This document shows positions 1 to 64,000 of a stretch of DNA of 64,000 nt, in pieces; position 1 is the first letter of the stretch; every line of letters begins with the position of its first letter. The notes beneath the pieces are model-generated. The model searched no databases and was not told where the DNA came from. It saw only the letters and a list, made by a program, of their open reading frames with translations. The position numbers were made by a program, and so were the translations under genes. Origin of the DNA: an uncultured bacterium (GTDB lineage: Bacteria > Acidobacteriota > Thermoanaerobaculia > Multivoradales > JAHZIX01); NCBI GenBank assembly GCA_965368975.1, contig CBDUPA010000004.1, positions 64,001 through 128,000 on the forward strand, given 5' to 3'.

Positions 1-170
1 AGGGGTTGACGGCGGTCCAGGAACCGGTCTTTCTTACCATCATCGGTGAGATCCCGCGCCTGGGCGATCGCGCGGACGACCTCGAAGGCGATCTGATGCG
101 CAAGAACGAGCTGGAAGAAAAGCTGCGCGCCGCCAACGTCCACCTGGTGGTGATTCCGATGAGCGGCTGA
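1..170 (+). CDS. 3' end of a hypothetical protein (partial, runs off the window start)
   Basis: Open frame from position 3 (GLTAVQEPVFLTIIGEIPRLGDRADDLEGDLMRKNELEEKLRAANVHLVVIPMSG) to TGA at 168-170 with GC3-rich codons; converges on the next gene. Confidence 0.6.
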   Translation, partial: GLTAVQEPVFLTIIGEIPRLGDRADDLEGDLMRKNELEEKLRAANVHLVVIPMSG

Positions 171-199
171 GGTCTCTGCAGCATCTCCAGAAGGGTGAG

Positions 200-1450
200 C
201 TACCGGTTCAACTCGTCGACGGCGGCCTGTATCCCGCGTAGCGTCAGGTCTTCCATCGGGAAGACATCGGCGATGCGTTGCAGGGTGTGCCGCCCGTAGG
301 TGCCGGCCCAGGCGTCCTTCGGAATCGGGTTGAGCCAGACACTGTGGCGGAAGCGCTCGCGCAAGCGTTCGAGCCAGACGATGCTGGGTTCTTCGTCGTC
401 GGCATCCCAGGACAGCGCGCCGCGCTGCGATATCAGTTCCGAAGGGGCCATGCAGGCGTCACCAACGACCAGCAGGCGGGTCTCGCGTGAACCTTGCAGC
501 AGCTTGGCCACCGGCAACGGCTTGCTGCGCCGAGGGTCGCTGTAGACGGTGCCGTAGATGGTGTTGTGGAAGTAGCCGATCTGCAGGTCTTGGAAGCGGT
601 CGCGCAGCTTGGTGAACAGCAGGCGGGTGAGGTGGACCCAGGGCAGCATCGACGTGCCGCCGTTGTCGAGCAGCAGCAAGACGCGGATCTTGTCGCGCAG
701 CTGCTGGCGGAAGACCAGGTCGATCTCGCCGCCGTTGCGGGCGCTGACGTAGACGGTCTCGTCGATGTCCAGCTCGTTGCGCGGTCCACCTGGCTTCATG
801 TGTCGGAGCATGCCCAGAGCCTGGCGGATGTTGTGCCCTTGCAGCGTGGTGGCATCCGAGTAGTCGACGTAGCGTCGCTCGCCGATCACCTTGAGAGCCG
901 AGCGATTGCGGCTCTCGCCGTGCACCCGCACACCACCCTTGGAAAAGCCCGAGTGCCCGAACGGCGACGTGCCGCCGGTACCGACCCACCGTTTCCCGCC
1001 GTGATGCTCCTCCATCTGCTCGCGCACCGTGTCCCAGAAGCGCCGCATCAGCTCCTCGGGTGGCATCTGCCACAGTGCGTAGGGCGGCACCTCGGCGCGC
1101 TGGATCGCCTGCTGCAGCCAGCCCAGGAACTCGGGAGTTTGCAACAGCTCGGGGTCGCCCTCGGCCACGCGCGGTAGCTCTAGGTCGTAGAAGTAGAGGG
1201 CGAAGGCGCGCTCGAAGGTGTCGAGCTGTTCGGGGCGCTTGACGAACACCAGCCGCGCCAGCACGAAGAGACTCTCCAGATTCTGCCCCATGCCGCGCTC
1301 GAGCGCCTGGTAGAAGTCGAGGATCTCCTGCAAGCCGATCGCGATGCCGTTCTCGCGCAGCAGGAAAAAGAAGCCCTGGTAGGGGCCACCCGGGGGTGGC
1401 GCACTGTCGGTGGGGTCGAGCTGGGCGTCAGGGGTCGGAGTGTCGCTCAT
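200..1450 (-). CDS. VWA-domain (CoxE-like) partner of MoxR ATPase
   Basis: GGKRWVGTGGTSPFGHSG motif, ELDIDETV, MIDAS-like LLLDNGGTSM, VGDACMAPSEL, WLNP; directly downstream of the MoxR gene; start taken at ATG 1450 (MSDTPT). Confidence 0.85.
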   Translation of the reverse strand: MSDTPTPDAQLDPTDSAPPPGGPYQGFFFLLRENGIAIGLQEILDFYQALERGMGQNLESLFVLARLVFVKRPEQLDTFERAFALYFYDLELPRVAEGDPELLQTPEFLGWLQQAIQRAEVPPYALWQMPPEELMRRFWDTVREQMEEHHGGKRWVGTGGTSPFGHSGFSKGGVRVHGESRNRSALKVIGERRYVDYSDATTLQGHNIRQALGMLRHMKPGGPRNELDIDETVYVSARNGGEIDLVFRQQLRDKIRVLLLLDNGGTSMLPWVHLTRLLFTKLRDRFQDLQIGYFHNTIYGTVYSDPRRSKPLPVAKLLQGSRETRLLVVGDACMAPSELISQRGALSWDADDEEPSIVWLERLRERFRHSVWLNPIPKDAWAGTYGRHTLQRIADVFPMEDLTLRGIQAAVDELNR

Positions 1451-1469
1451 GGAGGAGTTACCGGGTGCG

Positions 1470-2354
1470 TCAGTTCCAGGGAGACTTCTTCTTGCCGGCG
1501 CGTTCGTCGAGGCGGTGCTTGTTCTGCCGGTAGTCGAGAATGTCACCGGTGCGCTTGAGCAGGGTGCCGAGGAAGGGTACGTCGCGATTGTCCTTCAGTC
1601 CCCCAGCCTGCAGGTCCGTGCCGCTGGCCTGCAGGGCGCCCAGCCAGTCCAGGAGTTCACTCGTCGCCGGTGCCTTCTCGAACTCCTGCGCGCGTAGCTG
1701 GTAGAAGATCTCCAGCGCCGGCTCGAGCAGGGACGCAGCGACCTTCGGGAAGTGCAGGTCCACGATCTCGCGCATCTCTTCTGGGTTGGGGAATGGGATG
1801 TGGTGGCAGAAGCAGCGGCGCAGGAAGGGGTCGGAGAGCTCTCGCTTGGCATTGGAAGTGAGCAGGATCAGCGGTCGCTGCCTGGCCTTGATCACCTGGT
1901 TCACCTCGCGGATGGTGAACTCGCATTCTTCGAGCACGTCGAGCAGGTTGTCCTGTACGTCGCTCTCGGTCTTGTCGATCTCGTCGAGCAAGAGCACCAC
2001 GCGTTCGTCACTGCGGAAGGCGCGGCCGATCGGGCCCCAGATCACGTAGTCGAAGAACTTGTCGACGTTGCGGCCGGTCTCGCCGGGACCGAAGCGGGCG
2101 TCGTTGAGGCGCAGCACGGTGTCTTGCACGTAACAGACTTCCTCGCCCTTGATCGTCGACTTGGCGCGCAGCACCTCGATCGGCATCTCCAGTGATCGAC
2201 TGATCTCGAACGCCAGCTGCGTCTTGCCGGTGCCGGCCTCGCCGGTCAGCAGCAGGGGTTTCTCCATCGCTATGGCGATGTTGACGATCGCCTGCAGCTC
2301 GGGATTGATGTAGTACTTGTCGGTGCCAGTGAATCTAGTGCCGGCGAACTTCAT
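1470..2354 (-). CDS. MoxR-family AAA+ ATPase
   Basis: Walker A GEAGTGKT, Walker B LLLDEIDK, TSNAKRELSDPFLRRC; AGGAG RBS upstream of ATG 2354. Confidence 0.9.
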   Translation of the reverse strand: MKFAGTRFTGTDKYYINPELQAIVNIAIAMEKPLLLTGEAGTGKTQLAFEISRSLEMPIEVLRAKSTIKGEEVCYVQDTVLRLNDARFGPGETGRNVDKFFDYVIWGPIGRAFRSDERVVLLLDEIDKTESDVQDNLLDVLEECEFTIREVNQVIKARQRPLILLTSNAKRELSDPFLRRCFCHHIPFPNPEEMREIVDLHFPKVAASLLEPALEIFYQLRAQEFEKAPATSELLDWLGALQASGTDLQAGGLKDNRDVPFLGTLLKRTGDILDYRQNKHRLDERAGKKKSPWN

Positions 2355-2449
2355 GTGGGGCTGTTCTCCTGAGGCGGGATCGTTCTCGGCCTGGAATCGG
2401 CCGTCGAGATCGTGCAGCCTATCAAACAGCCCTGCTACCATCTGCCGCC

Positions 2450-3442
2450 ATGGGACGCTTGTTTTCAGCTGTCACTGGCTCCGCTCTCGCCGCACTCTTG
2501 TTGGCCTTGTGCTGTTCGGCTTGCGGCCGGCCGGGTGGGCTGTCCTCGGAGGGGGGCGACCCTCCAGACGTCGAAAGCACCGTTGCAGCTGAGTTCGCAC
2601 GGCTCGTCGTGCTCGCCCCTGGCGCCGCTGAGATGCTGGGACGGCTGGGGCTGAGCGAGCAGGTGGTCGGTGTCGGCGATTTCGTGCACTGGCCGCCGGA
2701 GCTGACGTCGAAGCCGCGTGTCGGTGCCTATGACGCACCCAATGCCGAGGTGATCCTGTCCCTCGATGCCGACCTACTCATCACCACCCGCAGCCAGGCG
2801 GCGCGCTCGGGACTGCGCCGGCTGGAGGAGCTGGGTGTCGAGGTGCTGGAGCTCGACACCGAGAGCTTCGACGAGATCGTCGAGGCGTACCGGATTCTGG
2901 GTGCCCGCTTGCACAAGGAAGCGGAAGCGGCGGCCTTGGTCGCCGAGCTGCAGCGACGGCAGGCGTTGGTGCGGGAGCGAGTGGTGGGAGTGCCGAAGCG
3001 TCGTGTGTTGGTGGTGGTGGGGCGCGATCCGCTGTTCGTCGCGGGACCGGGCTCGCACCTCGACCGCATGATCCAGGATGCCGGCGGCACCAATGTCGCC
3101 GCGGACGTCGGTGCGGCCTACCGGCAGATGTCGCGCGAGGCGATGCTGGAGCGCTCGCCGGAGGTGATCGTCGACACGTCGGACAACCGGCCCGGCGCGC
3201 CGCGTGGACGCGAAGTCGGCACCTGGGCACAGTGGGATTTTCTGCCGGCCGTCGAGCAGGAGCGTGTTTACCATGTGCATCCGGACCGCCTGGTGATTCC
3301 GGGGCCGCGCCTACCCGAGATGACGGAGTTGATGGCCAAGCTGATCCATCCGGAGCTGTTCGGCGAGGCGACGCTGCCGGAGTTCGGGCCGCTGGACCCG
3401 GCCGTTCATCTGGGCCCGATCGATGAGGAGGCCGGCCCGTGA
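2450..3442 (+). CDS. Cobalamin/iron-chelate ABC transporter substrate-binding lipoprotein (BtuF-like)
   Basis: Signal peptide with lipobox-like CSAC; RLVVLAPGAAEML, PNAEVILSLDADL, PGPRL motifs of the helical-backbone metal receptor family. Confidence 0.85.
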   Translation: MGRLFSAVTGSALAALLLALCCSACGRPGGLSSEGGDPPDVESTVAAEFARLVVLAPGAAEMLGRLGLSEQVVGVGDFVHWPPELTSKPRVGAYDAPNAEVILSLDADLLITTRSQAARSGLRRLEELGVEVLELDTESFDEIVEAYRILGARLHKEAEAAALVAELQRRQALVRERVVGVPKRRVLVVVGRDPLFVAGPGSHLDRMIQDAGGTNVAADVGAAYRQMSREAMLERSPEVIVDTSDNRPGAPRGREVGTWAQWDFLPAVEQERVYHVHPDRLVIPGPRLPEMTELMAKLIHPELFGEATLPEFGPLDPAVHLGPIDEEAGP

Positions 3443-4506
3443 CGCTGACGCGCCGTCGCTTGCTGACGTGGTGCCTGGGGCTGTCGCTGCTGCTGGCTGT
3501 CTGCCTGACGCTAGGGGCGTCGTTGGGGGCCGGCGGTGTGTCGCTGGCACGCCTGCTCGATGCCGTGCTGGGCGGCGAGCCGCTGAGCCGAGCTGAAGCG
3601 TCGATCTTCTTCCAGGTGCGGCTGCCGCGCGTGCTGCTGGCGGCGGTGCTCGGCGGTTGCCTGACGCTGGCTGGCGTCGTCTTCCAGGCGCTGCTGCGCA
3701 ATCCGCTCGCCGATCCGTACGTGCTCGGCGTCTCCGGCGGCGCCAGCATCGGCGGTGTCGTCGCGCTGATGCTCGGTGCCGGGGCACTGAGTGTGCCGGT
3801 TCTGGGTCTTTCCTTGGGGAGCCTTGCAGTGCCCGCTTTCGCCTTTGCCGGGGCGCTGGGAGCCCTGTTCTTGATCCAGCGCGTAGCCACCGTCGACGGC
3901 CGGTTGACAGTGTTCACCATGCTGCTGACCGGCGTCGTGTTCAACGCCTTCAGTGGCGCGCTGATCTACTTCCTGCAGAGCCTGGCCTCGCTGCAGGAGC
4001 TGCATGCCATCGTCTTCTACCTGATGGGATCGATCCCGTCCCTGGGCTATCCGGCGGTACTGACGCTGAGTGTCGTGGCGCTGTTGGCGGTCGGTTACCT
4101 GTTCACCCTGGCGCGCGACTACAACACGCTCAGCTTGGGCGAGGACGGCGCGGCGCAGCTGGGGGTGGACGTCGAGACGCTGAAGGTGCGGACCTTCGTC
4201 GTCGGCTGTCTGCTGACCGGCCTGTGCGTCGCGGTGGCGGGATTGATCGGCTTCGTCGGCCTGGTGGTGCCGCACTTGCTGCGTCTTCTACTCGGGCCGG
4301 ACCATCGCTTGCTGTTGCCGGCGGGCTTCCTCGGCGGGGCTGCCTTCCTTGTGTTGGCCGACTTGCTGGCGCGCTTGCTGCTCGCACCGACGGAGATTCC
4401 GGTCGGCGTCGTGACGGCGCTGATCGGTGGCCCGTTCTTCCTGCACTTGATGCGACGCGGTTCTGTCGCTGGGACGCGCGCCAGCAGCGCTCACGCGCGG
4501 GCCTGA
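3439..4506 (+). CDS. FecCD/BtuC-family ABC permease
   Basis: RLPRVLLA, LLRNPLADPYVLGVSGGA, GLIGFVGLVVPH, EIPVGVVTALIGGPFF; GTGA overlap with upstream gene. Confidence 0.92.
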   Translation: MTLTRRRLLTWCLGLSLLLAVCLTLGASLGAGGVSLARLLDAVLGGEPLSRAEASIFFQVRLPRVLLAAVLGGCLTLAGVVFQALLRNPLADPYVLGVSGGASIGGVVALMLGAGALSVPVLGLSLGSLAVPAFAFAGALGALFLIQRVATVDGRLTVFTMLLTGVVFNAFSGALIYFLQSLASLQELHAIVFYLMGSIPSLGYPAVLTLSVVALLAVGYLFTLARDYNTLSLGEDGAAQLGVDVETLKVRTFVVGCLLTGLCVAVAGLIGFVGLVVPHLLRLLLGPDHRLLLPAGFLGGAAFLVLADLLARLLLAPTEIPVGVVTALIGGPFFLHLMRRGSVAGTRASSAHARA

Positions 4507-4507
4507 C

Positions 4508-5344
4508 ATGCGGCTGGAGATCAATAACCTGAGCTTTGCCTATGACCGCACCTCGGTGCTGGAGGACTTCGACCTGCGTGTCGAGCCCGGCGAGGTCGTG
4601 GGCTTGTTGGGACCGAACGGTTCGGGTAAGAGCACGGTGGTCAAGTTGGTCTCCGGTGTACTGGGTGGTTATGACGGCAGCATTCACCTGGACGGCATCG
4701 AGCGTGCGTCGATCGCGCCGCGCGAGCTGGCGCAACGGCTGGCCGTGGTGCCGCAGGAGCCGCGCTTCGGCTTTCCCTTCAGCGCTTTGGAGGTGGTGCT
4801 GATGGGACGCCACCCGCACCTCGGCCGACTGGCCTTCGAGGGCGAAGAGGATGTGCGGCTGGCGCGCGCGGCGCTCGAACGGTGCGGCGCACTGGTGCTG
4901 GCCGAGCGCTCGATCCAGCAGCTGTCGTCCGGCGAGCGGCAACGGGTCGTGTTTGCCCGCGCCCTGGCGCAGCAGCCGCGGTTGCTGCTGCTCGACGAGC
5001 CCACGAGTTTCCTCGACATCCGCCACCAGGTAGAGCTCTACGACCTGGTGCGGGATCTGGCGGAGCGCGAGAACGTCGGCGTGTTGACGGTGCTGCACGA
5101 CCTCAACTTGGCTGCCGAGTACTGCGATCGCATCTACCTGCTGCGCTCCGGCCGCTTGCACGCTGCCGGCAGTGTGGAGGAGGTGTTCACCTACGCCAAC
5201 CTCACCGAGGTCTACGGCACGGATCTCTACGTCGACGTCAACGACCTGACCGGCCGCTTGCTGGTCGTACCCCTGTCGCGCCGTGCTCGGGAGGTTGTGG
5301 CGAAGCGCCAGATCCAGGATGTGCAGTCCGACGCCGTGCGCTAA
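4508..5344 (+). CDS. ABC transporter ATP-binding subunit (BtuD/FepC-like)
   Basis: GPNGSGKS, LSSGERQRV, LLLLDEPT, VLHDLNLA. Confidence 0.93.
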   Translation: MRLEINNLSFAYDRTSVLEDFDLRVEPGEVVGLLGPNGSGKSTVVKLVSGVLGGYDGSIHLDGIERASIAPRELAQRLAVVPQEPRFGFPFSALEVVLMGRHPHLGRLAFEGEEDVRLARAALERCGALVLAERSIQQLSSGERQRVVFARALAQQPRLLLLDEPTSFLDIRHQVELYDLVRDLAERENVGVLTVLHDLNLAAEYCDRIYLLRSGRLHAAGSVEEVFTYANLTEVYGTDLYVDVNDLTGRLLVVPLSRRAREVVAKRQIQDVQSDAVR

Positions 5345-5419
5345 ACTAGCTTCAGTGGTTCGGCCGTCTCATCTGCCCACTCAGGCCATCTTTCCGCCGC
5401 CAAGGAGTTCGAACTCGAT

Positions 5420-6340
5420 ATGGGTCTATTGCATGGCTCCGTCAGCCTCACGCGCTTCAATGTTGTCGACTGCCCCGAGGAGGTCGACTTCGAGGCGCTG
5501 CGCTTCGAGGAGATTCCCACCAACTCGGAAATCAAAGAGCAGCTGGGTTTCGTGCCGTTCGAACTCGATGCGCCCTACCAGGTCGGGCAGCGACGCTGGG
5601 TGTTCCGGGTTCGCATCGATCAGCGCAAGCCCGACACGACGGCGGTACGCGAGCGACTGCGGCAGTTGATCCACACGGAAATGGAGCTGACCGGCGTCGA
5701 GTTCGTTGGCGCCAAGAAGCGCAAGCAGCTGCGCCAGCTGGCCGAAGAGGAGTTGCTGTACCAGACGACCCCGCGCTCCAAGATCATCGAAGGCTGCATC
5801 GACAACAAGGTGGCCTACCTGGCAACTACGGCGAAGAACTACCTCGGGCTGATCGTCCTGCTGCTGCGCAAGGTGGGCGTCGTGCTCGACTTCAAGACGC
5901 CGTGGTTGGACGTCGGCGAAGCGTATGTCGACAGTGAGGTCGTGCGCACCGACGAGCCCGGGCAATCGGTGCTCGGCTGCCGCTTCCTGCGCGAGCTGAT
6001 CGGTGATCGAGACGTGGCCTTGGAGCCGGAGAGTGGCAGCGTGCGGCTGCAGACCGAGGAGCTACGCGTCAGCTTGTCGGGAGCGGTGCTCAAGGATCTG
6101 CGTCGCTATATCGAGCAGGGTGCCGAGGTGCTGTCCGCCAAGCTCAAGACGCGAGACGCGTCGTTCCGCTTCGACGCCTTGAGCTATCGCCTCAACAGCC
6201 TGCAGATCGAAGTCGAGAGTGAAGAGCACTGGACGGAGCGGCTGGATGCTCGCCTGGAACGCATCGCCGAACTCTGGCAGTTGCTGGATGACAAGTACGA
6301 GACCCTGATGAATCGCGCCAGCCGGCCCGCGGAGTCCTAG
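5420..6340 (+). CDS. RdgC-like (recombination-associated) protein
   Basis: N-terminus MGLLHGSVSLTRF, GFVP, RIDQRKPD..AVRERL, KKRKQLRQLAEEELL..PRS pattern resembles RdgC-family proteins; recognised by eye only. Confidence 0.55.
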   Translation: MGLLHGSVSLTRFNVVDCPEEVDFEALRFEEIPTNSEIKEQLGFVPFELDAPYQVGQRRWVFRVRIDQRKPDTTAVRERLRQLIHTEMELTGVEFVGAKKRKQLRQLAEEELLYQTTPRSKIIEGCIDNKVAYLATTAKNYLGLIVLLLRKVGVVLDFKTPWLDVGEAYVDSEVVRTDEPGQSVLGCRFLRELIGDRDVALEPESGSVRLQTEELRVSLSGAVLKDLRRYIEQGAEVLSAKLKTRDASFRFDALSYRLNSLQIEVESEEHWTERLDARLERIAELWQLLDDKYETLMNRASRPAES

Positions 6341-6373
6341 CGGGACAGCTCCGGCGCCGTCGGAGATCCGACC

Positions 6374-7465
6374 ATGAAGAATCTCTCCTCGCTGGAACGT
6401 GCAAGCCTCGACGAGCAGTGGAACGATGCCGATTCGCTGGCAACCTGGCTGGCCCATGACGAGAGCCTGGCACAGCTCGGGGACGCCCTGGATCTTCAGC
6501 TGATCCTGCGGGACACGGACGTACTGGCTACCGAGCCGCATCGAGTGCCCCTGCTGTGTGAGGACCTGCATCAAGAGGGTCGCTCTGTGGTCGTGCAACC
6601 CCAAGTCGAGGCCGCGGTGCCTGGACAGTTGGGCTCGTTGCTGCTGCAAGCGGCCGCGCTGGACGCCACCGCTGTCGTGTGGGTGGCGGCGTCGTTCCCG
6701 CCGTCGCTGCGTGCCACGCTCGAATGGCTCAATCGCAAGACCTACCACCAGTGTGCCTTCTACGTTGTCGAGTTGCAGCTCTGGCGCATCGGTACATCGT
6801 CACCAGCGCCGCGCTTCGAGGTGGTCGTGCGGCCGAGCGAAGGCAAGGAGGCGGTCGATGCCGCGCTCGCCTACCGGCGGGCCACCAGTTCCTTCGGGGC
6901 GCGTCCACGACATCCTGTCGACCTGCACGTCGACGATCACTTGCGTGCTGAGGATTGGCTGCATCACTGGCAGGAGTTTGTCGATTATGCTGCCGGGGCT
7001 TCGGGAGCCGGCAGCGAGAGCAATGAGCCTGCTGCCGTGCCGCTGCCGCAGCCGGCAGCGCGCAGCTGGATCGAGATTCCGTTTGACTTTCCCGGGATTC
7101 GCGTGACCTTGGCGCACTCGGCACGCGTGGCGGAAACCAGTATCTTTGTGCTGGCGCGCCGTCAGCCGACACCCAATCTGCACCGCGCTCTAGAGCGCCA
7201 CCAAGCCCAGATCGAGGCTGCGCTGGGGACGGGCGTGCAGTGGCACCTGTCGCCCGAGGAGGGGGACTACATCGGCTTTGCCGAGCGTTTGCCGCAGTCG
7301 TCGTGTTCGCTGCCGTCCGCGATCCGAACTCAGCGTGAGGAGCATTTCGCTCGGCTGCTGGAAATCCTCTCGCGGCTGCGCGCCGTCTTGGAGGATGTCG
7401 TCAAAGCCGCCCACAATGGGGAGGCGTCCGAAGCGCAAGCTTCCGCCGGCGAATCTCCCACCTGA
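6374..7465 (+). CDS. DUF4268-type endonuclease-fold protein with degenerate active site
   Basis: WLAHDESLAQLGDALDL, LGSLLLQAAALDATAVVWVA, LEWLN, ELQLWRIGTSSPAPRFEVVVRP match the family; expected acidic catalytic residues are absent. Confidence 0.65.
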   Translation: MKNLSSLERASLDEQWNDADSLATWLAHDESLAQLGDALDLQLILRDTDVLATEPHRVPLLCEDLHQEGRSVVVQPQVEAAVPGQLGSLLLQAAALDATAVVWVAASFPPSLRATLEWLNRKTYHQCAFYVVELQLWRIGTSSPAPRFEVVVRPSEGKEAVDAALAYRRATSSFGARPRHPVDLHVDDHLRAEDWLHHWQEFVDYAAGASGAGSESNEPAAVPLPQPAARSWIEIPFDFPGIRVTLAHSARVAETSIFVLARRQPTPNLHRALERHQAQIEAALGTGVQWHLSPEEGDYIGFAERLPQSSCSLPSAIRTQREEHFARLLEILSRLRAVLEDVVKAAHNGEASEAQASAGESPT

Positions 7466-7486
7466 TCGCTGATCTCAGGAGACCTC

Positions 7487-9025
7487 ATGCGCTACGCTGC
7501 CCTCGAAGCCTCCATCCCGCGGCCTCTCGGGCAGTCAGCAGCGGCTGATACCGACAGCTGCACGTCCAACAAGAGCTGGTTCCGGGCTCTCTTCGAGAGT
7601 CTCTTCAGACGCGGCGTCGAGAGCTGGTTGTGGCCGATCCCGCGTCCGCAGCAGAGGCTCAACGCCGAGCGGCGGGCAGCCCTGCCGGAGTCTGTGCGCA
7701 GCTTGCCCCAGCAGACGCTGACCGCCAGTCACCACTCGTGCGGGGCGACGCACAGCTTGATGGAGCGCTGCAACTTCGCGTGCACCAGCTGCTATCTCAG
7801 CACCGAGGCCAACGCGGCGGCGCCGCTGCCGTGGCCGCAGGTCAAGGCACAGCTCGATCAGCTGCGTGCCTTCTTGGGGGAAGAGGGCAAGGCGCAGCTG
7901 ACCTCCGGGGAGGTGACGCTGCTACCCGTCGACGTCCTGGGTTCCTACGTCGAGTATGCCCGCCAGATCGGCCTCGATCCGATGGTGATGACACACGGCG
8001 AGCGGCTGCTCGAGGAGCCCGCCTATCTGCGCACCCTCGTCCAGCGCTATGGCCTGCGCAAGCTCTCCGTGCACGTGGATGTGACGCAGCGGGGGCGTCA
8101 AGGTTGGCGTTCCGGGCTGCAGGAGCACGAGCTGCACGGGCTTCGCGATCAGTATGCACAGCTGTTGCGCCAGGTGCGTCGCGAGACGGGAGCCCGTGTC
8201 AAAGCCGGGCACACCGTGACGCTGAACCACGACAATCTGGACGGCGTTCCGGATATCGTGCGCTGGGTGCGGGACAACGCAGATGCCTTCCGCATTGTCA
8301 GCTTCCAGCCAGCGGCGCCGGTCGGTCGCACCCAGGATGCGCCGCTTCAAGTCAGCCTCGACGAGGTGTGGCGGCGAGTCTGTGACGGCTTGGGGCGCGA
8401 TCTCAATCGGCACGCGGTCTACTTCGGTCATCCCGAATGCTCGATCGTTGCGCCGTTGACCATCGTCCGCAGTGGTGAGCAGGCGCTGGTGATCGAGATG
8501 GCACGCGCCGACCGCCGCTGGGACGCTGGCTTCGTGCGTCGTATGCTCGCTGGGTCCGCGGCCTGGGCGCCGGAGGCCCTCGGCAAGTTCTTCGGCCTCC
8601 TGGGCTTCGGTTTGGGAGACGACTCGCTGCTCGGGCTGTCGCGCCGCCGGTGGAATCCGCTCGCTTGGCTGACGCTGGCAGCGCGCAACCTGCCCCTGCT
8701 CGTCGAGCTGCCGTTCTATGGTCTCTACCGCCTGTGGGGAGAACGCCGGGCATTGCTGAGGCTTACTGCGCAGATCCTGCGTGGCCGCGGCCTCTCCGTG
8801 CGCGCCATGGCGGTGGTGGTGCACAAATTCATGAGCGCCGAGGAATTGGCGACACCGCTGGGTCAGGAGCGATTGCAGGCCTGTGCCTTCCACCTGCCGG
8901 TCGACGGCCGCATGGTGCCGATGTGCGAAGTCAACGCTACCGACCTGCGCCAGAGGCTCAACCGGCAGTTGCGCCGCCGCCCGGCCCAGAAACAAGTAGA
9001 GTCCCAGGCGTTCGAAGACACCTGA
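7487..9025 (+). CDS. Radical SAM protein
   Basis: CNFACTSC (CxxxCxxC), SGEVTL in the GGE position, MTHG, C-terminal CAFHLPVDGRMVPMCEVN; AGGAG RBS. Confidence 0.88.
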   Translation: MRYAALEASIPRPLGQSAAADTDSCTSNKSWFRALFESLFRRGVESWLWPIPRPQQRLNAERRAALPESVRSLPQQTLTASHHSCGATHSLMERCNFACTSCYLSTEANAAAPLPWPQVKAQLDQLRAFLGEEGKAQLTSGEVTLLPVDVLGSYVEYARQIGLDPMVMTHGERLLEEPAYLRTLVQRYGLRKLSVHVDVTQRGRQGWRSGLQEHELHGLRDQYAQLLRQVRRETGARVKAGHTVTLNHDNLDGVPDIVRWVRDNADAFRIVSFQPAAPVGRTQDAPLQVSLDEVWRRVCDGLGRDLNRHAVYFGHPECSIVAPLTIVRSGEQALVIEMARADRRWDAGFVRRMLAGSAAWAPEALGKFFGLLGFGLGDDSLLGLSRRRWNPLAWLTLAARNLPLLVELPFYGLYRLWGERRALLRLTAQILRGRGLSVRAMAVVVHKFMSAEELATPLGQERLQACAFHLPVDGRMVPMCEVNATDLRQRLNRQLRRRPAQKQVESQAFEDT

Positions 9026-9041
9026 GGAGTTGTGACGCCAT

Positions 9042-10913
9042 TCAGGCGTCGGCGCGCAGCATCTCCAGTTCCTGGATCACCGGCCACAATGCAGCGGCCG
9101 GCTGAGGGACCGAGAACAAGAAACCCTGGGCCGAGTCGCAGCCGATGCGGTGCAGGAAGTCGCGTTGCCAGGCGGTCTCGACGCCCTCGGCAATGACGTG
9201 CAGGCTCAGGCTTTGCGCCAGGCGCACGACACCCTCGATCAGGGCTCCGGCACCGCTGCGGCCCTGCGCGTCGTCGGCATCGTCCGGCGCTGTGCCCTCG
9301 GGACCGGGACGCAGTTCGCGCACGAAGGCACGGTCGATCTTGAGGCCGTCCAACTGCAAGCGCTGGAGGTAGGCGAGTGAGGAGTAGCCGGTGCCGAAGT
9401 CGTCGACGGTTACCTGCACGCCGTGCACTTGCAACTGCCGCAGGTGCCGGGAGGCCGTGTCGAGATCGCGCATCAGCATGCTCTCGGTGATCTCGAGGCC
9501 CAGCGCTGCGGCCGGCAGACTGCTTTCCCGCAGAATGTCGGCGACCGTGTCGACGAAATCCGGGGCGGTGAACTGCAACGCCGAGACGTTGACCCAGATG
9601 CGCAGCGGTCGCTGTGCGCTTTCTTGCCAGGCCACGGCCTGGCGGCACGCTTCGCGCAGCGCCCAGCCGCCCAGATCCTCGATCAGGCCGCACTGCTCAG
9701 CTAGCGAGATGAACTTCTCGGGCAGCAGCAAGCCCCGGTCCGGGTGTTGCCAGCGCATCAGGGCCTCGATCCCGATCACCGCCGAGTTGACCAGGTCGAC
9801 CTGCGGCTGGAAGTAGAGTTGCAGTTCGTCGCGCTCCAAGGCTCCGCGTAGCTGGTGTTCCAGTTCGAAGCGCTCCAGTGCCTGCTCGGTCATCTCCGGT
9901 GAGAAGCACTGGATCGGTCCGTGGTGACCTTGGGCCTTGGCGCGGTAGAGGGCGCTGTCGGCGCTTTGCAAGAGAGTCGTCGGATTCTCGGCATCCTGCG
10001 GGTAGAGGCTGATGCCGGCGCTGGCGTTGAGGAAGATCTCGCGCTGGCCGACGCGGAATGGTGTTCCCAAGATCGCGAGCAGCTTGCGTGCCACCATCAC
10101 CGCCGCCGCCGTCTCGTGCAGGCCGTTGAGCACTACGAGGAACTCGTCGCCTCCCATGCGTACCAGCGTATCCGTTTGTCGCGTGCAGGTGCGGAAGCGC
10201 TCGGCCACCTGGCGTAGTAGTTGGTCGCCCACGGGGTGTCCGAGGCTTTCGTTGACTTCCTTGAAGCGATCAAGGTCGATCAACAGCACGGCCACCAGTG
10301 TCTTGCGTCGATGCGCCAGGAAGAGTGCCTGCTGGAGACGGTCGTTGAGCAGGTAGCGGTTGGGTAGGTCGGTCAGGGGGTCGTGCTGCGCCTGGTAGAT
10401 GAGGCTCTGGCTCAGTTGACCATGGCCGATGGCCAGGGCGGCCATCCTGGTCATCATCTCGAGCACATCTTGCTCCCAGTCCTCGGGTTCGCGCGCCGGC
10501 GGGCCAAAGACTTCCAGCTCGCCGAGTCGCTCTCCGGGCCGGCCCTGGATGAACATCTTCCAGGTGGCCGATTGTCCCGTCTCGGCCCGTGGCTTGGCAG
10601 GTTGCAGCAATTCCGCCGAACTCGTGGCTTGCGCGACCTTGGGTTCCAGGCAGATCTGGCCCCAAGTGCCAGGGATCAGCTCACTCAGCATGGCGAGCAA
10701 CTGTTGCAAAGTGTCGCGCAAGGACTGCTCTTGCGACACCATGCGCACCGCCAAGGTGCTGGCCTTGAGCAAGCCGGCGAGTAGCCTGCGGTCGTGATGG
10801 AGCTCGGTTTCGAGTGTGGACAGCTGCTGCTCGAGGGTGCGCAGCTGGGCCTTCAGTGCGGCGTTGGCGACGTTCTGGAACGAGCCCTGAATCGTGTCGG
10901 AAAAACTTGCCAT
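9042..10913 (-). CDS. Diguanylate cyclase/phosphodiesterase (GAF-like, GGDEF, EAL)
   Basis: HDPLTDLPNR, RMGGDEF, IEALMRW, DDFGTGYSS, IAEGVET all intact; start at ATG 10913 (MASFSD). Confidence 0.93.
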   Translation of the reverse strand: MASFSDTIQGSFQNVANAALKAQLRTLEQQLSTLETELHHDRRLLAGLLKASTLAVRMVSQEQSLRDTLQQLLAMLSELIPGTWGQICLEPKVAQATSSAELLQPAKPRAETGQSATWKMFIQGRPGERLGELEVFGPPAREPEDWEQDVLEMMTRMAALAIGHGQLSQSLIYQAQHDPLTDLPNRYLLNDRLQQALFLAHRRKTLVAVLLIDLDRFKEVNESLGHPVGDQLLRQVAERFRTCTRQTDTLVRMGGDEFLVVLNGLHETAAAVMVARKLLAILGTPFRVGQREIFLNASAGISLYPQDAENPTTLLQSADSALYRAKAQGHHGPIQCFSPEMTEQALERFELEHQLRGALERDELQLYFQPQVDLVNSAVIGIEALMRWQHPDRGLLLPEKFISLAEQCGLIEDLGGWALREACRQAVAWQESAQRPLRIWVNVSALQFTAPDFVDTVADILRESSLPAAALGLEITESMLMRDLDTASRHLRQLQVHGVQVTVDDFGTGYSSLAYLQRLQLDGLKIDRAFVRELRPGPEGTAPDDADDAQGRSGAGALIEGVVRLAQSLSLHVIAEGVETAWQRDFLHRIGCDSAQGFLFSVPQPAAALWPVIQELEMLRADA

Positions 10914-11173
10914 GTGCGGTGGATCCCTGTCCTGGAAAGAAGGTGTCTTTGCGGAAGACCAGGCACCAAGAGGCATTCGAAATTCAAGAGGAACTCAGTA
11001 ACCGTTAATCATAGTCCTCGACACGGCAAAGAACAAGGACACGATTCGGGAGACAGGAAACTGCCGACTTGGATTCCCGGCCGCCAAACGGCAATCGCCC
11101 GATGCGCGATCCCGCGGAGAGCGGGGGTGGCACCGGGCGAATGTGCGGGGCAGCGCGAGTTTCTAGCTGCGTC

Positions 11174-11569
11174 TCAGCGCGAAGGAGGACCGGGGGGCAC
11201 GGACTTCAGTCGTGCTACAGCTTGCAGGTAGACATCTGCTGTCATCAGGTCCTGCTTCCAGCACTGGCGCAGAACGCCTCGCAGAGCTGTCAAGTAGCGG
11301 TTGATGGTCGCGGACGTTGTGCTGGCTGTGCTGCCGTTGCGCGGGATCCACTCGCCGCTGGTGAGGTGCTCGTGCACGTCGGCCACTTCCGAGCCTGTCA
11401 GCTGCCACCAGGGCGCTTCGAGGCCATCGAAGCCATTCTTACGGCTCTTGGCGTGGCTCCATTCGATGCGCTCTGCGAGCAGGTTCAAAGCCTCACGGGC
11501 GGTGCGCTCATTGCGGGACGACAAGCCGCTCAGGTACGTCTCAACAGGATTTGGATCAGGTTGCTTCAT
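11174..11569 (-). pseudogene. N-terminal core-binding domain of a tyrosine recombinase with no catalytic domain
   Basis: NPVETYLSGLS..RTAREALNLLA..PWWQL..SATINRYLTALRGVLRQCWKQDLM..VY; stops at about 131 aa where the catalytic domain would begin. Confidence 0.65.
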
Positions 11570-11862
11570 CTGCCCTTTTACCTCCTTGGGGTCACGAGTG
11601 CAGGCATTCCAAACGCTCAGCCTCAGTCGATGCCCCTTGCTGCTCATGTCACCTTCCAGCAGGACTCAGGGCGCTGATGGCTCCCCCTCCACGGTTGAGC
11701 TCGATGATACAACAAAAAAGGGTTGTGTCCATAGAGTCCTGCAATTTTTCTTCGGCGACCTCAAAAAAACACGCGATCAACGACCGTCGCGAAGGCTCCA
11801 GCTATGGGGTCGGAGGTGCCGCTAGGCTGGAAGGGTGGTGGGTGCGGGCTCGTTGGTCGCAG

Positions 11863-13944
11863 TTACCAGGCCACGACGGTGCGCGCCGCTTCCAGGACCG
11901 CGTCCGCGCCGGGTAGCAGGACTTTCTCGAGGTTCTTGGCGAAGGGAACCGGACGGTCCGGGTAGGTGACGCGGCGGATCGGAGCGTCGAGCCAGGGGAA
12001 GGCGGAGTCCGCCAGCTGGGCGGCGACTTCGGCGCCGAAGCCGGCGGTCATTTGGGCCTCGTGGGTGACCACGGCGCGCGCTGTCTTGCGCACCGAGGCG
12101 ACGACGGTGTCGATGTCGAGTGGCACGAGGGTGCGCAGATCGATGACTTCGGCCTCGATCCCTTCGGCGGCCAGCGCCTCGGCCGCGTCGAGGCACCACC
12201 AGGTCGAAGCGCCGTAGCCGATCAACGTGACGTCCTTGCCTACGCGGCGCACGGCGGCCTGGCCCAGTTCGGCGGTCAGGTCGCCCTCGGGCAAGGCATC
12301 CTTGATGCGCCGGTAGAGGAACTTGTGCTCGCAGAAGATCACCGGGTTGGGGTCGCGGATCGCCGCCTTGAGCAGGCCGATGGCGTCGCGAGTGGTGGCT
12401 GGGCAGACGACCTTGAGGCCGGCCACGTGGCTGAACCAGGCTTCCGGATTCTGCGAGTGGAACGGACCGGCACCGACGCCCCCTCCTGCAGGTAGGCGCA
12501 CCACCAGCGGGCAGGGCATTTGCCAGCGGTAGTAGAGCTTGGCCGCGACATTGACCAGCTGGTTGAAGCCGCAGGAGATGAAGTCGGCGAACTGCATCTC
12601 GATCACGGGTCGGTAGCCGAGCAGCGCGGCACCGGCGGCAATGCCCAGCGTGCCACTCTCGGCGATGGGCGTGTCGAGTACTCGCGTTGGCCAGCGCTCG
12701 TGCAGACCACGGGTGATGCGGAAGGCGCCTTCGAAGACGCCGATGTCCTGCCCCATCAGCACGACCGCCTCGTCGCGCTCCATCTCTTCCTGTAGGGCTC
12801 GGTGCACGGCCTCGACGTAGGTCATCGTCGGTCCCGCCTCCGCGCCTGCCGGTTCCGTCACCGTCTTTGTCACGGTCTCTGCCGGTGCCGCTGCCGGCGC
12901 CTCCGCCAGCGCAAACGCAGGCCGCTCGGCGATCTCGTCAGCCGGCGGTGCACAATCGAGGGCGCCTTGGATCGCCTCCTCCACCAGTTCGCCGATGCGT
13001 CGGTCCAAGCGTTCGCGGGTCGTCGCGTCGAGCACGCCATCGTCGACCAGCTTCTGGGCGTAGGTAGGCACCGGGTCGGCGGCCATGTAAGTAGCGAGTT
13101 CGTCCTGCGGTACGACCTTGAGCGAGTCGTCACCCTCGCTGTGGCCGCGCATGCGACCCAGTCGGGCCTCCACCAGGGTCGGCCCTTCGCCAGCGCGCGC
13201 GCGGTCGATCGCTGTGCGCATCACTTCGGCGACGGCATCCGGATCGTTGCCGTCCACCGATACGCCCGGGATGCCGTAGCCGGCGCCGCGATCGGCCAGG
13301 CTCTCGCAGGCGAACTGGTTCGCCACCGGCGTTGAAAAGGCGTATTGGTTGTTCTCGACCACCAAGACCAGCGGTAGCTTCCACACGGCGGCCATGTTCA
13401 GGCCTTCGTGGAAGTCACCGGTCGAGGTGCCACCGTCGCCGATGAAGTTGATCGCCACGCGATCGCTGCCGCGCTGCTTGAGCGCGAAGGCACAGCCAGC
13501 GGCAACGGGGATCATGGCGCCCAGGTGGCTGATCATGCCGATGTGGTGGATGCCGGCTTCGGCGTCGACGTGCGCGTAGTGGAAGGAGCGCTCGATGCCC
13601 TGTGAGAAACCGTCGGCCTTGCCCAGCAGCTGGCAGGCCAAGCGGTAGAGCAGGTGCTGCGGCTCGGGTCGTCGGCCGTCTGGTTCCCCGAAGCCGAAGT
13701 CCGGGAAGGCGCGCGCCGGATCCAGGTAGACGGCCAGGATGGCCCCGAGGTCACGGTGCAGACTGCACAGCACGTCGTTGGCCTCCAGGGCCAGGCCAGC
13801 GGGCACCGTCGTGGCCTCGTTGCCCACCTCGCTGTACCACTTGGAGATGCGGCCGGTGAGCAGCAGGTTCTCGAAACGCAGATCGAGGTCCCGGGCCAAT
13901 TTCATGTATGCGTAGCGGCACAGACGGCGAGTTTGGGCGTCCAA
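11863..13944 (-). CDS. Fused E1 alpha/beta subunit of a 2-oxoacid (probably branched-chain) dehydrogenase
   Basis: TPP motif GDGGTSTGDFHEGLN..VENN, RMRGHSEGD, DTPIAESG, EMQFADF, GPFHSQ; TTG start at 13944 after GAGGA. Confidence 0.9.
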   Translation of the reverse strand: MDAQTRRLCRYAYMKLARDLDLRFENLLLTGRISKWYSEVGNEATTVPAGLALEANDVLCSLHRDLGAILAVYLDPARAFPDFGFGEPDGRRPEPQHLLYRLACQLLGKADGFSQGIERSFHYAHVDAEAGIHHIGMISHLGAMIPVAAGCAFALKQRGSDRVAINFIGDGGTSTGDFHEGLNMAAVWKLPLVLVVENNQYAFSTPVANQFACESLADRGAGYGIPGVSVDGNDPDAVAEVMRTAIDRARAGEGPTLVEARLGRMRGHSEGDDSLKVVPQDELATYMAADPVPTYAQKLVDDGVLDATTRERLDRRIGELVEEAIQGALDCAPPADEIAERPAFALAEAPAAAPAETVTKTVTEPAGAEAGPTMTYVEAVHRALQEEMERDEAVVLMGQDIGVFEGAFRITRGLHERWPTRVLDTPIAESGTLGIAAGAALLGYRPVIEMQFADFISCGFNQLVNVAAKLYYRWQMPCPLVVRLPAGGGVGAGPFHSQNPEAWFSHVAGLKVVCPATTRDAIGLLKAAIRDPNPVIFCEHKFLYRRIKDALPEGDLTAELGQAAVRRVGKDVTLIGYGASTWWCLDAAEALAAEGIEAEVIDLRTLVPLDIDTVVASVRKTARAVVTHEAQMTAGFGAEVAAQLADSAFPWLDAPIRRVTYPDRPVPFAKNLEKVLLPGADAVLEAARTVVAW

Positions 13945-14036
13945 AACGGGTGTCCTCTGAGTCAGAGTGTCGGGATGAGTGGTTGGGGTGCGGTTCGGCG
14001 GCAGGCATGGTCGCCGGGATCGGGCCATGCGGGCCG

Positions 14037-16151
14037 TCAGCGCAGGGCTTGGATCTTACTCTGCAATTGTGCCCAGCGGGGATCCTGCGGCGCCATTTGT
14101 ACCAGGATGCGCAGCGCCAGCGTGGCGCCGTCCGCGTCACCCGCGGCGATCGACGCCTCGATCTGGCGCACCCCCTGGTCGAGTGAGCTCTGGCGCTGGC
14201 TGTTGCGCTGCAAGCGATCCACTTCCGCGAACATCTCGGCCGCGCGTCGGCTGTTGGGCAAGGTGTCGTTCAGGCCCCGAGCGGCGTCGCGGGCACCTTC
14301 CCAGTCGCCGGCTTCGCAGCAGCGCTGGAAGCGTTCGTCATAGGGGCCGGAGACCGACGACTCCTTTTCCCGTGCGCGTGCCTCTTCCAGTCGATTCGAG
14401 TAGAGGGAGAGTGTGAGCTTGGGGATACCCAGATCTGCGATGCTGCGCAGTGCTGCTTCGGCGTCGTCGAGCTGGGCAGCCTCGAGCGCGGCTTCGAAGC
14501 GCTTCTTGCGCTCTTCGAACTCCTCGGTCTCGGTCAACTCCTGCTGTGCCTCTTCCAGCTCTTGCATGAACGGCTCGACAAGGCGTCCCGAGGGGTCGAA
14601 GCGGGCGGCCGTCTCCATCTGCTTGCGCGCGGTCTTGAAGTCACCGCGCTCGATCGCCTCGCGGCCGATGTTCAGTGCCTCCTCGGCGCGCTCCTTCTGT
14701 GTTTCTTCTTCACCCAGAATCTCGACCCAGTTCTCGAAGTCTTCGCGCCGCGGGTGGGTGGGGTGCATCTCGAGCAGCGTCTCGAGGGCCATGTCGGCTA
14801 GGGTCTTGTGTCCTTGCTTGAGGTACTTGTCGACCAGGCCCTCGGCTTCCTTGACCTGCTCGCGGATCTGCTCCTGGTCACGCTTGCGCTGTAGCCGATT
14901 GCGCAACGCCTCGAGCCCCGGGGCTCCCGGTTGGGCTTCTTCGAGCCGTGCGACGACCTTGTCGACCTCGTCGAGGTTGCCGAGCTTCAGGGCTTCTTCT
15001 GCCAGGTCGATGAGACGTGACGTCTCCTTGACTCGCTCGGCTGCTTCGTCGATCTGATTGATCGAGCTGGTGGGTTTCGATGCATCGCTGCTACCGCCGC
15101 CCGGGGCTTGCGCGGGGGCGTCCGCTGGTGTTCCCGCTGGAGTCTCCCTGGGGGTTGCGGGTGCCGGAGACGTTGGTGCCGGAGACGCTGGTGCTGTGGG
15201 AGCCTTCGCGGCAGCCGTTGCCGATGGCTTGACTGTCGGGCTGCTGCCGCTACGTACCAGCTGCGTGGCTGCCTGGCGCAGACTCTCTTCGATCGGAGCC
15301 AGCGCCCGGATCAACTCCCCGGCGTCGGCATGGCGCTGCCCGCGGTCACGGCTCAACAGGCGGGACATCACCCCCTCCAGTTCCGCCGGTACCTGCACCG
15401 CGGGGTTGCGACCGGCCAACGGCAGAGGGTCTTCACTCAGACGCTTGAAGATGACGTCCTGCGGCGAGGCGCCGACGAAGGGCGGCATGCCGGTGATCAT
15501 TTCGTAGAGCACCAGGCCGAAGGAATAGAGGTCCGTGCGGTGGTCCAGGTTCTCGACTTTGCCCAGACCTGCCTGTTCTGGTGAGCAGTACTGCAGCTTG
15601 CCCATGAACATGCCCGCCTGCGTGACGTCGAAGCGCGGATCTGGCTCCAGGCTCTTGGCCAGCCCGAGATCGATGATCTTGACCACGTACTGGCTGCGTG
15701 AGCCGCGCGTGATCATTAGGTTGTCGGGGCTGATGTCGCGATGAATGATGCCACTGGCGTGGATCTCACCGAGGCCGCGCAGGGCCTGGATCGACAGTTG
15801 TAGCGCCGCCTGCAACGGAAACGGCCCGTACTGGCGCAGCCAGTGTCCGACGTCGTTGCCTTCGATGTGTTCCCACACCATGTAGAAGCTGTCGTCCGGC
15901 AGCTGAGCGAAGTCGTAGAGAATCGCGACGTTGGTGTGCTTGATCTCGGTGGCCAGCCGCGCTTCGCGCTGGAACCGCTTGAGCGCCGACTCGCTGGAGG
16001 CCAGTTCCTGGCGCAGGATCTTGATCACCCGCTTCTGATCCAGGTGCAAGTGCCGAACCAGGTGGATGTCCCCCATGCCGCCGCTGGCCAGCGGTTCGAG
16101 CACTTCGTACTTGTCGTCGATGATGGATCCGGGCTGCCGAGCTTCGCTCAC
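14037..16151 (-). CDS. Hanks-type Ser/Thr protein kinase with Pro/Ala linker and helical TPR-like C-terminus
   Basis: ASGGMGDIH, VIKIL, HRDISPDNL, IDLGLAK, YCSPEQ, DLYSFG; no obvious transmembrane segment. Confidence 0.92.
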   Translation of the reverse strand: MSEARQPGSIIDDKYEVLEPLASGGMGDIHLVRHLHLDQKRVIKILRQELASSESALKRFQREARLATEIKHTNVAILYDFAQLPDDSFYMVWEHIEGNDVGHWLRQYGPFPLQAALQLSIQALRGLGEIHASGIIHRDISPDNLMITRGSRSQYVVKIIDLGLAKSLEPDPRFDVTQAGMFMGKLQYCSPEQAGLGKVENLDHRTDLYSFGLVLYEMITGMPPFVGASPQDVIFKRLSEDPLPLAGRNPAVQVPAELEGVMSRLLSRDRGQRHADAGELIRALAPIEESLRQAATQLVRSGSSPTVKPSATAAAKAPTAPASPAPTSPAPATPRETPAGTPADAPAQAPGGGSSDASKPTSSINQIDEAAERVKETSRLIDLAEEALKLGNLDEVDKVVARLEEAQPGAPGLEALRNRLQRKRDQEQIREQVKEAEGLVDKYLKQGHKTLADMALETLLEMHPTHPRREDFENWVEILGEEETQKERAEEALNIGREAIERGDFKTARKQMETAARFDPSGRLVEPFMQELEEAQQELTETEEFEERKKRFEAALEAAQLDDAEAALRSIADLGIPKLTLSLYSNRLEEARAREKESSVSGPYDERFQRCCEAGDWEGARDAARGLNDTLPNSRRAAEMFAEVDRLQRNSQRQSSLDQGVRQIEASIAAGDADGATLALRILVQMAPQDPRWAQLQSKIQALR

Positions 16152-16248
16152 CGGTGTGTCTCCCTCCGAGCCAATGAAGATGTCATGATGGGCGTCTCAT
16201 CTGTGCTTTGTCATAGATGGAGCGCCAGCATTCTAGCAGGTGTTGGGC

Positions 16249-17748
16249 TCAGAAGCCCTTGCGCAGCAAGGTGCGACGGTCGATACCCAAGATCCGCGCG
16301 GCGGCACTCTTGTTGCCGTCCGTCATGCGCAGGACGCGCGTGATGTGCCGGTGCTCCACCTCCGACAACTCCAGCGCTTCGCCTCGTTCCTGCGCCCCTG
16401 AGCCCAGCAACGATTCGATCAGCGCGCGATCGACATCGTGGTCGGTCAGCGACACCGCACCTTCGACGATATTCTGGAGTTCCCGGATGTTGCCCGGGTA
16501 GTCGTGGGCCAGGAGAAGCGCCGTCGCCTCGGTGCTGAAGTGCGGTACCGGGATGCCCTCGCGGCGGCAGAACTGCTCGGCGAAGTGGCGCACCAAGTGC
16601 GGAATGTCCTGACGTCGGTCGCGCAGCGGTGGCAGCTCGATCTCGACGCCCTTGAGCCGGTAGTAGAGGTCTTCCCGGAACTCTCGCTGCTGCACCAGCG
16701 CCGTGATCTCGCGGTGCGTTGCTGCCACCAGTCGGACGTCGAAAGGAATCGATCGATGCCCTCCCACGCGCACCACCTCGCGTTCCTGCAGCGCCCGCAG
16801 CAGCTTGGCTTGGATCGGCGTCTGCATGTCGCCGATCTCGTCGAGAAAGAGTGTGCCGCCGTCGGCCAGTTCGAACTTGCCGGCTCGTGCCTGCACGCCC
16901 GTCGCCACTCCACCCTCGATACCGAACAGCTCACTCTCCAGCAGTGTCTCCGGAATCGCCGCACAGTTGACCGCGATCAAAGGACCGTTGCGACCCGAGG
17001 AGAAGTGCAGGAGCTTGGCGATCAGCTCCTTGCCGGTGCCACTCTCACCGCGCACCAACACGTTGACGCTCCGCGGCGCGATGCGTTCCACCAGCCCCAG
17101 AATGTGCCGCATCGCCGGCGACTGCGCCACGATCCGTTGCCCCCCCGTCACCTCGACGCCCACCCGCTCACGCAGTGCCTTGTTCTCCTCCGCTAGGCGC
17201 TCGCGCTGCGTCGCCAGCTGTTCCAGCTCGCGCGCGTTGTCGAGCGCGATGCCGGAGAGCACGGCGACCGATTCGAGAAAGCGCCGGTCGTCGCCACTGA
17301 AGTCCGGCTCTTCGTCCCCGCGTACCTCCTTGTCCAGTACCGCGAGGTAGCCGAGGTACGTTTCGCGATAGGCCAGCGGCACGGCCAGCAGGTGGCGGAA
17401 GCGCCGGGACAGGAATTCTCCGCCGTGTTGCGAGAGCGGCTCGCCGGCATTGAGCAGCTTGTGCCACAACGCATCCGTGAGCATCGCTGTACCTGCCGGC
17501 GGCGACGTCCAGCCGACGCTGGCGGCAGCACGTGAACCGCCGTACGCGTCGAGGGTCACGGCGACGGCGGCCGCGGGGTCGAGGACGGAGCAAACCAGCT
17601 GTAGCAGTTCGTCGACCAGCTCCTGCTCCGGCCGCCGAGCGGTGAGAGCGAGCGCCAGGTCGTACAACGCTTCCAGCTGCAGAATGCGGCGCTTCTCGGC
17701 CAGCGGGCCGTGGTGGAGGCGTCCGGTAGGGCGCTTCGCGGCGGTCAT
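16249..17748 (-). CDS. GAF-domain sigma-54-dependent transcriptional activator (Fis HTH)
   Basis: GESGTGKE, ESELFG, GVATGV in place of GAFTGA, LFLDEIG, PGNIRELQN, NKSAAARILGIDRRTL. Confidence 0.9.
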   Translation of the reverse strand: MTAAKRPTGRLHHGPLAEKRRILQLEALYDLALALTARRPEQELVDELLQLVCSVLDPAAAVAVTLDAYGGSRAAASVGWTSPPAGTAMLTDALWHKLLNAGEPLSQHGGEFLSRRFRHLLAVPLAYRETYLGYLAVLDKEVRGDEEPDFSGDDRRFLESVAVLSGIALDNARELEQLATQRERLAEENKALRERVGVEVTGGQRIVAQSPAMRHILGLVERIAPRSVNVLVRGESGTGKELIAKLLHFSSGRNGPLIAVNCAAIPETLLESELFGIEGGVATGVQARAGKFELADGGTLFLDEIGDMQTPIQAKLLRALQEREVVRVGGHRSIPFDVRLVAATHREITALVQQREFREDLYYRLKGVEIELPPLRDRRQDIPHLVRHFAEQFCRREGIPVPHFSTEATALLLAHDYPGNIRELQNIVEGAVSLTDHDVDRALIESLLGSGAQERGEALELSEVEHRHITRVLRMTDGNKSAAARILGIDRRTLLRKGF

Positions 17749-17855
17749 GGAGGAATGCTAGCACTGGCGGCTGGGATCGGAAGCCCTCGCCAGGTGTCCC
17801 CGATGGAGCTGAGGCAGCAAGGCTTAGCCTACCGGTGAAGCGGCCTCCAAGCCCA

Positions 17856-18518
17856 TCAAGGATCTCGGTGCTTCCGTCGACGCTGTTCTACGACCAACGT
17901 GACGATGGGGAACAGCGCGATGAGCGGCAGAACGTAGAACGCCGGTTCACCGAAATCCGCGCCCTTGGGTCGATAGATACCGCCATAGAGCAGGCAGGTG
18001 AGACCGTAGACGACCAGAATGCCAGTTCCGCACAGGCGCCACAGGCTCGAGTCGATCAAGGCGGTCTCCGTCTCGGGCGGTCCTGCGATGGCACTAGTGC
18101 TGGGACGCAGGATCGGCAGCCAGCGGTCGAGGTCCCACAGCACCAGCGTGACGGTGCCCCCGAGCATCAAGGTGGTGACGATGGCCGTGGGGATGACACC
18201 TGTGCTCCAGCAGAACACCATGATGCAGGTCATGACCGGCAGCGTCATCAGCGCTCCCAGGGTGGCGAAGGTCTGCGTCATCAAGAGCACGGCGATGAGC
18301 AATTGGACGCCGCCGACGAACTGGTAGAAGAAACCGGTGGCGTAGAAGGCGTGGAGGAACTCGTGGAAGGCGCCGGTGTTCGCGGGGTCCGTGAAGGGTT
18401 GGTACAGCACCTTTTTGAGTCCCGCGGGCAGGAACGCGAAGCCCAGTAGGATGCGCAGGTTGGCGATGAGTAGATGAGCCCACCGGTGCGTGCGGATAGT
18501 GTCGACAATGTGGTTCAA
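17856..18518 (-). CDS. DoxX-like membrane protein
   Basis: LRILLGFAFLPAGLKKV followed by several hydrophobic helices; probable TTG start at 18518. Confidence 0.7.
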   Translation of the reverse strand: MNHIVDTIRTHRWAHLLIANLRILLGFAFLPAGLKKVLYQPFTDPANTGAFHEFLHAFYATGFFYQFVGGVQLLIAVLLMTQTFATLGALMTLPVMTCIMVFCWSTGVIPTAIVTTLMLGGTVTLVLWDLDRWLPILRPSTSAIAGPPETETALIDSSLWRLCGTGILVVYGLTCLLYGGIYRPKGADFGEPAFYVLPLIALFPIVTLVVEQRRRKHRDP

Positions 18519-18624
18519 GAGGCTGTGTCTCGTGGTCGGTGACGATCGAATCGGTCCAGTGTTTGGCCATTCTACGAGATCATCACGCCTCGCCGAAAAC
18601 CAACGGTGGTATCCTCTCCGGCCC

Positions 18625-20556
<1,932 letters not shown>

Positions 20557-20593
20557 TTACAACCCCCGACGCCCGGGGTCCGGCCGAATCCGG

Positions 20594-20701
20594 TTCTGGG
20601 TAGGGGCGACCCCATGTGGTCGCCCTGGGGTGGTGGGGGGCAGGGAGATCCGGATGCGGCTAGGCCGCAGGGCAGGCACACGGGCCTGCCCCTACCCAGA
20701 A
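20594..20701. repeat. Inverted pair of GTAG-type REP palindromes (REPIN/BIME-like), probably also a bidirectional terminator
   Basis: GTAGGGGCGACCCCATGTGGTCGCCC (20600-20625) and GGGCAGGCACACGGGCCTGCCCCTAC (20670-20695); 14-bp outer inverted repeat TTCTGGGTAGGGGC/GCCCCTACCCAGAA; lies between convergent genes. Confidence 0.75.
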
Positions 20702-20717
20702 ATTCCCCGAGGCCTGC

Positions 20718-21728
20718 CTACAATTCCAACATCTCCTCCACCGTCTTCAACACGTCCTCCTCCTCGATCCCCACCAGCTGCAACGATCGCCCCAGCTTGA
20801 GCAGCGAGAATCCACGCTTGCCACGCAGGATGGTGTGACCATCGCCGGGCGGAGGCTCGGGACGGGCGCCTTCCCGGGGTCCAAGCAGTGCCAGGCAGGG
20901 GACGCCGAGGGCGGCAGCGAGCTGGAGGTAGCCGCTCTCGACACCGACGACCAGATCGGCCAGGGCCAGCACGGACGCCAGCTGCGCCAAGTTGAGATCC
21001 GGGCCGATCAGGGGGACGAAGCGTGCCGTCTCTTCGTGGATCCGCACGGCGGGCCACAGGTAGTCGCGCGCGCCCGCGACGAGGAACTGCCGCACGCGGG
21101 GGTTGCGCCGACGCAGCGTGCGAGCAAGCCCGGCGAAACTCTGCCAGGGCCAGACAGGGGCCGTGGGGCTGTCCGAGATGGGGGCCAGAGCAACCAAGGG
21201 GCCGCCGGTGTCGGCGATGTGGGCCCGGTCGAGCAGGTTCTTGCCCTCGCTCAAGTGGTCCTCGTTCGGGATCAGGCGTGGCGGCTGGTCTGCCGGCAAG
21301 CACAGGCCGAGGGCGCTGAGCAGGTTGGCCGGACGGTACCAGGCGGGTTGCAGGGGCAGGTCACGCGGTCGCGGCACGGACGGCTTGAGGAAGAAGCGGC
21401 GTAGGCCGCCACGGTAGCCCCAGCGCGGCTCCAGGCCGGCGCTGAGCACCAGCCATGGACCGTCGAGTGAGCTGTCGAGCAAGAGCCCGTCGGTGCATTC
21501 TTGGCGCCGAATGTCCGACACCGTGCGATCCTCGGACTCGACGAGCTCGACTGTCGCCTCGACGGCCGGCACCAGTTTGAACAGGGCTTGCACATCGCCT
21601 GGAGTCAGGACGATGGTGCGGTGGCCTTCACGGGCCAAGACGTGGATCGTCGGTAGCGCCGCGATCGCGCCGGTCAAGTTCGGGTTCGGGACGACGAGTG
21701 TGCGCGGTGTGGGGTCGCCCGGGCTCAT
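20718..21728 (-). CDS. Glycosyltransferase family 9 (heptosyltransferase-like), divergent motifs
   Basis: PRWGY, WPWQSF, LNLAQLASVLALADLVVGVESGYLQLAAALGVPCLALLGP; last gene of the waaA-lpxK operon. Confidence 0.75.
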   Translation of the reverse strand: MSPGDPTPRTLVVPNPNLTGAIAALPTIHVLAREGHRTIVLTPGDVQALFKLVPAVEATVELVESEDRTVSDIRRQECTDGLLLDSSLDGPWLVLSAGLEPRWGYRGGLRRFFLKPSVPRPRDLPLQPAWYRPANLLSALGLCLPADQPPRLIPNEDHLSEGKNLLDRAHIADTGGPLVALAPISDSPTAPVWPWQSFAGLARTLRRRNPRVRQFLVAGARDYLWPAVRIHEETARFVPLIGPDLNLAQLASVLALADLVVGVESGYLQLAAALGVPCLALLGPREGARPEPPPGDGHTILRGKRGFSLLKLGRSLQLVGIEEEDVLKTVEEMLEL

Positions 21729-22237
21729 GGCGTGGCTTTTCGCAAGATCAACGTGTAGTCGCGGCCGTGCTGCTCCACCTGTGCCGCCAGCAAGGCGGCG
21801 CGGCCGAGGTCGGCGAGACGGGCGGCGGTGGTCCAGGAAGTCTGCTGCTTGCCGACATCCAACAGCAGGCCAACCGTGCCGGCGCTCTGCAGGTGACGGA
21901 CCAGGACTCGGGGCGAGCCGAAGACCGGGGGCTCTGGGCGCAGCCGTGGCAGGTGGAGGCGCAGCCGCCGTAGCAACGTCGCGTTGATGCCGCAGCGGCC
22001 GAAGGAGTGTGTGTCAAGAAAGCCCAGGGGACCTGCATAGAGGTGAGCGGCCAGGGCGGCGGCCGTCCACGCGGGGTGGGGTTGCAGGGTCAGCACGACG
22101 CCGCGCGGTGTCCCCTCGGCATCCTGGCGTGCCGCGTGGAGGTGGTCCCATCCTTCGAGATGTAAATGCCGGCACAGGCGCACGGGCGACAGGCGCAGGG
22201 GCCGCAGGCCGTGGTGTAGGTGCGGTGAGGAGATCAC
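21725..22237 (-). CDS. Short, degenerate lipid A late acyltransferase (LpxL/HtrB)-like protein
   Basis: LEGWDHLHAARQ..RGVVL, LVRHLQSAGTVGLLLD, AARLA resemble the LpxL core; coupled to lpxK by GTGA and to the GT9 gene by ATGA. Confidence 0.5.
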   Translation of the reverse strand: MISSPHLHHGLRPLRLSPVRLCRHLHLEGWDHLHAARQDAEGTPRGVVLTLQPHPAWTAAALAAHLYAGPLGFLDTHSFGRCGINATLLRRLRLHLPRLRPEPPVFGSPRVLVRHLQSAGTVGLLLDVGKQQTSWTTAARLADLGRAALLAAQVEQHGRDYTLILRKATP

Positions 22238-23382
22238 GCGCGCAGCTCCAGCTTTCCCTGTCGCATCCAAGCTTCCAGTCGGTGGCCCAACCAGTCCCAG
22301 AAGGCAGCTTCCGGTCGGGCGCGCACGGGTAGTTCGGCCAGTGGCAGGTCGTCCAGGCGACCGAGCAACTTGACGCGGTCCTTGGTGGTTACCAGGACGG
22401 CTTCGGCGCCGCAGCGGCCGAAGGTCTCGCGGATGCGTTCGAGGCTGGTGTCCGGGTAGGCGTGGTGGTCGCCGAAGTGCAGTTCCTCCGTGATCTCGAA
22501 GCCTCGGTCGATGGCGCTAGAACGGAAGTTCTGCGGGCGGGCGATGGCGGAGACGAGCAGCACACGCGTGCCGGGCCCCGGCGCCTCGCTGCCGCCGCCA
22601 CGCACCCAGCGCGCCGGCGCGGTCTCGAGATAGCAAGTGAAGCCGGGGCCCGTGAAGCCATGGGGACGCAGCGCTTCAGCCAACTCGCGCCCGCGCGTGG
22701 CCGTGGCGGGATCGGTCGGGTCACAGCCCGTCAGCAGCACCGCGCTGGCACGGCGAGCGCTGGCCAGGGGCTCGCGCAGGCGGCCGGCCGGGGCCAGGCG
22801 GCCACCGGCGAAGGGGTCGCTGGCCGGGAAGGCGAGCAAGTCGAGATCGCGAGCCAGGCGCAGATGGGAGAAGCCGTCGTCGAGCAGGAAAAGGTTGGGC
22901 GGTGGTTCCAGGCGTTCCAGGGCGGCGCGCCCGGCGTCGCCGCGACGTGGCGCTACCACGACCGCGACGCCGGGTAGCTCACCAGCCAGCAGCACGGGCT
23001 CGTCACCGGCCAGCGACGGGGGCAACATCGGCCCGTCGCCAGTGCTGACGATGCGGGTGTCGGTGTCCTTGCGGCCGTAGCCGCGCGACAGGACCGCCAC
23101 GCACCAGCTGTCTGTGCCGGTCTGCTGGCGCCCCCAGTCGCGCAGCCAGGTGCCGAGGGCGGCGGTCAGAGGAGTCTTGCCACCACCGCCCCAGCAGAGG
23201 TTACCGATGCTGATCACCGGTCGGGGCAGACGTTCGGCACGACTCCGGTACCAGCTGGATCGCCAGCGGTGGACGGCGCCATAGAAGAGCTGCCACGGTG
23301 AGCGCGGCACGGTTGGCGGCGTCCAGGGTGGCGTCGTCAGGGGGGAGGTCTTCGGGGACACAGTCGTGGCGGACAGCGTCAT
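22234..23382 (-). CDS. lpxK: Tetraacyldisaccharide 4'-kinase
   Basis: PVISIGNLCWGGGGKTP, LSRGYGR, GDEP, LLDDGFSH, GRLREP, FGDHHAY, TTKDRVK. Confidence 0.93.
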   Translation of the reverse strand: MTLSATTVSPKTSPLTTPPWTPPTVPRSPWQLFYGAVHRWRSSWYRSRAERLPRPVISIGNLCWGGGGKTPLTAALGTWLRDWGRQQTGTDSWCVAVLSRGYGRKDTDTRIVSTGDGPMLPPSLAGDEPVLLAGELPGVAVVVAPRRGDAGRAALERLEPPPNLFLLDDGFSHLRLARDLDLLAFPASDPFAGGRLAPAGRLREPLASARRASAVLLTGCDPTDPATATRGRELAEALRPHGFTGPGFTCYLETAPARWVRGGGSEAPGPGTRVLLVSAIARPQNFRSSAIDRGFEITEELHFGDHHAYPDTSLERIRETFGRCGAEAVLVTTKDRVKLLGRLDDLPLAELPVRARPEAAFWDWLGHRLEAWMRQGKLELRA

Positions 23383-24767
23383 GCCTGCCCCTCCGCTACG
23401 TCTTTCCTGGCCACAGATCGACGCAGCACCGTGTCGAGCACCGGCTGCAGCAAGCCTAGCGTTGCCGCGACGGCACCACGGTTGGCATCGATCAGCGAAC
23501 GGCCGCGGGCACCGAGCGCGGCGGCAGCCTCGGCGTCCTGCAGCCAGCGGTCCCACACGGCCGCCAGGCTGGAGGCATCCTCGACGCGCGCCCAAGCCTC
23601 GGCTTCGTCGAAGTGCCCGGCGATCTCGCGGAAGTTGTGCATCGATGGCCCTACCACCACGGGTACCCTGACACAGGCGGCTTCCAGCGGATTGTGACCG
23701 CCGGTGTCGACCAACGTACCGCCGATGAAGGCGCCGCGCGCCAGGCGGTAGAGGGCGGCGAGTTCGCCCAGGCTGTCGAGCAGGACGACATCAGGCGGGG
23801 CCGTTCCCTGTTCGCCGCCTGTGCCCCTCGCGGCCATTTGACTGCGTCGCCGGCACTGCAGTCCCCGTCGTTCGACCAACTGCGCGACCTCGTCCCAGCG
23901 TTCGGGATGCCGAGGCACGAGCACGAGGAGGGCCCGCGCACCGCTACCCAGTTGCGCAAAGGCGTCGAGCACGATCTCATCCTCTCCGGACATCGTCGAG
24001 CCAGCGATCAACAGCGGTCGTTCTCCGGTCAGTCCTTCTCTGGCCAGCCGGCGCAGCCAGGCCTCGACTTCGGGTTTCGACGGCGGCGGCGGCGTCTCGT
24101 ACTTGAGATTACCGGTCACCAGGACGCTGTCCGCCGCGACGCCCAGCTGCAGCAGCCGTTCGCGATCCTGCTCGGTCTGGACGCCGAAGTGAGCGACGGC
24201 GCCGAAGCGCAGGTCGTGCAGCCACGCACCGCGTTTGTGGAGTCGCCGGAAGCCTCGGTCACTCAGGCGGCCGTTGACGACCGCGACGGGCAGGTCTCGC
24301 CGGCGCGCGCGGTCAAGCAGCAGCGGCCAGTAGTCCCCCTCCACCATCACCAGTGCGGCGGGCCGGTGGCGCTCCAGGAAGCGGTCCACGGGCGCGCCGA
24401 AGTCGAACGGCAAGTAGTCGACGGCGGCAGTGCCGGCTTCGAGGCGCGACGCCAGAGCGGCGCGGGCACGCTCCTGACCGGTGGGTGTGACGGTGGTGAC
24501 GAGCAGGGGCAGCTCAGGAGGCAGTGACCGGATCAGCGTCATGGCGACGCCGACCTCGCCCACCGACACGGCGTGCAGCCACAGGGCTCCGGCGGGCGCT
24601 GCCACGCTGGCCTGGCGTAGTCCCAGGCGTGGCGCCAGCGTCGGGCCGTAGTGGCCGCCCTTGCGGGCCAGCAGGAACGGTGCCGCCAGCGCCAATAGTC
24701 CCGCCTGTGCCGCTTGATACCCCCACCAGCCGAGGCGTCTCAGCCAGCTGCCCTTCGATTGCCTCAT
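23379..24767 (-). CDS. waaA: 3-deoxy-D-manno-octulosonic acid (Kdo) transferase
   Basis: LWLHAVSVGE, YLPFD, VNGRLS, TGNLKYE, AGST, VPRHPER, GGHNPLE, GPSMHNF. Confidence 0.94.
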   Translation of the reverse strand: MRQSKGSWLRRLGWWGYQAAQAGLLALAAPFLLARKGGHYGPTLAPRLGLRQASVAAPAGALWLHAVSVGEVGVAMTLIRSLPPELPLLVTTVTPTGQERARAALASRLEAGTAAVDYLPFDFGAPVDRFLERHRPAALVMVEGDYWPLLLDRARRRDLPVAVVNGRLSDRGFRRLHKRGAWLHDLRFGAVAHFGVQTEQDRERLLQLGVAADSVLVTGNLKYETPPPPSKPEVEAWLRRLAREGLTGERPLLIAGSTMSGEDEIVLDAFAQLGSGARALLVLVPRHPERWDEVAQLVERRGLQCRRRSQMAARGTGGEQGTAPPDVVLLDSLGELAALYRLARGAFIGGTLVDTGGHNPLEAACVRVPVVVGPSMHNFREIAGHFDEAEAWARVEDASSLAAVWDRWLQDAEAAAALGARGRSLIDANRGAVAATLGLLQPVLDTVLRRSVARKDVAEGQA

Positions 24768-24917
24768 GGTGGAGGCCAGTATAGTCTGTCCGTGTGGCCT
24801 TCGCCGCCTTAGACGGGGAGCGGCTGTGTGCCGTACAAGGTGATGACTGTGGACAAAGACATCGAAGCTGCCAACCGGCATGGCCCTGAAGCGTCCAAGA
24901 CCAAGATGTCGCAAACT

Positions 24918-24977
24918 CAGACGCCACAGATCCAGACTCCAGAGACCCAGACTCCAGAGATCCAGACGCCAAAGACC
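24918..24977. repeat. Four 15-bp tandem repeats (consensus CAGACKCCAVAGAYC) in the waaA/ECF sigma divergent region
   Basis: cagacgccacagatc, cagactccagagacc, cagactccagagatc, cagacgccaaagacc, with further degenerate copies to about 25017. Confidence 0.85.
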
Positions 24978-25031
24978 TGTACGCGATCCAGACTCCGAGA
25001 TTCAGAACCCGACACCCAGGACACCTGCGAT

Positions 25032-25682
25032 ATGGCCACACCACAGCTCGTCTACTCCGCCCACCGCCAGCGCCGGCAACTTGCCGAGGCGACCGATCTG
25101 GAGCTGCTGCAGACGCTGCAGGCAGGCGACGACAGTGCCCTGGACGAGTTGATCGAGCGCAAGACGCAGCCGCTCATCCAGTCGGTCTACCGCATCTTGG
25201 GTGACCTGGAAGAGGCACGCGACATCGTGCAAGTGACTTTCTTGCGCGTCTGGGAGCACCGCGACCGCTTCGATGCTCGCTGGAGTCCCAACACCTGGAT
25301 CTTCCGCATCGCCAACAACTTGGCGATCGATCATCTACGCGCCCGCCGCACACGCCAACGCAGCACAGAGCCCGTGCGTGTGCACCTGCGGCAGGTCGGG
25401 TCCGGTGGTCGCCCCAACAACGCCTCGCGGCTCCAGGAGCGCGAGGTGATGGACATCTTCGAAGAGCTGGCCGGCGAACTGACCGAGAAGCAACGCGCGG
25501 TCTTTCTCCTGCGCGAGGTCGAAGAGCTGCCGTCGCAGGAGGTCGCCGAGATCGTTGGCTGCCGAGAGTCGACGGTGCGCAATCACCTGTTCAACGCGCG
25601 CAAGACGTTGCGTCGTGCGCTTTCCGAGCGCTACCCGGAATACGCAGGCCGCCACCGCGTGCGGCAGGAGGTGGCGGAATGA
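25032..25682 (+). CDS. ECF RNA polymerase sigma factor
   Basis: Region 2 EARDIVQVTFLRVW/WIFRIANNLAIDHLR; region 4 QRAVFLLREVEELPSQEVAEIVGCRESTVRNHLFNARKTLR; frame is open upstream to 24828. Confidence 0.92.
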   Translation: MATPQLVYSAHRQRRQLAEATDLELLQTLQAGDDSALDELIERKTQPLIQSVYRILGDLEEARDIVQVTFLRVWEHRDRFDARWSPNTWIFRIANNLAIDHLRARRTRQRSTEPVRVHLRQVGSGGRPNNASRLQEREVMDIFEELAGELTEKQRAVFLLREVEELPSQEVAEIVGCRESTVRNHLFNARKTLRRALSERYPEYAGRHRVRQEVAE

Positions 25683-26356
25683 GTCGGCAGGAAGGCTCCC
25701 GTGGATGTCCCAGCGACTGGCTACCGCTGCTCGATCACCGCTTCGATCCCGAGGTCGCCGAGCCGGCCGACTGGCCGCGCCTGCGCGCTCACCTGGACGG
25801 CTGTGCACGTTGCCGCGAAGAAGCCTGCGCCATCGATCCGACGCTGGCCTTCGGGCGCTTGCCCGAGGTGTATGTCGACGCGGCCGATATCGCGTCCATG
25901 AAGCAGGCGGTAGCGACCTTGCGCCGTGGTCGTGAGCTGGAAACCGAGAGTGCGGCGGTCGAGAAGCAGTTGCCGCGCGGGCGCTTTGCGCTGAGCCGGC
26001 GGGTCATGGGATGGGCCGCGGCGGTCACCCTGGTCGTGGCCGGTGGCGGCCTGGCGGAGCGTGCGCTGCAGGACGGCCGGCAGGCTGTCGCGGAGCCGGA
26101 CTCGATGGTCGAGGAGGCTTCTGCGAGTGATCAGACCTTTGCCACCGAGCGCATCGAGATCGTCGCCGATCCGCGCTTGATCCTCGACGATCTGGCCGCG
26201 GATGTGCTGGCCAACGATATCGCCGATGGTCCCATCGTCGAGAGTATCGACCCTGGGTCGACCGTCTATACCCTGGCTTCACAGCCGAGTTCGACGCGCG
26301 CGGCAGTGGCTTGGGTGATCAACCCGTCGGTAGAGCTGCGGCCACCCGGCGTTTGA
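25679..26356 (+). CDS. Zinc-finger (HxxxCxxC) membrane anti-sigma factor
   Basis: AHLDGCARC, one TM helix (WAAAVTLVVAGGGL), ATGA overlap with the sigma gene. Confidence 0.8.
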   Translation: MSRQEGSRGCPSDWLPLLDHRFDPEVAEPADWPRLRAHLDGCARCREEACAIDPTLAFGRLPEVYVDAADIASMKQAVATLRRGRELETESAAVEKQLPRGRFALSRRVMGWAAAVTLVVAGGGLAERALQDGRQAVAEPDSMVEEASASDQTFATERIEIVADPRLILDDLAADVLANDIADGPIVESIDPGSTVYTLASQPSSTRAAVAWVINPSVELRPPGV

Positions 26357-26465
26357 CCCCTGTTCGGGCACTGGCTATCTCGAGTAACGATCGACGAACC
26401 ATCTATTGGATCAATTCCCTTCGACCGGTTTCCCTTCGAAGAGGCGTGACGAGGAAGTACCAAGC

Positions 26466-27314
26466 ATGATGCGAGCGCAGTTCGACTGCTCACGGCGCCG
26501 GCTCGTTTCGCCGGCGTTCTTGCTGATCCTGGCGCTGTGCCTGAGCGTTGCTGGAGCCGGTGTCTTGTGGGCGCAAGAGGGCGAGCCGACCGCTTCGACG
26601 CGCGCCTCCCGGCCCGGTACCTCGGCTCCGAGTACCGCTCCTGCTGCGGCGCCGTTGCAACTGCATGCCTATACGCTCGAACACCAGCCGGCCGTCGAGG
26701 TGCTGCCGCTGGTTTACCCACTGCTGTCCGAGCGGGGCACCATTGAGCTGAAGCCACAGGAGAACACACTGGTGGTGCGCGACGTACGTCAGCACATCCA
26801 CCGCATCCTGCCGGTGCTCTACGGCTTCGACCGCCCGAGCCAGGCGATCGACCTCGAGATCCAGCTGGTACGTGCGACGAGTCGCGCCTTCTCGCCGATT
26901 CCTGAAAACCAGGTGCCGGCGCCGCTGCTCGAGGGTCTCAAGGAAGTCATGCCCTACCATAGCTACCAATTGCTCGCCAGTACGCGGCTGAACAGTCGTG
27001 AAGGCGAACAAGTGCAGTACGTGCTGGGCGACGACTACCGCTTCCGCTTCCGTGTCGGCAAGGTGAGTCAGGGTCGCCGGCTGCGTCTGCACGGCCTTCG
27101 TGTCAGCCAACTCGACGTGCCAGAGACGCCTGACAAGAGCGTGCAGCTGACCGATCTGCCAGAGCGCAGCCTCCTCTACGTCAATCTCAATCTCTTTCTG
27201 GGGCAGCCCCTGTATCTCGGCCTCGCGGCCAGCGAGTCGAGTTCCGAGGCGTTGATCCTGGTGCTCACCGCTTACGGTCCGACCGCGCCGAATCCGGGCG
27301 CCGCGGAGCGTTGA
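26466..27314 (+). CDS. Exported protein with a secretin N-domain-like (NolW-like) segment
   Basis: Signal peptide; YTLEHQPAVEVLPLVYPLLSERGTIELKPQENTLVVRD..I..L..FDRP resembles secretin N repeats. Confidence 0.55.
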   Translation: MMRAQFDCSRRRLVSPAFLLILALCLSVAGAGVLWAQEGEPTASTRASRPGTSAPSTAPAAAPLQLHAYTLEHQPAVEVLPLVYPLLSERGTIELKPQENTLVVRDVRQHIHRILPVLYGFDRPSQAIDLEIQLVRATSRAFSPIPENQVPAPLLEGLKEVMPYHSYQLLASTRLNSREGEQVQYVLGDDYRFRFRVGKVSQGRRLRLHGLRVSQLDVPETPDKSVQLTDLPERSLLYVNLNLFLGQPLYLGLAASESSSEALILVLTAYGPTAPNPGAAER

Positions 27315-27377
27315 GGCCGGTGCCGTGGATCAGCAGCGTCGTAGATCCGCTGTCGCGCACGGGAGCATGAGTTGAGC

Positions 27378-28610
27378 ATGGAATTTGTTTGCCGTCTGGG
27401 CACGCCCGAAGGGCAAGTGGTCGAAGAGCAGCACCAGGGCCGCGACGAGAGCGCTCTGCGCAACGAGTTGGAGCGTCGCGGTTATCACGTCTTCGAACTG
27501 CGCCGGAAGGGGTTGGGCGGCAAACTGTCGCTCTCGAGGATGTTCAGCAAAGCGCTGGGAACCGGGCCGAAGAAGATCGGAACCGAAGATTTCCTCATCT
27601 TCAACCAGGAGATGGCGGCGCTGCTACGCGCGGGGCTGCCACTGCTCGAAGCGCTCAACTTGATGCTCGAGCGGATGAAGAATCCGGACTTCCGGCCAGT
27701 GCTCGAAGATATCCGTGATCGGGTCAAGACCGGGCAGGATCTGAGCGAGGCTTTCGGCTCCTACGGCGACATGTTTCCGCGCATCTATGCTTCCTCGCTC
27801 AAGGCGGGAGAGCGCAGCGGCGAGATGGAAGGCGTGATCCGACGCTTCATTCGCCACACGCGGCTTGTACTGGACGCGCGCAAGAAAGTCGTTTCGGCGC
27901 TGGTCTACCCGGCTGTGCTGATCGGCCTGTCCGTGGTCATGATCTCGGTGATGGCCATCTACGTGGTACCCAAGTTCAGCGATTTCTACAAGGATCTCGA
28001 CGCCGAGTTGCCGGCCCTGACGCAAGTGACACTGGGGATCGCCGACTTCGCGCGCAGCAACTGGATCTTGATCTTCGCCGCTGTCGTGATCGGCATCTGG
28101 TCGTTCAACCGCTGGCGTCGCACCGAGACCGGTCGGCTGCAATTCGATGCCCTGCGCTTGCGCGTACCGCTGATCGGCTCGATCCTGCACCGCTTCGGTC
28201 TGGCCGAGTTCTGTCGCTCGCTCTCCACCCTGCTCTCCGGCGGCATTCCGCTGGTGCCAGCGCTCGAGATCGCCGTCAGCTCGGTCAGCAACGCCTTTCT
28301 GCGTCACCGGCTACAGCCGGCCATCGATGCGGTGCGCGAAGGCAAGCCGTTTCACGACGCGCTGGAGCACAGCGGTATTTTCACCGACATGTCGATCGAT
28401 ATGGTCAAGGTGGGTGAGGCGACCGGTGCACTGGACGAGATGCTCGGTTCGGTCGCCGACTTCCTGGACGAGCAGGTCGAAGTGCGCATGCAGCGCCTGC
28501 TGTCGCTGGTGGAGCCGACTATGCTGGTGATCATGGGCCTGATCATCGGCCTCCTGCTGATCTCGATCTACCTGCCCTTGTTCAGCGTGATGACCCAGGT
28601 GCAAGGTTGA
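27378..28610 (+). CDS. Type II secretion F / PilC inner-membrane platform protein
   Basis: LLRAGLPLLEAL, AGERSG, SALVYP, LSGGIPL, VGEATGALDEML, LVEP. Confidence 0.92.
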   Translation: MEFVCRLGTPEGQVVEEQHQGRDESALRNELERRGYHVFELRRKGLGGKLSLSRMFSKALGTGPKKIGTEDFLIFNQEMAALLRAGLPLLEALNLMLERMKNPDFRPVLEDIRDRVKTGQDLSEAFGSYGDMFPRIYASSLKAGERSGEMEGVIRRFIRHTRLVLDARKKVVSALVYPAVLIGLSVVMISVMAIYVVPKFSDFYKDLDAELPALTQVTLGIADFARSNWILIFAAVVIGIWSFNRWRRTETGRLQFDALRLRVPLIGSILHRFGLAEFCRSLSTLLSGGIPLVPALEIAVSSVSNAFLRHRLQPAIDAVREGKPFHDALEHSGIFTDMSIDMVKVGEATGALDEMLGSVADFLDEQVEVRMQRLLSLVEPTMLVIMGLIIGLLLISIYLPLFSVMTQVQG

Positions 28611-28721
28611 GCGCGGAATCAGCGACCCCCTAGACGCGACAACCCCCCCAGTCGTTAGATACACTGCCGGCCCCGCGTTCGGCAGACAAAGCCTTCGTGT
28701 CAGAACCATGGAAACGACCTC

Positions 28722-30440
28722 GTGAACGAGACCGCCATCGACAGCGCACCGCCAGAGATCGCTGCTCCTGAGCCAGCCGCACCGGCTGCCATGCAGGTGC
28801 GAGATGGTGCGCTGCCCGAACAGCTGCAGCCGGACATCGAGCTGTCGCCGGCGGCGCAGCGCGAGCAGGAGCGGCGACAGACCCTCGAACTGGCCGAGCG
28901 CTACGGCATCGAGTTTGCCGATGTCACCAGCCTGCGCATCGACAACGACATCTTTCGTCACATCCCCTTCGATCTGATGCTGCGGTACGGTTTCATCCCG
29001 GAGACGCAGCTCGACGGTCGCCTGTCGGTGATCATGGCCGACCCCTCGGACGTCACCAAGATCGATGAGCTGGAGCTGCTGCTCGGGCAGCCGGTGGAGG
29101 TGAAAGCGGGGCAGCCGTCGGCGATCCAGGAGATCCTGGAGAAGTCCGAGAGCGCCCAGCGGGTGCTCGACGAAGCGAGCGAAGACTTCCGCATTCAACT
29201 GGTGCAGGAGGACGAGCAGGGCGAGGAAGTCCTCTCGATCGACCGCATCAGTGCCGACACCAGCCCGATCATCAAGCTGGTCGACTCGACTCTGTTCAAC
29301 GCCATCCAGCGGCGTGCGAGCGATATCCACATCGAGACCCGGGACACCGAGGTCATTATCAAGTACCGCATCGACGGCGTCCTCTACCAGGCGATGGAGC
29401 CGATCGACAAGCGGCACCACCAGACCATCATCAGCCGCATCAAGGTGATGGCGGAGCTGGACATCGCCGAGAAGCGCATCCCGCAGGACGGCCGCTTCAA
29501 GCTGCGCATGGGCGGGCGCACCATCGACTTCCGTGTCTCGATCATGCCGTCGGTGCACGGTGAGGACGCGGTCATCCGTATCTTGGACAAAGAGTCGATG
29601 AACAAGGAGTTCAAGAACCTGCGCCTGGACATCCTGGGCATCGACGACGAGACGCTCAAGAAGCTGCGCAAGTTCATTCGTGAGCCCTACGGCATGGTGC
29701 TGGTCACCGGGCCGACCGGTTCCGGTAAGACGACGACCCTCTACGCCGGTCTGTCCGAGATCCAGAGTTCGGAAGACAAGATCATCACCATCGAGGATCC
29801 GGTCGAGTACCAGCTCAAGGGCATTACCCAGATTCCGGTCAACGAGAAGAAGGGCCTGACCTTCGCGCGCGGTCTGCGCTCGATCCTGCGTCACGACCCG
29901 GACAAGATCATGGTGGGTGAGATCCGCGACGAGGAAACCGCGCAGATCGCCATCCAGTCGGCCCTCACCGGTCACCTGGTGTTCACCACCGTGCACGCCA
30001 ACAACGTGGTCGATGTGCTGGGCCGTTTCCTGAACATGAAGGTCGACCTCTACAACTTCGTGTCGGCGCTCAACTGCGTGCTGGCGCAGCGGTTGGTGCG
30101 CAAGATTTGTGAGCACTGTCGGCGTCCGGCCAAGGTGTCCCGTGAGCTACTGGAAGATAGCAGCCTCGACCCGGAGGTCTACAGCGACTTCACCTTCTAT
30201 GAGGGGGGTGGCTGTATCGAGTGCAACGGCACCGGCTTCACCGGCCGTCTGGCGGTGGCCGAGCTGCTCGACCTGTCGGACAACATTCGTGAGCTGATCC
30301 TGGCGCGCCGGCCGGCGTCGGAGATCAAGCGTGCCGCCAAAGAAGAGGGCATGCGCTTCCTGCGCGAAGCGGCTCTGGACAAAGTCTTCGAGGGAGTGAC
30401 GACGCTCCGTGAGATCAATAAAGTTACCTTCGTGGATTGA
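28722..30440 (+). CDS. GspE/PilB assembly ATPase
   Basis: ASDIHIE, PQDGR, GPTGSGKTT, TIEDPVE, LRHDPDKIMVGEIRD, TGHLVFTTVH, two CxxC motifs. Confidence 0.95.
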   Translation: MNETAIDSAPPEIAAPEPAAPAAMQVRDGALPEQLQPDIELSPAAQREQERRQTLELAERYGIEFADVTSLRIDNDIFRHIPFDLMLRYGFIPETQLDGRLSVIMADPSDVTKIDELELLLGQPVEVKAGQPSAIQEILEKSESAQRVLDEASEDFRIQLVQEDEQGEEVLSIDRISADTSPIIKLVDSTLFNAIQRRASDIHIETRDTEVIIKYRIDGVLYQAMEPIDKRHHQTIISRIKVMAELDIAEKRIPQDGRFKLRMGGRTIDFRVSIMPSVHGEDAVIRILDKESMNKEFKNLRLDILGIDDETLKKLRKFIREPYGMVLVTGPTGSGKTTTLYAGLSEIQSSEDKIITIEDPVEYQLKGITQIPVNEKKGLTFARGLRSILRHDPDKIMVGEIRDEETAQIAIQSALTGHLVFTTVHANNVVDVLGRFLNMKVDLYNFVSALNCVLAQRLVRKICEHCRRPAKVSRELLEDSSLDPEVYSDFTFYEGGGCIECNGTGFTGRLAVAELLDLSDNIRELILARRPASEIKRAAKEEGMRFLREAALDKVFEGVTTLREINKVTFVD

Positions 30441-31497
30441 ACGTCTGCTGGGCGTCGATCCGCGCCCGGTGCCGTCGCACGTCTTCGCGATCGAAGACGG
30501 TCGGATGACCTATGCGGACTTCGAGCGGCGTCAGGGACTGCGTTCCGGCAGCGCCTTGGTGCTGCGCCACCATGCCAGCATCGAGCTACCCGAAGATGTC
30601 TTCCAAAGCGGCCTGCTGGGCGGTCCGGTGAGCGACGAAGCCGTGTTCGAAGACGCGCTCGAGCAGCTCCTGGCCAGTGCCGACATGGCGACCGGTGGCG
30701 GGAGTGGCGGTAAAGGCGGGAGTGGCAAGAAAGGCGGTCGACCCATCGAAGCCTGCCTGGTGGTGCCGGATGCCTGGCTGCGCCTGGCCTTCAGCGAGAT
30801 CGGCGAGCTGCCACGCACTGCCGGCGAGCGCGAGCAGGTCCTACGCTGGAAGTTGAAGCGCCTGGTGCCCTTCCGCGTCGACGAGCTGCGCGTCCAGGGC
30901 GTCGAGGTGGTGCCGCTGAGCGGTCAGCCCGCTGGCGAGCCACGACGGTTGCTGCTCGGCTTCGCACTCGAACGGTTGATGAGCCAGCTCGAAGACCTGT
31001 TCGGTCGCGCGGGCGTGCGGCTGGGCTGGATCTCCAACCACAGTCTCAGCCTGCTGGCCGCGCTCGACCTCGCTGGCAGGTTCGATGGAGGCAGCGATGC
31101 TGCCTCCTCCGGTACCGAACTGGTAGCGGTGGCACGGGTGCGCGAGGACGGTTACTCTTTGCTCTTCACCCTCGGTGGTGATCCGGTGCTGCAGCGCTAC
31201 AAGGCCGCTGCCGGTGCGACGCCCGAGGACGCCGCCGCCCGCTTGGTGCGTCGCGACCTTCGGTTGACCCGCTCCTTCCTGGAAGAAAAGCTCCCCGGCC
31301 ACGTGCTCGACCACACCTTGTTCGTCGGGCCATCGCACCTCGAAGATGCCTGGACGCAGTGGCTCGAAGAGGGGCTCGGTGCGCCGGTGGCCCGAATCGA
31401 TGAACAGCGGGTCTTGGACGTCGACTTCGCCGTCGCCGCGCCGTCCTGGAGTCACCTGGCGCCGCTGGTCGGCGCCGTCCGCCAGGAGGTCGCATGA
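30409..31497 (+). CDS. PilM/GspL-like cytoplasmic assembly protein
   Basis: Follows the ATPase; LVVPD..R, VLRWKLKRLVPF, EDLFGRAGV pattern. Confidence 0.65.
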   Translation: MRSIKLPSWIERLLGVDPRPVPSHVFAIEDGRMTYADFERRQGLRSGSALVLRHHASIELPEDVFQSGLLGGPVSDEAVFEDALEQLLASADMATGGGSGGKGGSGKKGGRPIEACLVVPDAWLRLAFSEIGELPRTAGEREQVLRWKLKRLVPFRVDELRVQGVEVVPLSGQPAGEPRRLLLGFALERLMSQLEDLFGRAGVRLGWISNHSLSLLAALDLAGRFDGGSDAASSGTELVAVARVREDGYSLLFTLGGDPVLQRYKAAAGATPEDAAARLVRRDLRLTRSFLEEKLPGHVLDHTLFVGPSHLEDAWTQWLEEGLGAPVARIDEQRVLDVDFAVAAPSWSHLAPLVGAVRQEVA

Positions 31498-32624
31498 GTC
31501 GCAGTCGTGTTGCCGAGCGCGATCGTCGCGGGGACGGGCTCAACCTGGCGCGCCAGCCGTTCCGCAACCTGCGTCCCATCGTGCGCTTGGCGGTCCTGCT
31601 GTGGCTGTTCGGTGGCGGCTTGCTGGTCGTCAACGCCGTGCAGTACTGGGGCTACTTCACTGGTTCGGAAGACCGCCGCGCCGAATTGGAGCAGCTACAA
31701 GGGCAGGTCGAAGAACACCGGCAGGACATCGAGGACCTGGAAGCCCGCTTCCGCAGCCTCGACCTGCGTCGCCAGAATGCCGAGGTTCGCTTCCTCAACC
31801 ACAAGATCGGCGAACGCGCCTTCTCTTGGAGCGGCCTGTTCGATCGCCTGGCCGACGTGCTGCCCAACGATGTGCGCCTGGTGTCGCTGTCGCCCGAGAC
31901 CGAGCGCAGGGAGAGCGGCAGGTCACGCCGCTCGGCAGGTGATGACGATCTTGCCGAAGGAGAGATTCGACTGGGTATCATCGGCGTCGCCCGTACACCG
32001 GAAGCACAGCTCGAATTCATCGAAGCCCTGTTTGCCCACCCTGCCTTCCGCGCCCCGGACCTCAGCCGCGACTCGGTTTCCGACGGTCAGATTCGCTTCG
32101 ACATGACCACAGTTTACCTGCCGGATGGTCCTGCGCTGGCCGAGGAGTCCACCGAAGTAGCAGAGGCTGAAGCAGCAGAGGCTGAGGTAGCGGCAGAGGA
32201 CGAGTCGACCGAAGAGGCCCAGCCAGTCGAGTCAGCCCATCGAGTCGAGTCATCAAGCGGACCATCGACCGAACGGGCCTCGACGGACGCGACACCAGCG
32301 CAGAACCGTGCCGCGAGCCCTGCCGCTCCTGCCGCGACGCAGCCGCCGGGAGGTGCCGGTGCGACTTCTGCGACGCTGAGGTCCACGAGCCAGCCTTCTG
32401 CGAGCCAGCCTTCTACGAGCCAGCCCTCGACGAGCCGGGCCAGTGTCGATGCACCGAGTCTCACGGCTCCCGCGGCGCCTCGGCGTCCCGTTGGACCGGT
32501 TCTCCAGCCACGCGCACCGTCCGCCGGCACCAGCCGTGCCAGTGCGCTGGCATCCTCTGCCAACCCTGCGAATCGTCCGCTGCCGCGGCAGCCGAACGCT
32601 TCCTCCAGCCCGGGTATCCGCTGA
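31494..32624 (+). CDS. PilN-like protein with low-complexity C-terminal tail
   Basis: LNLARQPF, TM helix, coiled coil, FSWSGLFDRLADVLPNDVRLVSLSP. Confidence 0.8.
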   Translation: MSRSRVAERDRRGDGLNLARQPFRNLRPIVRLAVLLWLFGGGLLVVNAVQYWGYFTGSEDRRAELEQLQGQVEEHRQDIEDLEARFRSLDLRRQNAEVRFLNHKIGERAFSWSGLFDRLADVLPNDVRLVSLSPETERRESGRSRRSAGDDDLAEGEIRLGIIGVARTPEAQLEFIEALFAHPAFRAPDLSRDSVSDGQIRFDMTTVYLPDGPALAEESTEVAEAEAAEAEVAAEDESTEEAQPVESAHRVESSSGPSTERASTDATPAQNRAASPAAPAATQPPGGAGATSATLRSTSQPSASQPSTSQPSTSRASVDAPSLTAPAAPRRPVGPVLQPRAPSAGTSRASALASSANPANRPLPRQPNASSSPGIR

Positions 32625-32632
32625 CGCACGCC

Positions 32633-33238
32633 ATGAGTAGAACTTCCAGCACCCCGTGGAGAGAGCGCCTGTGGCTGTGGCTGCCGCCGCTGATCTTTTT
32701 CGCCGTCAACCTGGTGGCGATCGTGATCTACCAGTTCAGCGGCCTGGCCGCCAGTGTCGACCTGATGGCCGCTCGCATTACCGCCGCCCAGTCGTCCGAA
32801 GCGACGCTGGCTGCAGACCGCGACCTGTTGACCGAGAAGGTCGAGCGTGCCGAGGCGACAAGGGATGCGGTTCGCACCCTCTACGAAGAACGCCTGTCGT
32901 CGCAGCGCATTCGATTGACCCGTATGATCACCGAACTGCGGCAGCTGGCGGCACAGACCGGGTTGACGCCGGACAACGTGTCCTACCCGGAAGAGGACAT
33001 CGAAGAGTACGGTCTGGTCAAGAAGAGCTTCGTCTTCACTGTCAGTGGCTCGTACCAGAATCTGCGTAGCTTCCTCAATGCCCTGGAGCTGAGCGAGTCC
33101 TTCATCACCTTGGAGCGCATCAGCCTCAGTGACGTCGCTGGCTCCGCCCGCGGCTCGCTGCAGATCAGCCTCAGCCTGTCGACCCTCTTCGAGGCAGAAG
33201 CGGAAGCGGCCGATGCCCGTGCGGAGGGTGCATCGTGA
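32633..33238 (+). CDS. PilO/GspM-like protein
   Basis: TM helix, coiled coil, VSGSYQNLRSFLNALE..FITLERISL. Confidence 0.75.
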   Translation: MSRTSSTPWRERLWLWLPPLIFFAVNLVAIVIYQFSGLAASVDLMAARITAAQSSEATLAADRDLLTEKVERAEATRDAVRTLYEERLSSQRIRLTRMITELRQLAAQTGLTPDNVSYPEEDIEEYGLVKKSFVFTVSGSYQNLRSFLNALELSESFITLERISLSDVAGSARGSLQISLSLSTLFEAEAEAADARAEGAS

Positions 33239-33819
33239 GCGAGCAAGAGCGTCAACGCCTGCTGCTCGTGCTGCTGGGCATCCTGGTGGTCGTGGCGGCG
33301 ATCCGCCTGTGGCCGAGTTCGGATGCACCGGAGCCGATATCCCCTTGGGATGCCGTGCTCGACGAGTCCAGCGATGGTGAGACGACGCGCCGGGGCCGGG
33401 AAGCTACCAGCAGCGACCCACGCGACATGCCGGTGGAAGTCCTGAACCTGGCCGCGCTGGAGCCCGAGGCCGGCAGCCACACCATCGGACGCAATCCCTG
33501 GGACTACTACGCGCCACCGCCACCGCCGCGGCCGCAGCCGGTACAAACCCACACGCGCAGCACGACGCCACCCCCACCGTCTCCGCCGCCACCGCGTGGC
33601 CCCAACCTACCGCGGGTCAACGTGCGCTTCCTCGGCTTCTTCGGACCGGAAGGCAACCCGGTGGCCGTGTTCACCGACGGTCAAGAGATCATCAATGCTC
33701 GCCGCGGTGACACGGTGGGTACAGAGTTCCGCGTGGACACCATCGGGCTGGAGTCCGTAACCTTGAAGTACGTTCGTTTCCCCGACCAGCCCCCGCAGCG
33801 CCTGCCCATCGGCGGGTAA
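33235..33819 (+). CDS. PilP/GspC-like Pro-rich periplasmic protein
   Basis: TM helix, GRNPW, poly-Pro linker, FLGFFG..AVF..GDTVGTEFRVDTIGLESV. Confidence 0.65.
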   Translation: MSEQERQRLLLVLLGILVVVAAIRLWPSSDAPEPISPWDAVLDESSDGETTRRGREATSSDPRDMPVEVLNLAALEPEAGSHTIGRNPWDYYAPPPPPRPQPVQTHTRSTTPPPPSPPPPRGPNLPRVNVRFLGFFGPEGNPVAVFTDGQEIINARRGDTVGTEFRVDTIGLESVTLKYVRFPDQPPQRLPIGG

Positions 33820-33866
33820 GGGCGATGGAGCAAGACATGAGATCGAGAGAATCGCTAGAGGTCGCA

Positions 33867-36488
33867 ATGCATCAGAGTTCCACCTCACGAACCGGTCTGT
33901 GGGTGGTTGCCGTGGTAGGCCTGGCCCTCAACCTGCTGGTCATCGGCTGCTCGAGCCACACCTCCTACCGCAAGGCAGAGATCGCGGCGGCCGCGGGAGA
34001 TTGGGATCAGGCGGTCCTCTTCTACATGGAGGCCGTGGAGCAGGAACCCGAGAACCTGCCGTACCGCTCGGCGTTGCTGCGCGCCAAGATCAGTGCCTCG
34101 CAGATGCACTTCGACAAGGGCAAGCGCTACCGTGAGGCCAGTGTTCTCGGCCGCGCTCTGGTCGAGTTCCAGCAGGCGGTACAGCTGGATCCGACCAACC
34201 AGTACGCGCAGGCCGAACTGCTGGCGCTGCAGGAGGAGATCCGCGCCCAGGACGACGAGCAAGATCTGGAAACGATCGAGGATCTCAAGCGGCGCACCTC
34301 AGGCCAGCGCGCACAGCCGCCGGAGTTCGACCCACGGTCGAAGGAGCCCATCGACTTCAACTTCCCCCGTCCCACCAAGGTGCGGGACATCTACACCGCC
34401 CTGGCCGACGCCTACGGCTTCAACGTCCTCTTCGATCCCACCCTCAAGGACACCAACATGACGCTGGTGCTCGAAGACGTGGTGGCCCAGGACGCGCTCG
34501 AAGTGGTGATGCGCACGGCGGGTCATTTCTACAAGGTGCAGGACGAGCACACCATCATCGTGGTCCAGGACACGCCGCAGAACCGGCGCAAGTACGAGGA
34601 TCTGATGGTGCAGACCTTCTTCCTCTCCAACGCCGACATCAAGACCGTGATGACCATGCTGCGCAGCCTGGTCGACGCCAAGAAGATCGCCATCAACGAG
34701 CAGCTCAACGCCATCGTGCTGCGCGACACCGCGGACAAGGTCAAGGTCGCAGAGCGCATTATCCAGGCCAACGACAAAGCCAAGGCCGAAGTGGTGGTCG
34801 ACGTCGAGTTGCTACAGGTCAACTCCAACAAGCTGCGCAACCTGGGCATGCAGCTGGATTCCTACAGCGTTACCCAGAGCCTCGACCTGGGCGGCGACGA
34901 TGTGCCGCTGCGGTTGTCGGACATCGACGATCTGACGACCAACAACTGGGTCCTGTCGCTGCCCAACTTCATCTACAGCTTCGTCAAGACCAACACCGAC
35001 GCCCAATTGCTGGCACGGCCGCAGCTGCGCATCACCGAGGGTGAAAAGGCGCGACTGCTGATCGGTGAGCGCGTGCCGATTCCCACGACCACCTTCAACA
35101 CCTCGAACACCGTTGGCGGCAACATCGTGCCACTGACCACCTTCCAGTACACCGACGTCGGCATCCAGATCCAGATCGAGCCGCGCGTGCACCACAACAA
35201 AGAGATCACCCTCAAGGTGACCATCGAGGTGAGCAACATCTCCGGCTTTGTCGAAGGTGGCAATGGCCAGCGTCAGCCGCTGATTGGCACCCGCACCATC
35301 GAGTCGACGATCCGCCTGCGCGACGGTGAGACCAACTTCCTCGCCGGCTTGATCCGTACCGAGGAACTAGAGACGGAAAGCGGCATCCCGGGGCTGTCCG
35401 ACATCCCGGTCCTCGGCCGCCTGTTCTCCAACAACAACCGTGACGACACGCGCACCGACGTCATCCTGACCATGACGCCGCACATCATCCGCACGCCGAG
35501 CATCACCGAGGAAGACCTGCTGCCGATCTGGGTCGGTACCGAGCAGCAGATCACCTTCCGCGGCGGCAGCCCGCGTGTCGAGTCGGATGTCGACGGTCCG
35601 TTCGATGCCGACGCCAACAACGAACGCGTCCAGCAACTGCTGCGCGAGCGCGCCCAGCGCCTGCCACAGGGCCTGCGTACCTCCGGCGAAGCTCCCGAGG
35701 CTGAAGAGCCGCAGGGCATCGACTTGGCGCCCTCCGGCGGCCCGAGCAGTCTGTTCGAGCCCGACGAGCCCGAACCACCGGGCGACTCGGCCGCTCTGGG
35801 CTCGCCTGCTTTCCCCGAGGATGTCTATGCCGACGCCCCTGCCGAGACCTTCGTGCTGGCGCCCCTCGGGGCGGGAATCCCCGCCGCGGCCGCACATGAT
35901 CTGCAGCCGACCAGCGCTGCCCTGGCAGCCAGCCAGACCCATGCGCTGGCCGCCAGTGGTGCCGGTGTCTTCCCCGGGGACGGTCCAGCCGTCCGCCTGC
36001 GCTTGACCCCTGGCCGTCTGCAAGTTGCACCGGGGGACCTGTTCGAGGTCACGCTCGTGGCCGAGGCACGCGAGCCCATCTCCCACCTGCCGCTGGAGTT
36101 GACCTTCGATCCTCGGCTGTTGGCCTTCGAAGGTGCCGAACGCGGCGAGTTCCTGGGGCCTGAGGGCGAAGCCGTCGTCATGGCCAACGAGACCCAGCCG
36201 GGTCGCCTGGTCCTGGGTGCCAGCCGGCTGGGCCAGAATGCTCCGGTCGCCGGCAACGGCGTCGTCGCCCGCGTTCGCTTCCGTGCCCTCGCCGCGGGCA
36301 TCAGCGACATCGGCTTTCATGACGCCGGAGCTCTTGGCGCCGAGCTGGTACCGCTGACGTCTGTGCGCCTCTTCCCGGCGCGTGTGCTGGTCGACCCCGC
36401 GACACCGAGAGCTCCCGAAGGTGAAGAACGTCCGAACGCGCCACGTCCCCAGGAGCCGCGTCCGCAGGGCACTGTCTCCGAGACCTGA
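33867..36488 (+). CDS. Secretin (GspD/PilQ family) with lipobox, TPR region and C-terminal cohesin-like domain
   Basis: LLVIGC lipobox; TPR-like helices; LLARPQLRITEGEKARLLIGERVPI, YTDVGI, GIPGLSDIPVLGRLFS, MTPHIIR; C-terminal VAPGDLFEVTL..LTFDP..GNGVVARVRFRALAAG. Confidence 0.92.
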   Translation: MHQSSTSRTGLWVVAVVGLALNLLVIGCSSHTSYRKAEIAAAAGDWDQAVLFYMEAVEQEPENLPYRSALLRAKISASQMHFDKGKRYREASVLGRALVEFQQAVQLDPTNQYAQAELLALQEEIRAQDDEQDLETIEDLKRRTSGQRAQPPEFDPRSKEPIDFNFPRPTKVRDIYTALADAYGFNVLFDPTLKDTNMTLVLEDVVAQDALEVVMRTAGHFYKVQDEHTIIVVQDTPQNRRKYEDLMVQTFFLSNADIKTVMTMLRSLVDAKKIAINEQLNAIVLRDTADKVKVAERIIQANDKAKAEVVVDVELLQVNSNKLRNLGMQLDSYSVTQSLDLGGDDVPLRLSDIDDLTTNNWVLSLPNFIYSFVKTNTDAQLLARPQLRITEGEKARLLIGERVPIPTTTFNTSNTVGGNIVPLTTFQYTDVGIQIQIEPRVHHNKEITLKVTIEVSNISGFVEGGNGQRQPLIGTRTIESTIRLRDGETNFLAGLIRTEELETESGIPGLSDIPVLGRLFSNNNRDDTRTDVILTMTPHIIRTPSITEEDLLPIWVGTEQQITFRGGSPRVESDVDGPFDADANNERVQQLLRERAQRLPQGLRTSGEAPEAEEPQGIDLAPSGGPSSLFEPDEPEPPGDSAALGSPAFPEDVYADAPAETFVLAPLGAGIPAAAAHDLQPTSAALAASQTHALAASGAGVFPGDGPAVRLRLTPGRLQVAPGDLFEVTLVAEAREPISHLPLELTFDPRLLAFEGAERGEFLGPEGEAVVMANETQPGRLVLGASRLGQNAPVAGNGVVARVRFRALAAGISDIGFHDAGALGAELVPLTSVRLFPARVLVDPATPRAPEGEERPNAPRPQEPRPQGTVSET

Positions 36489-36579
36489 CGCGCTCGGTCG
36501 CACGCAGCAGGAGGTGCAAGCCTGTGACGTGGTCGGGGCTGGTACGTACTAGTCATAGAACCGCAGAGACCCACCAACC

Positions 36580-37071
36580 ATGATCCGCCGCCGACATCCC
36601 AAGCAAGCCCCTCGCCACCGCATGCAGGGCATGAGCATGATCGAGATGGTCGTCGTCGCGACCGTGCTACTGATCCTCGCTGGTGTCACTCTGCCGGTAG
36701 CCAAATATTCGATCAAGCGCGGCAAGGAGATGGAGCTACGGCTCGCGCTGCGCACCATGCGCAACGCCATCGACGAGCACAAGCGCTACGTCGATGCGGG
36801 CTTGTTGCCGACCGACCTCGGTACCGACGGCTACCCCTCCGAACTCGAGGCCCTGCTCGATCCGGTCGACCTGGTAGGCCAGATCGACCGGCAGATCCGC
36901 TTTCTGCGCCGCATCCCCATCGACCCGATGACCGGCTCCAACGAGACCTGGATCCTGCTCAGCACCCAGGATGATTCCGAGTCTCAGTTCTGGGGTGGTG
37001 AGAACGTCTACGACGTCCGCTCCGGCAGTCGAGGTACCGGCCTGAACGGCATCCCTTACCGAGAATGGTGA
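36580..37071 (+). CDS. Pseudopilin (GspG-like)
   Basis: Class III signal QG|MSMIEMVVV, GYPSELEAL, LRRIPIDPMT. Confidence 0.85.
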   Translation: MIRRRHPKQAPRHRMQGMSMIEMVVVATVLLILAGVTLPVAKYSIKRGKEMELRLALRTMRNAIDEHKRYVDAGLLPTDLGTDGYPSELEALLDPVDLVGQIDRQIRFLRRIPIDPMTGSNETWILLSTQDDSESQFWGGENVYDVRSGSRGTGLNGIPYREW

Positions 37072-37078
37072 TTCCCTC

Positions 37079-37543
37079 ATGACCCACGCCACCTGCCAGT
37101 CCTCCACCCTCCGCAAGCGCCGCAGTCTCGGCATCGGTGAACGCGGCTTCACCCTGCTCGAACTGATCATCGTCGTCGCCATGATCGGTATCCTGGCGAC
37201 CATCGCCATCCCGGCCCTGCGGCAGAGCCCGCGGCGTGCCCAGGAAGCCGTCCTGCGCACCAACCTGCATACCCTGCGTGACGTGATCAACCAGCACTTT
37301 GCCGACAAGGGCCACTATCCGTCGAGCCTCGAAGCCCTGGTCGACGAGGGGTACGTACGCGATGTTCCGACCGACCCGATGACCAAGAGCAACGAAACCT
37401 GGGAAGTCGTCTATGAGACCTTTGACGACGACGAAGAACCGGCCGAGACCGATCTACCCGAGGATGAACAGCCTGGCATCATGGACGTCTATTCCGGCTC
37501 CACCAGCACCGCGCTCGACGGGAGTTCCTACAGCGAATGGTGA
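37079..37543 (+). CDS. Pseudopilin (GspG-like)
   Basis: ERG|FTLLELIIVVAMIGILATIAIP, GHYPSSLEALV, VPTDPMT. Confidence 0.9.
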   Translation: MTHATCQSSTLRKRRSLGIGERGFTLLELIIVVAMIGILATIAIPALRQSPRRAQEAVLRTNLHTLRDVINQHFADKGHYPSSLEALVDEGYVRDVPTDPMTKSNETWEVVYETFDDDEEPAETDLPEDEQPGIMDVYSGSTSTALDGSSYSEW

Positions 37544-38568
37544 GACGTGCGTCTTCGCCGCGAGCGGGTTCCAGTTTGCCACGATGGCCGAGGCAGGATG
37601 GCTACAACATGGTCATCCTGGTCATCGCCGTCACCCTGCTCACCGTTGCAACCGCCGCCGTCCTGCCCTTGTGGAGCACGGCCATGCAACGCGACAAGGA
37701 AGACGAACTGATCTTCCGCGGTCTCCAGTACGCCGAGGCCGTGCGCCTGTTCCAGGCGCGCAACGGCCGCTACCCAGTGCGTCTCGAAGAGCTGATCGAA
37801 GTCAAGCCACGCTGTATCCGCCAGCTCTATCCCAACCCCATGTCCGAAGATGGCGAATGGGAACTCGTCTTCGCCAACACTGGTCAGCCGTCCCGGAATC
37901 CCCAGTTGACCGTCGGCGGCGATCCCTCCCGCAACCCGCGACCTGACGGCCCGCAACTCGATGCCACTGGCGATGGTCAAGGTCGTCCGACTTCCGCCGA
38001 GCAAGACGCTGCAAGCCGTGGCAGCGACCGCGGTGTTGGTGGTCTGAGCGGCACGGGAGGCTCTGGCTCCGGCTTGGGTTCAAACCTGGAGGAGAGTGAC
38101 CTGCGCGAAAGCCAGAGCGCCTTTGGTGGTGCCGCCGTTGGGGGTAAACGTCAGCGCACTGGCCCGATCATTGGTGTTTTCGCCAAGTCAGACGAGACGT
38201 CGATCAAGACCTTCATGGGGCAGCAAACCTACGAGCAGTGGATCTTCACGGTCGAGATGGTCGCCGGTCACTTGGCCCTGCCCGATCGTGCACCCCTGGT
38301 GCCGTCTGCCGCGACGCTCGGCCGTCCGTATCTGGACGGCATCGAGCCGTTGATCAAGATTCCGACGCGTCAGGAGGGGCAGGGTGGTGGCGGTCAGGGT
38401 GGAGTGCCTGGGCAACCAGGCCCGCCTGGAGCGGGGCAGCCGCTTCAGCCAGGCCAGCCCGGAGCCGCGCCGGGGGGTGGCCGTCCGGCGAATCCCTTTG
38501 GTGTGCCCGGTGGACTCCCTGGCCAGCAGCGCCCGGGTCGAGGGTCGTCGGGCCGCGGGGATAGCTGA
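37537..38568 (+). CDS. Minor pseudopilin-like protein with Gly/Pro/Gln-rich tail
   Basis: DG|YNMVILVIAV (no Glu5), EDELIFRGLQY, YPVRLEEL, IRQLYPNPM. Confidence 0.75.
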   Translation: MVRRASSPRAGSSLPRWPRQDGYNMVILVIAVTLLTVATAAVLPLWSTAMQRDKEDELIFRGLQYAEAVRLFQARNGRYPVRLEELIEVKPRCIRQLYPNPMSEDGEWELVFANTGQPSRNPQLTVGGDPSRNPRPDGPQLDATGDGQGRPTSAEQDAASRGSDRGVGGLSGTGGSGSGLGSNLEESDLRESQSAFGGAAVGGKRQRTGPIIGVFAKSDETSIKTFMGQQTYEQWIFTVEMVAGHLALPDRAPLVPSAATLGRPYLDGIEPLIKIPTRQEGQGGGGQGGVPGQPGPPGAGQPLQPGQPGAAPGGGRPANPFGVPGGLPGQQRPGRGSSGRGDS

Positions 38569-38572
38569 TCCC

Positions 38573-39163
38573 CTACGGGGCGGCGCTGAACAGGCCGGCG
38601 AAGCCCATGAAGGCCATCGACAGGATGCCGGCCATGATCAAGCTCATGGCAGTGCCGCGCAGGATGGAAGGGATCGAGGAGAGTTCGGCTTCTTCGCGCA
38701 GGCCGGCCATCAAGACGAGCGCAAGTGTCAGGCCGCCGCCGGCGCCTAGGGCGAAGACGATGCCCTCGAGCACGCCGTACTCGCGGCTGGTCTGGAACAG
38801 CGCCAGGGCGAGAATCGCGCAATTGGTGGTGATCAGCGGCAGGAAGATGCCGAGGGCCTGGAACAGCACGGGACTGACCCGCCGGATCACCATCTCGACG
38901 AACTGCACGGTGCTGGCGATCACGACGATGAAGCTGATCAGGCGCAGGTAGGGCGCGTACGGCAGCACGAAAGCTTCCAGGAAGGACGCCGCCAGCGAGG
39001 TGATCACCATCACGAAGATGTTGGCCATTCCCAGACGCAGGGCGGTCGCCAGGCGTCCCGAGACGCCGAAGAAGGGACACAAGCCGAGGAAGTACGACAA
39101 CGTAAAGTTGTTCACCAGCAGGGCGCTGACGAAGATCCACAGCAGCTGGCCGGAGTTGTTCAT
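38573..39163 (-). CDS. rnfA: Rnf electron transport complex subunit A
   Basis: LVNNFTLSYFLGLCPFFGVS, LGIFLPLITTNCAILA, SMAFMGFAGL. Confidence 0.93.
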   Translation of the reverse strand: MNNSGQLLWIFVSALLVNNFTLSYFLGLCPFFGVSGRLATALRLGMANIFVMVITSLAASFLEAFVLPYAPYLRLISFIVVIASTVQFVEMVIRRVSPVLFQALGIFLPLITTNCAILALALFQTSREYGVLEGIVFALGAGGGLTLALVLMAGLREEAELSSIPSILRGTAMSLIMAGILSMAFMGFAGLFSAAP

Positions 39164-39876
39164 GCCGCCTCCTCCTGGCTCTTGCGCTTATCTTGGCTGG
39201 CCCGTTGCGCGTCGGCCGCCTGCTGCAGTCGCCGGGCCGCCTTGTCGCGGGCTTCGCGCAGGCTGGCGAAGAGCAGTAGCAAGAAGCCCAGCATCAGGAA
39301 GCCACCCGGCGGCAGGATCATGATCACCCAGGGTTCGAAGTTGGGTCCGAACAGGGATCTACCAAAGAGCGCACCGCTGCCCAGGACCTCGCGCGCACCG
39401 CCCAGCACCACCAGGGCGAGGGTGAAGCCGGCCCCCATGCCGGCGGCGTCCGCCAGCGCCGGGCCGATACGCTGCTTGGAGGCGAAGGCTTCCTGGCGAC
39501 CGAGGATCAGGCAGTTGACCACGATCAGGGAGATGAAGGCGCCGAGCTCGCGGTGGACGTTCGGCACCAGGGCCTGCAACAGCAGGTCGGCGACGGTGAC
39601 GAAGGTGGCGATGATCAGGATGTAGGTGGAGATGCGTACTGGTCGCGGAATCCAGTGCCGTAGCGCCGACACCAGGAAGCTGGAGCCGACCAGCACGAAG
39701 AAGGTGGCGCCGCCCATGGCCAGGCCGTTGACGCCGCTGTTGGTCACCGCCAGGGCTGGGCACATGCCGAGTACCTGGACGAAGACGGGGTTTTCGCGCC
39801 ACAGGCCCTTGACGAATTCCGAGGTCAGGTCGGGGCGCGGGTCTGGCGGCAGCACCGGCAGCAGGGGTTCACTCAT
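39160..39876 (-). CDS. rnfE: Rnf electron transport complex subunit E
   Basis: GLWRENPVFVQVLGMCPALAVTNS, LIVVNCLILGRQEAFASK, ILPPGGF; true start ATG 39876. Confidence 0.93.
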   Translation of the reverse strand: MSEPLLPVLPPDPRPDLTSEFVKGLWRENPVFVQVLGMCPALAVTNSGVNGLAMGGATFFVLVGSSFLVSALRHWIPRPVRISTYILIIATFVTVADLLLQALVPNVHRELGAFISLIVVNCLILGRQEAFASKQRIGPALADAAGMGAGFTLALVVLGGAREVLGSGALFGRSLFGPNFEPWVIMILPPGGFLMLGFLLLLFASLREARDKAARRLQQAADAQRASQDKRKSQEEAA

Positions 39877-40486
39877 GGTGAACCTCGGGCAGGCGCTCGA
39901 GCCATTGGGCGTTGGCACTGTTGATGATCTCGACCACGGCACGCGAGGAAATGGTGGCGCCGCTGATGGCGTCGACCTGGTGCGCGGCCTGGGCGTCGTC
40001 CTGCACCAGCTCGACCCGTGGGGACACGGCCAGGTCACGGAAGGCGGCCTGGAAGTCGGGGTCCTTGTAGATGCGGTCACCCAGGCCTGGCGTCTCGCGG
40101 CTCTCGAGGATCGCCAGGCCGACGATGCGCCCGCGCTGCGGGTCGTAGCCGTAGAGCAGGCGGATGGTGTCCTGGAAGCCGGCGCCTTCGCCACGAATGG
40201 CGTAGCCCACCAGGGTGTCGTCCGCGTAGCCTGCGTAGACCATGGCTGCCGCGGTTGCATCGTCCCCGGTTGGGGCGCCGGATGAGTACTCCAGAACCAA
40301 GCGTTCCATGCGCTGGGCGCCGGGCAGCACCTGGAAGACGGCGCGCTCCAGGGCGGCGGCCTGGTTGGCGCGGATGGTCGGCAAGGTGGCCTGGTGCACG
40401 GTGGCGATGGTGAGGCCGGAGAACAGGCCGGCGACGGTGAGTGTCGCCACCAGACGTAGAGTGCTCTCGCCCGCTGGGCGCTTCAT
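39869..40486 (-). CDS. rnfG: Rnf subunit G (covalent FMN)
   Basis: N-terminal TM, GFQDTI, ETPGLG, DAISGATISS FMN-Thr motif. Confidence 0.92.
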   Translation of the reverse strand: MKRPAGESTLRLVATLTVAGLFSGLTIATVHQATLPTIRANQAAALERAVFQVLPGAQRMERLVLEYSSGAPTGDDATAAAMVYAGYADDTLVGYAIRGEGAGFQDTIRLLYGYDPQRGRIVGLAILESRETPGLGDRIYKDPDFQAAFRDLAVSPRVELVQDDAQAAHQVDAISGATISSRAVVEIINSANAQWLERLPEVHHE

Positions 40487-41487
40487 GGCAGCCCCCGAGC
40501 GTGCCCGAAGGCGCGAGGTTGTGTGACCCGCTCGAGCAGCGGCGTGGCCGCGTTCATCAGCAGGATGGCGTACATCACGCCTTCCGGCAGGCCACCCCAG
40601 ATGCGGATCAGCACCACCAGCAGGCCGATGCCGAGGCCGAAGAACCAGGCACCGCGCGGGGCGAGCGGCGAGGTCACCGGGTCGGTGGCCATGAAGACGG
40701 CGCCGAACAGCAGGCCGCCGGAGGCGAGCATGAACCAGGGCGACGGGTAGCGCTCAGCGTCGAGGGCGAAGAACAGGCCGGAGAGGGCGGCGACGGCGAG
40801 CAGAATGGCGGTCGGAATGCGCCAGTCGAAGGCGCGCCGCAGCAGCAGCCAGAGGCCACCCAGCAGGATGGCGGCGGCGCTGGTCTCGCCCAGGCTGCCG
40901 GCGACGTGCCCCCAGACCAGGTCGGGCAGCGGCGTCGCTTCCTGCGTGAACTTCATCAGGTTCAGCGGCGTCGCGCCGCTCAGGCCGTCTGGCGGCGGTG
41001 GTGGGCTGAGGAAGGGCCAGGCGAAGGTGCTGGGCAGCAGGGTCGTGGGGCCGGAGGGTCGCACCCAGGTGGTCAGCGCGGTCGGGAAGGCGGCCTGCAA
41101 GAAGGCTCGGCCCACCAAGGCCGGGTTGAAGAGGTTCTGGCCCAGGCCGCCCCACATCAGCTTGCCCATGCCCATACCCACCGCGCCACCCAGGAAGGCC
41201 ATCCACAGCGGCAGCGAAGGGGGCAGGGTGAGGCCCAGGAGGGCTCCGGTCAGCAAGCCGCTGCCATCGGTGGTGGCACCCGACGTGCCCCACAGGCGTT
41301 CGCAACCGACGCTACCGGCGGTGGCCGCCAGCACGACCAGCAGGGCACTGAGACCGAAATTCCACACCGCCACTGCTAGTACTGGCAGCAGGGCCAGCTG
41401 CACGTCGGTCATCAGGGCGGGGGTGGTGACCCCTTGGCGCAGGAAGGGCGCCGCCTGGACGATGAGGTGAGGCTGGCGTCGACTCAT
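40483..41487 (-). CDS. rnfD: Rnf subunit D
   Basis: GGLGQNLFNPALVGRAFL, DGLSGATPL, GSLGETS, FMATDPVTSP, EGVMYAILLMN; true start ATG 41487. Confidence 0.93.
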   Translation of the reverse strand: MSRRQPHLIVQAAPFLRQGVTTPALMTDVQLALLPVLAVAVWNFGLSALLVVLAATAGSVGCERLWGTSGATTDGSGLLTGALLGLTLPPSLPLWMAFLGGAVGMGMGKLMWGGLGQNLFNPALVGRAFLQAAFPTALTTWVRPSGPTTLLPSTFAWPFLSPPPPPDGLSGATPLNLMKFTQEATPLPDLVWGHVAGSLGETSAAAILLGGLWLLLRRAFDWRIPTAILLAVAALSGLFFALDAERYPSPWFMLASGGLLFGAVFMATDPVTSPLAPRGAWFFGLGIGLLVVLIRIWGGLPEGVMYAILLMNAATPLLERVTQPRAFGHARGLP

Positions 41488-42875
41488 GCCTTGGTCTCCG
41501 ATGCCTTCGTCTCCGGGCGTGGCGCGGGCTTTGGAGCCTGACGCGCGCGCAGCTGACCTTTGGCCACCCGGATCAGCTGCACGATCGGGATGTTCGATGG
41601 ACAGGCGAAGCTGCAGGAGCCGCACTCGACGCAGTCCAGGGTGTGCAGGTCGGCGAGCTCGTCGAGCCGGCCGACGCGCGCCAGGCGTGCCAGGCGCGAC
41701 GGATTCAGATACTGCGGGCAGGCCTCGACGCAGCGGCCGCAGCGAATGCAGGCATACTCCTTGGCCAGGCGGGCGGTCTCTTCGGTGAACGCCAGGATAC
41801 CAGAGGTGCCCTTGAGCACCGGTACATCCAGGCTGGCCAGCGGCATGCCCATCATCGGCCCGCCCATGACCACCTCGCGCACCTGCGACTCTAGCCCGCC
41901 GCAGTGGTCGAGCAGCGCACGCACCGGCGTGCCCACCGGCACCAGCAGGTTGGCGGGACGGCGCACGCCCGGGCCGGCGACGGTGACGACACGCTCGATC
42001 AGCGGCACGCCATGATCGAACCAGCTGGCCAGAGCAGCCATGGTGGCGACGTTGTTGACCAGCATCTCGACGTCCAGCGGCAACTTGCCCGCCGGCACCT
42101 CGACGCCGAAGATGGCCTCGATCAGCATCTTCTCGGCGCCCTGCGGGTACTTGACCTCCAGCGGTACCACGCGCACCGGCACCCCGCCGAGGTGGTTGTC
42201 GGCGGCGGCCAGCTCGCCGCGCAGCGTGTCGAGGGCGTCCGGCTTGTTGAGCTCGACGCCGATCACCGCTTCCTCGACGCCCAGCCGCTGTGCCAGGATC
42301 TCGATGCCGCGCAGGATCTGCCGTGGCTGCTCCACCATCAGCCGGTGGTCGGCGGTCAGGTAGGGTTCGCACTCGCAGCCGTTGATCACTAGGTGACGCA
42401 AGCGCTTGCCCTCGGGTAGGCGGTACTTGACGTGCGACGGAAAGGCGGCGCCGCCCATGCCCACCAGGCCGGCATCCTGGACCTGCTGCACGAACTCGTC
42501 GGCACTCAGTTCCTGCCAGGGGATCGCTGGACCTTCGGGCGGCTGCTGGTCGGCGAAGGGATCGGCGTCGATCACCAGCGCCGGCTTCCACTGGCCAGCG
42601 GGATGATGACGCGGACCCAGTGCACGGACGCGGCCGGTGACCGGGCTGTGCAGGGTGGTGGAGACGAAGCCGTCGGCGGCCGCCACCGGCTGACCGCGCC
42701 GGACCTCCTCGCCCGGCTGCACCAGCGGTCGCGCGGGAGCGCCGGCGTGCTGCGACAAGGGCAGGACGTAGCTGTCCACAAACGGCATGCGCTCGATGCG
42801 CAGGTGTTCGGTGGCGTCCTTGTGTTCCTGTGGATGGATGCCGTGACGGAAGGTGCGCACCGGCACGCTGCTCAT
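41484..42875 (-). CDS. rnfC: Rnf subunit C
   Basis: PLSQHAGAPA, GLVGMGGAAFPSHVK, NGCECEPYLTAD, KYPQGAEK, GGPMMG, CIRCGRCVEACP, CVECGSCSFACP. Confidence 0.95.
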   Translation of the reverse strand: MSSVPVRTFRHGIHPQEHKDATEHLRIERMPFVDSYVLPLSQHAGAPARPLVQPGEEVRRGQPVAAADGFVSTTLHSPVTGRVRALGPRHHPAGQWKPALVIDADPFADQQPPEGPAIPWQELSADEFVQQVQDAGLVGMGGAAFPSHVKYRLPEGKRLRHLVINGCECEPYLTADHRLMVEQPRQILRGIEILAQRLGVEEAVIGVELNKPDALDTLRGELAAADNHLGGVPVRVVPLEVKYPQGAEKMLIEAIFGVEVPAGKLPLDVEMLVNNVATMAALASWFDHGVPLIERVVTVAGPGVRRPANLLVPVGTPVRALLDHCGGLESQVREVVMGGPMMGMPLASLDVPVLKGTSGILAFTEETARLAKEYACIRCGRCVEACPQYLNPSRLARLARVGRLDELADLHTLDCVECGSCSFACPSNIPIVQLIRVAKGQLRARQAPKPAPRPETKASETKA

Positions 42876-45800
42876 GATGCCTCCTCGCCTTCCAGCATCA
42901 GGCTGAGGAAGCGTTGCTTGATGCGCTCGGCGGTGCTGCGCTGCCAGGCTTCGTGTCGCAGGGGGTCATCGGCACCATCTGCAGTGCCGGCATCCTGGGC
43001 CGCACCTTGTACGCTCTCCGCCGGGCCGCTCAGCCGGTGCAGCAGCCGCGACGTCGTCAGCTGTTGCTGCAGCGCCGCGGTCAGCTCCGGGGTCGGCTGC
43101 TGCTCTGCGAAGTAAGCCGCAAAGCGCTGCTGGCGCTGGGCCCAGTGCACGGCGGCTTGCAAGGTCTCGTCAGCCTCCAGATCACCATTCTCCGTGCTCG
43201 CGTGCAGCCGCAGCGTCGAGAACGGGCCTGAGAACACCGGGCCTGGGGACAATGCCGAGCCCGGGCCGGCCTCGCGTTGGAAGAGAGGAAAGACGCGCGA
43301 GGTGACGGCTTCCCGGGCTCGGCAGAGGGTTTCCTCGGGGGCAAAACCGTGCCGCGAGGGGCTCGGCGCATAGAGGCGTAGGACGGCGGTTCCGGGGTGG
43401 CGCAACACCGTCTCGACGCTGGCCACCAGGTGTTGCGGATGGGCGATCGACGTCTGCGCCAGCGCCGTGTGCGCGCGGCCGAGTAGCAGCGGCATGGGGT
43501 CGAGATCGATGGATTGCGGCGGCTGCAAGGTGTCGTGGTCGGTGGCCGGCAGGCCGAGGCGGAGGTCGGCCAGGAGTAGTAGCTTGATCGGGGCGTCGAT
43601 GGACTGCAGCGCCAGCAGAGCCTCGAACTCGCCCGGCCGCAGCGAAGCTTCGGCGGCGAGCACGAAGAGCGGCGGACACAGGTGACGTTCGTCTGAACTC
43701 AGCTGCTGCCAGGGCAGCGAGAGGGGAATCGGGTCGTCCATCTTCACCGTGGACGCATCATCGAGCAGCGTGCGGGCATGGCGCAGCAGGGCCGCGACCT
43801 CACCGGTGCGGGTCATCTGGGCTTCGGCCACGCCGCGTGCCAGTGCCGCTACCTCGCCAGGGCCAGCGAAGCTGACCGCGGAGGCGAAGACGTTGTACGG
43901 GAAGCGGCCGCTCCACTCGGCCAGGCTGCCGGCGGCGACCACCGCACTCCAGGGGACCGGCGCTCGACGCCACCGGTCCGCGAAGTCGGCGAGTTGGCGT
44001 GCCGCGGTGACCAGGCGGCGCAAGTGTGGGATGTCGACCTGCGGCTGCTCCAGCGCTGCCTCGACTTTGGCGCTCAGCTGCGCCAGTTCGGCCTGGGGCG
44101 CGGCCAGGGCGTCGAGCCCGCGGGCCAGGGCGTCGAGGTCGCTGTCTGGCAGGGCACCTTCGAGTGTCCGGTGGATGGCGGCCGCTAGCTCGTCGCGCAA
44201 CTCGTCTAGCTGCTCGTTCCACTGCCTGCGACGCGGCAGCAAGCAGGCGCTGGCGGCACCCAGGACCTGCCGCACGGCGATTGCCTCGCCGCTACCCGCC
44301 TCGGCACCCGTGGCGGCCAGGATCCGGCGGTGGTCGGCGGGCAGCAGGGCGGCGGCCAATGGATCGAGTCGTGGCTCGAGCGCGGGCTGTTCGAGCGTGG
44401 ACTGAGCGAGCGCGTCGGTGTTGAGTGGCGGTAGTGTGTTCAGCAGGTCGACGCGCGTGCGTTCGAGGCTGGCGCGCCCGGCGTCCAGTGGCGCGGCGTT
44501 CAACGCCTCGGGCTTGCAGGCGGCGATGCACAGCCCGCAGGCGGTGCAGGCATCCGGGTCGATAGCGAGGCTGAACAGCTGTGGCTTGGGTATGCCTTCG
44601 AAGAATGGGGCGTCGAAGAAGCGGGCGGTGCGACCGAGCTGGAGCGTGGCGACCTCGTCGCGCAAATGAGGGAAGGCTTCGCGGATCAACTGCTTGCGCT
44701 CGGCGGGCAGCGGGGAAGTCTCGAGCACGCTGCCGAGGGCGGCGTCGAGCAGCGGGCCGGCGGTCGCGCCCGGGTTCGTTTCCGTGCCGGGGTTCTCGCG
44801 CAGCGCCGTTTCCAGGCCGCTGGCGAGGGCGCCGAGCACCATGCGCAGGGGCGTCACCGGTTTGCCGGCTTCGCTGGCCCGGCGCAGTCCCAGCTCGAGC
44901 AGGGCCTTGGCGGAGAAGACGGCCGGGTGGATCGCGGCTTCCGGACAGACGCTCCAGCAGGCACCGCTACCGGTGCAGCGCGACGAGTCGAGAGCCGGCA
45001 GACGGTCGGGGAGCCGGGGTGGTCGCAGGCTGGCGCTCAGCGGTGGTTCGAGTCCCAGGGCCAGGTAGGGGTCGGGAATCAGGTCAGGCGTCGCGATGCG
45101 GCTGCGGAAGTCTGGCAAGGGACTGTCGTCCTGGTCCTGGTGAGGGCTGTGCTGGTGCAGGCGACGCGCGGCGGCTGGCAGTGCCGTGGTGGCCGCGGGT
45201 TCGGTCGTGGTGGCACGCAGGCCGAGCGGGGCGGCGTCGGGGTAGGAACGCAGCAGGGCGTCGATGGTCGCTTGCCGCTTGGGGTGAGCCTGGAGGTCCG
45301 GCGCCAGATCGAGGCCGAGGAAGCGCGGGATCGCCGCGGCAGCTTCCGTCGCCGGCCGTGAGCTACGCTTGCGCTTGCCGTTCGTCGTCGCACGGCTCTG
45401 CAGCAGCCGTCGGACGAGCTGTTCCAGGTCGGCAGCCTGCAGCGCCGTGCCGCCGAGGCCGTAGAGCACGCTGTGCAGGGTGGGGGCGTCGGCGGCGCGG
45501 GAACCCCTCTCATGAACCCCGCCCAGCACCCTACCCACCGCCGCTTGCAGCTGTTGGGTCAGGGGACCCTCGAGGGTCGCGGTCACTGGCGTACGTTCGA
45601 GCACCGCTACGTGAGCAACGCCTGCCTGTGCCGCTGCGGTCAGAGCCTCGACCATCTCCGCGTCCGGGAAGGGGCTGAGCAGGTGCAGGCCGAGTACGCC
45701 GAGCCGGACACGTTCCTTGGCAGGGCGCTCCGCTAGATGATCCGCCAGCGCGCGCGCGCCCGCGATCGCCGTGCCCATCGCCACCACCGCGACCTCGGCG

Positions 45801-46621
45801 TCCTCGAGTCGGTATCGACTCACCGGGCCGTGGTCGCGGCCGGTCCGCTCGGCCAGCCGCTGGCAGGCCCGGTCGAAGGCGGGGCGCAGCCCTGGCCGCA
45901 GGTAGACGGAGCGTGCGGCTACAGCGGCGGCGAAGCTCTCGGCGCTGGCGGGACCGGCGGCGGCGGTCGGCTGCTCGCTGTCGTGCCAGCGCGGTACCCG
46001 CCGTCGATGGCGACCGAAGATCAGTCGCTGGGCCTCGTCCGGCGGATGGATGAGCTCCTCGGGGCGCCCTAGCAGTTCGCGCAGCAGAGCGGCGGCCGGC
46101 AGTTCGACGTCGACCGGCTGGCGGGCGATCTCAGGGTCGAGGGCGATCACCACGGGGGTCAGGGCTTGCTCGGCCAGCTGTCGCCCGAGCACGGCGAAGT
46201 CGATCACTTGCTGGGTGTCGGCCGCGACCAAGGTCACCGCGCCACTGCCGGCCGCGGCATGCCAGGAGTGATGACCGGCGGCGGTGGGCGCAACGTCCGT
46301 GCCACCCGGTTCCAGGCCCAGGTAGGCCAGCAGCGGTAGACTTTGAGACGCTGCGGCGGCCAGCGAGGCTCGATCCGAGCCGTGGGGATCGAGGACGGCG
46401 GTGGCCCGACGGCCGCCCAGGGCGAGACCGACGGCGCGGGCCAGATCTGCCGGGCCATGGCTCGCTTCGGGCGCCACCGCGGCTTCCATCAGGGCCACCG
46501 CGGCAGCGCCGTCCAGCCTGCGCGGTAGTCCTTCGGCGAGCGGGATGTGGTTCGTCGTCGGGTCGAGCCCGAGCAGGCGACGGACCCAGGGGCGGCGCAG
46601 TGCGGCGTTCCAATCAGGCAT
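42872..46621 (-). CDS. Pyruvate:ferredoxin oxidoreductase (NifJ)-fold protein with degenerate catalytic motifs and a ferredoxin domain (1249 aa)
   Basis: PFOR remnants LDGAAAVA, YRLEDAEVAVVAMGT, LLSPFP, VLER, YGLGG, AVTSRVFPLF; Fe-S motifs CTGSGACWSVCP and CTACGLCIAACKP. Confidence 0.8.
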   Translation of the reverse strand: MPDWNAALRRPWVRRLLGLDPTTNHIPLAEGLPRRLDGAAAVALMEAAVAPEASHGPADLARAVGLALGGRRATAVLDPHGSDRASLAAAASQSLPLLAYLGLEPGGTDVAPTAAGHHSWHAAAGSGAVTLVAADTQQVIDFAVLGRQLAEQALTPVVIALDPEIARQPVDVELPAAALLRELLGRPEELIHPPDEAQRLIFGRHRRRVPRWHDSEQPTAAAGPASAESFAAAVAARSVYLRPGLRPAFDRACQRLAERTGRDHGPVSRYRLEDAEVAVVAMGTAIAGARALADHLAERPAKERVRLGVLGLHLLSPFPDAEMVEALTAAAQAGVAHVAVLERTPVTATLEGPLTQQLQAAVGRVLGGVHERGSRAADAPTLHSVLYGLGGTALQAADLEQLVRRLLQSRATTNGKRKRSSRPATEAAAAIPRFLGLDLAPDLQAHPKRQATIDALLRSYPDAAPLGLRATTTEPAATTALPAAARRLHQHSPHQDQDDSPLPDFRSRIATPDLIPDPYLALGLEPPLSASLRPPRLPDRLPALDSSRCTGSGACWSVCPEAAIHPAVFSAKALLELGLRRASEAGKPVTPLRMVLGALASGLETALRENPGTETNPGATAGPLLDAALGSVLETSPLPAERKQLIREAFPHLRDEVATLQLGRTARFFDAPFFEGIPKPQLFSLAIDPDACTACGLCIAACKPEALNAAPLDAGRASLERTRVDLLNTLPPLNTDALAQSTLEQPALEPRLDPLAAALLPADHRRILAATGAEAGSGEAIAVRQVLGAASACLLPRRRQWNEQLDELRDELAAAIHRTLEGALPDSDLDALARGLDALAAPQAELAQLSAKVEAALEQPQVDIPHLRRLVTAARQLADFADRWRRAPVPWSAVVAAGSLAEWSGRFPYNVFASAVSFAGPGEVAALARGVAEAQMTRTGEVAALLRHARTLLDDASTVKMDDPIPLSLPWQQLSSDERHLCPPLFVLAAEASLRPGEFEALLALQSIDAPIKLLLLADLRLGLPATDHDTLQPPQSIDLDPMPLLLGRAHTALAQTSIAHPQHLVASVETVLRHPGTAVLRLYAPSPSRHGFAPEETLCRAREAVTSRVFPLFQREAGPGSALSPGPVFSGPFSTLRLHASTENGDLEADETLQAAVHWAQRQQRFAAYFAEQQPTPELTAALQQQLTTSRLLHRLSGPAESVQGAAQDAGTADGADDPLRHEAWQRSTAERIKQRFLSLMLEGEEAS

Positions 46622-47486
46622 GGGCTCCGACCTCCTCCCGCGGAGCTTGCGGTGGTGGCTCGACCTCCTGCAGTTCCAGGAACTGTGCCCCCTCGACCCA
46701 GCGGATAGCGCCGGTGGGGCAGCGCCAGGTCGCCGCTGGCGTCGCCGGGCCGCCGGCACCGTAGTCCACCACGGGCAAGCCGTCCTGCATGCGGATCAGG
46801 CCAGCCGGTGCGTCCTGGGCGCAGCGGCCGCAGGCGTCGCAGGCCACGGTGCACAGGCGGCGGGCCTGCTCGGCCTCGAGCGGCGCTCGGCACTGCACGA
46901 TCAGGTGGTGCGACAGCGGCAGGATCTCGAACAGGTCGCGTGGGCAGGCGTCGACGCAATCACCGCAGGCGGTGCACTTGTCGACATCGACCTCCGGCAG
47001 CTTCCAGGCGTTCATGTGGATGGCCCCGAAGGTGCAGGCGACGTCGCAGTCCGCGTGCCCCAGGCATCCCCACGAACACTCCAGGCCGCCGCCGCCCACC
47101 AGGTGCGCGGCGCGGCAGGAGTCGAAACCCTGGTAGGCCGCGACTTGCAGGGCACGGCCGACGCCACCGGCGCAGTGCAGGCGGGCGACGCGCTTCTCTT
47201 CGGCGCCGACCTCGATGCCCAGCAGGGCCGCGATGGCGTCCAGCTGTGGCCGGGTCGACACCGTGCACTTCGAGGGAGCCACGTCACCGTGCAGCAGTTT
47301 CTCGGCCAGGCCACGACAGCCGGGTTCGCCGCAGGCGCCGCAATTGGTGCCGGGCAGCATCTCGACCACCGCTTCCAGTCGTGGATCTTCCTCCACCGCC
47401 AGGAAGCGATGCGCCAGCGCCAGGGCGAGCCCGAAGGCCAGGCCGAGGCCCGCCATGATCGCCGCCGCTGTCAGCATTCCCGACAT
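46614..47486 (-). CDS. rnfB: Rnf subunit B
   Basis: N-terminal TM, LPGTNCGACGEPGC, CSWGCLGHADCDVAC, CTACGDCVDACP, CDACGRC; start ATG 47486 after AGGAGG. Confidence 0.92.
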   Translation of the reverse strand: MSGMLTAAAIMAGLGLAFGLALALAHRFLAVEEDPRLEAVVEMLPGTNCGACGEPGCRGLAEKLLHGDVAPSKCTVSTRPQLDAIAALLGIEVGAEEKRVARLHCAGGVGRALQVAAYQGFDSCRAAHLVGGGGLECSWGCLGHADCDVACTFGAIHMNAWKLPEVDVDKCTACGDCVDACPRDLFEILPLSHHLIVQCRAPLEAEQARRLCTVACDACGRCAQDAPAGLIRMQDGLPVVDYGAGGPATPAATWRCPTGAIRWVEGAQFLELQEVEPPPQAPREEVGAHA

Positions 47487-47502
47487 CGTGACCTCCTGGC
47501 CC

Positions 47503-50037
47503 CTACTGGAAAGGCTGCGCGCGGCGCACCCATTCTTCGAGGCCCGGCTCGTCGGGGTCGAGCGGGGTACCCGGGTGGATGATCTTTGCCGTACAGCGTT
47601 CGGCGGCCTTGACCAGCTGCTGGAAGGTGCCGGCGCTGGCGTCCGCAATGTAGGCCTGCTTGTTCTCGTCGTAGGCGAACATCGCGGAGTTGATCTGAAT
47701 GCACTCGTTGCAGCTCGTGCACAGGGGAGAGTCGATGTAGGCCTCGAGTGTGGCGGTGTTGGCCTTGGAGGGGGCGACGGGGGGAGCGCTCGGGTTTGGC
47801 TTGCTCGGGGTTGGCTCCTTCGATTCGCTCGGAGCCGGAGCCGTCTCGGTGGCTTTGGGCTCGGCGAGCGGGACGGCCGCCCGGGATGCCGACGACGCTG
47901 GAAACGACGCAGCCGAGGCGGAGGGGGTGGCTTCGCGCAGCAAGGCGGTGGTGAGACGCTCGGCGAGCTGCTCGGCGGTTTGTCGGCGACCGCGCGCCAG
48001 CTCGTCGGCGTGCTGTGCTTCGAGGCGTGCGCGCTCGTCGCGGCGGGCCAGCTCGACCGCGCGCTCCACGTACTCGCTGCGCGTGCCGGCCATCTCCTGC
48101 AGCGTGCGCCAGTAGTCCAGGCGATCACGGCAGGTGGTGGCCAGGGTGCGGGGAACCAGGGCTCGCCGCAGCGTGCTGTCCGCGTCCACTACCCAGACGA
48201 ACGGCAGACGCCGCAGTGCGTCTTCTTCGTCCAGCGTCAGCCAGGACGCCAGCTCCAGGAGGGCGTCGTCGTGGCAGCCGGCGGGTAGCAGCCGCAGGCG
48301 GCGGGCCACGGCCGGGTCGAGGAGCGCGAAGTCGACGTAGGTGAAGGTCAACCGCAGCTGGTCCTCTTCGCCCTGCGTGTCCACCACCGCCAGGTCGTAC
48401 GCTGGCCAGTCTTGCTCAGCGGCCGGATTGCCTCCGAAGTCCATGCGCTGAGCCCAGCTGGTGCCCGCTTCCGGGTCATAGAGGAAGAGCGGGTGGGCAC
48501 GGCCGTCCAGGGCACCACCGCTGCACAGCCAAGGAGGAAGGTCTGCGGCCGCGACCGGCGACGTGCCGATCACGTGCAGGGCGGTGCGGTGGCGCTCGGC
48601 GGCCCGCAGGAAGCCGTGGATGCTGTGCAGGGGACGCAGGGCCAGGGTTTGATGTACCAGCGCCTCGCGGTGGCTGAGGCCGAAGTAGGCGAGCTCGAGG
48701 CGGAAGCCTTCCCAGGTCTCGGCAGGGAATGGCTCTTGAGAAGAGGGCTCGGGCGCCTGCAGGTGGCTGCGACGACTCGGGTCGACCTCGACCAGGATCT
48801 GGATCGGGCGTCCGGAGAGCAGCAGCTGCGACAGCGACGCCAGAGTGCTGCCGTCGAGCTGCTCGGCGTCGAGACGGACCGCCAGCGCCGGCAGCAGGCG
48901 GGCCTCCTCGTCCGAGAAGGCGCGCCAGTCGAAGTGCCGCAGCCAGGGCGTGTGGATCTCGCTCTCGTAGTCACCGGCCAGTTCCAGGCGAGCGGTGCGA
49001 GCGGCGCGCAGGATGCGCGTCAGTCGGGACGCCTCGCGATCAAAGGCGGCGGCGGCGGCGCCGCATGGGTCGTCGGCCCGTTGCACGGCCCAACCGGCGG
49101 TCTCGGTCAACGGGGGGGGCTGCGCCGAGGCTTGCGCTGACACGAAGAGCCTCGGCGGCGATGGCTCGCTGAACTCGAGCAGCGCGGCGTGAGTGTCCTC
49201 CAGTCGCTGGCGACGGCCGTGATCGTTCGCGCTGTGTCCCTCGTGCTCATGAGCCAGACGCTGGTGCAGAGCGCTGGTGTCCAGGAAGCGCGTTCCGAAG
49301 GCGCCGAGTGCGCCTTCTTCGTCATGCTTGCCGTTGTCGGCGTCGCCGGTCGCACCAGCGTTGCCGTTCGCGCCGGCCTCGCCGCTACGCCGGCGCGCTT
49401 CGGCGAGCAGACCGGCCAGCTTCTCTACCCAGCCGCGCACCTGCAGGCGCAGGCGGGCCCAGGTCGCTACCTGGCGCTGCTGCAGTACGGCCCGCAACAG
49501 GTGCAACGGAACCTCGTCGTCGGCCCCGAGCCAGACACCGTCCTCGGGTACGGCCTCGAGCAAGCGCTGCAGATCAGCCTGTAGCTGCTCGCGGACCGCC
49601 GCCGCAGGATCCAAGTCTTGCACCATGGTGTCCGCCGCGCTCCGCAGTAGCGGCCTGGCGGCGGTGGGTTGTGGCAGTAGCAGGTCAGCCATGTAGCGTT
49701 CCAGGCGTTGCACGTTGTCGCGCAGCGGGCCGGCGCTGATGCCGGCGTGGCGCAGCGCCCGCCCCAGCAGTTCGGCGGGCGACAGGCAGAGGATCGGCTC
49801 GCTGCTCTCTTCACCCGCCGCGGCCAGGAAGAGTGGGAAATCGCTGCGCAGCTGGACACCGTGGCGGAAGGGGCTGAACAGGGCCGGCCAGCAGGCCGTG
49901 GCCGGGTCGCCCGGCTCGGCCAGGGTCGGAGCCTCGTCGGAGAGGCCGAGGTGGAACGCACGCAGCGCGCGCACCTGGGTACGCTCGAGCGTCTCCTGGT
50001 CGGCGGGTAGCGTTGGTTTCAAGTTGGCAGCATCCAT
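47503..50037 (-). CDS. 844-aa protein: PFOR C-terminal-like region, Pro/Ala/Ser linker and C-terminal ferredoxin
   Basis: LLLSGRPIQILV, LAYFGLSHREALVHQT, ALDGRAHPLFLYDP..GNP..DWP, TYVDFAL; C-terminal CTSCNEC...AAERCTAKIIHPG. Confidence 0.75.
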   Translation of the reverse strand: MDAANLKPTLPADQETLERTQVRALRAFHLGLSDEAPTLAEPGDPATACWPALFSPFRHGVQLRSDFPLFLAAAGEESSEPILCLSPAELLGRALRHAGISAGPLRDNVQRLERYMADLLLPQPTAARPLLRSAADTMVQDLDPAAAVREQLQADLQRLLEAVPEDGVWLGADDEVPLHLLRAVLQQRQVATWARLRLQVRGWVEKLAGLLAEARRRSGEAGANGNAGATGDADNGKHDEEGALGAFGTRFLDTSALHQRLAHEHEGHSANDHGRRQRLEDTHAALLEFSEPSPPRLFVSAQASAQPPPLTETAGWAVQRADDPCGAAAAAFDREASRLTRILRAARTARLELAGDYESEIHTPWLRHFDWRAFSDEEARLLPALAVRLDAEQLDGSTLASLSQLLLSGRPIQILVEVDPSRRSHLQAPEPSSQEPFPAETWEGFRLELAYFGLSHREALVHQTLALRPLHSIHGFLRAAERHRTALHVIGTSPVAAADLPPWLCSGGALDGRAHPLFLYDPEAGTSWAQRMDFGGNPAAEQDWPAYDLAVVDTQGEEDQLRLTFTYVDFALLDPAVARRLRLLPAGCHDDALLELASWLTLDEEDALRRLPFVWVVDADSTLRRALVPRTLATTCRDRLDYWRTLQEMAGTRSEYVERAVELARRDERARLEAQHADELARGRRQTAEQLAERLTTALLREATPSASAASFPASSASRAAVPLAEPKATETAPAPSESKEPTPSKPNPSAPPVAPSKANTATLEAYIDSPLCTSCNECIQINSAMFAYDENKQAYIADASAGTFQQLVKAAERCTAKIIHPGTPLDPDEPGLEEWVRRAQPFQ

Positions 50038-50050
50038 CGCGTCTTTCCAC

Positions 50051-51004
50051 TCAGATGACGAACTTGTCGAGAACGCGCTCCAGCCCTTCGAGTTTCTCGG
50101 TCTGGCTCATGTCGAGCCCGCGCACGGTGGTCTCGTCGTAACAGGGCGCTTGTGCGTTGCGGTACAGGAGGCCGATCGATACCGGATCGGTACCCTCCGC
50201 GTAGCGGCGGGCGGCTTCCAGGTCCGCGGGGTCGTGTTCAGCCTTCTTCTTGTATAGCCGCCCGACCGGCTCGTCGACCGGGATGCCGTCTTCGTGGACC
50301 AGCAGTTGCAAGCGATCTGGGTCGTTGCGTAGCTCCAGCAACACGTCGTCGGTGTAGGTGGGGCAGCGCTGCAGGATGTGGACGAAGGCGAGGCCCGGAT
50401 GGTCGGCGGCCAGGCGCAGGGTCTGGTAGAGGTGCATCGGATTCCAGTCGACGCTGCGCGCGACGAAGGAGACGTTGCACAAGCCGAGCGCGACCAGCGC
50501 CGGATTGAGCGGCGGCAACAGGGCACCGCCGGGGTGGGTGTTGGTGTGGTACCCGATTGGCGTGGTGGGCGAAGTCTGCTTCTTGGTCAGGCCGTAGATG
50601 TTGTTGTCGAACAGCATCACCGTCATGCGGCAGTTGTAGCGCAGCGCGTGCACCCAGTGGCCAGCGCCGATCGAGCAGCAGTCGCCGTCGCCGGTGGCGA
50701 CGAAGATGTGCAGATCGGGCCGACGGCTGCGAATACCCGCGGCCACTGGCAGCGGCCGGCCGTGCAGACCGTGGAAGCCGTAGGAGTGCATGTAGTGGGG
50801 GAAGCGACTCGAGCAGCCGATGCCGGACACCGCCACCAGCTTCTCGGGTGGGATCTGCTGGTCACGGCAGATGCGCTGCACCGCGGATAGCACCGCGTGG
50901 TCGCCGCAGGCCGGGCACCAGCGTGCTACGCCGCCGTCGTAGTTCTCGAGGGTGAAGTAGCGGTCGGGGACCTCGAAGGCCCAGTCGCTGTTCATGCCGA
51001 ACAT
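50051..51004 (-). CDS. korB: 2-oxoacid:ferredoxin oxidoreductase beta subunit (TPP-binding)
   Basis: WCPACGD, SGIGCSSR, LHGR, GDGD..FDNNIYGLTKKQTSPT, QRCPTY; substrate not determinable; alternative start at ATG 50995. Confidence 0.88.
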   Translation of the reverse strand: MFGMNSDWAFEVPDRYFTLENYDGGVARWCPACGDHAVLSAVQRICRDQQIPPEKLVAVSGIGCSSRFPHYMHSYGFHGLHGRPLPVAAGIRSRRPDLHIFVATGDGDCCSIGAGHWVHALRYNCRMTVMLFDNNIYGLTKKQTSPTTPIGYHTNTHPGGALLPPLNPALVALGLCNVSFVARSVDWNPMHLYQTLRLAADHPGLAFVHILQRCPTYTDDVLLELRNDPDRLQLLVHEDGIPVDEPVGRLYKKKAEHDPADLEAARRYAEGTDPVSIGLLYRNAQAPCYDETTVRGLDMSQTEKLEGLERVLDKFVI

Positions 51005-52887
51005 GCTGCCTCCTCACCGCGTTGCAGGCGGCGTTCGAGTTCGCGGACGATTGCGCGAGGGGGAATCGGCTGGCCGTGGACCACGGACCAGCAGCCGATG
51101 TCGTGCAGGGTGTGCTCGCGTAGTAGTCGCGCCAGCTGGCCGCTACGCCGGTATTCGGCAGGGATGCCGCTGTCCGCGGTGTCGCTGTAGTTCATCTCGA
51201 TCGTCATCACCTGGGTGAAGCGATCGAAGATGCCAGCCAGACCGGGCTCCAGCGGCGACAGGAAGCGCAGGTGCAGCGAGGAGACCTTGTGGCCGGCCTC
51301 GCGCAGCTGGTCGACGGCCTCCTCGAGCGCACCCAGGGTCGAGCCCCAACCCACCACCAGCAGATCGCCCTCGGGGTCCCCGTGGAGCGCCGGCGGCTTG
51401 AGCGTCGAGGCCAGGGTGGCCAGCTTGCGGCTACGCATGGCGCAACCGCGCTGGTTGCTCTCTGGGTCGTAGGCGACCTTGCCCAGGCGCGTGTGTGCCA
51501 GGCCGGTGAGCACGTACTCGCCACCGCGCTGCCCGGGGATCGGTCGTTGCGACAGGCCGGTCTCGGCATCCCAGTCGTAGGGTGCCACATCCTGCGGCCA
51601 GGGCGATTGGTCGACCGGCGGTGACAGCCACTCGGCGCTCGGTCGCGGACGCGGGAAAGGCTGGACGCCGGTGGCCAGGTTGGCGTCGGTGAGCACGAAG
51701 ACCGGTGTGCGGAAGTCTTCCGCCAGGCGTCGCGCCAGCACCATGAAGTGGAAACACTCCTCGATCGTCGCCGGCGCCAGCACCACTTTGGGGGCGTCGC
51801 CCGGCGTGCCGTGCAGCACTGCCAGCAGGTCTGCTTGCTCGACCTTGGTCGGCAACCCGGTAGACGGGCCCCCGCGCTGCACCAGCAGTACCACCAGCGG
51901 CAACTCGGCCATCACCGCGAGGCCGATGAACTCGGTCTTCAACGCCAGGCCCGGGCCGGAGGTGATGGTGCAAGCGGTCTTGCCGGCATAGCTGGCCCCC
52001 AGGGCGTAGCCGATGGCGGCGATCTCGTCCTCCGCCTGGTGCACGATACCGCCCACCGCGGGGAAGGCGGCGGCCAGGAAGTGCGAAACCGACGTCGCCG
52101 GGGTGATCGGATACATCGCCACCACCTCGATTCCCGCGGCCATGATGCCCAGACCTGCAGCCTGGTTTCCGTTCATCACCACCAGTTCCTGTTCGGTCGG
52201 CCGGGGTGGCACCTCGAAGCGCAGGTCGAGGCGTTCGGCGGCGAAGGACCAGCCAGCGCGCACTAGATCCTGGTTGGTCTCGACCACCTGCTCGCCCTTG
52301 CGTGCGAAGACGGCCTTCACCTCGTGCAGCGCCTTGTCCAGGTCGCGGCCGTAGATCTGGCACAGCACGCCGAGCACGAACATGTTGCGACCGACGCGGG
52401 CGTCGCCGGCAATCTCGGCGCAGGCCTCCTGCAGCGCCACCTCGATCACGTGTAGCCCGCGTTCCTGGAAGCTGGCCAGGGCCTCGGCATATTGCTGCCG
52501 GATCTCCTCCTGCGGGTCTTGCGCCCAGCTGCTCTCTAGCAGGATGACGGTGCCTTCGCGGTAGGCTTCCTGGGCGATGCGGCCGTAGATCACTTGCTCG
52601 TTGAACGCGACCACCAAGTCTGCCTCGTCGCCCAGGTTGGTCACCTTGCGGTCGGCGAAGCGTACTCGGATGCCGCTGGCTCCCGCCCGCGAGCGTGCCG
52701 GCGGCTTGATTTCGGCGGGAATGATTTCCACCGTCCAGACGCCGTTGCCCATCTTGGCGCAGACGGTGCCGAAGATCTGTCCGGCCTTCTGCGCACCTTC
52801 GCCCGAGTCACTGACGATTTCGACGATCGCCTGGTGTACGCGGGCCCTCTCTTGGACTCCTGCCGGAGTCGAGACTGCAGTACCCAT
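50992..52887 (-). CDS. korA: 2-oxoacid:ferredoxin oxidoreductase alpha subunit (gamma-alpha fusion)
   Basis: DSGEGAQKAG, MNGNQA, YPITPAT, QAEDEIAA, TSGPGLALKTE, QRGGPSTGLPTKVEQAD, GWGST. Confidence 0.88.
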   Translation of the reverse strand: MGTAVSTPAGVQERARVHQAIVEIVSDSGEGAQKAGQIFGTVCAKMGNGVWTVEIIPAEIKPPARSRAGASGIRVRFADRKVTNLGDEADLVVAFNEQVIYGRIAQEAYREGTVILLESSWAQDPQEEIRQQYAEALASFQERGLHVIEVALQEACAEIAGDARVGRNMFVLGVLCQIYGRDLDKALHEVKAVFARKGEQVVETNQDLVRAGWSFAAERLDLRFEVPPRPTEQELVVMNGNQAAGLGIMAAGIEVVAMYPITPATSVSHFLAAAFPAVGGIVHQAEDEIAAIGYALGASYAGKTACTITSGPGLALKTEFIGLAVMAELPLVVLLVQRGGPSTGLPTKVEQADLLAVLHGTPGDAPKVVLAPATIEECFHFMVLARRLAEDFRTPVFVLTDANLATGVQPFPRPRPSAEWLSPPVDQSPWPQDVAPYDWDAETGLSQRPIPGQRGGEYVLTGLAHTRLGKVAYDPESNQRGCAMRSRKLATLASTLKPPALHGDPEGDLLVVGWGSTLGALEEAVDQLREAGHKVSSLHLRFLSPLEPGLAGIFDRFTQVMTIEMNYSDTADSGIPAEYRRSGQLARLLREHTLHDIGCWSVVHGQPIPPRAIVRELERRLQRGEEAACSA

Positions 52888-52920
52888 GGTCCATGCCTCC
52901 CGTCAGGCACAGGAGCGACG

Positions 52921-53382
52921 TCAGTCGCCGGTGCCAAGATCCGTGTAGACAGAGTCGAGGAACAACTCGGTCTCCTCTACCTCGTGGGCATGGAGACGCT
53001 GTGCCAGGTCGGCGACGCCGCTGAGCAAGTCGGCCATCGGGCCGTTGCTGAGGGCGCGGGCGCTGCCCAACAAGTGGTCGAGATCACCGAGGAACTGTCG
53101 ATGCTCCTCGAAGAGGTGCTCCACTGAGGGCAGTAATTGCGGTGTCGATCGACCGACGGCAGCGCTCAGACCATCCTCGGCCTCCTCGGTCTCGAAGTGG
53201 GCGCGCAGCAGGGTCTGCAACTTCTCGAGATCCTCGGCCAGACGACCGGGGGCGTCGAGTTGCACGATCTCGTCGAGCAGGGCCGAGAGGGCCGCATGCT
53301 CGTCGGCAATACGAGTCTTGGCCGCAGCGGTAACCGCGGACTCTCTCTCTTCACTATTCGGCATCAGGGGCCTCTCTTCCAT
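52921..53382 (-). CDS. Hemerythrin-like (HHE cation-binding) protein
   Basis: DEH, AHFETEE, EEHRQF, AHEVEE: the H/HxxxE/H/HxxxE di-metal ligand pattern; start at 53382 or 53364. Confidence 0.8.
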   Translation of the reverse strand: MEERPLMPNSEERESAVTAAAKTRIADEHAALSALLDEIVQLDAPGRLAEDLEKLQTLLRAHFETEEAEDGLSAAVGRSTPQLLPSVEHLFEEHRQFLGDLDHLLGSARALSNGPMADLLSGVADLAQRLHAHEVEETELFLDSVYTDLGTGD

Positions 53383-53623
53383 TGCCTTGTGCCGGGTTGG
53401 CCCACCGTGTGGAGGTGGGCGTCTCCTGAAGCTCTGGAAGTGATGATGCCGTCGAGTTGGGACGTTGGCTATACCTGCCGGGGTGGTTCGGACGTTCTGG
53501 GCACTGTCCGAACAGGTGGCTCGCGCCTCGACAGGGCCAGCTGATCACGCCAAGCGATTCTTGGTGCCGCTCACTCCCCATCTGGGTAGTCTGGTCCACC
53601 GTCGTCAGTGATATTCTCGCGCC

Positions 53624-53851
53624 ATGGACAAGGAAAAAGTTGCCCGTGACGTACTTTCCCAGTTGAGTGGCGTCGACGCCGCCAAGATCGAGCCGAAGAT
53701 GGACCTGGTTGCTGACCTGGGGATCGACTCTCCGAAAGCTCTGCAACTGCTCGTCGAGCTGGAAGACCGCTTGAGCATCGAGATCAGCGACGAGGCGGCG
53801 GCTCGGATGGACACGGCGGGCGATATCTTCGACTTCTTAGCGACCGCGTGA
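53624..53851 (+). CDS. Acyl carrier protein
   Basis: 75 aa, acidic, DLVADLGIDSP phosphopantetheine site, ELED..IEISDEAA. Confidence 0.88.
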   Translation: MDKEKVARDVLSQLSGVDAAKIEPKMDLVADLGIDSPKALQLLVELEDRLSIEISDEAAARMDTAGDIFDFLATA

Positions 53852-54615
53852 GCGAAGGCGCTTCTTCACAAACCCTCTGGCAACAGCAGCTGAAGAGCCG
53901 GCTCGTCGCGACGCTAATCCGTTGGGTGGTCCAACTGGTCGGACTCACCTGCCGCTATCGGTTTGTCAGTGGTGCCGAGCACCTGCAGCTGTGGCGCTAC
54001 AGTGGACGACCTGCGGTGTTCAGTTGCTGGCACAATCGGGTGTTCTTCTGTGCCGATTTCTTGCGCCGTCGGCTGATCCGGCAGGGCATGCCGCTGTCGA
54101 TCTTGGTGAGCCACTCCCGCGACGGTGAGATCGGGGCGCGGCTGGCGCAGGCCTGGGGGGCACGGGTGGTCCGTGGATCGACGTCGCGGGGTGGGTCGGC
54201 AGGCTTGCGCAAGATTTACCGCGCGGTGATCCAGGACGGGGTCTCGTCGGTGACCCTGCCGGACGGGCCGCGAGGGCCCCTCTACGAGGCCCAGGGCGGG
54301 GCGGTGGTGCTGGCGCAGATGTGCGGCATTCCGATCGTGCCGCTGGCGTTCGCGGCTCGACGCTTCTGGCGGCTGCGATCATGGGATCGCATCTTCATCC
54401 CCAAGCCGTTCACTCGCATCGACGTGGTGGTCGGCGAACCATTGGAGGTGCCGCGGCAGTTGGCGGAGGGGGAGCTGGATGTCTGGCGGCTGCGGCTGCA
54501 AGATGCGCTGAACGATTGCACGCGGACAGCGGATGGACCCGGCACGGATGTGCCCGGCGTGGATGTGCCCGGCGTGGATGTACCTGTGGAGAAACAGGGC
54601 ACGGATGTGCCGTGA
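53848..54615 (+). CDS. DUF374 (LpxJ-like) acyltransferase family protein
   Basis: CWHNR, SHSRDGE, RGSTSRGG, PDGPRGP, SWDRIFIPKPF; GTGA overlap with ACP. Confidence 0.85.
   Translation: MSEGASSQTLWQQQLKSRLVATLIRWVVQLVGLTCRYRFVSGAEHLQLWRYSGRPAVFSCWHNRVFFCADFLRRRLIRQGMPLSILVSHSRDGEIGARLAQAWGARVVRGSTSRGGSAGLRKIYRAVIQDGVSSVTLPDGPRGPLYEAQGGAVVLAQMCGIPIVPLAFAARRFWRLRSWDRIFIPKPFTRIDVVVGEPLEVPRQLAEGELDVWRLRLQDALNDCTRTADGPGTDVPGVDVPGVDVPVEKQGTDVP
54541..54612. repeat. 15-bp tandem repeats encoding G(T/V)DVP
   Basis: ggcacggatgtgccc, ggcgtggatgtgccc, ggcgtggatgtacct, plus a fourth copy at 54598-54612. Confidence 0.85.
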
Positions 54616-54685
54616 GCAGCGACACGCAGCTTGAGTGTGCCAGAATGAACGCAGAACTCGCGTTGATGACCAAGAGGAGGGAGCC

Positions 54686-55159
54686 ATGAGCGAGCGCGAA
54701 GAAACGCAGAATCTATTCGAGAGCTGGAACCGGGAAACGCTGCTGGAGGAGTATGTGCAGCGGCGCGACGACTATCTGCCGGACGCTCAGGAGATGCTGC
54801 ACGACGAGCTGCGCCGCCGCGGCACCAGCGACGAGGAGATCAGTGCCGCCGAGCGGGCCTACAACGAGGGACTGGAAGGACACCCGCTGGCCGACGAGGC
54901 GTTGGTGGTGGTCGAGACGTACGACGACATGGTGTATGCGACGGCGGCTCGCGATCTGCTACAACAGCACGACATCCCGTCGCTGCTGCATGGCTCGGAT
55001 CACATGCTCTTCGGGCCAGGTTTGCTGCGGGTCGGTCCAGACCCGATCACACTGAAGGTGGCCGAGCACACCGAGGCGAAGGCCAGGCAGGTGCTGAGCG
55101 AGATGGCTCCGCAGGAGAGCGACGCCTCGGAGGGCGCCGAGAACGACGACGCGGCTTGA
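54686..55159 (+). CDS. Hypothetical protein with DUF2007-like (putative signal-transducing) C-terminal domain
   Basis: GAGGAGG RBS; LVVVETY..YATAARDLLQQHDIPSLL..LKVAEHTEAKARQVL. Confidence 0.65.
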   Translation: MSEREETQNLFESWNRETLLEEYVQRRDDYLPDAQEMLHDELRRRGTSDEEISAAERAYNEGLEGHPLADEALVVVETYDDMVYATAARDLLQQHDIPSLLHGSDHMLFGPGLLRVGPDPITLKVAEHTEAKARQVLSEMAPQESDASEGAENDDAA

Positions 55160-55224
55160 CGTCGAAGACGTAACTACACAGTTACTACCGCCGGCGCGCA
55201 GGGCGCGATACACTACGCGGTCCC

Positions 55225-58200
55225 ATGGATTCCCACTTGACTTCCGCTCTCCACCGGCGCCTGCGGGACAGCGAGCCGTACCGCGCGCTGGCCGGGACGT
55301 TGCGCGATACCTTCAGTGCTGTCGATGTGCAGCGTCTGCCGCTGCCGGCTGCGGCGTGGGCAGGAGAACTGCTCGGGCGCGACCTGGACCGTCCGCTGCT
55401 GGTGGTGGTGCCACGAGAGGCCGATGCACTCGCCTGGCTGGAGGCGGCGCGTCTCTTTGCCGCTGATGTTTCGGCCGAGGCTGGGAAGGGGGCGGACGGG
55501 GGGACGGCGGTCTACTTCCCGGCTCCGTCGCTGAGTCCGTACCAGGAGGCGGATACCTCGTTGCCGGTACGAGCGCAAGAAGCTGTGGCGCTCGAGCGGA
55601 TCTTGGGTGGTGGTGTGCGGACGGTCGTGTGTACGCCGCGCGCGCTGTTCCGGCGCCTGCCAGCGGCGCGGGAACTGCGGTCGGCCGCGGTCGACTTGGT
55701 GGTCGACGAGGAATTGCCGATCGAGCTGCTGAGCGAACACCTGCTGCGGTACGGCTACCAGCGCACGGACCTGGTCACCGAGGTCGGCGAGTTCGCGGTA
55801 CGCGGTGGGGTGTTCGACCTCTTTCCACCGGGGCAGGAACTACCGGTGCGCCTCGACCTCTTTGGCGACACGATAGAGTCGATCCGCAGCTTCGACCCTG
55901 ACAGCCAGCGCTCGGAGGATCGTCTGACTGCGGTGCGCGCGGTACCGCTGGCACTGCAGCCGGTCGACCACGATGCGGCGCGGCGGCTGCGCGTTGAGCT
56001 GGCGCGGCGGCAGGGGCCGGAAGTGAGCCCCGAAGCGGCGGCCCGCTTGCGAGATCTCGAGGAGCGTGGACGCTTTCCCGGTTGGGAGAACTACCTGCCG
56101 GTGCTGCACGGGGACACCGGTACCGAGGCGAGTGTTTCGCTGCCCTCGCTTCTCGGCACCGCCTTGACGGTGCTGGTGGAGCCCGGCGCGTTGGTGCAGG
56201 AGGCCGATCACCATCGCGACACGTTGGTCGAGGAGTACGAGACGCGGCTGCGCGAGCATCGCCTGGCGGCAGCCCCCGAGGAGCTGGAATTCAGCCTCGA
56301 CGCCGTGCTCGACGTGTTGAGTCGTGCGCGGCTGCGGCTACAGCCTCTCATCGGAGGTGGACAGCTCAGTGCCGCGGGCGCTGGTGCAGCAGGTGGGGGG
56401 GCCGCCGAGGCGGTCGAGGTCGACTTTGGCGCCATGCTGACGGATTCGTTCCACGGGCAGCTGCCGCGCTTCGCCACCGACGTGCGCACGGCTGGTGAGC
56501 GCGGGGAGCGGGCGGTGGTCGTGGTCACCCCGGAACATCGGCCGCGCCTGACCGAGTTGCTCGAAGGTCGCGAACTCAGCGTCGGCAGCGATGGCCTGCA
56601 GCTGGTCGAGGGCGAGCTGCAGCGCGGCTTCCGCCTGCCGGCGGTGGGCGTATCGTTCTACGGCGAGAGCCAGCTCTTCCCGCGTGTCGCCCCGGCGATC
56701 CGGCGGCGTTCCAAGGTGCGCTACGGACCCTTCATCTCGAGCCTGCGCGACCTCAAGGTCGGGGATCACGTCGTGCACGTAGATCACGGCATCGGCCGTT
56801 TCGCCGCGTTACGCGCGATCCGTCCCGAGGGTTCCGACGGAGGACCCCTGCCGCCTTCTCTGCAGGGGCTGAAGTCAGAGGCTGAGGCGGTCGAGGTGAT
56901 GGAGATCGTCTACAACAGCGGCCGGACGCTGCTGTTGCCGCTGTCGCGCCTCGACCAGGTCCAGAAGTACAGTGGCATCGAAGGCTCGGCGCCGCGCCTC
57001 GACTCCCTGGGAGGTACTTCCTGGAACAAGACCAAGTCCAAGGTGCGCAAGAGCCTGCGCCAGATGGCCGGGCAGCTGCTCAAGCTGTACGCCGAGCGGC
57101 AGCTGGCCGAGGCGCCGGTCATGGCCCAGGAAAGCGACCTACAGCGCCAGTTCGGGGCTGCCTTCGCCTATGACGAGACCGGCGACCAGTTGGAGGCGAT
57201 TCGCGAGATCGGTGAGGACCTGCAGCGCAAGCGGCCCATGGACCGGTTGCTGTGCGGTGATGTTGGCTACGGCAAGACAGAAGTGGCCATGCGCGCCGCC
57301 TTCAAGGTGGTTGACAGCGGTTTCCAGGTAGCGGTGCTGGCACCGACGACGATCCTGGCGGATCAGCACTTGGAGACCTTCCGCAAGCGCTTTGCCGGCT
57401 TCCCCGTGACCATCGACATGGTGTCGCGCTTCCGCAGCAACGCTGAGATGAAGGTGATTGCCGACAAGGTCGCGGCCGGCACGATCGATGTGCTGGTCGG
57501 CACCCACCGCCTGCTCAGCAAGGATCTGGAGTTCAAGAAGCTCGGCTTGCTGATCGTCGACGAAGAGCAGCGCTTCGGTGTGGCGCAGAAGGAGAAGCTG
57601 AAGCAGCTGAAGAAGGACGTACACGTCCTGGCGATGTCGGCGACGCCGGTTCCGCGCACCTTGCAGCTGTCCCTGGCCGGTGTGCGGGACCTGTCGGTGA
57701 TCGAGACGCCGCCCAAGGACCGCATGGCGGTCGAGACGACGATCCTGCCGTTCACGCCCGAGTTGGTGCGCGAGGCGGTCGAGTTCGAACTGGAGCGCGG
57801 TGGCCAGGTCTATTACGTGTACAACCGCGTCGAATCGATCGAGAATATGCTCACCTGGCTCAAAGAGATCGTGCCGCAGGCGCGCATCACCGTCGGTCAC
57901 GGGCAGCTCGATGAGCGAGAGCTGGCGCGCCGCATGCACGCCTTTACCGACCATCAGTACGACATTCTGTTGGCCAGCACTATCATCGAGAACGGTATCG
58001 ATATCCCCAATGTCAACACGATGATCGTGCACCAAGCCGAGCGCTTTGGTCTGTCGCAGCTCTACCAGCTGCGTGGCCGGGTCGGGCGTAGCAACCAACT
58101 CGCGTACTGCTACCTGCTGGTGGCGCAGGACAAGATCCTGACCGAGCTGGCGCGCAAGCGCCTGGCAGCGATCCGCGAGTTCACGGACTTGGGCGCTGGA

Positions 58201-58824
58201 TTCCGCATTGCCGCCCGCGATCTCGAGATCCGTGGTGCCGGCAATCTGCTGGGGTCCGAACAGAGCGGGCATATCGCAGCTGTTGGCATCGAGACCTATC
58301 TCAAGATGCTCGAAGATGCGGTGCGCGAACTGCGCGGCGAGGCGGTGAGCGAAGCGCCGTCCACCACGATGGATCTGCCGGTGCCGATGTCGATTCCCGA
58401 GGAGTACGTGCAGGACGCCAATTTGCGCATGGAGGTCTACCGCAAGGTGGCCGCTGGCGAGAGTTCCGAGGCCGACCTGCTGGCCGAGCTGACCGACCGC
58501 TTCGGGGCGCCACCGCCGTCGGTCCACACCTTGCTCAAGGCGGCGGAGGTGAAGCGACGAGCCGAGGTGCTGCGGGTACAGGCGTTGTCGGTGCAGAAGG
58601 GCACGCTCACCCTGCGCCTGCGTCAGGATACGCGCGTCGACCTCGAATCTCTGATCGCGTTGGTGTCGCAGCACAAGGGCGCGAGCTTCAGTCCGAGCGG
58701 CGCCCTGTCGCTGCCGGCAGCGGCTGGAGCCGAGGTGTTGCCACAGATCTTGGGGTTGTTCGATGAGCTGGATACGGGCGAGGTGGAGTCCCAGCAAGCG
58801 AAGGCGATGGAGGTGGCGTCGTGA
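55225..58824 (+). CDS. mfd: Transcription-repair coupling factor
   Basis: GEFAVRGGVFDLF, VVHVDHGIGRF, PMDRLLCGDVGYGKTEVA, DEEQRFGV, SATPVPRTL, QLRGRVGRS, RDLEIRGAGNLLG. Confidence 0.97.
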   Translation: MDSHLTSALHRRLRDSEPYRALAGTLRDTFSAVDVQRLPLPAAAWAGELLGRDLDRPLLVVVPREADALAWLEAARLFAADVSAEAGKGADGGTAVYFPAPSLSPYQEADTSLPVRAQEAVALERILGGGVRTVVCTPRALFRRLPAARELRSAAVDLVVDEELPIELLSEHLLRYGYQRTDLVTEVGEFAVRGGVFDLFPPGQELPVRLDLFGDTIESIRSFDPDSQRSEDRLTAVRAVPLALQPVDHDAARRLRVELARRQGPEVSPEAAARLRDLEERGRFPGWENYLPVLHGDTGTEASVSLPSLLGTALTVLVEPGALVQEADHHRDTLVEEYETRLREHRLAAAPEELEFSLDAVLDVLSRARLRLQPLIGGGQLSAAGAGAAGGGAAEAVEVDFGAMLTDSFHGQLPRFATDVRTAGERGERAVVVVTPEHRPRLTELLEGRELSVGSDGLQLVEGELQRGFRLPAVGVSFYGESQLFPRVAPAIRRRSKVRYGPFISSLRDLKVGDHVVHVDHGIGRFAALRAIRPEGSDGGPLPPSLQGLKSEAEAVEVMEIVYNSGRTLLLPLSRLDQVQKYSGIEGSAPRLDSLGGTSWNKTKSKVRKSLRQMAGQLLKLYAERQLAEAPVMAQESDLQRQFGAAFAYDETGDQLEAIREIGEDLQRKRPMDRLLCGDVGYGKTEVAMRAAFKVVDSGFQVAVLAPTTILADQHLETFRKRFAGFPVTIDMVSRFRSNAEMKVIADKVAAGTIDVLVGTHRLLSKDLEFKKLGLLIVDEEQRFGVAQKEKLKQLKKDVHVLAMSATPVPRTLQLSLAGVRDLSVIETPPKDRMAVETTILPFTPELVREAVEFELERGGQVYYVYNRVESIENMLTWLKEIVPQARITVGHGQLDERELARRMHAFTDHQYDILLASTIIENGIDIPNVNTMIVHQAERFGLSQLYQLRGRVGRSNQLAYCYLLVAQDKILTELARKRLAAIREFTDLGAGFRIAARDLEIRGAGNLLGSEQSGHIAAVGIETYLKMLEDAVRELRGEAVSEAPSTTMDLPVPMSIPEEYVQDANLRMEVYRKVAAGESSEADLLAELTDRFGAPPPSVHTLLKAAEVKRRAEVLRVQALSVQKGTLTLRLRQDTRVDLESLIALVSQHKGASFSPSGALSLPAAAGAEVLPQILGLFDELDTGEVESQQAKAMEVAS

Positions 58825-59702
58825 GACGTTCAGGTCTGGGTAGGACGGCAGGACGTATGACTGTCCTCGCGCTCGCCCTCACCCTCGCCTGCCAGCCTTC
58901 GCCGCCCACGACCGATGCCATCGCACAGATCGGTCAGGACGATATCCCGTACTCACGCTTTCGCGAGTATCTGGAGCACAATCTGGGCGGTGAAGACGTC
59001 GACGTCAGTGCCACCGTACAATCGCGGATGCTCGACGGTTTGTTGCAGGAGGAGCTCTTGCTGCGCTTGGCCCAGGATGAAGGCTTGATTACCGAGCAAG
59101 CGGCGTACCGACTGGCTGTCGAGGCTTTGCTCGAGCGCGAAGTGCCGGAGATCTTGCCGGAGACCCTTGTGCGCGGGTACTACGATGCCCATCGGGCCGA
59201 GTTCGAGCGTCCGGAGCGCCTGCACCTGCGCCAGGTCCTGGTCGAGGAGCGGGCACAGGCAGATGCGGCACTGCAAGCCCTGCGCGGCGGCAGCGACTTC
59301 GCCGAGGTGGCGGCGGAGTACTCGATCGATCCGAGTGGTCCTTATGGCGGTGACCAAGGTGAGCTGGGGCGCGAGGATCTGCCGCCCGACTTTGTGGATG
59401 CGGTGTTCGCGCTAGAAGTGGGCCAGATCAGTGATGTCTTCACCACCGACTACGGCTTTTTCATCTTCCAGATCACCGATCGCCAGCCGGCGCAGCGCAT
59501 GTCGTTCGGGCAGGTCGAGCCAGAGATCCGGCGGCGGCTGCGCGAGCAGCGGCTGGCCGAGGGGCTGGTTCGCCTGGTCGAGCGCGCCAAGGGGCGCTAC
59601 AATGTCCGCTTGTATGAACAGAATCTGCCTTTCGACTATCGAGGTCCCTACCGTGATGAACCGTCTCCCAGCTCCGCGACAGCCCCTCCGAGCCAACCCT
59701 AG
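58821..59702 (+). CDS. PpiC/parvulin-type peptidyl-prolyl isomerase lipoprotein
   Basis: Lipobox TLAC; PERLHLRQVLV, FAEVAAEYSID, GGDQG, GQISDVFTTDYGFFI. Confidence 0.85.
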   Translation: MRRSGLGRTAGRMTVLALALTLACQPSPPTTDAIAQIGQDDIPYSRFREYLEHNLGGEDVDVSATVQSRMLDGLLQEELLLRLAQDEGLITEQAAYRLAVEALLEREVPEILPETLVRGYYDAHRAEFERPERLHLRQVLVEERAQADAALQALRGGSDFAEVAAEYSIDPSGPYGGDQGELGREDLPPDFVDAVFALEVGQISDVFTTDYGFFIFQITDRQPAQRMSFGQVEPEIRRRLREQRLAEGLVRLVERAKGRYNVRLYEQNLPFDYRGPYRDEPSPSSATAPPSQP

Positions 59703-60894
59703 TCCCAACCCGTGGGCTCACCGCGGTGTGCGGATCCTACTGGCGGCGGTGCTGTGTCTCCCCGCCGTGCTGATGCCGCGTCCGGCCGAGGCCGAGGTGA
59801 TCAACGAGATCGTGCTGCGCATCAACGATCGCTTCGCCACGCTCTATGACTATCTGGAGCTGCGCGGTGAGATGCGTATGGACCTCCTGCGCAGCGACAT
59901 CGCGCCCGAGGAGCAGGCGCGGCGCCTGGGACAAGTGCCGCAGATGGTGATGCGCAGCATGTTCCAGGACATGTTGCTGCTCTCTCGCGCCGACCAACTC
60001 CAGGTCTTCGTGTCGCAGGAAGAGATCGACAACGAGATCCTGCGCATGCGCGCCGACTTCGGCATCTCCAGCGAGGACGAGTTCCTGCAGGCGCTGGCGC
60101 AGAGTGGCATCACGCTGGCCAAGCTGCGCCAGCAGGTCGAGAACAATCTGATGATGCGGCAGGTGATCGGACGCGAGGTGCAGAGCCAGCTGGAAGTCGA
60201 GGACGACGAGTTGCGCCGCTTCTATCGCGACAATCCAGACCTCTTCGAGGTCGATGAGCAGCGCCGGGCCAAGGAGATCGTCGTGCTCGAGAGCAGCAAC
60301 TTGGATGCCGACGGGCGACGGGTGCTGGCCGAGGGCCTCTACCAGAGGCTGACCGACGGGGAGAGCCTGGCGGCAGTGGTCGATGAGTACGCGCCGGACG
60401 GCCGGGTGAGCAGTGTCATCCACCTGGATTGGGTCAACCCGGGGGATCTCGACTCGGCGCTCGAGGGCGCGCTCTGGGACCTGAGTCCAGGCCAATACAG
60501 CCGGCCCGTGAGTGCCCGTGGCGGCCTGCACATCCTGCAGTTGCTGGATGTCAAGGAAGCCACGATGCGGCCTTTCGACGAGGTCAAGGATTGGATCCGC
60601 GCCAACCTGCAGAATGAGCGCTACAGCGAGATCTTCGCTGACTACGTGCGCGACTTGGAACAGACGGCGTACATCGTTGACCAGGCGCCAGAAGAGGCCG
60701 CGGGCTACCGCACGGAAGCGCCGCAGGGGCCGGTGACACGGGATCCGTTCCAGATCCGCGGAGAGGACGCGAGCGGTCGCTTGACGCCGCCTGCCGCAAT
60801 CGAGCCCGCCCCGATCGAGCCAGCTCCAGGCGAGCCCGCTCCAGCGCAGGAATCCGCTGCCGACACCGAAGATGCCGGCAGCGGAGGCCGCTGA
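59656..60894 (+). CDS. SurA-like periplasmic chaperone/PPIase
   Basis: Signal peptide, EVINEIVLRIND, SurA N-domain helices, parvulin segment PGQYSRPVSARGGLHIL. Confidence 0.8.
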   Translation: MNRLPAPRQPLRANPSPNPWAHRGVRILLAAVLCLPAVLMPRPAEAEVINEIVLRINDRFATLYDYLELRGEMRMDLLRSDIAPEEQARRLGQVPQMVMRSMFQDMLLLSRADQLQVFVSQEEIDNEILRMRADFGISSEDEFLQALAQSGITLAKLRQQVENNLMMRQVIGREVQSQLEVEDDELRRFYRDNPDLFEVDEQRRAKEIVVLESSNLDADGRRVLAEGLYQRLTDGESLAAVVDEYAPDGRVSSVIHLDWVNPGDLDSALEGALWDLSPGQYSRPVSARGGLHILQLLDVKEATMRPFDEVKDWIRANLQNERYSEIFADYVRDLEQTAYIVDQAPEEAAGYRTEAPQGPVTRDPFQIRGEDASGRLTPPAAIEPAPIEPAPGEPAPAQESAADTEDAGSGGR

Positions 60895-60904
60895 AGGACG
60901 ACGC

Positions 60905-61474
60905 TCAGGAGCTGAAGGCGGCGGCCAGGCGGTCGAGGGTCTCCTGTTCGGACGGAGACACCTTGTTGCCAAGCCCCAGGATGCCGCCGGCAGCCTCGGC
61001 GACGCGGCGCGCGCGAGCCATGATGCGGTCGCGCAGGTCGTGCGCCGCGGCAGGGTCGAGGCTGGCGCACAGGCCGACGACGTAGTAGTGCCAGGCCTCT
61101 AGCATTGCCGGCTGCGGGGGGTGCTTGAGCCAGGTCTGGAGCAGTTCGTGGCTCGGGCTGTCTGCTTCGACCCCGGACTCGCTGGCGGCTTCCAGGATGG
61201 CGTCTCGCTCTCGCTCCTGGACGGTGCCGTCCGCCCAGGCGACTTCCAGCAGGGGAATGAGAGTCAGGGCGAGGATGTGCTCGGCATCCATCCCGAGGTC
61301 GAGGATGTGGTCCAGAGCCTCGTCTTGCTCGATGCCGGTGATCTGGGTCAGCAGCTTCTTTTGCTCCTGACGCTCGGATTGCTCGCGCAGCTTCTGGAGC
61401 AGGATCTCGTCCTGGTGGGCGAAGAACATATCTTCCAGCGCTTTGCCGCGCTGACGGAGGTTGTCGGTGCTCAT
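60905..61474 (-). CDS. Conserved hypothetical protein, TerB-like fold
   Basis: RGKALEDMFF..D..LLQKLR; PLLEVAWADGTVQERERDAIL, VAEAAGGILGLGNKVSPSEQ; GGAGAG RBS before ATG 61474. Confidence 0.75.
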   Translation of the reverse strand: MSTDNLRQRGKALEDMFFAHQDEILLQKLREQSERQEQKKLLTQITGIEQDEALDHILDLGMDAEHILALTLIPLLEVAWADGTVQERERDAILEAASESGVEADSPSHELLQTWLKHPPQPAMLEAWHYYVVGLCASLDPAAAHDLRDRIMARARRVAEAAGGILGLGNKVSPSEQETLDRLAAAFSS

Positions 61475-61611
61475 GGATCTCTCCTGGGAGTTGGCGTCTG
61501 AGAATGACTTCGGGACGGTGTGCAAACCACTTGCGTGGTCGGTCTCGTGCACTGGCCCCGAGAGAATGCTATCGCAGCCGGTTGCACGAACTGAACTCCT
61601 TCTGGGGCGAA

Positions 61612-61629
61612 GCAGTGGTATACCAGTGC
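61612..61629. promoter_or_regulatory. Palindromic operator candidate overlapping a -10-like element upstream of the efflux operon
   Basis: GCAGTGGTATACCAGTGC, 16 of 18 positions symmetric, perfect core TGGTATACCA. Confidence 0.4.
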
Positions 61630-61731
61630 TGAGAGGGGCGTTCCGCGCTGCTCGTCCGTGGCCTTTGGGGAGTCCACCCCGGAGTTTGTAACCTCGGCGA
61701 CCTTCGAGGGTCCATCGCAGGGAGGCTTGAT

Positions 61732-63123
61732 ATGCAGGGAAGCAAGCAAAAGCACCGAGAGCAGCGAAACGTCCGCAGGCGGTCCCCTTTGTCGGGAGCC
61801 CGCTTCCTGGGGATGGTACTGGTGTCGATGGTGTTCGCGATAGGTGCTCGAGGTTCTGAGGCGGGTACGCTCGAGCCTGCGGCAACAACCGACGAGCCCG
61901 CGGTAGAGCGGCTCAGCCGTACGTTGGCCGCGGTGGCCGAGAATGCGCCGGAGGTCGCGGCTGTTTATGACGAGGCTTCGGCGCAAGCCGCGATGGTCCG
62001 CGCCGAGGTCCACACGTTCGATCCATTCCTGGAGCTGCAGCGCGAAGGGATGGGCACGAACCTCGACGATCGACCCAACGCTGCCTTCTACGTGCGCCTG
62101 GGTACGACCTTGCCCCTGCCGGGGGAGAAGCACCAGCGTCGGCGCCTGGAAACTAGCCTCACCGAGTGGCTGCAAGCGCGCGGCATCGCGGAGAGCACGC
62201 GGGTCGTGGTCGCGGCGGGCGATATCTGGCTGCAACTGGCGGCGCTCGAGCAGCGCCAGGCTCTGCACAGTGAACGGCTGCGACGCCTTGAGCGGGCCCT
62301 GGAACTACAGCGCAAGCGCTTGGAGTTGGGGGAAGTTGCGGGGATCGAGGTCGTTCAACTCCAAGCCGAGCACGGTGCCGAGACGATCCGCTTGCGGGCG
62401 CTGCAAACCGCGGTGGCTTCTGCACGTGCTCAGCTGCGCGAACTGGCCGGTGACGGCATGGCGGTCATCGGCGCCAGTGACCTGGGGGCGCTGGTTTCGC
62501 AGCTACCACCCTTGCCGTCCTCTGCCGAGCTCGATCATCGACTGGTCGAGAGTCCGTTGCTGCGAGCTTCGCGCGCCGACGCCGAGAAAGAGCGCGACCT
62601 GGCGGATCTGCGCCGGACGCTGGCCTGGGGCCGACCGGAAGTGGATGTCGAGTGGGAGCGGATTCCGTCGATCGACGGTGGTACCTCGTTCACCGCTGTC
62701 GGTTTTCGCTTACACGTGCCGCTGCCCTTCGGTTCCGTGGGCCGCGAACGGCAGGCGCGGGCCGAATTCGAAGCTTCGGCGGCGACGTCCCGCCTGCATC
62801 AGGCTGAGCGTCTGCTGGTGCGTCGCTGGCGTGTGGCGCTCGAAGTGCTCGGCAGCGCCGCGTCGGCGCTGGACGTCATCGCGCCCCTGCTTGCGGACCT
62901 GCCAGCCGCCGAGCATTCTCTGGCCGAGCAGTTCCGGCTCGGTGCTATTTCCTACCTGGTGCTGCTCGATGGCATGCGCCGCCTGGACGAAGTCCGGCTG
63001 GCGGTCGTCGAAGCACGCCTTGATCTACTACGAGCTCGCCTGGAGGTCGCCGCGCTACTCGGGGACAGTACGTTGTTTCCCTTGCCGGTGCCGACCGCCG
63101 CGGTGTTGTCACCGGAGTTCTAG
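61732..63123 (+). CDS. TolC/CzcC-family outer membrane efflux protein
   Basis: Signal-like segment; repeats RLELGEVAGIEVVQ and QFRLGAISYLVLLDG; followed by an RND adaptor gene; start may be 61813. Confidence 0.8.
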   Translation: MQGSKQKHREQRNVRRRSPLSGARFLGMVLVSMVFAIGARGSEAGTLEPAATTDEPAVERLSRTLAAVAENAPEVAAVYDEASAQAAMVRAEVHTFDPFLELQREGMGTNLDDRPNAAFYVRLGTTLPLPGEKHQRRRLETSLTEWLQARGIAESTRVVVAAGDIWLQLAALEQRQALHSERLRRLERALELQRKRLELGEVAGIEVVQLQAEHGAETIRLRALQTAVASARAQLRELAGDGMAVIGASDLGALVSQLPPLPSSAELDHRLVESPLLRASRADAEKERDLADLRRTLAWGRPEVDVEWERIPSIDGGTSFTAVGFRLHVPLPFGSVGRERQARAEFEASAATSRLHQAERLLVRRWRVALEVLGSAASALDVIAPLLADLPAAEHSLAEQFRLGAISYLVLLDGMRRLDEVRLAVVEARLDLLRARLEVAALLGDSTLFPLPVPTAAVLSPEF

Positions 63124-63150
63124 CGAGCCTCGACGACAGGGAGATGTGTC

Positions 63151-64000
63151 ATGCGAGCAGTTTCACCTCAGTTCAACCTCTTCCTGCTCTTGTTTTTCTG
63201 CTGGCTTTCTGCGCTGCCGGTGGCGGCCGACCCGCCCGTACGCGAGGTGACCGTCAATCAGGCAGCACAGCAGCGGATGGGGCTGCGCACCGAATCGGTG
63301 CAGATCGGCAGCGTCGGCGACAGCGTCCGCATCGTCGGGCAGGTCACGCGCAGCCCTGGAGCTACGACCGAAGTACGCAGTGCGCTGGCGGGCCAGGTGA
63401 CCCGCGTGCTGGTCGCTCCCGGAGATGAGGTACACCGGGGGCAGATGCTGCTCGAGCTGCATTCGCACGAGTTACACGACCTTGAGGCCGATCTGCTGCG
63501 TGCCGCGGAGACGCTGCGGCGGGCTGAGCGCCGGTTGCAAGCCGGCCGGGAGCTGCTCGAGGTCCAGGGGATCAGCCGTCTAGAGGTCGAGGGCCGTGAG
63601 GAAGAGGTCAATCACGCGCGAGTCAGCTTGATGTTGGCGCAAGCGGAGCTGCACAGCCTGGGCCTGAGCGACGGCGAGATCGACTCGATCGTCAGGAATC
63701 AGGACCTGCGCATCCGCTACCGGGTGACGGCGCCCGCGGCGGGCACGGTGCTGGAGCTAGGTGTGCAGCCGCACACTTGGGTACAGAACTTCGAACCGCT
63801 GTTGACACTGGGTGATCCGAAACGCCTGGAATTGATGCTGCAGGTGTCGCCGGAGCAAGCAGCACGCGTGGCGCCCGGGGCGGAAGTGACCTTCCGGCCG
63901 GTCGGGCAGACCGGTGATCGTTACCTGGCGCACGTGCTGAGCCGCGTGCCGCAGGTGGATGCGGCAACCCGTACTGTCCGTGTGCGCGCGGCGATCGAGG
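63151..64000 (+). CDS. RND efflux periplasmic adaptor (CzcB/CusB-like), partial
   Basis: Manually translated from ATG 63151: MRAVSPQFNLFLLLFFCWLSALPVAADPP..QQRMGLRTESV..EVRSALAGQVTRVLVAPGDEVHRGQMLLEL..VTAPAAGTV..PQVDAATRTVRVRA; open to the window end. Confidence 0.88.
   Translation, partial: MRAVSPQFNLFLLLFFCWLSALPVAADPPVREVTVNQAAQQRMGLRTESVQIGSVGDSVRIVGQVTRSPGATTEVRSALAGQVTRVLVAPGDEVHRGQMLLELHSHELHDLEADLLRAAETLRRAERRLQAGRELLEVQGISRLEVEGREEEVNHARVSLMLAQAELHSLGLSDGEIDSIVRNQDLRIRYRVTAPAAGTVLELGVQPHTWVQNFEPLLTLGDPKRLELMLQVSPEQAARVAPGAEVTFRPVGQTGDRYLAHVLSRVPQVDAATRTVRVRAAIE

Follow-up and report, generated by a model that had tools for sequence, protein, structure and literature searches.

Two PFOR paralogues, predicted to be catalytically dead, are encoded beside rnfB in a korAB-rnf operon and may wire a 2-oxoacid oxidoreductase to the Rnf complex

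Eleven co-oriented genes, all on the minus strand at positions 38573-53382 of the window (the whole stretch of DNA that was analysed, 64,000 nucleotides), encode a hemerythrin-like protein, a two-subunit 2-oxoacid:ferredoxin oxidoreductase (KorAB), the six subunits of an Rnf complex and two large proteins of 844 and 1249 residues, here called p844 and p1249. Judging from profile comparisons and predicted folds, p844 and p1249 are paralogues from the PFOR subfamily with a C-terminal ferredoxin domain, encoded beside rnfB. Both are predicted to be without TPP binding and without the TPP-proximal cluster, p1249 retaining the two-cluster ferredoxin domain and p844 nothing but a ferredoxin-I-like domain, attached through a disordered tether. 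Textbooks pair Rnf with the 2-oxoacid:ferredoxin oxidoreductases, and the two are believed to communicate via free ferredoxin. The reading towards which we lean slightly is that the operon encodes an Rnf ferredoxin:NAD+ oxidoreductase with a dedicated electron-input module, in which the dead PFOR paralogues would wire KorAB to RnfB.

The gene order claimed by the sequence-only reading, which is hemerythrin, korA, korB, the 844-aa gene, rnfB, the 1249-aa gene, rnfC, rnfD, rnfG, rnfE and rnfA, is borne out by the coordinates and the family matches, as is its description of the junctions (overlaps of 4-8 nt from rnfB to rnfA and upstream gaps of at most 33 nt). According to the coordinates, 33 nt separate the hemerythrin-like gene from korA, which overlaps korB by 13 nt if the listed ATG is used, and the gap between korB and p844 is 13 nt; p844 is followed after 16 nt by rnfB, with a GGAGG ahead of its ATG. 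From there on the overlaps are of 8 nt for rnfB/p1249, 4 nt each for p1249/rnfC, rnfC/rnfD and rnfD/rnfG, 8 nt for rnfG/rnfE and 4 nt for rnfE/rnfA. Because start and stop codons overlap from rnfB to rnfA, p1249 is placed within the Rnf structural gene set. Scanning positions 38000-54200 gave zero promoter-like and zero terminator-like sites, a result which is uninformative for this G+C-rich DNA. No sequencing run, RNA or otherwise, was listed for positions 42800-51100.

The first gene of the operon (52921-53382) codes for a protein of 153 residues, seven of them His, with a putative HHE domain (Pfam PF01814, E 7.5e-7, 30.1 bits against a cut-off of 25.3) and no NCBIfam match. The proposal of a hemerythrin as an operon component holds in that a PF01814 HHE-domain protein heads the operon, but not for a place in its core: of the 52 related loci only 10 have a homologue directly before korA, and the protein is therefore considered accessory. 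Its position here and in those 10 loci is one reason for considering that the dead PFORs might shield, assemble or regulate the oxygen-sensitive clusters of KorAB and RnfB, perhaps with the hemerythrin-like protein, the bulk of the electrons taking another route. To go by their names, many organisms with the cluster are aerobes or microaerophiles, and an extra PFOR domain is known to guard the D. africanus PFOR against O2 (PMC13768988). We nevertheless regard a protective or regulatory role as improbable, as what is conserved in the two families is precisely the set of Fe-S ligands in their electron-transfer domains, and a shield needs no tethered ferredoxin.

The following two genes encode the subunits of KorAB. 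KorA (50992-52887, 631 aa), the alpha subunit, scores 533.5 bits with TIGR03710 (cut-off 482.75), has the domain order III-I-II with matches to Pfam POR, POR_N and PFOR_II, and has as its best solved relative the 2-oxoglutarate:ferredoxin oxidoreductase of Magnetococcus marinus (6n2n_A, E 3.8e-82, residues 20-615). KorB (50051-51004, 317 aa), the beta subunit with the TPP and [4Fe-4S] site, matches Pfam TPP_enzyme_C and PFO_beta_C and contains the motifs C30-x2-C33, GIGC64, GDG105...NN and C214 (RCP); its TIGR02177 score of 225.9 bits is under the cut-off of 261.9 and counts, with the RnfA and RnfB scores given below, against the preferred reading. The pair shows the features of a two-subunit OFOR, namely an alpha subunit of III-I-II type and a beta subunit with GDG...NN and four Cys, without a delta or ferredoxin domain. 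These it shares with the M. marinus enzyme, to which KorA is alignable over its full length, but KorAB is here encoded together with Rnf and a dead beta-like paralogue bearing a tethered ferredoxin. Judging by its motifs, KorAB alone among the products of the operon is competent for 2-oxoacid catalysis, with one cluster predicted per alpha-beta unit. Its candidate substrate is 2-oxoglutarate; sucC and sucD, which belong to a 2-oxoglutarate context, are inserted in the clusters of the Sedimenticola type and of an Escarpia symbiont.

All six Rnf subunit genes were found. RnfB (46614-47486, 290 aa) has a hydrophobic N-terminus and belongs to the long polyferredoxin type; it matches Pfam FeS (PF04060) and Fer4, and aligns over residues 1-261 with 9eri_B (E 1.8e-48) and 7zc6_B (E 5.2e-43); its 20 Cys are all invariant among the 29 RnfB sequences of the clusters. 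RnfC (41484-42875), the NADH/FMN module with two [4Fe-4S] motifs (CIRCGRCVEACP and CVECGSCSFACP), is recognised by TIGR01945 (515 bits) and Pfam Complex1_51K, RnfC_N and SLBB, and is the single RnfC above the cut-off in the whole genome, which makes the operon's Rnf the only one of this genome. RnfD (40483-41487; TIGR01946 298 bits; PF03116, E 1e-102) and RnfG (39869-40486; TIGR01947 102.9 bits, cut-off 102; PF04205) carry the SGAT motif at positions 170 and 175, respectively, while RnfE (39160-39876; TIGR01948 228.6 bits; PF02508) has Cys39 and Cys122, and RnfA (38573-39163; PF02508, Rnf-Nqr, 175.5 bits) has Cys29 and Cys115. RnfA and RnfB, with strong Pfam and PDB matches, fall marginally below their TIGR cut-offs (TIGR01943 216.8 against 229.3, and TIGR01944 68.5 against 68.7). 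The cofactor motifs of Rnf are those for FMN/NADH and two four-Cys clusters in RnfC, SGAT in RnfD and RnfG, two Cys in each of RnfA and RnfE, and the Fe-S motifs of RnfB, and every one of them is found here. The motif positions and family matches thus agree with the earlier statement that KorAB and the six Rnf subunits keep their canonical motifs, and on these grounds all of them look functional.

The solved Rnf structures, which we take to be those of Acetobacterium woodii (9eri), Clostridium tetanomorphum (7zc6) and Azotobacter vinelandii (8ahx), resemble the present complex in having six subunits with these cofactor motifs, and RnfB can be aligned with 7zc6_B and 9eri_B along its full length. 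They differ from it in gene order, which is here B-[p1249]-C-D-G-E-A, with a PFOR relic of 1249 residues splitting rnfB and rnfC and with korAB and p844 in front. The Rnf of 8ahx type has an extra subunit, RnfH, according to PMC12174285, and p844- or p1249-type accessory proteins are absent from excerpts of a 2025 RNF/NQR review.

The protein p844 (47503-50037) consists of a body resembling PFOR domains V and VI (residues ~60-650), a long helix (655-703), a tether (704-761) and a ferredoxin-I-like [4Fe-4S] domain (766-844). Its model has a pLDDT of 80.9, and the Ala/Pro/Ser-rich linker, whose length varies between 46 and 122 residues across the family, is predicted to be disordered. Residues 69-651 of the model superpose on residues 694-1170 of the M. 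thermoacetica PFOR (6cin_A, VIA-align Z 20.2), and the match to 9bt4_C extends across the full beta subunit (Z 16.8), so that the predicted model has the TPP-binding fold of an OFOR beta subunit or PFOR domain VI, for which the Foldseek probability is 1.00. Only Fer4_13 (PF13370) is found by Pfam, at residues 768-821 and below its cut-off (E 2.8e-4, 21.9 bits against 24.5). The C-terminal domain has the ligands (CxxCxxC...C) and the fold of a single-cluster ferredoxin of the Fer4_13 or D. africanus ferredoxin I type, as seen from the superposition on 1fxr_A (TM 0.84, rmsd 0.9, 58 columns) and the profile match to 1dax (E 5e-9). Across 26 sequences its ligands C773, C776, C779 and C815 never vary, and they are the only Cys of which this holds. 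Among PDB sequences the p844 profile retrieved ferredoxin I only, and the link to PFOR came from hhalign and the fold search.

In p1249 (42872-46621), a single-chain PFOR-like protein with weak matches to Pfam POR_N, PFOR_II and Fer4, domains I, II, V and a VI-like domain are present, and the CoA-binding domain III is deleted, as it is in 5 others among 27 relatives. The family profile is colinear with PFOR 6cin (E 3.4e-73), and the model (pLDDT 79.6, pTM 0.83) matches 5c4i_A over residues 31-438 (Z 35.1) and 5exe_F over 753-1139 (Z 21.0), the VIA-align Z values for the PFOR fold being 33-35. Each of the eight Cys positions of domain V is kept in 24-27 of the 27 relatives, and no Cys is conserved in the family beyond this domain. 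Two observations count against a role in wiring: p1249 itself has seven of the eight Cys, Cys552 being replaced by Ser, and hardly any of them are left in P0021, one of the 27 relatives.

The common descent of the two proteins is seen by profile-profile comparison only (hhalign of the families, 99.94% probability), a direct BLASTP comparison being not significant (best E 0.19). Together with the 6cin profile match and the fold matches, this confirms the PFOR origin suggested for both. Compared with the homodimeric PFORs of D. africanus (1b0p) and M. thermoacetica (6cin), p1249 is colinear and shares folds I, II, V and VI, and p844 matches residues ~690-1170 of 6cin; unlike them, both proteins lack the TPP site and the proximal cluster, p1249 is without domain III, and p844 is without domains I-III and has gained a C-terminal helix, a tether and a ferredoxin. 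In an alignment of both families to the canonical PFOR of this genome and to two PFOR-Fd proteins that are intact, GDG, SNTGGQ, the domain I Glu and the three proximal-cluster Cys examined (out of four) were found replaced in both, and p844 has neither the GDG motif nor the proximal-cluster Cys. The suggested non-catalytic status is therefore upheld, with the catalytic motifs lost and Fe-S sites kept in both proteins. The good prediction and conservation of the domain I, II and VI folds could be taken to mean that p1249 or p844 is still an enzyme, using another cofactor or substrate, but this is very hard to reconcile with the fact that in every aligned family member the proximal Cys, the Glu of domain I and the Mg-TPP motif (GDG/Asn) are replaced, and with the deletion of domain III in the present p1249, and we give it very little credence. 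The two proteins would rather be a clear case of enzymes recycled into electron-transfer scaffolds.

A search among 1.84 billion sequences gave 1,624 representatives of the p844 family at E<=1e-30, and the family occurs in ecologically important groups, such as the Woeseiaceae, large sulfur bacteria and tubeworm symbionts. No related loci were found with a single p1249 query, and relatives were found by alignment-based scans. The 80 best p844 loci, from about ten phyla, belong to Gammaproteobacteria, Planctomycetota, Acidobacteriota, Bacteroidota, Eisenbacteria, Actinomycetota, Spirochaetales and others, and their gene order is strongly conserved, as the proposal of a coupled operon implied. 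Counting testable loci only, korB precedes p844 in 65 of 72, rnfB comes next after p844 in 53 of 68, and p1249 follows rnfB in 48 of 50 (a 49th, L049, has a 3-nt overlap and is outside the scripted count); rnfC is found at most 1.5 kb from p1249 in 39 of 43 loci, and after an insert of ~3 kb in the remaining 4. Sequence identity across these loci is about 60-71% for KorA and mostly about 67-80% for RnfA. Because the identical gene order recurs across many unrelated genomes, the arrangement is far beyond chance.

The exceptions bear on how tightly the parts are joined. In 15 of the 68 loci p844 is without an adjacent rnfB, including those of Thiomargarita type with rnfD and rnfG divergent upstream, and the cultured Thiocystis violacea has an orphan p844, so p844 can exist apart from Rnf. 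Also against the wiring, the korAB-p844-rnfB-p1249-sucCD locus of an Escarpia symbiont has no rnfC within the next 4.4 kb. A second Rnf is present in three of the five cluster-bearing genomes checked, and known OFORs and Rnf use free ferredoxins. Together with the p844 genes found apart from rnf, this would fit a looser module of co-regulated genes, in which p844 and p1249 would serve as dedicated soluble ferredoxins of high molecular weight, or as adaptors, diffusing between KorAB and Rnf with no stable supercomplex. Such an arrangement is possible but in our view less likely: p1249 sits inside the overlapping Rnf genes, and large dead PFOR bodies kept across phyla would be costly for a mere carrier. 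A further argument comes from genome G016, where rnfB has left rnfCDGEA (which lies on a separate contig with no rnfB 8 kb upstream or 5 kb downstream) and adjoins a gene for an intact PFOR-Fd.

The symbiont of Escarpia spicata also has an intact PFOR-Fd, placed between rnfB and rnfC, and genome G015 has one directly upstream of rnfB. The earlier remark that kor/por-rnf clusters occur in other bacteria proved right, with relatives holding an intact PFOR in the same slot. These rnfB-[intact PFOR-Fd]-rnfCDGEA clusters, on which we know of no paper, share with the present operon the slot beside rnfB and the PFOR subfamily with C-terminal extension, tether and Fer4_13. Their PFOR keeps all catalytic motifs, whereas here the inserted p1249 is predicted to be dead, its ferredoxin tail is lost and catalysis would come from KorAB.

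In the wiring of KorAB to RnfB that we prefer, the [4Fe-4S] ferredoxin domain of p844, on its ~60-residue disordered tether, would collect or deliver electrons at the KorB cluster, and domain V of p1249, with its pair of [4Fe-4S] clusters, would pass electrons to the polyferredoxin part of RnfB, from where they would travel via RnfA/E, G, D and C to NAD+, driving ion translocation on the way. What the dead PFOR bodies provide may be scaffolds that hold these carriers in place at both KorAB and RnfB; as all OFORs dimerise via the same core, a pseudo-PFOR could find its partner in KorAB or in its paralogue. A complex prediction for p1249 505-1135 and RnfB 30-290, each with its alignment, returned a score of 0.00 and a mark of 0.32, which speaks neither for nor against binding. 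The path would be reversible, 2-oxoglutarate oxidation pumping ions in the forward direction, and NADH and the membrane potential driving succinyl-CoA carboxylation in the backward one. Since the genome also encodes a canonical PFOR and the E1 of a conventional 2-oxoglutarate dehydrogenase, we favour a role in oxidation or at low oxygen for this organism, and a reductive role for the sulfur-oxidising autotrophs sharing the cluster. In cells exposed to oxygen, hard-wiring may keep low-potential electrons from entering a pool of free ferredoxin.

In its most far-reaching form, which we put forward tentatively and consider doubtful, KorAB, p844, p1249 and Rnf would form one membrane-bound, ferredoxin-free 2-oxoglutarate:NAD+ oxidoreductase, which pumps ions during TCA-cycle decarboxylation and in reverse fixes CO2 into 2-oxoglutarate with NADH and the membrane potential. 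Joined by the rnfB-[intact PFOR-Fd]-rnfCDGEA clusters, it would then define a class of Rnf with built-in 2-oxoacid oxidoreductase modules, which gene transfer would have spread among bacteria exposed to oxygen, among them abundant sulfur oxidisers from marine sediments and symbioses. If true, hard-wiring would explain low-potential chemistry in bacteria living with oxygen, provide an energy-conserving TCA-cycle step or, in reverse, an energy-driven CO2-fixing step, and give a function to two large unannotated protein families.

The earlier reading had allowed that the cluster might already be characterised; within a literature search whose coverage stopped short of the supplements of PMC6315080 and PMC11636981 (where the korAB neighbourhood and a 'PFOR-like' gene may appear), no paper describing or characterising the korAB-p844-rnfB-p1249-rnfCDGEA unit was found. 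The nearest published counterparts are the rTCA gene clusters of tubeworm symbionts, which include Rnf, Hdr-Flx and PntAB in the portions of these two papers considered here. As in the present operon, 2-oxoglutarate:ferredoxin oxidoreductase genes lie there beside complexes supplying low-potential electrons (PMC6315080, PMC11636981), and the p1249/p844 cluster is itself found in an Escarpia symbiont genome. In contrast, what those portions treat is the four-subunit KorABCD with Hdr-Flx, and the main text mentions a dimeric korAB, as well as a 'PFOR-like' gene, only in passing (PMC6315080, PMC11636981). In Endoriftia, these two candidate counterparts, the dimeric korAB and the 'PFOR-like' gene, are reported to have dropped in expression together (part of PMC11636981).

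The eleven genes lie on the minus strand at 38573–53382, in the order hemerythrin-like, korA, korB, p844 (encoding the 844-aa protein, 47503–50037), rnfB, p1249 (encoding the 1249-aa protein, 42872–46621), rnfC, rnfD, rnfG, rnfE and rnfA. Every junction in the stretch from rnfB to rnfA is an overlap of 4 or 8 nt, the listed start gives korA and korB a 13-nt overlap, and the remaining three junctions 5' of rnfB are gaps of 33, 13 and 16 nt, which reproduces the order and tight spacing described in the sequence-only reading. KorA, KorB and the six Rnf subunits were all confirmed by Pfam and NCBIfam. The TPP motif GDG...NN and four cysteines are present in KorB, two 4-Cys motifs in RnfC, SGAT in RnfD and RnfG, and two cysteines each in RnfA and RnfE; family matches and motif positions bear out the claim that KorAB and Rnf keep their canonical motifs. 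RnfB can be aligned over its whole length with its counterparts in 7zc6 and 9eri, and the closest match to KorA is the 2-oxoglutarate:ferredoxin oxidoreductase of Magnetococcus marinus (6n2n, E 3.8e-82). As judged from sequence motifs, KorAB is the sole competent 2-oxoacid enzyme within the operon.

Pfam matches to p1249 (POR_N, PFOR_II and Fer4) are all weak. The profile of its family, built from 27 relatives, is nevertheless colinear with full-length PFORs (6cin, E 3.4e-73; 1b0p, E 1e-62). In the predicted structure of residues 1–1150 (pLDDT 79.6, pTM 0.83), residues 31–438 adopt the OFOR alpha-subunit fold (5c4i_A, Z 35.1, rmsd 2.5) and residues 753–1139 the beta-subunit fold (5exe_F, Z 21.0). 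For p844, Pfam recognises only a C-terminal Fer4_13 domain, and plain BLASTP detected no relationship to p1249. Profile–profile alignment does match residues 45–700 of p844 to residues 520–1217 of p1249 (99.94% probability, E 2e-36), and the predicted structure of p844 (pLDDT 80.9) fits PFOR residues ~690–1170 (6cin_A, Z 20.2, rmsd 4.9 over 290 residues) as well as entire OFOR beta subunits (9bt4_C, Z 16.8). The proposed PFOR origin of both large proteins is therefore upheld by profile and predicted-fold matches alike.

The catalytic motifs of the two families were compared by alignment with the PFOR encoded elsewhere in the window's own genome (G000) and two intact relatives. In the p1249 family the Glu of domain I is replaced, and p844 is without domain I; in both families the GDG and SNTGGQ Mg-TPP motifs and three of the four TPP-proximal cluster cysteines are replaced. 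Domain III is also lost in a short class of the p1249 family (6/27 sequences), to which the window protein belongs. What is kept are the Fe-S sites: in the p1249 family, cysteine conservation is confined to the eight positions of the 2x[4Fe-4S] domain V, each retained in 24–27 of the 27 sequences (the second position is Ser552 in the window protein), and the only invariant cysteines of the p844 family are the four of its ferredoxin. Both proteins had been described as catalytically dead, which agrees with these replacements; some residual catalysis by p1249 or p844 would be the contrary reading, and we regard it as very improbable.

By its conserved cysteines, p1249 retains a predicted two-cluster relay, and p844 a single-cluster ferredoxin on what is modelled as a flexible tether. 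The C-terminal domain of the p844 model superimposes on D. africanus ferredoxin I (TM 0.84, rmsd 0.9), and it is connected to the body by a long helix (655–703) followed by a disordered Ala/Pro/Ser-rich stretch (704–761). In one long family member (P0181, 1565 aa), the tether-plus-ferredoxin module is found in two tandem copies at the end.

Pattern scans covering one genome per species gave at least 558 p844 relatives among at least 599 pattern matches, and gene order was counted in the best 80 of these at least 558 loci, with loci having enough sequence as denominators. In this set korB is upstream of p844 in 65/72 loci, rnfB directly follows p844 in 53/68, and p1249 follows rnfB in 48/50 by script; of the two loci outside this last count, L049 does have p1249 and L078 is a true exception. 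The rnfC gene lies within 1.5 kb of p1249 in 39 of 43 loci and beyond an insert of ~3 kb in the other four, while a hemerythrin-like gene precedes korA in 10/52. Of the 36 loci with enough sequence on either side, 25 show the complete order from korA to rnfE by script, and L020 does so too; of the other ten, three keep the order, interrupted by an insert, and end early, and seven are without downstream rnf genes. Conserved synteny had been set beforehand as a test, and the gene order does recur across these loci: p844 and p1249 are conserved together with Rnf and KorAB.

The matches listed include sulfur-oxidising Gammaproteobacteria (Woeseiaceae, Chromatiaceae, Sedimenticola and Thiomargarita), as well as Planctomycetota, Thermoanaerobaculia, Bacteroidota, Eisenbacteria, Solirubrobacterales, Spirochaetales and others. 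At E<=1e-30, the p844 family comprises 1,624 representatives among 1.84 billion proteins. Identity across loci is ~60–71% for KorA and mostly ~67–80% for RnfA, and only ~22–43% for p844 and p1249. The distribution is patchy within the Acidobacteriota, with the p844 family in 18 of 301 sampled genomes, and a p1249 search of 41 related genomes matched none of the five from G000's own family. The high cross-phylum identity together with this patchiness fits the entire block having moved from lineage to lineage. The cultured purple sulfur bacterium Thiocystis violacea DSM 208 has an orphan p844 homologue (L055:9938-12454), flanked by TonB-dependent receptor genes on one side and an acyltransferase gene on the other; kor and rnf genes are absent from the 10 kb upstream of it and the 2.5 kb downstream.

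Intact PFORs were found beside rnfB in other genomes. In G015, a genome of the same order as G000, a 1707-aa PFOR with every catalytic motif lies directly before rnfB in the cluster and ends in a helix, tether and ferredoxin as in p844. The p844 homologue that precedes it (L013:8867-11206) is covered by tblastn over residues 25–700 only and has no Pfam match, so that it appears to be without the C-terminal ferredoxin domain. Genome G016 (L015:8980-14842 and L122) has an rnfB-like gene adjoining an intact PFOR of 1657 aa that carries a C-terminal ferredoxin; the rnfCDGEA genes of this genome are on another contig, where neither the 8 kb upstream of them nor the 5 kb downstream contains rnfB. 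The Escarpia spicata symbiont carries both forms in one genome: a dead-PFOR cluster (L187) with the order NuoF-like-korA-korB-p844-rnfB-p1249-sucC-sucD, and a separate operon (L188, G337:C10) in which a ferredoxin-tailed PFOR with all catalytic motifs stands between rnfB and rnfCDGEA. Sedimenticola-type loci (L060:5460-6707 and L060:17983-20444) similarly have a NuoF-like gene before korA and sucC and sucD after p1249; the NuoF-like gene of these and the tubeworm-symbiont clusters combines Complex1_51K and NADH_4Fe-4S domains. These arrangements indicate that the position beside rnfB is normally occupied by a PFOR-type protein, and that rnfB goes with this gene and not with the other rnf genes. 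The window p1249 is then the dead form of this PFOR-type insert, and p844 is a paralogue retaining the ferredoxin tail.

The sequence-only reading is supported in part, namely in dead-PFOR ancestry, retained Fe-S sites and conserved synteny; the joint complex that it envisages stays a proposal. The tethered ferredoxin of p844 would serve the KorB cluster, domain V of p1249 would hand electrons to RnfB, and the dead PFOR bodies would keep these electron carriers in place at KorAB and RnfB. The outcome would be a dedicated route, usable in both directions, that links 2-oxoglutarate/succinyl-CoA with NAD(H) and is coupled to ion translocation. We lean towards such built-in wiring from KorAB to RnfB; a looser version, in which the same parts are used and electrons are carried by diffusion, is possible but rather doubtful, and a protective or regulatory role of the dead PFORs seems unlikely.

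The known kinds here are Rnf and OFOR, and the gene unit is a variant of both. A full-text literature search found no description of the korAB-p844-rnfB-p1249-rnfCDGEA unit. Nor is it described in passages of the tubeworm-symbiont rTCA papers (PMC6315080, PMC11636981), the Thiomargarita paper (PMC4914600), the RNF/NQR review (PMC12174285), the 2026 PFOR diversity review (PMC13768988) or a Ferrigenium preprint. According to one of these papers, dimeric korAB and a 'PFOR-like' gene fall together in expression in Endoriftia (PMC11636981).

In the 7.1 Mb, 59-contig genome sequence of G000, only one rnfC scores above cut-off. A 2-oxoglutarate dehydrogenase E1 of the conventional type is encoded as well, as are a second KorA (663.7 bits; G000:C8:55595-57379), multi-subunit OFOR-like pieces (G000:C5:141934-144497) and a 1264-aa PFOR of canonical type that includes an EKR domain (G000:C1:188013-191807). 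The genes flanking the operon are unrelated to it on both sides, with a convergent type II secretion secretin and pseudopilins on one and a divergent gene set, then mfd, on the other; relatives of this Mfd, at 58–66% identity, are mostly labelled Thermoanaerobaculia or Acidobacteriota. In the convergent set (33825–38568, plus strand), the secretin carries a C-terminal cohesin-like domain and TPR; two prepilin-type N-methyl proteins come next, and the last product, a 343-aa Gly/Pro-rich protein, is encoded convergently with rnfA, 4 nt separating the gene ends. Divergent from the operon, a 75-codon ORF (53624–53851, plus strand) encodes a putative acyl carrier protein-like product with a 'GIDSP' motif; the GTG start of a DUF374 gene (53848–54615) overlaps the stop of this ORF.
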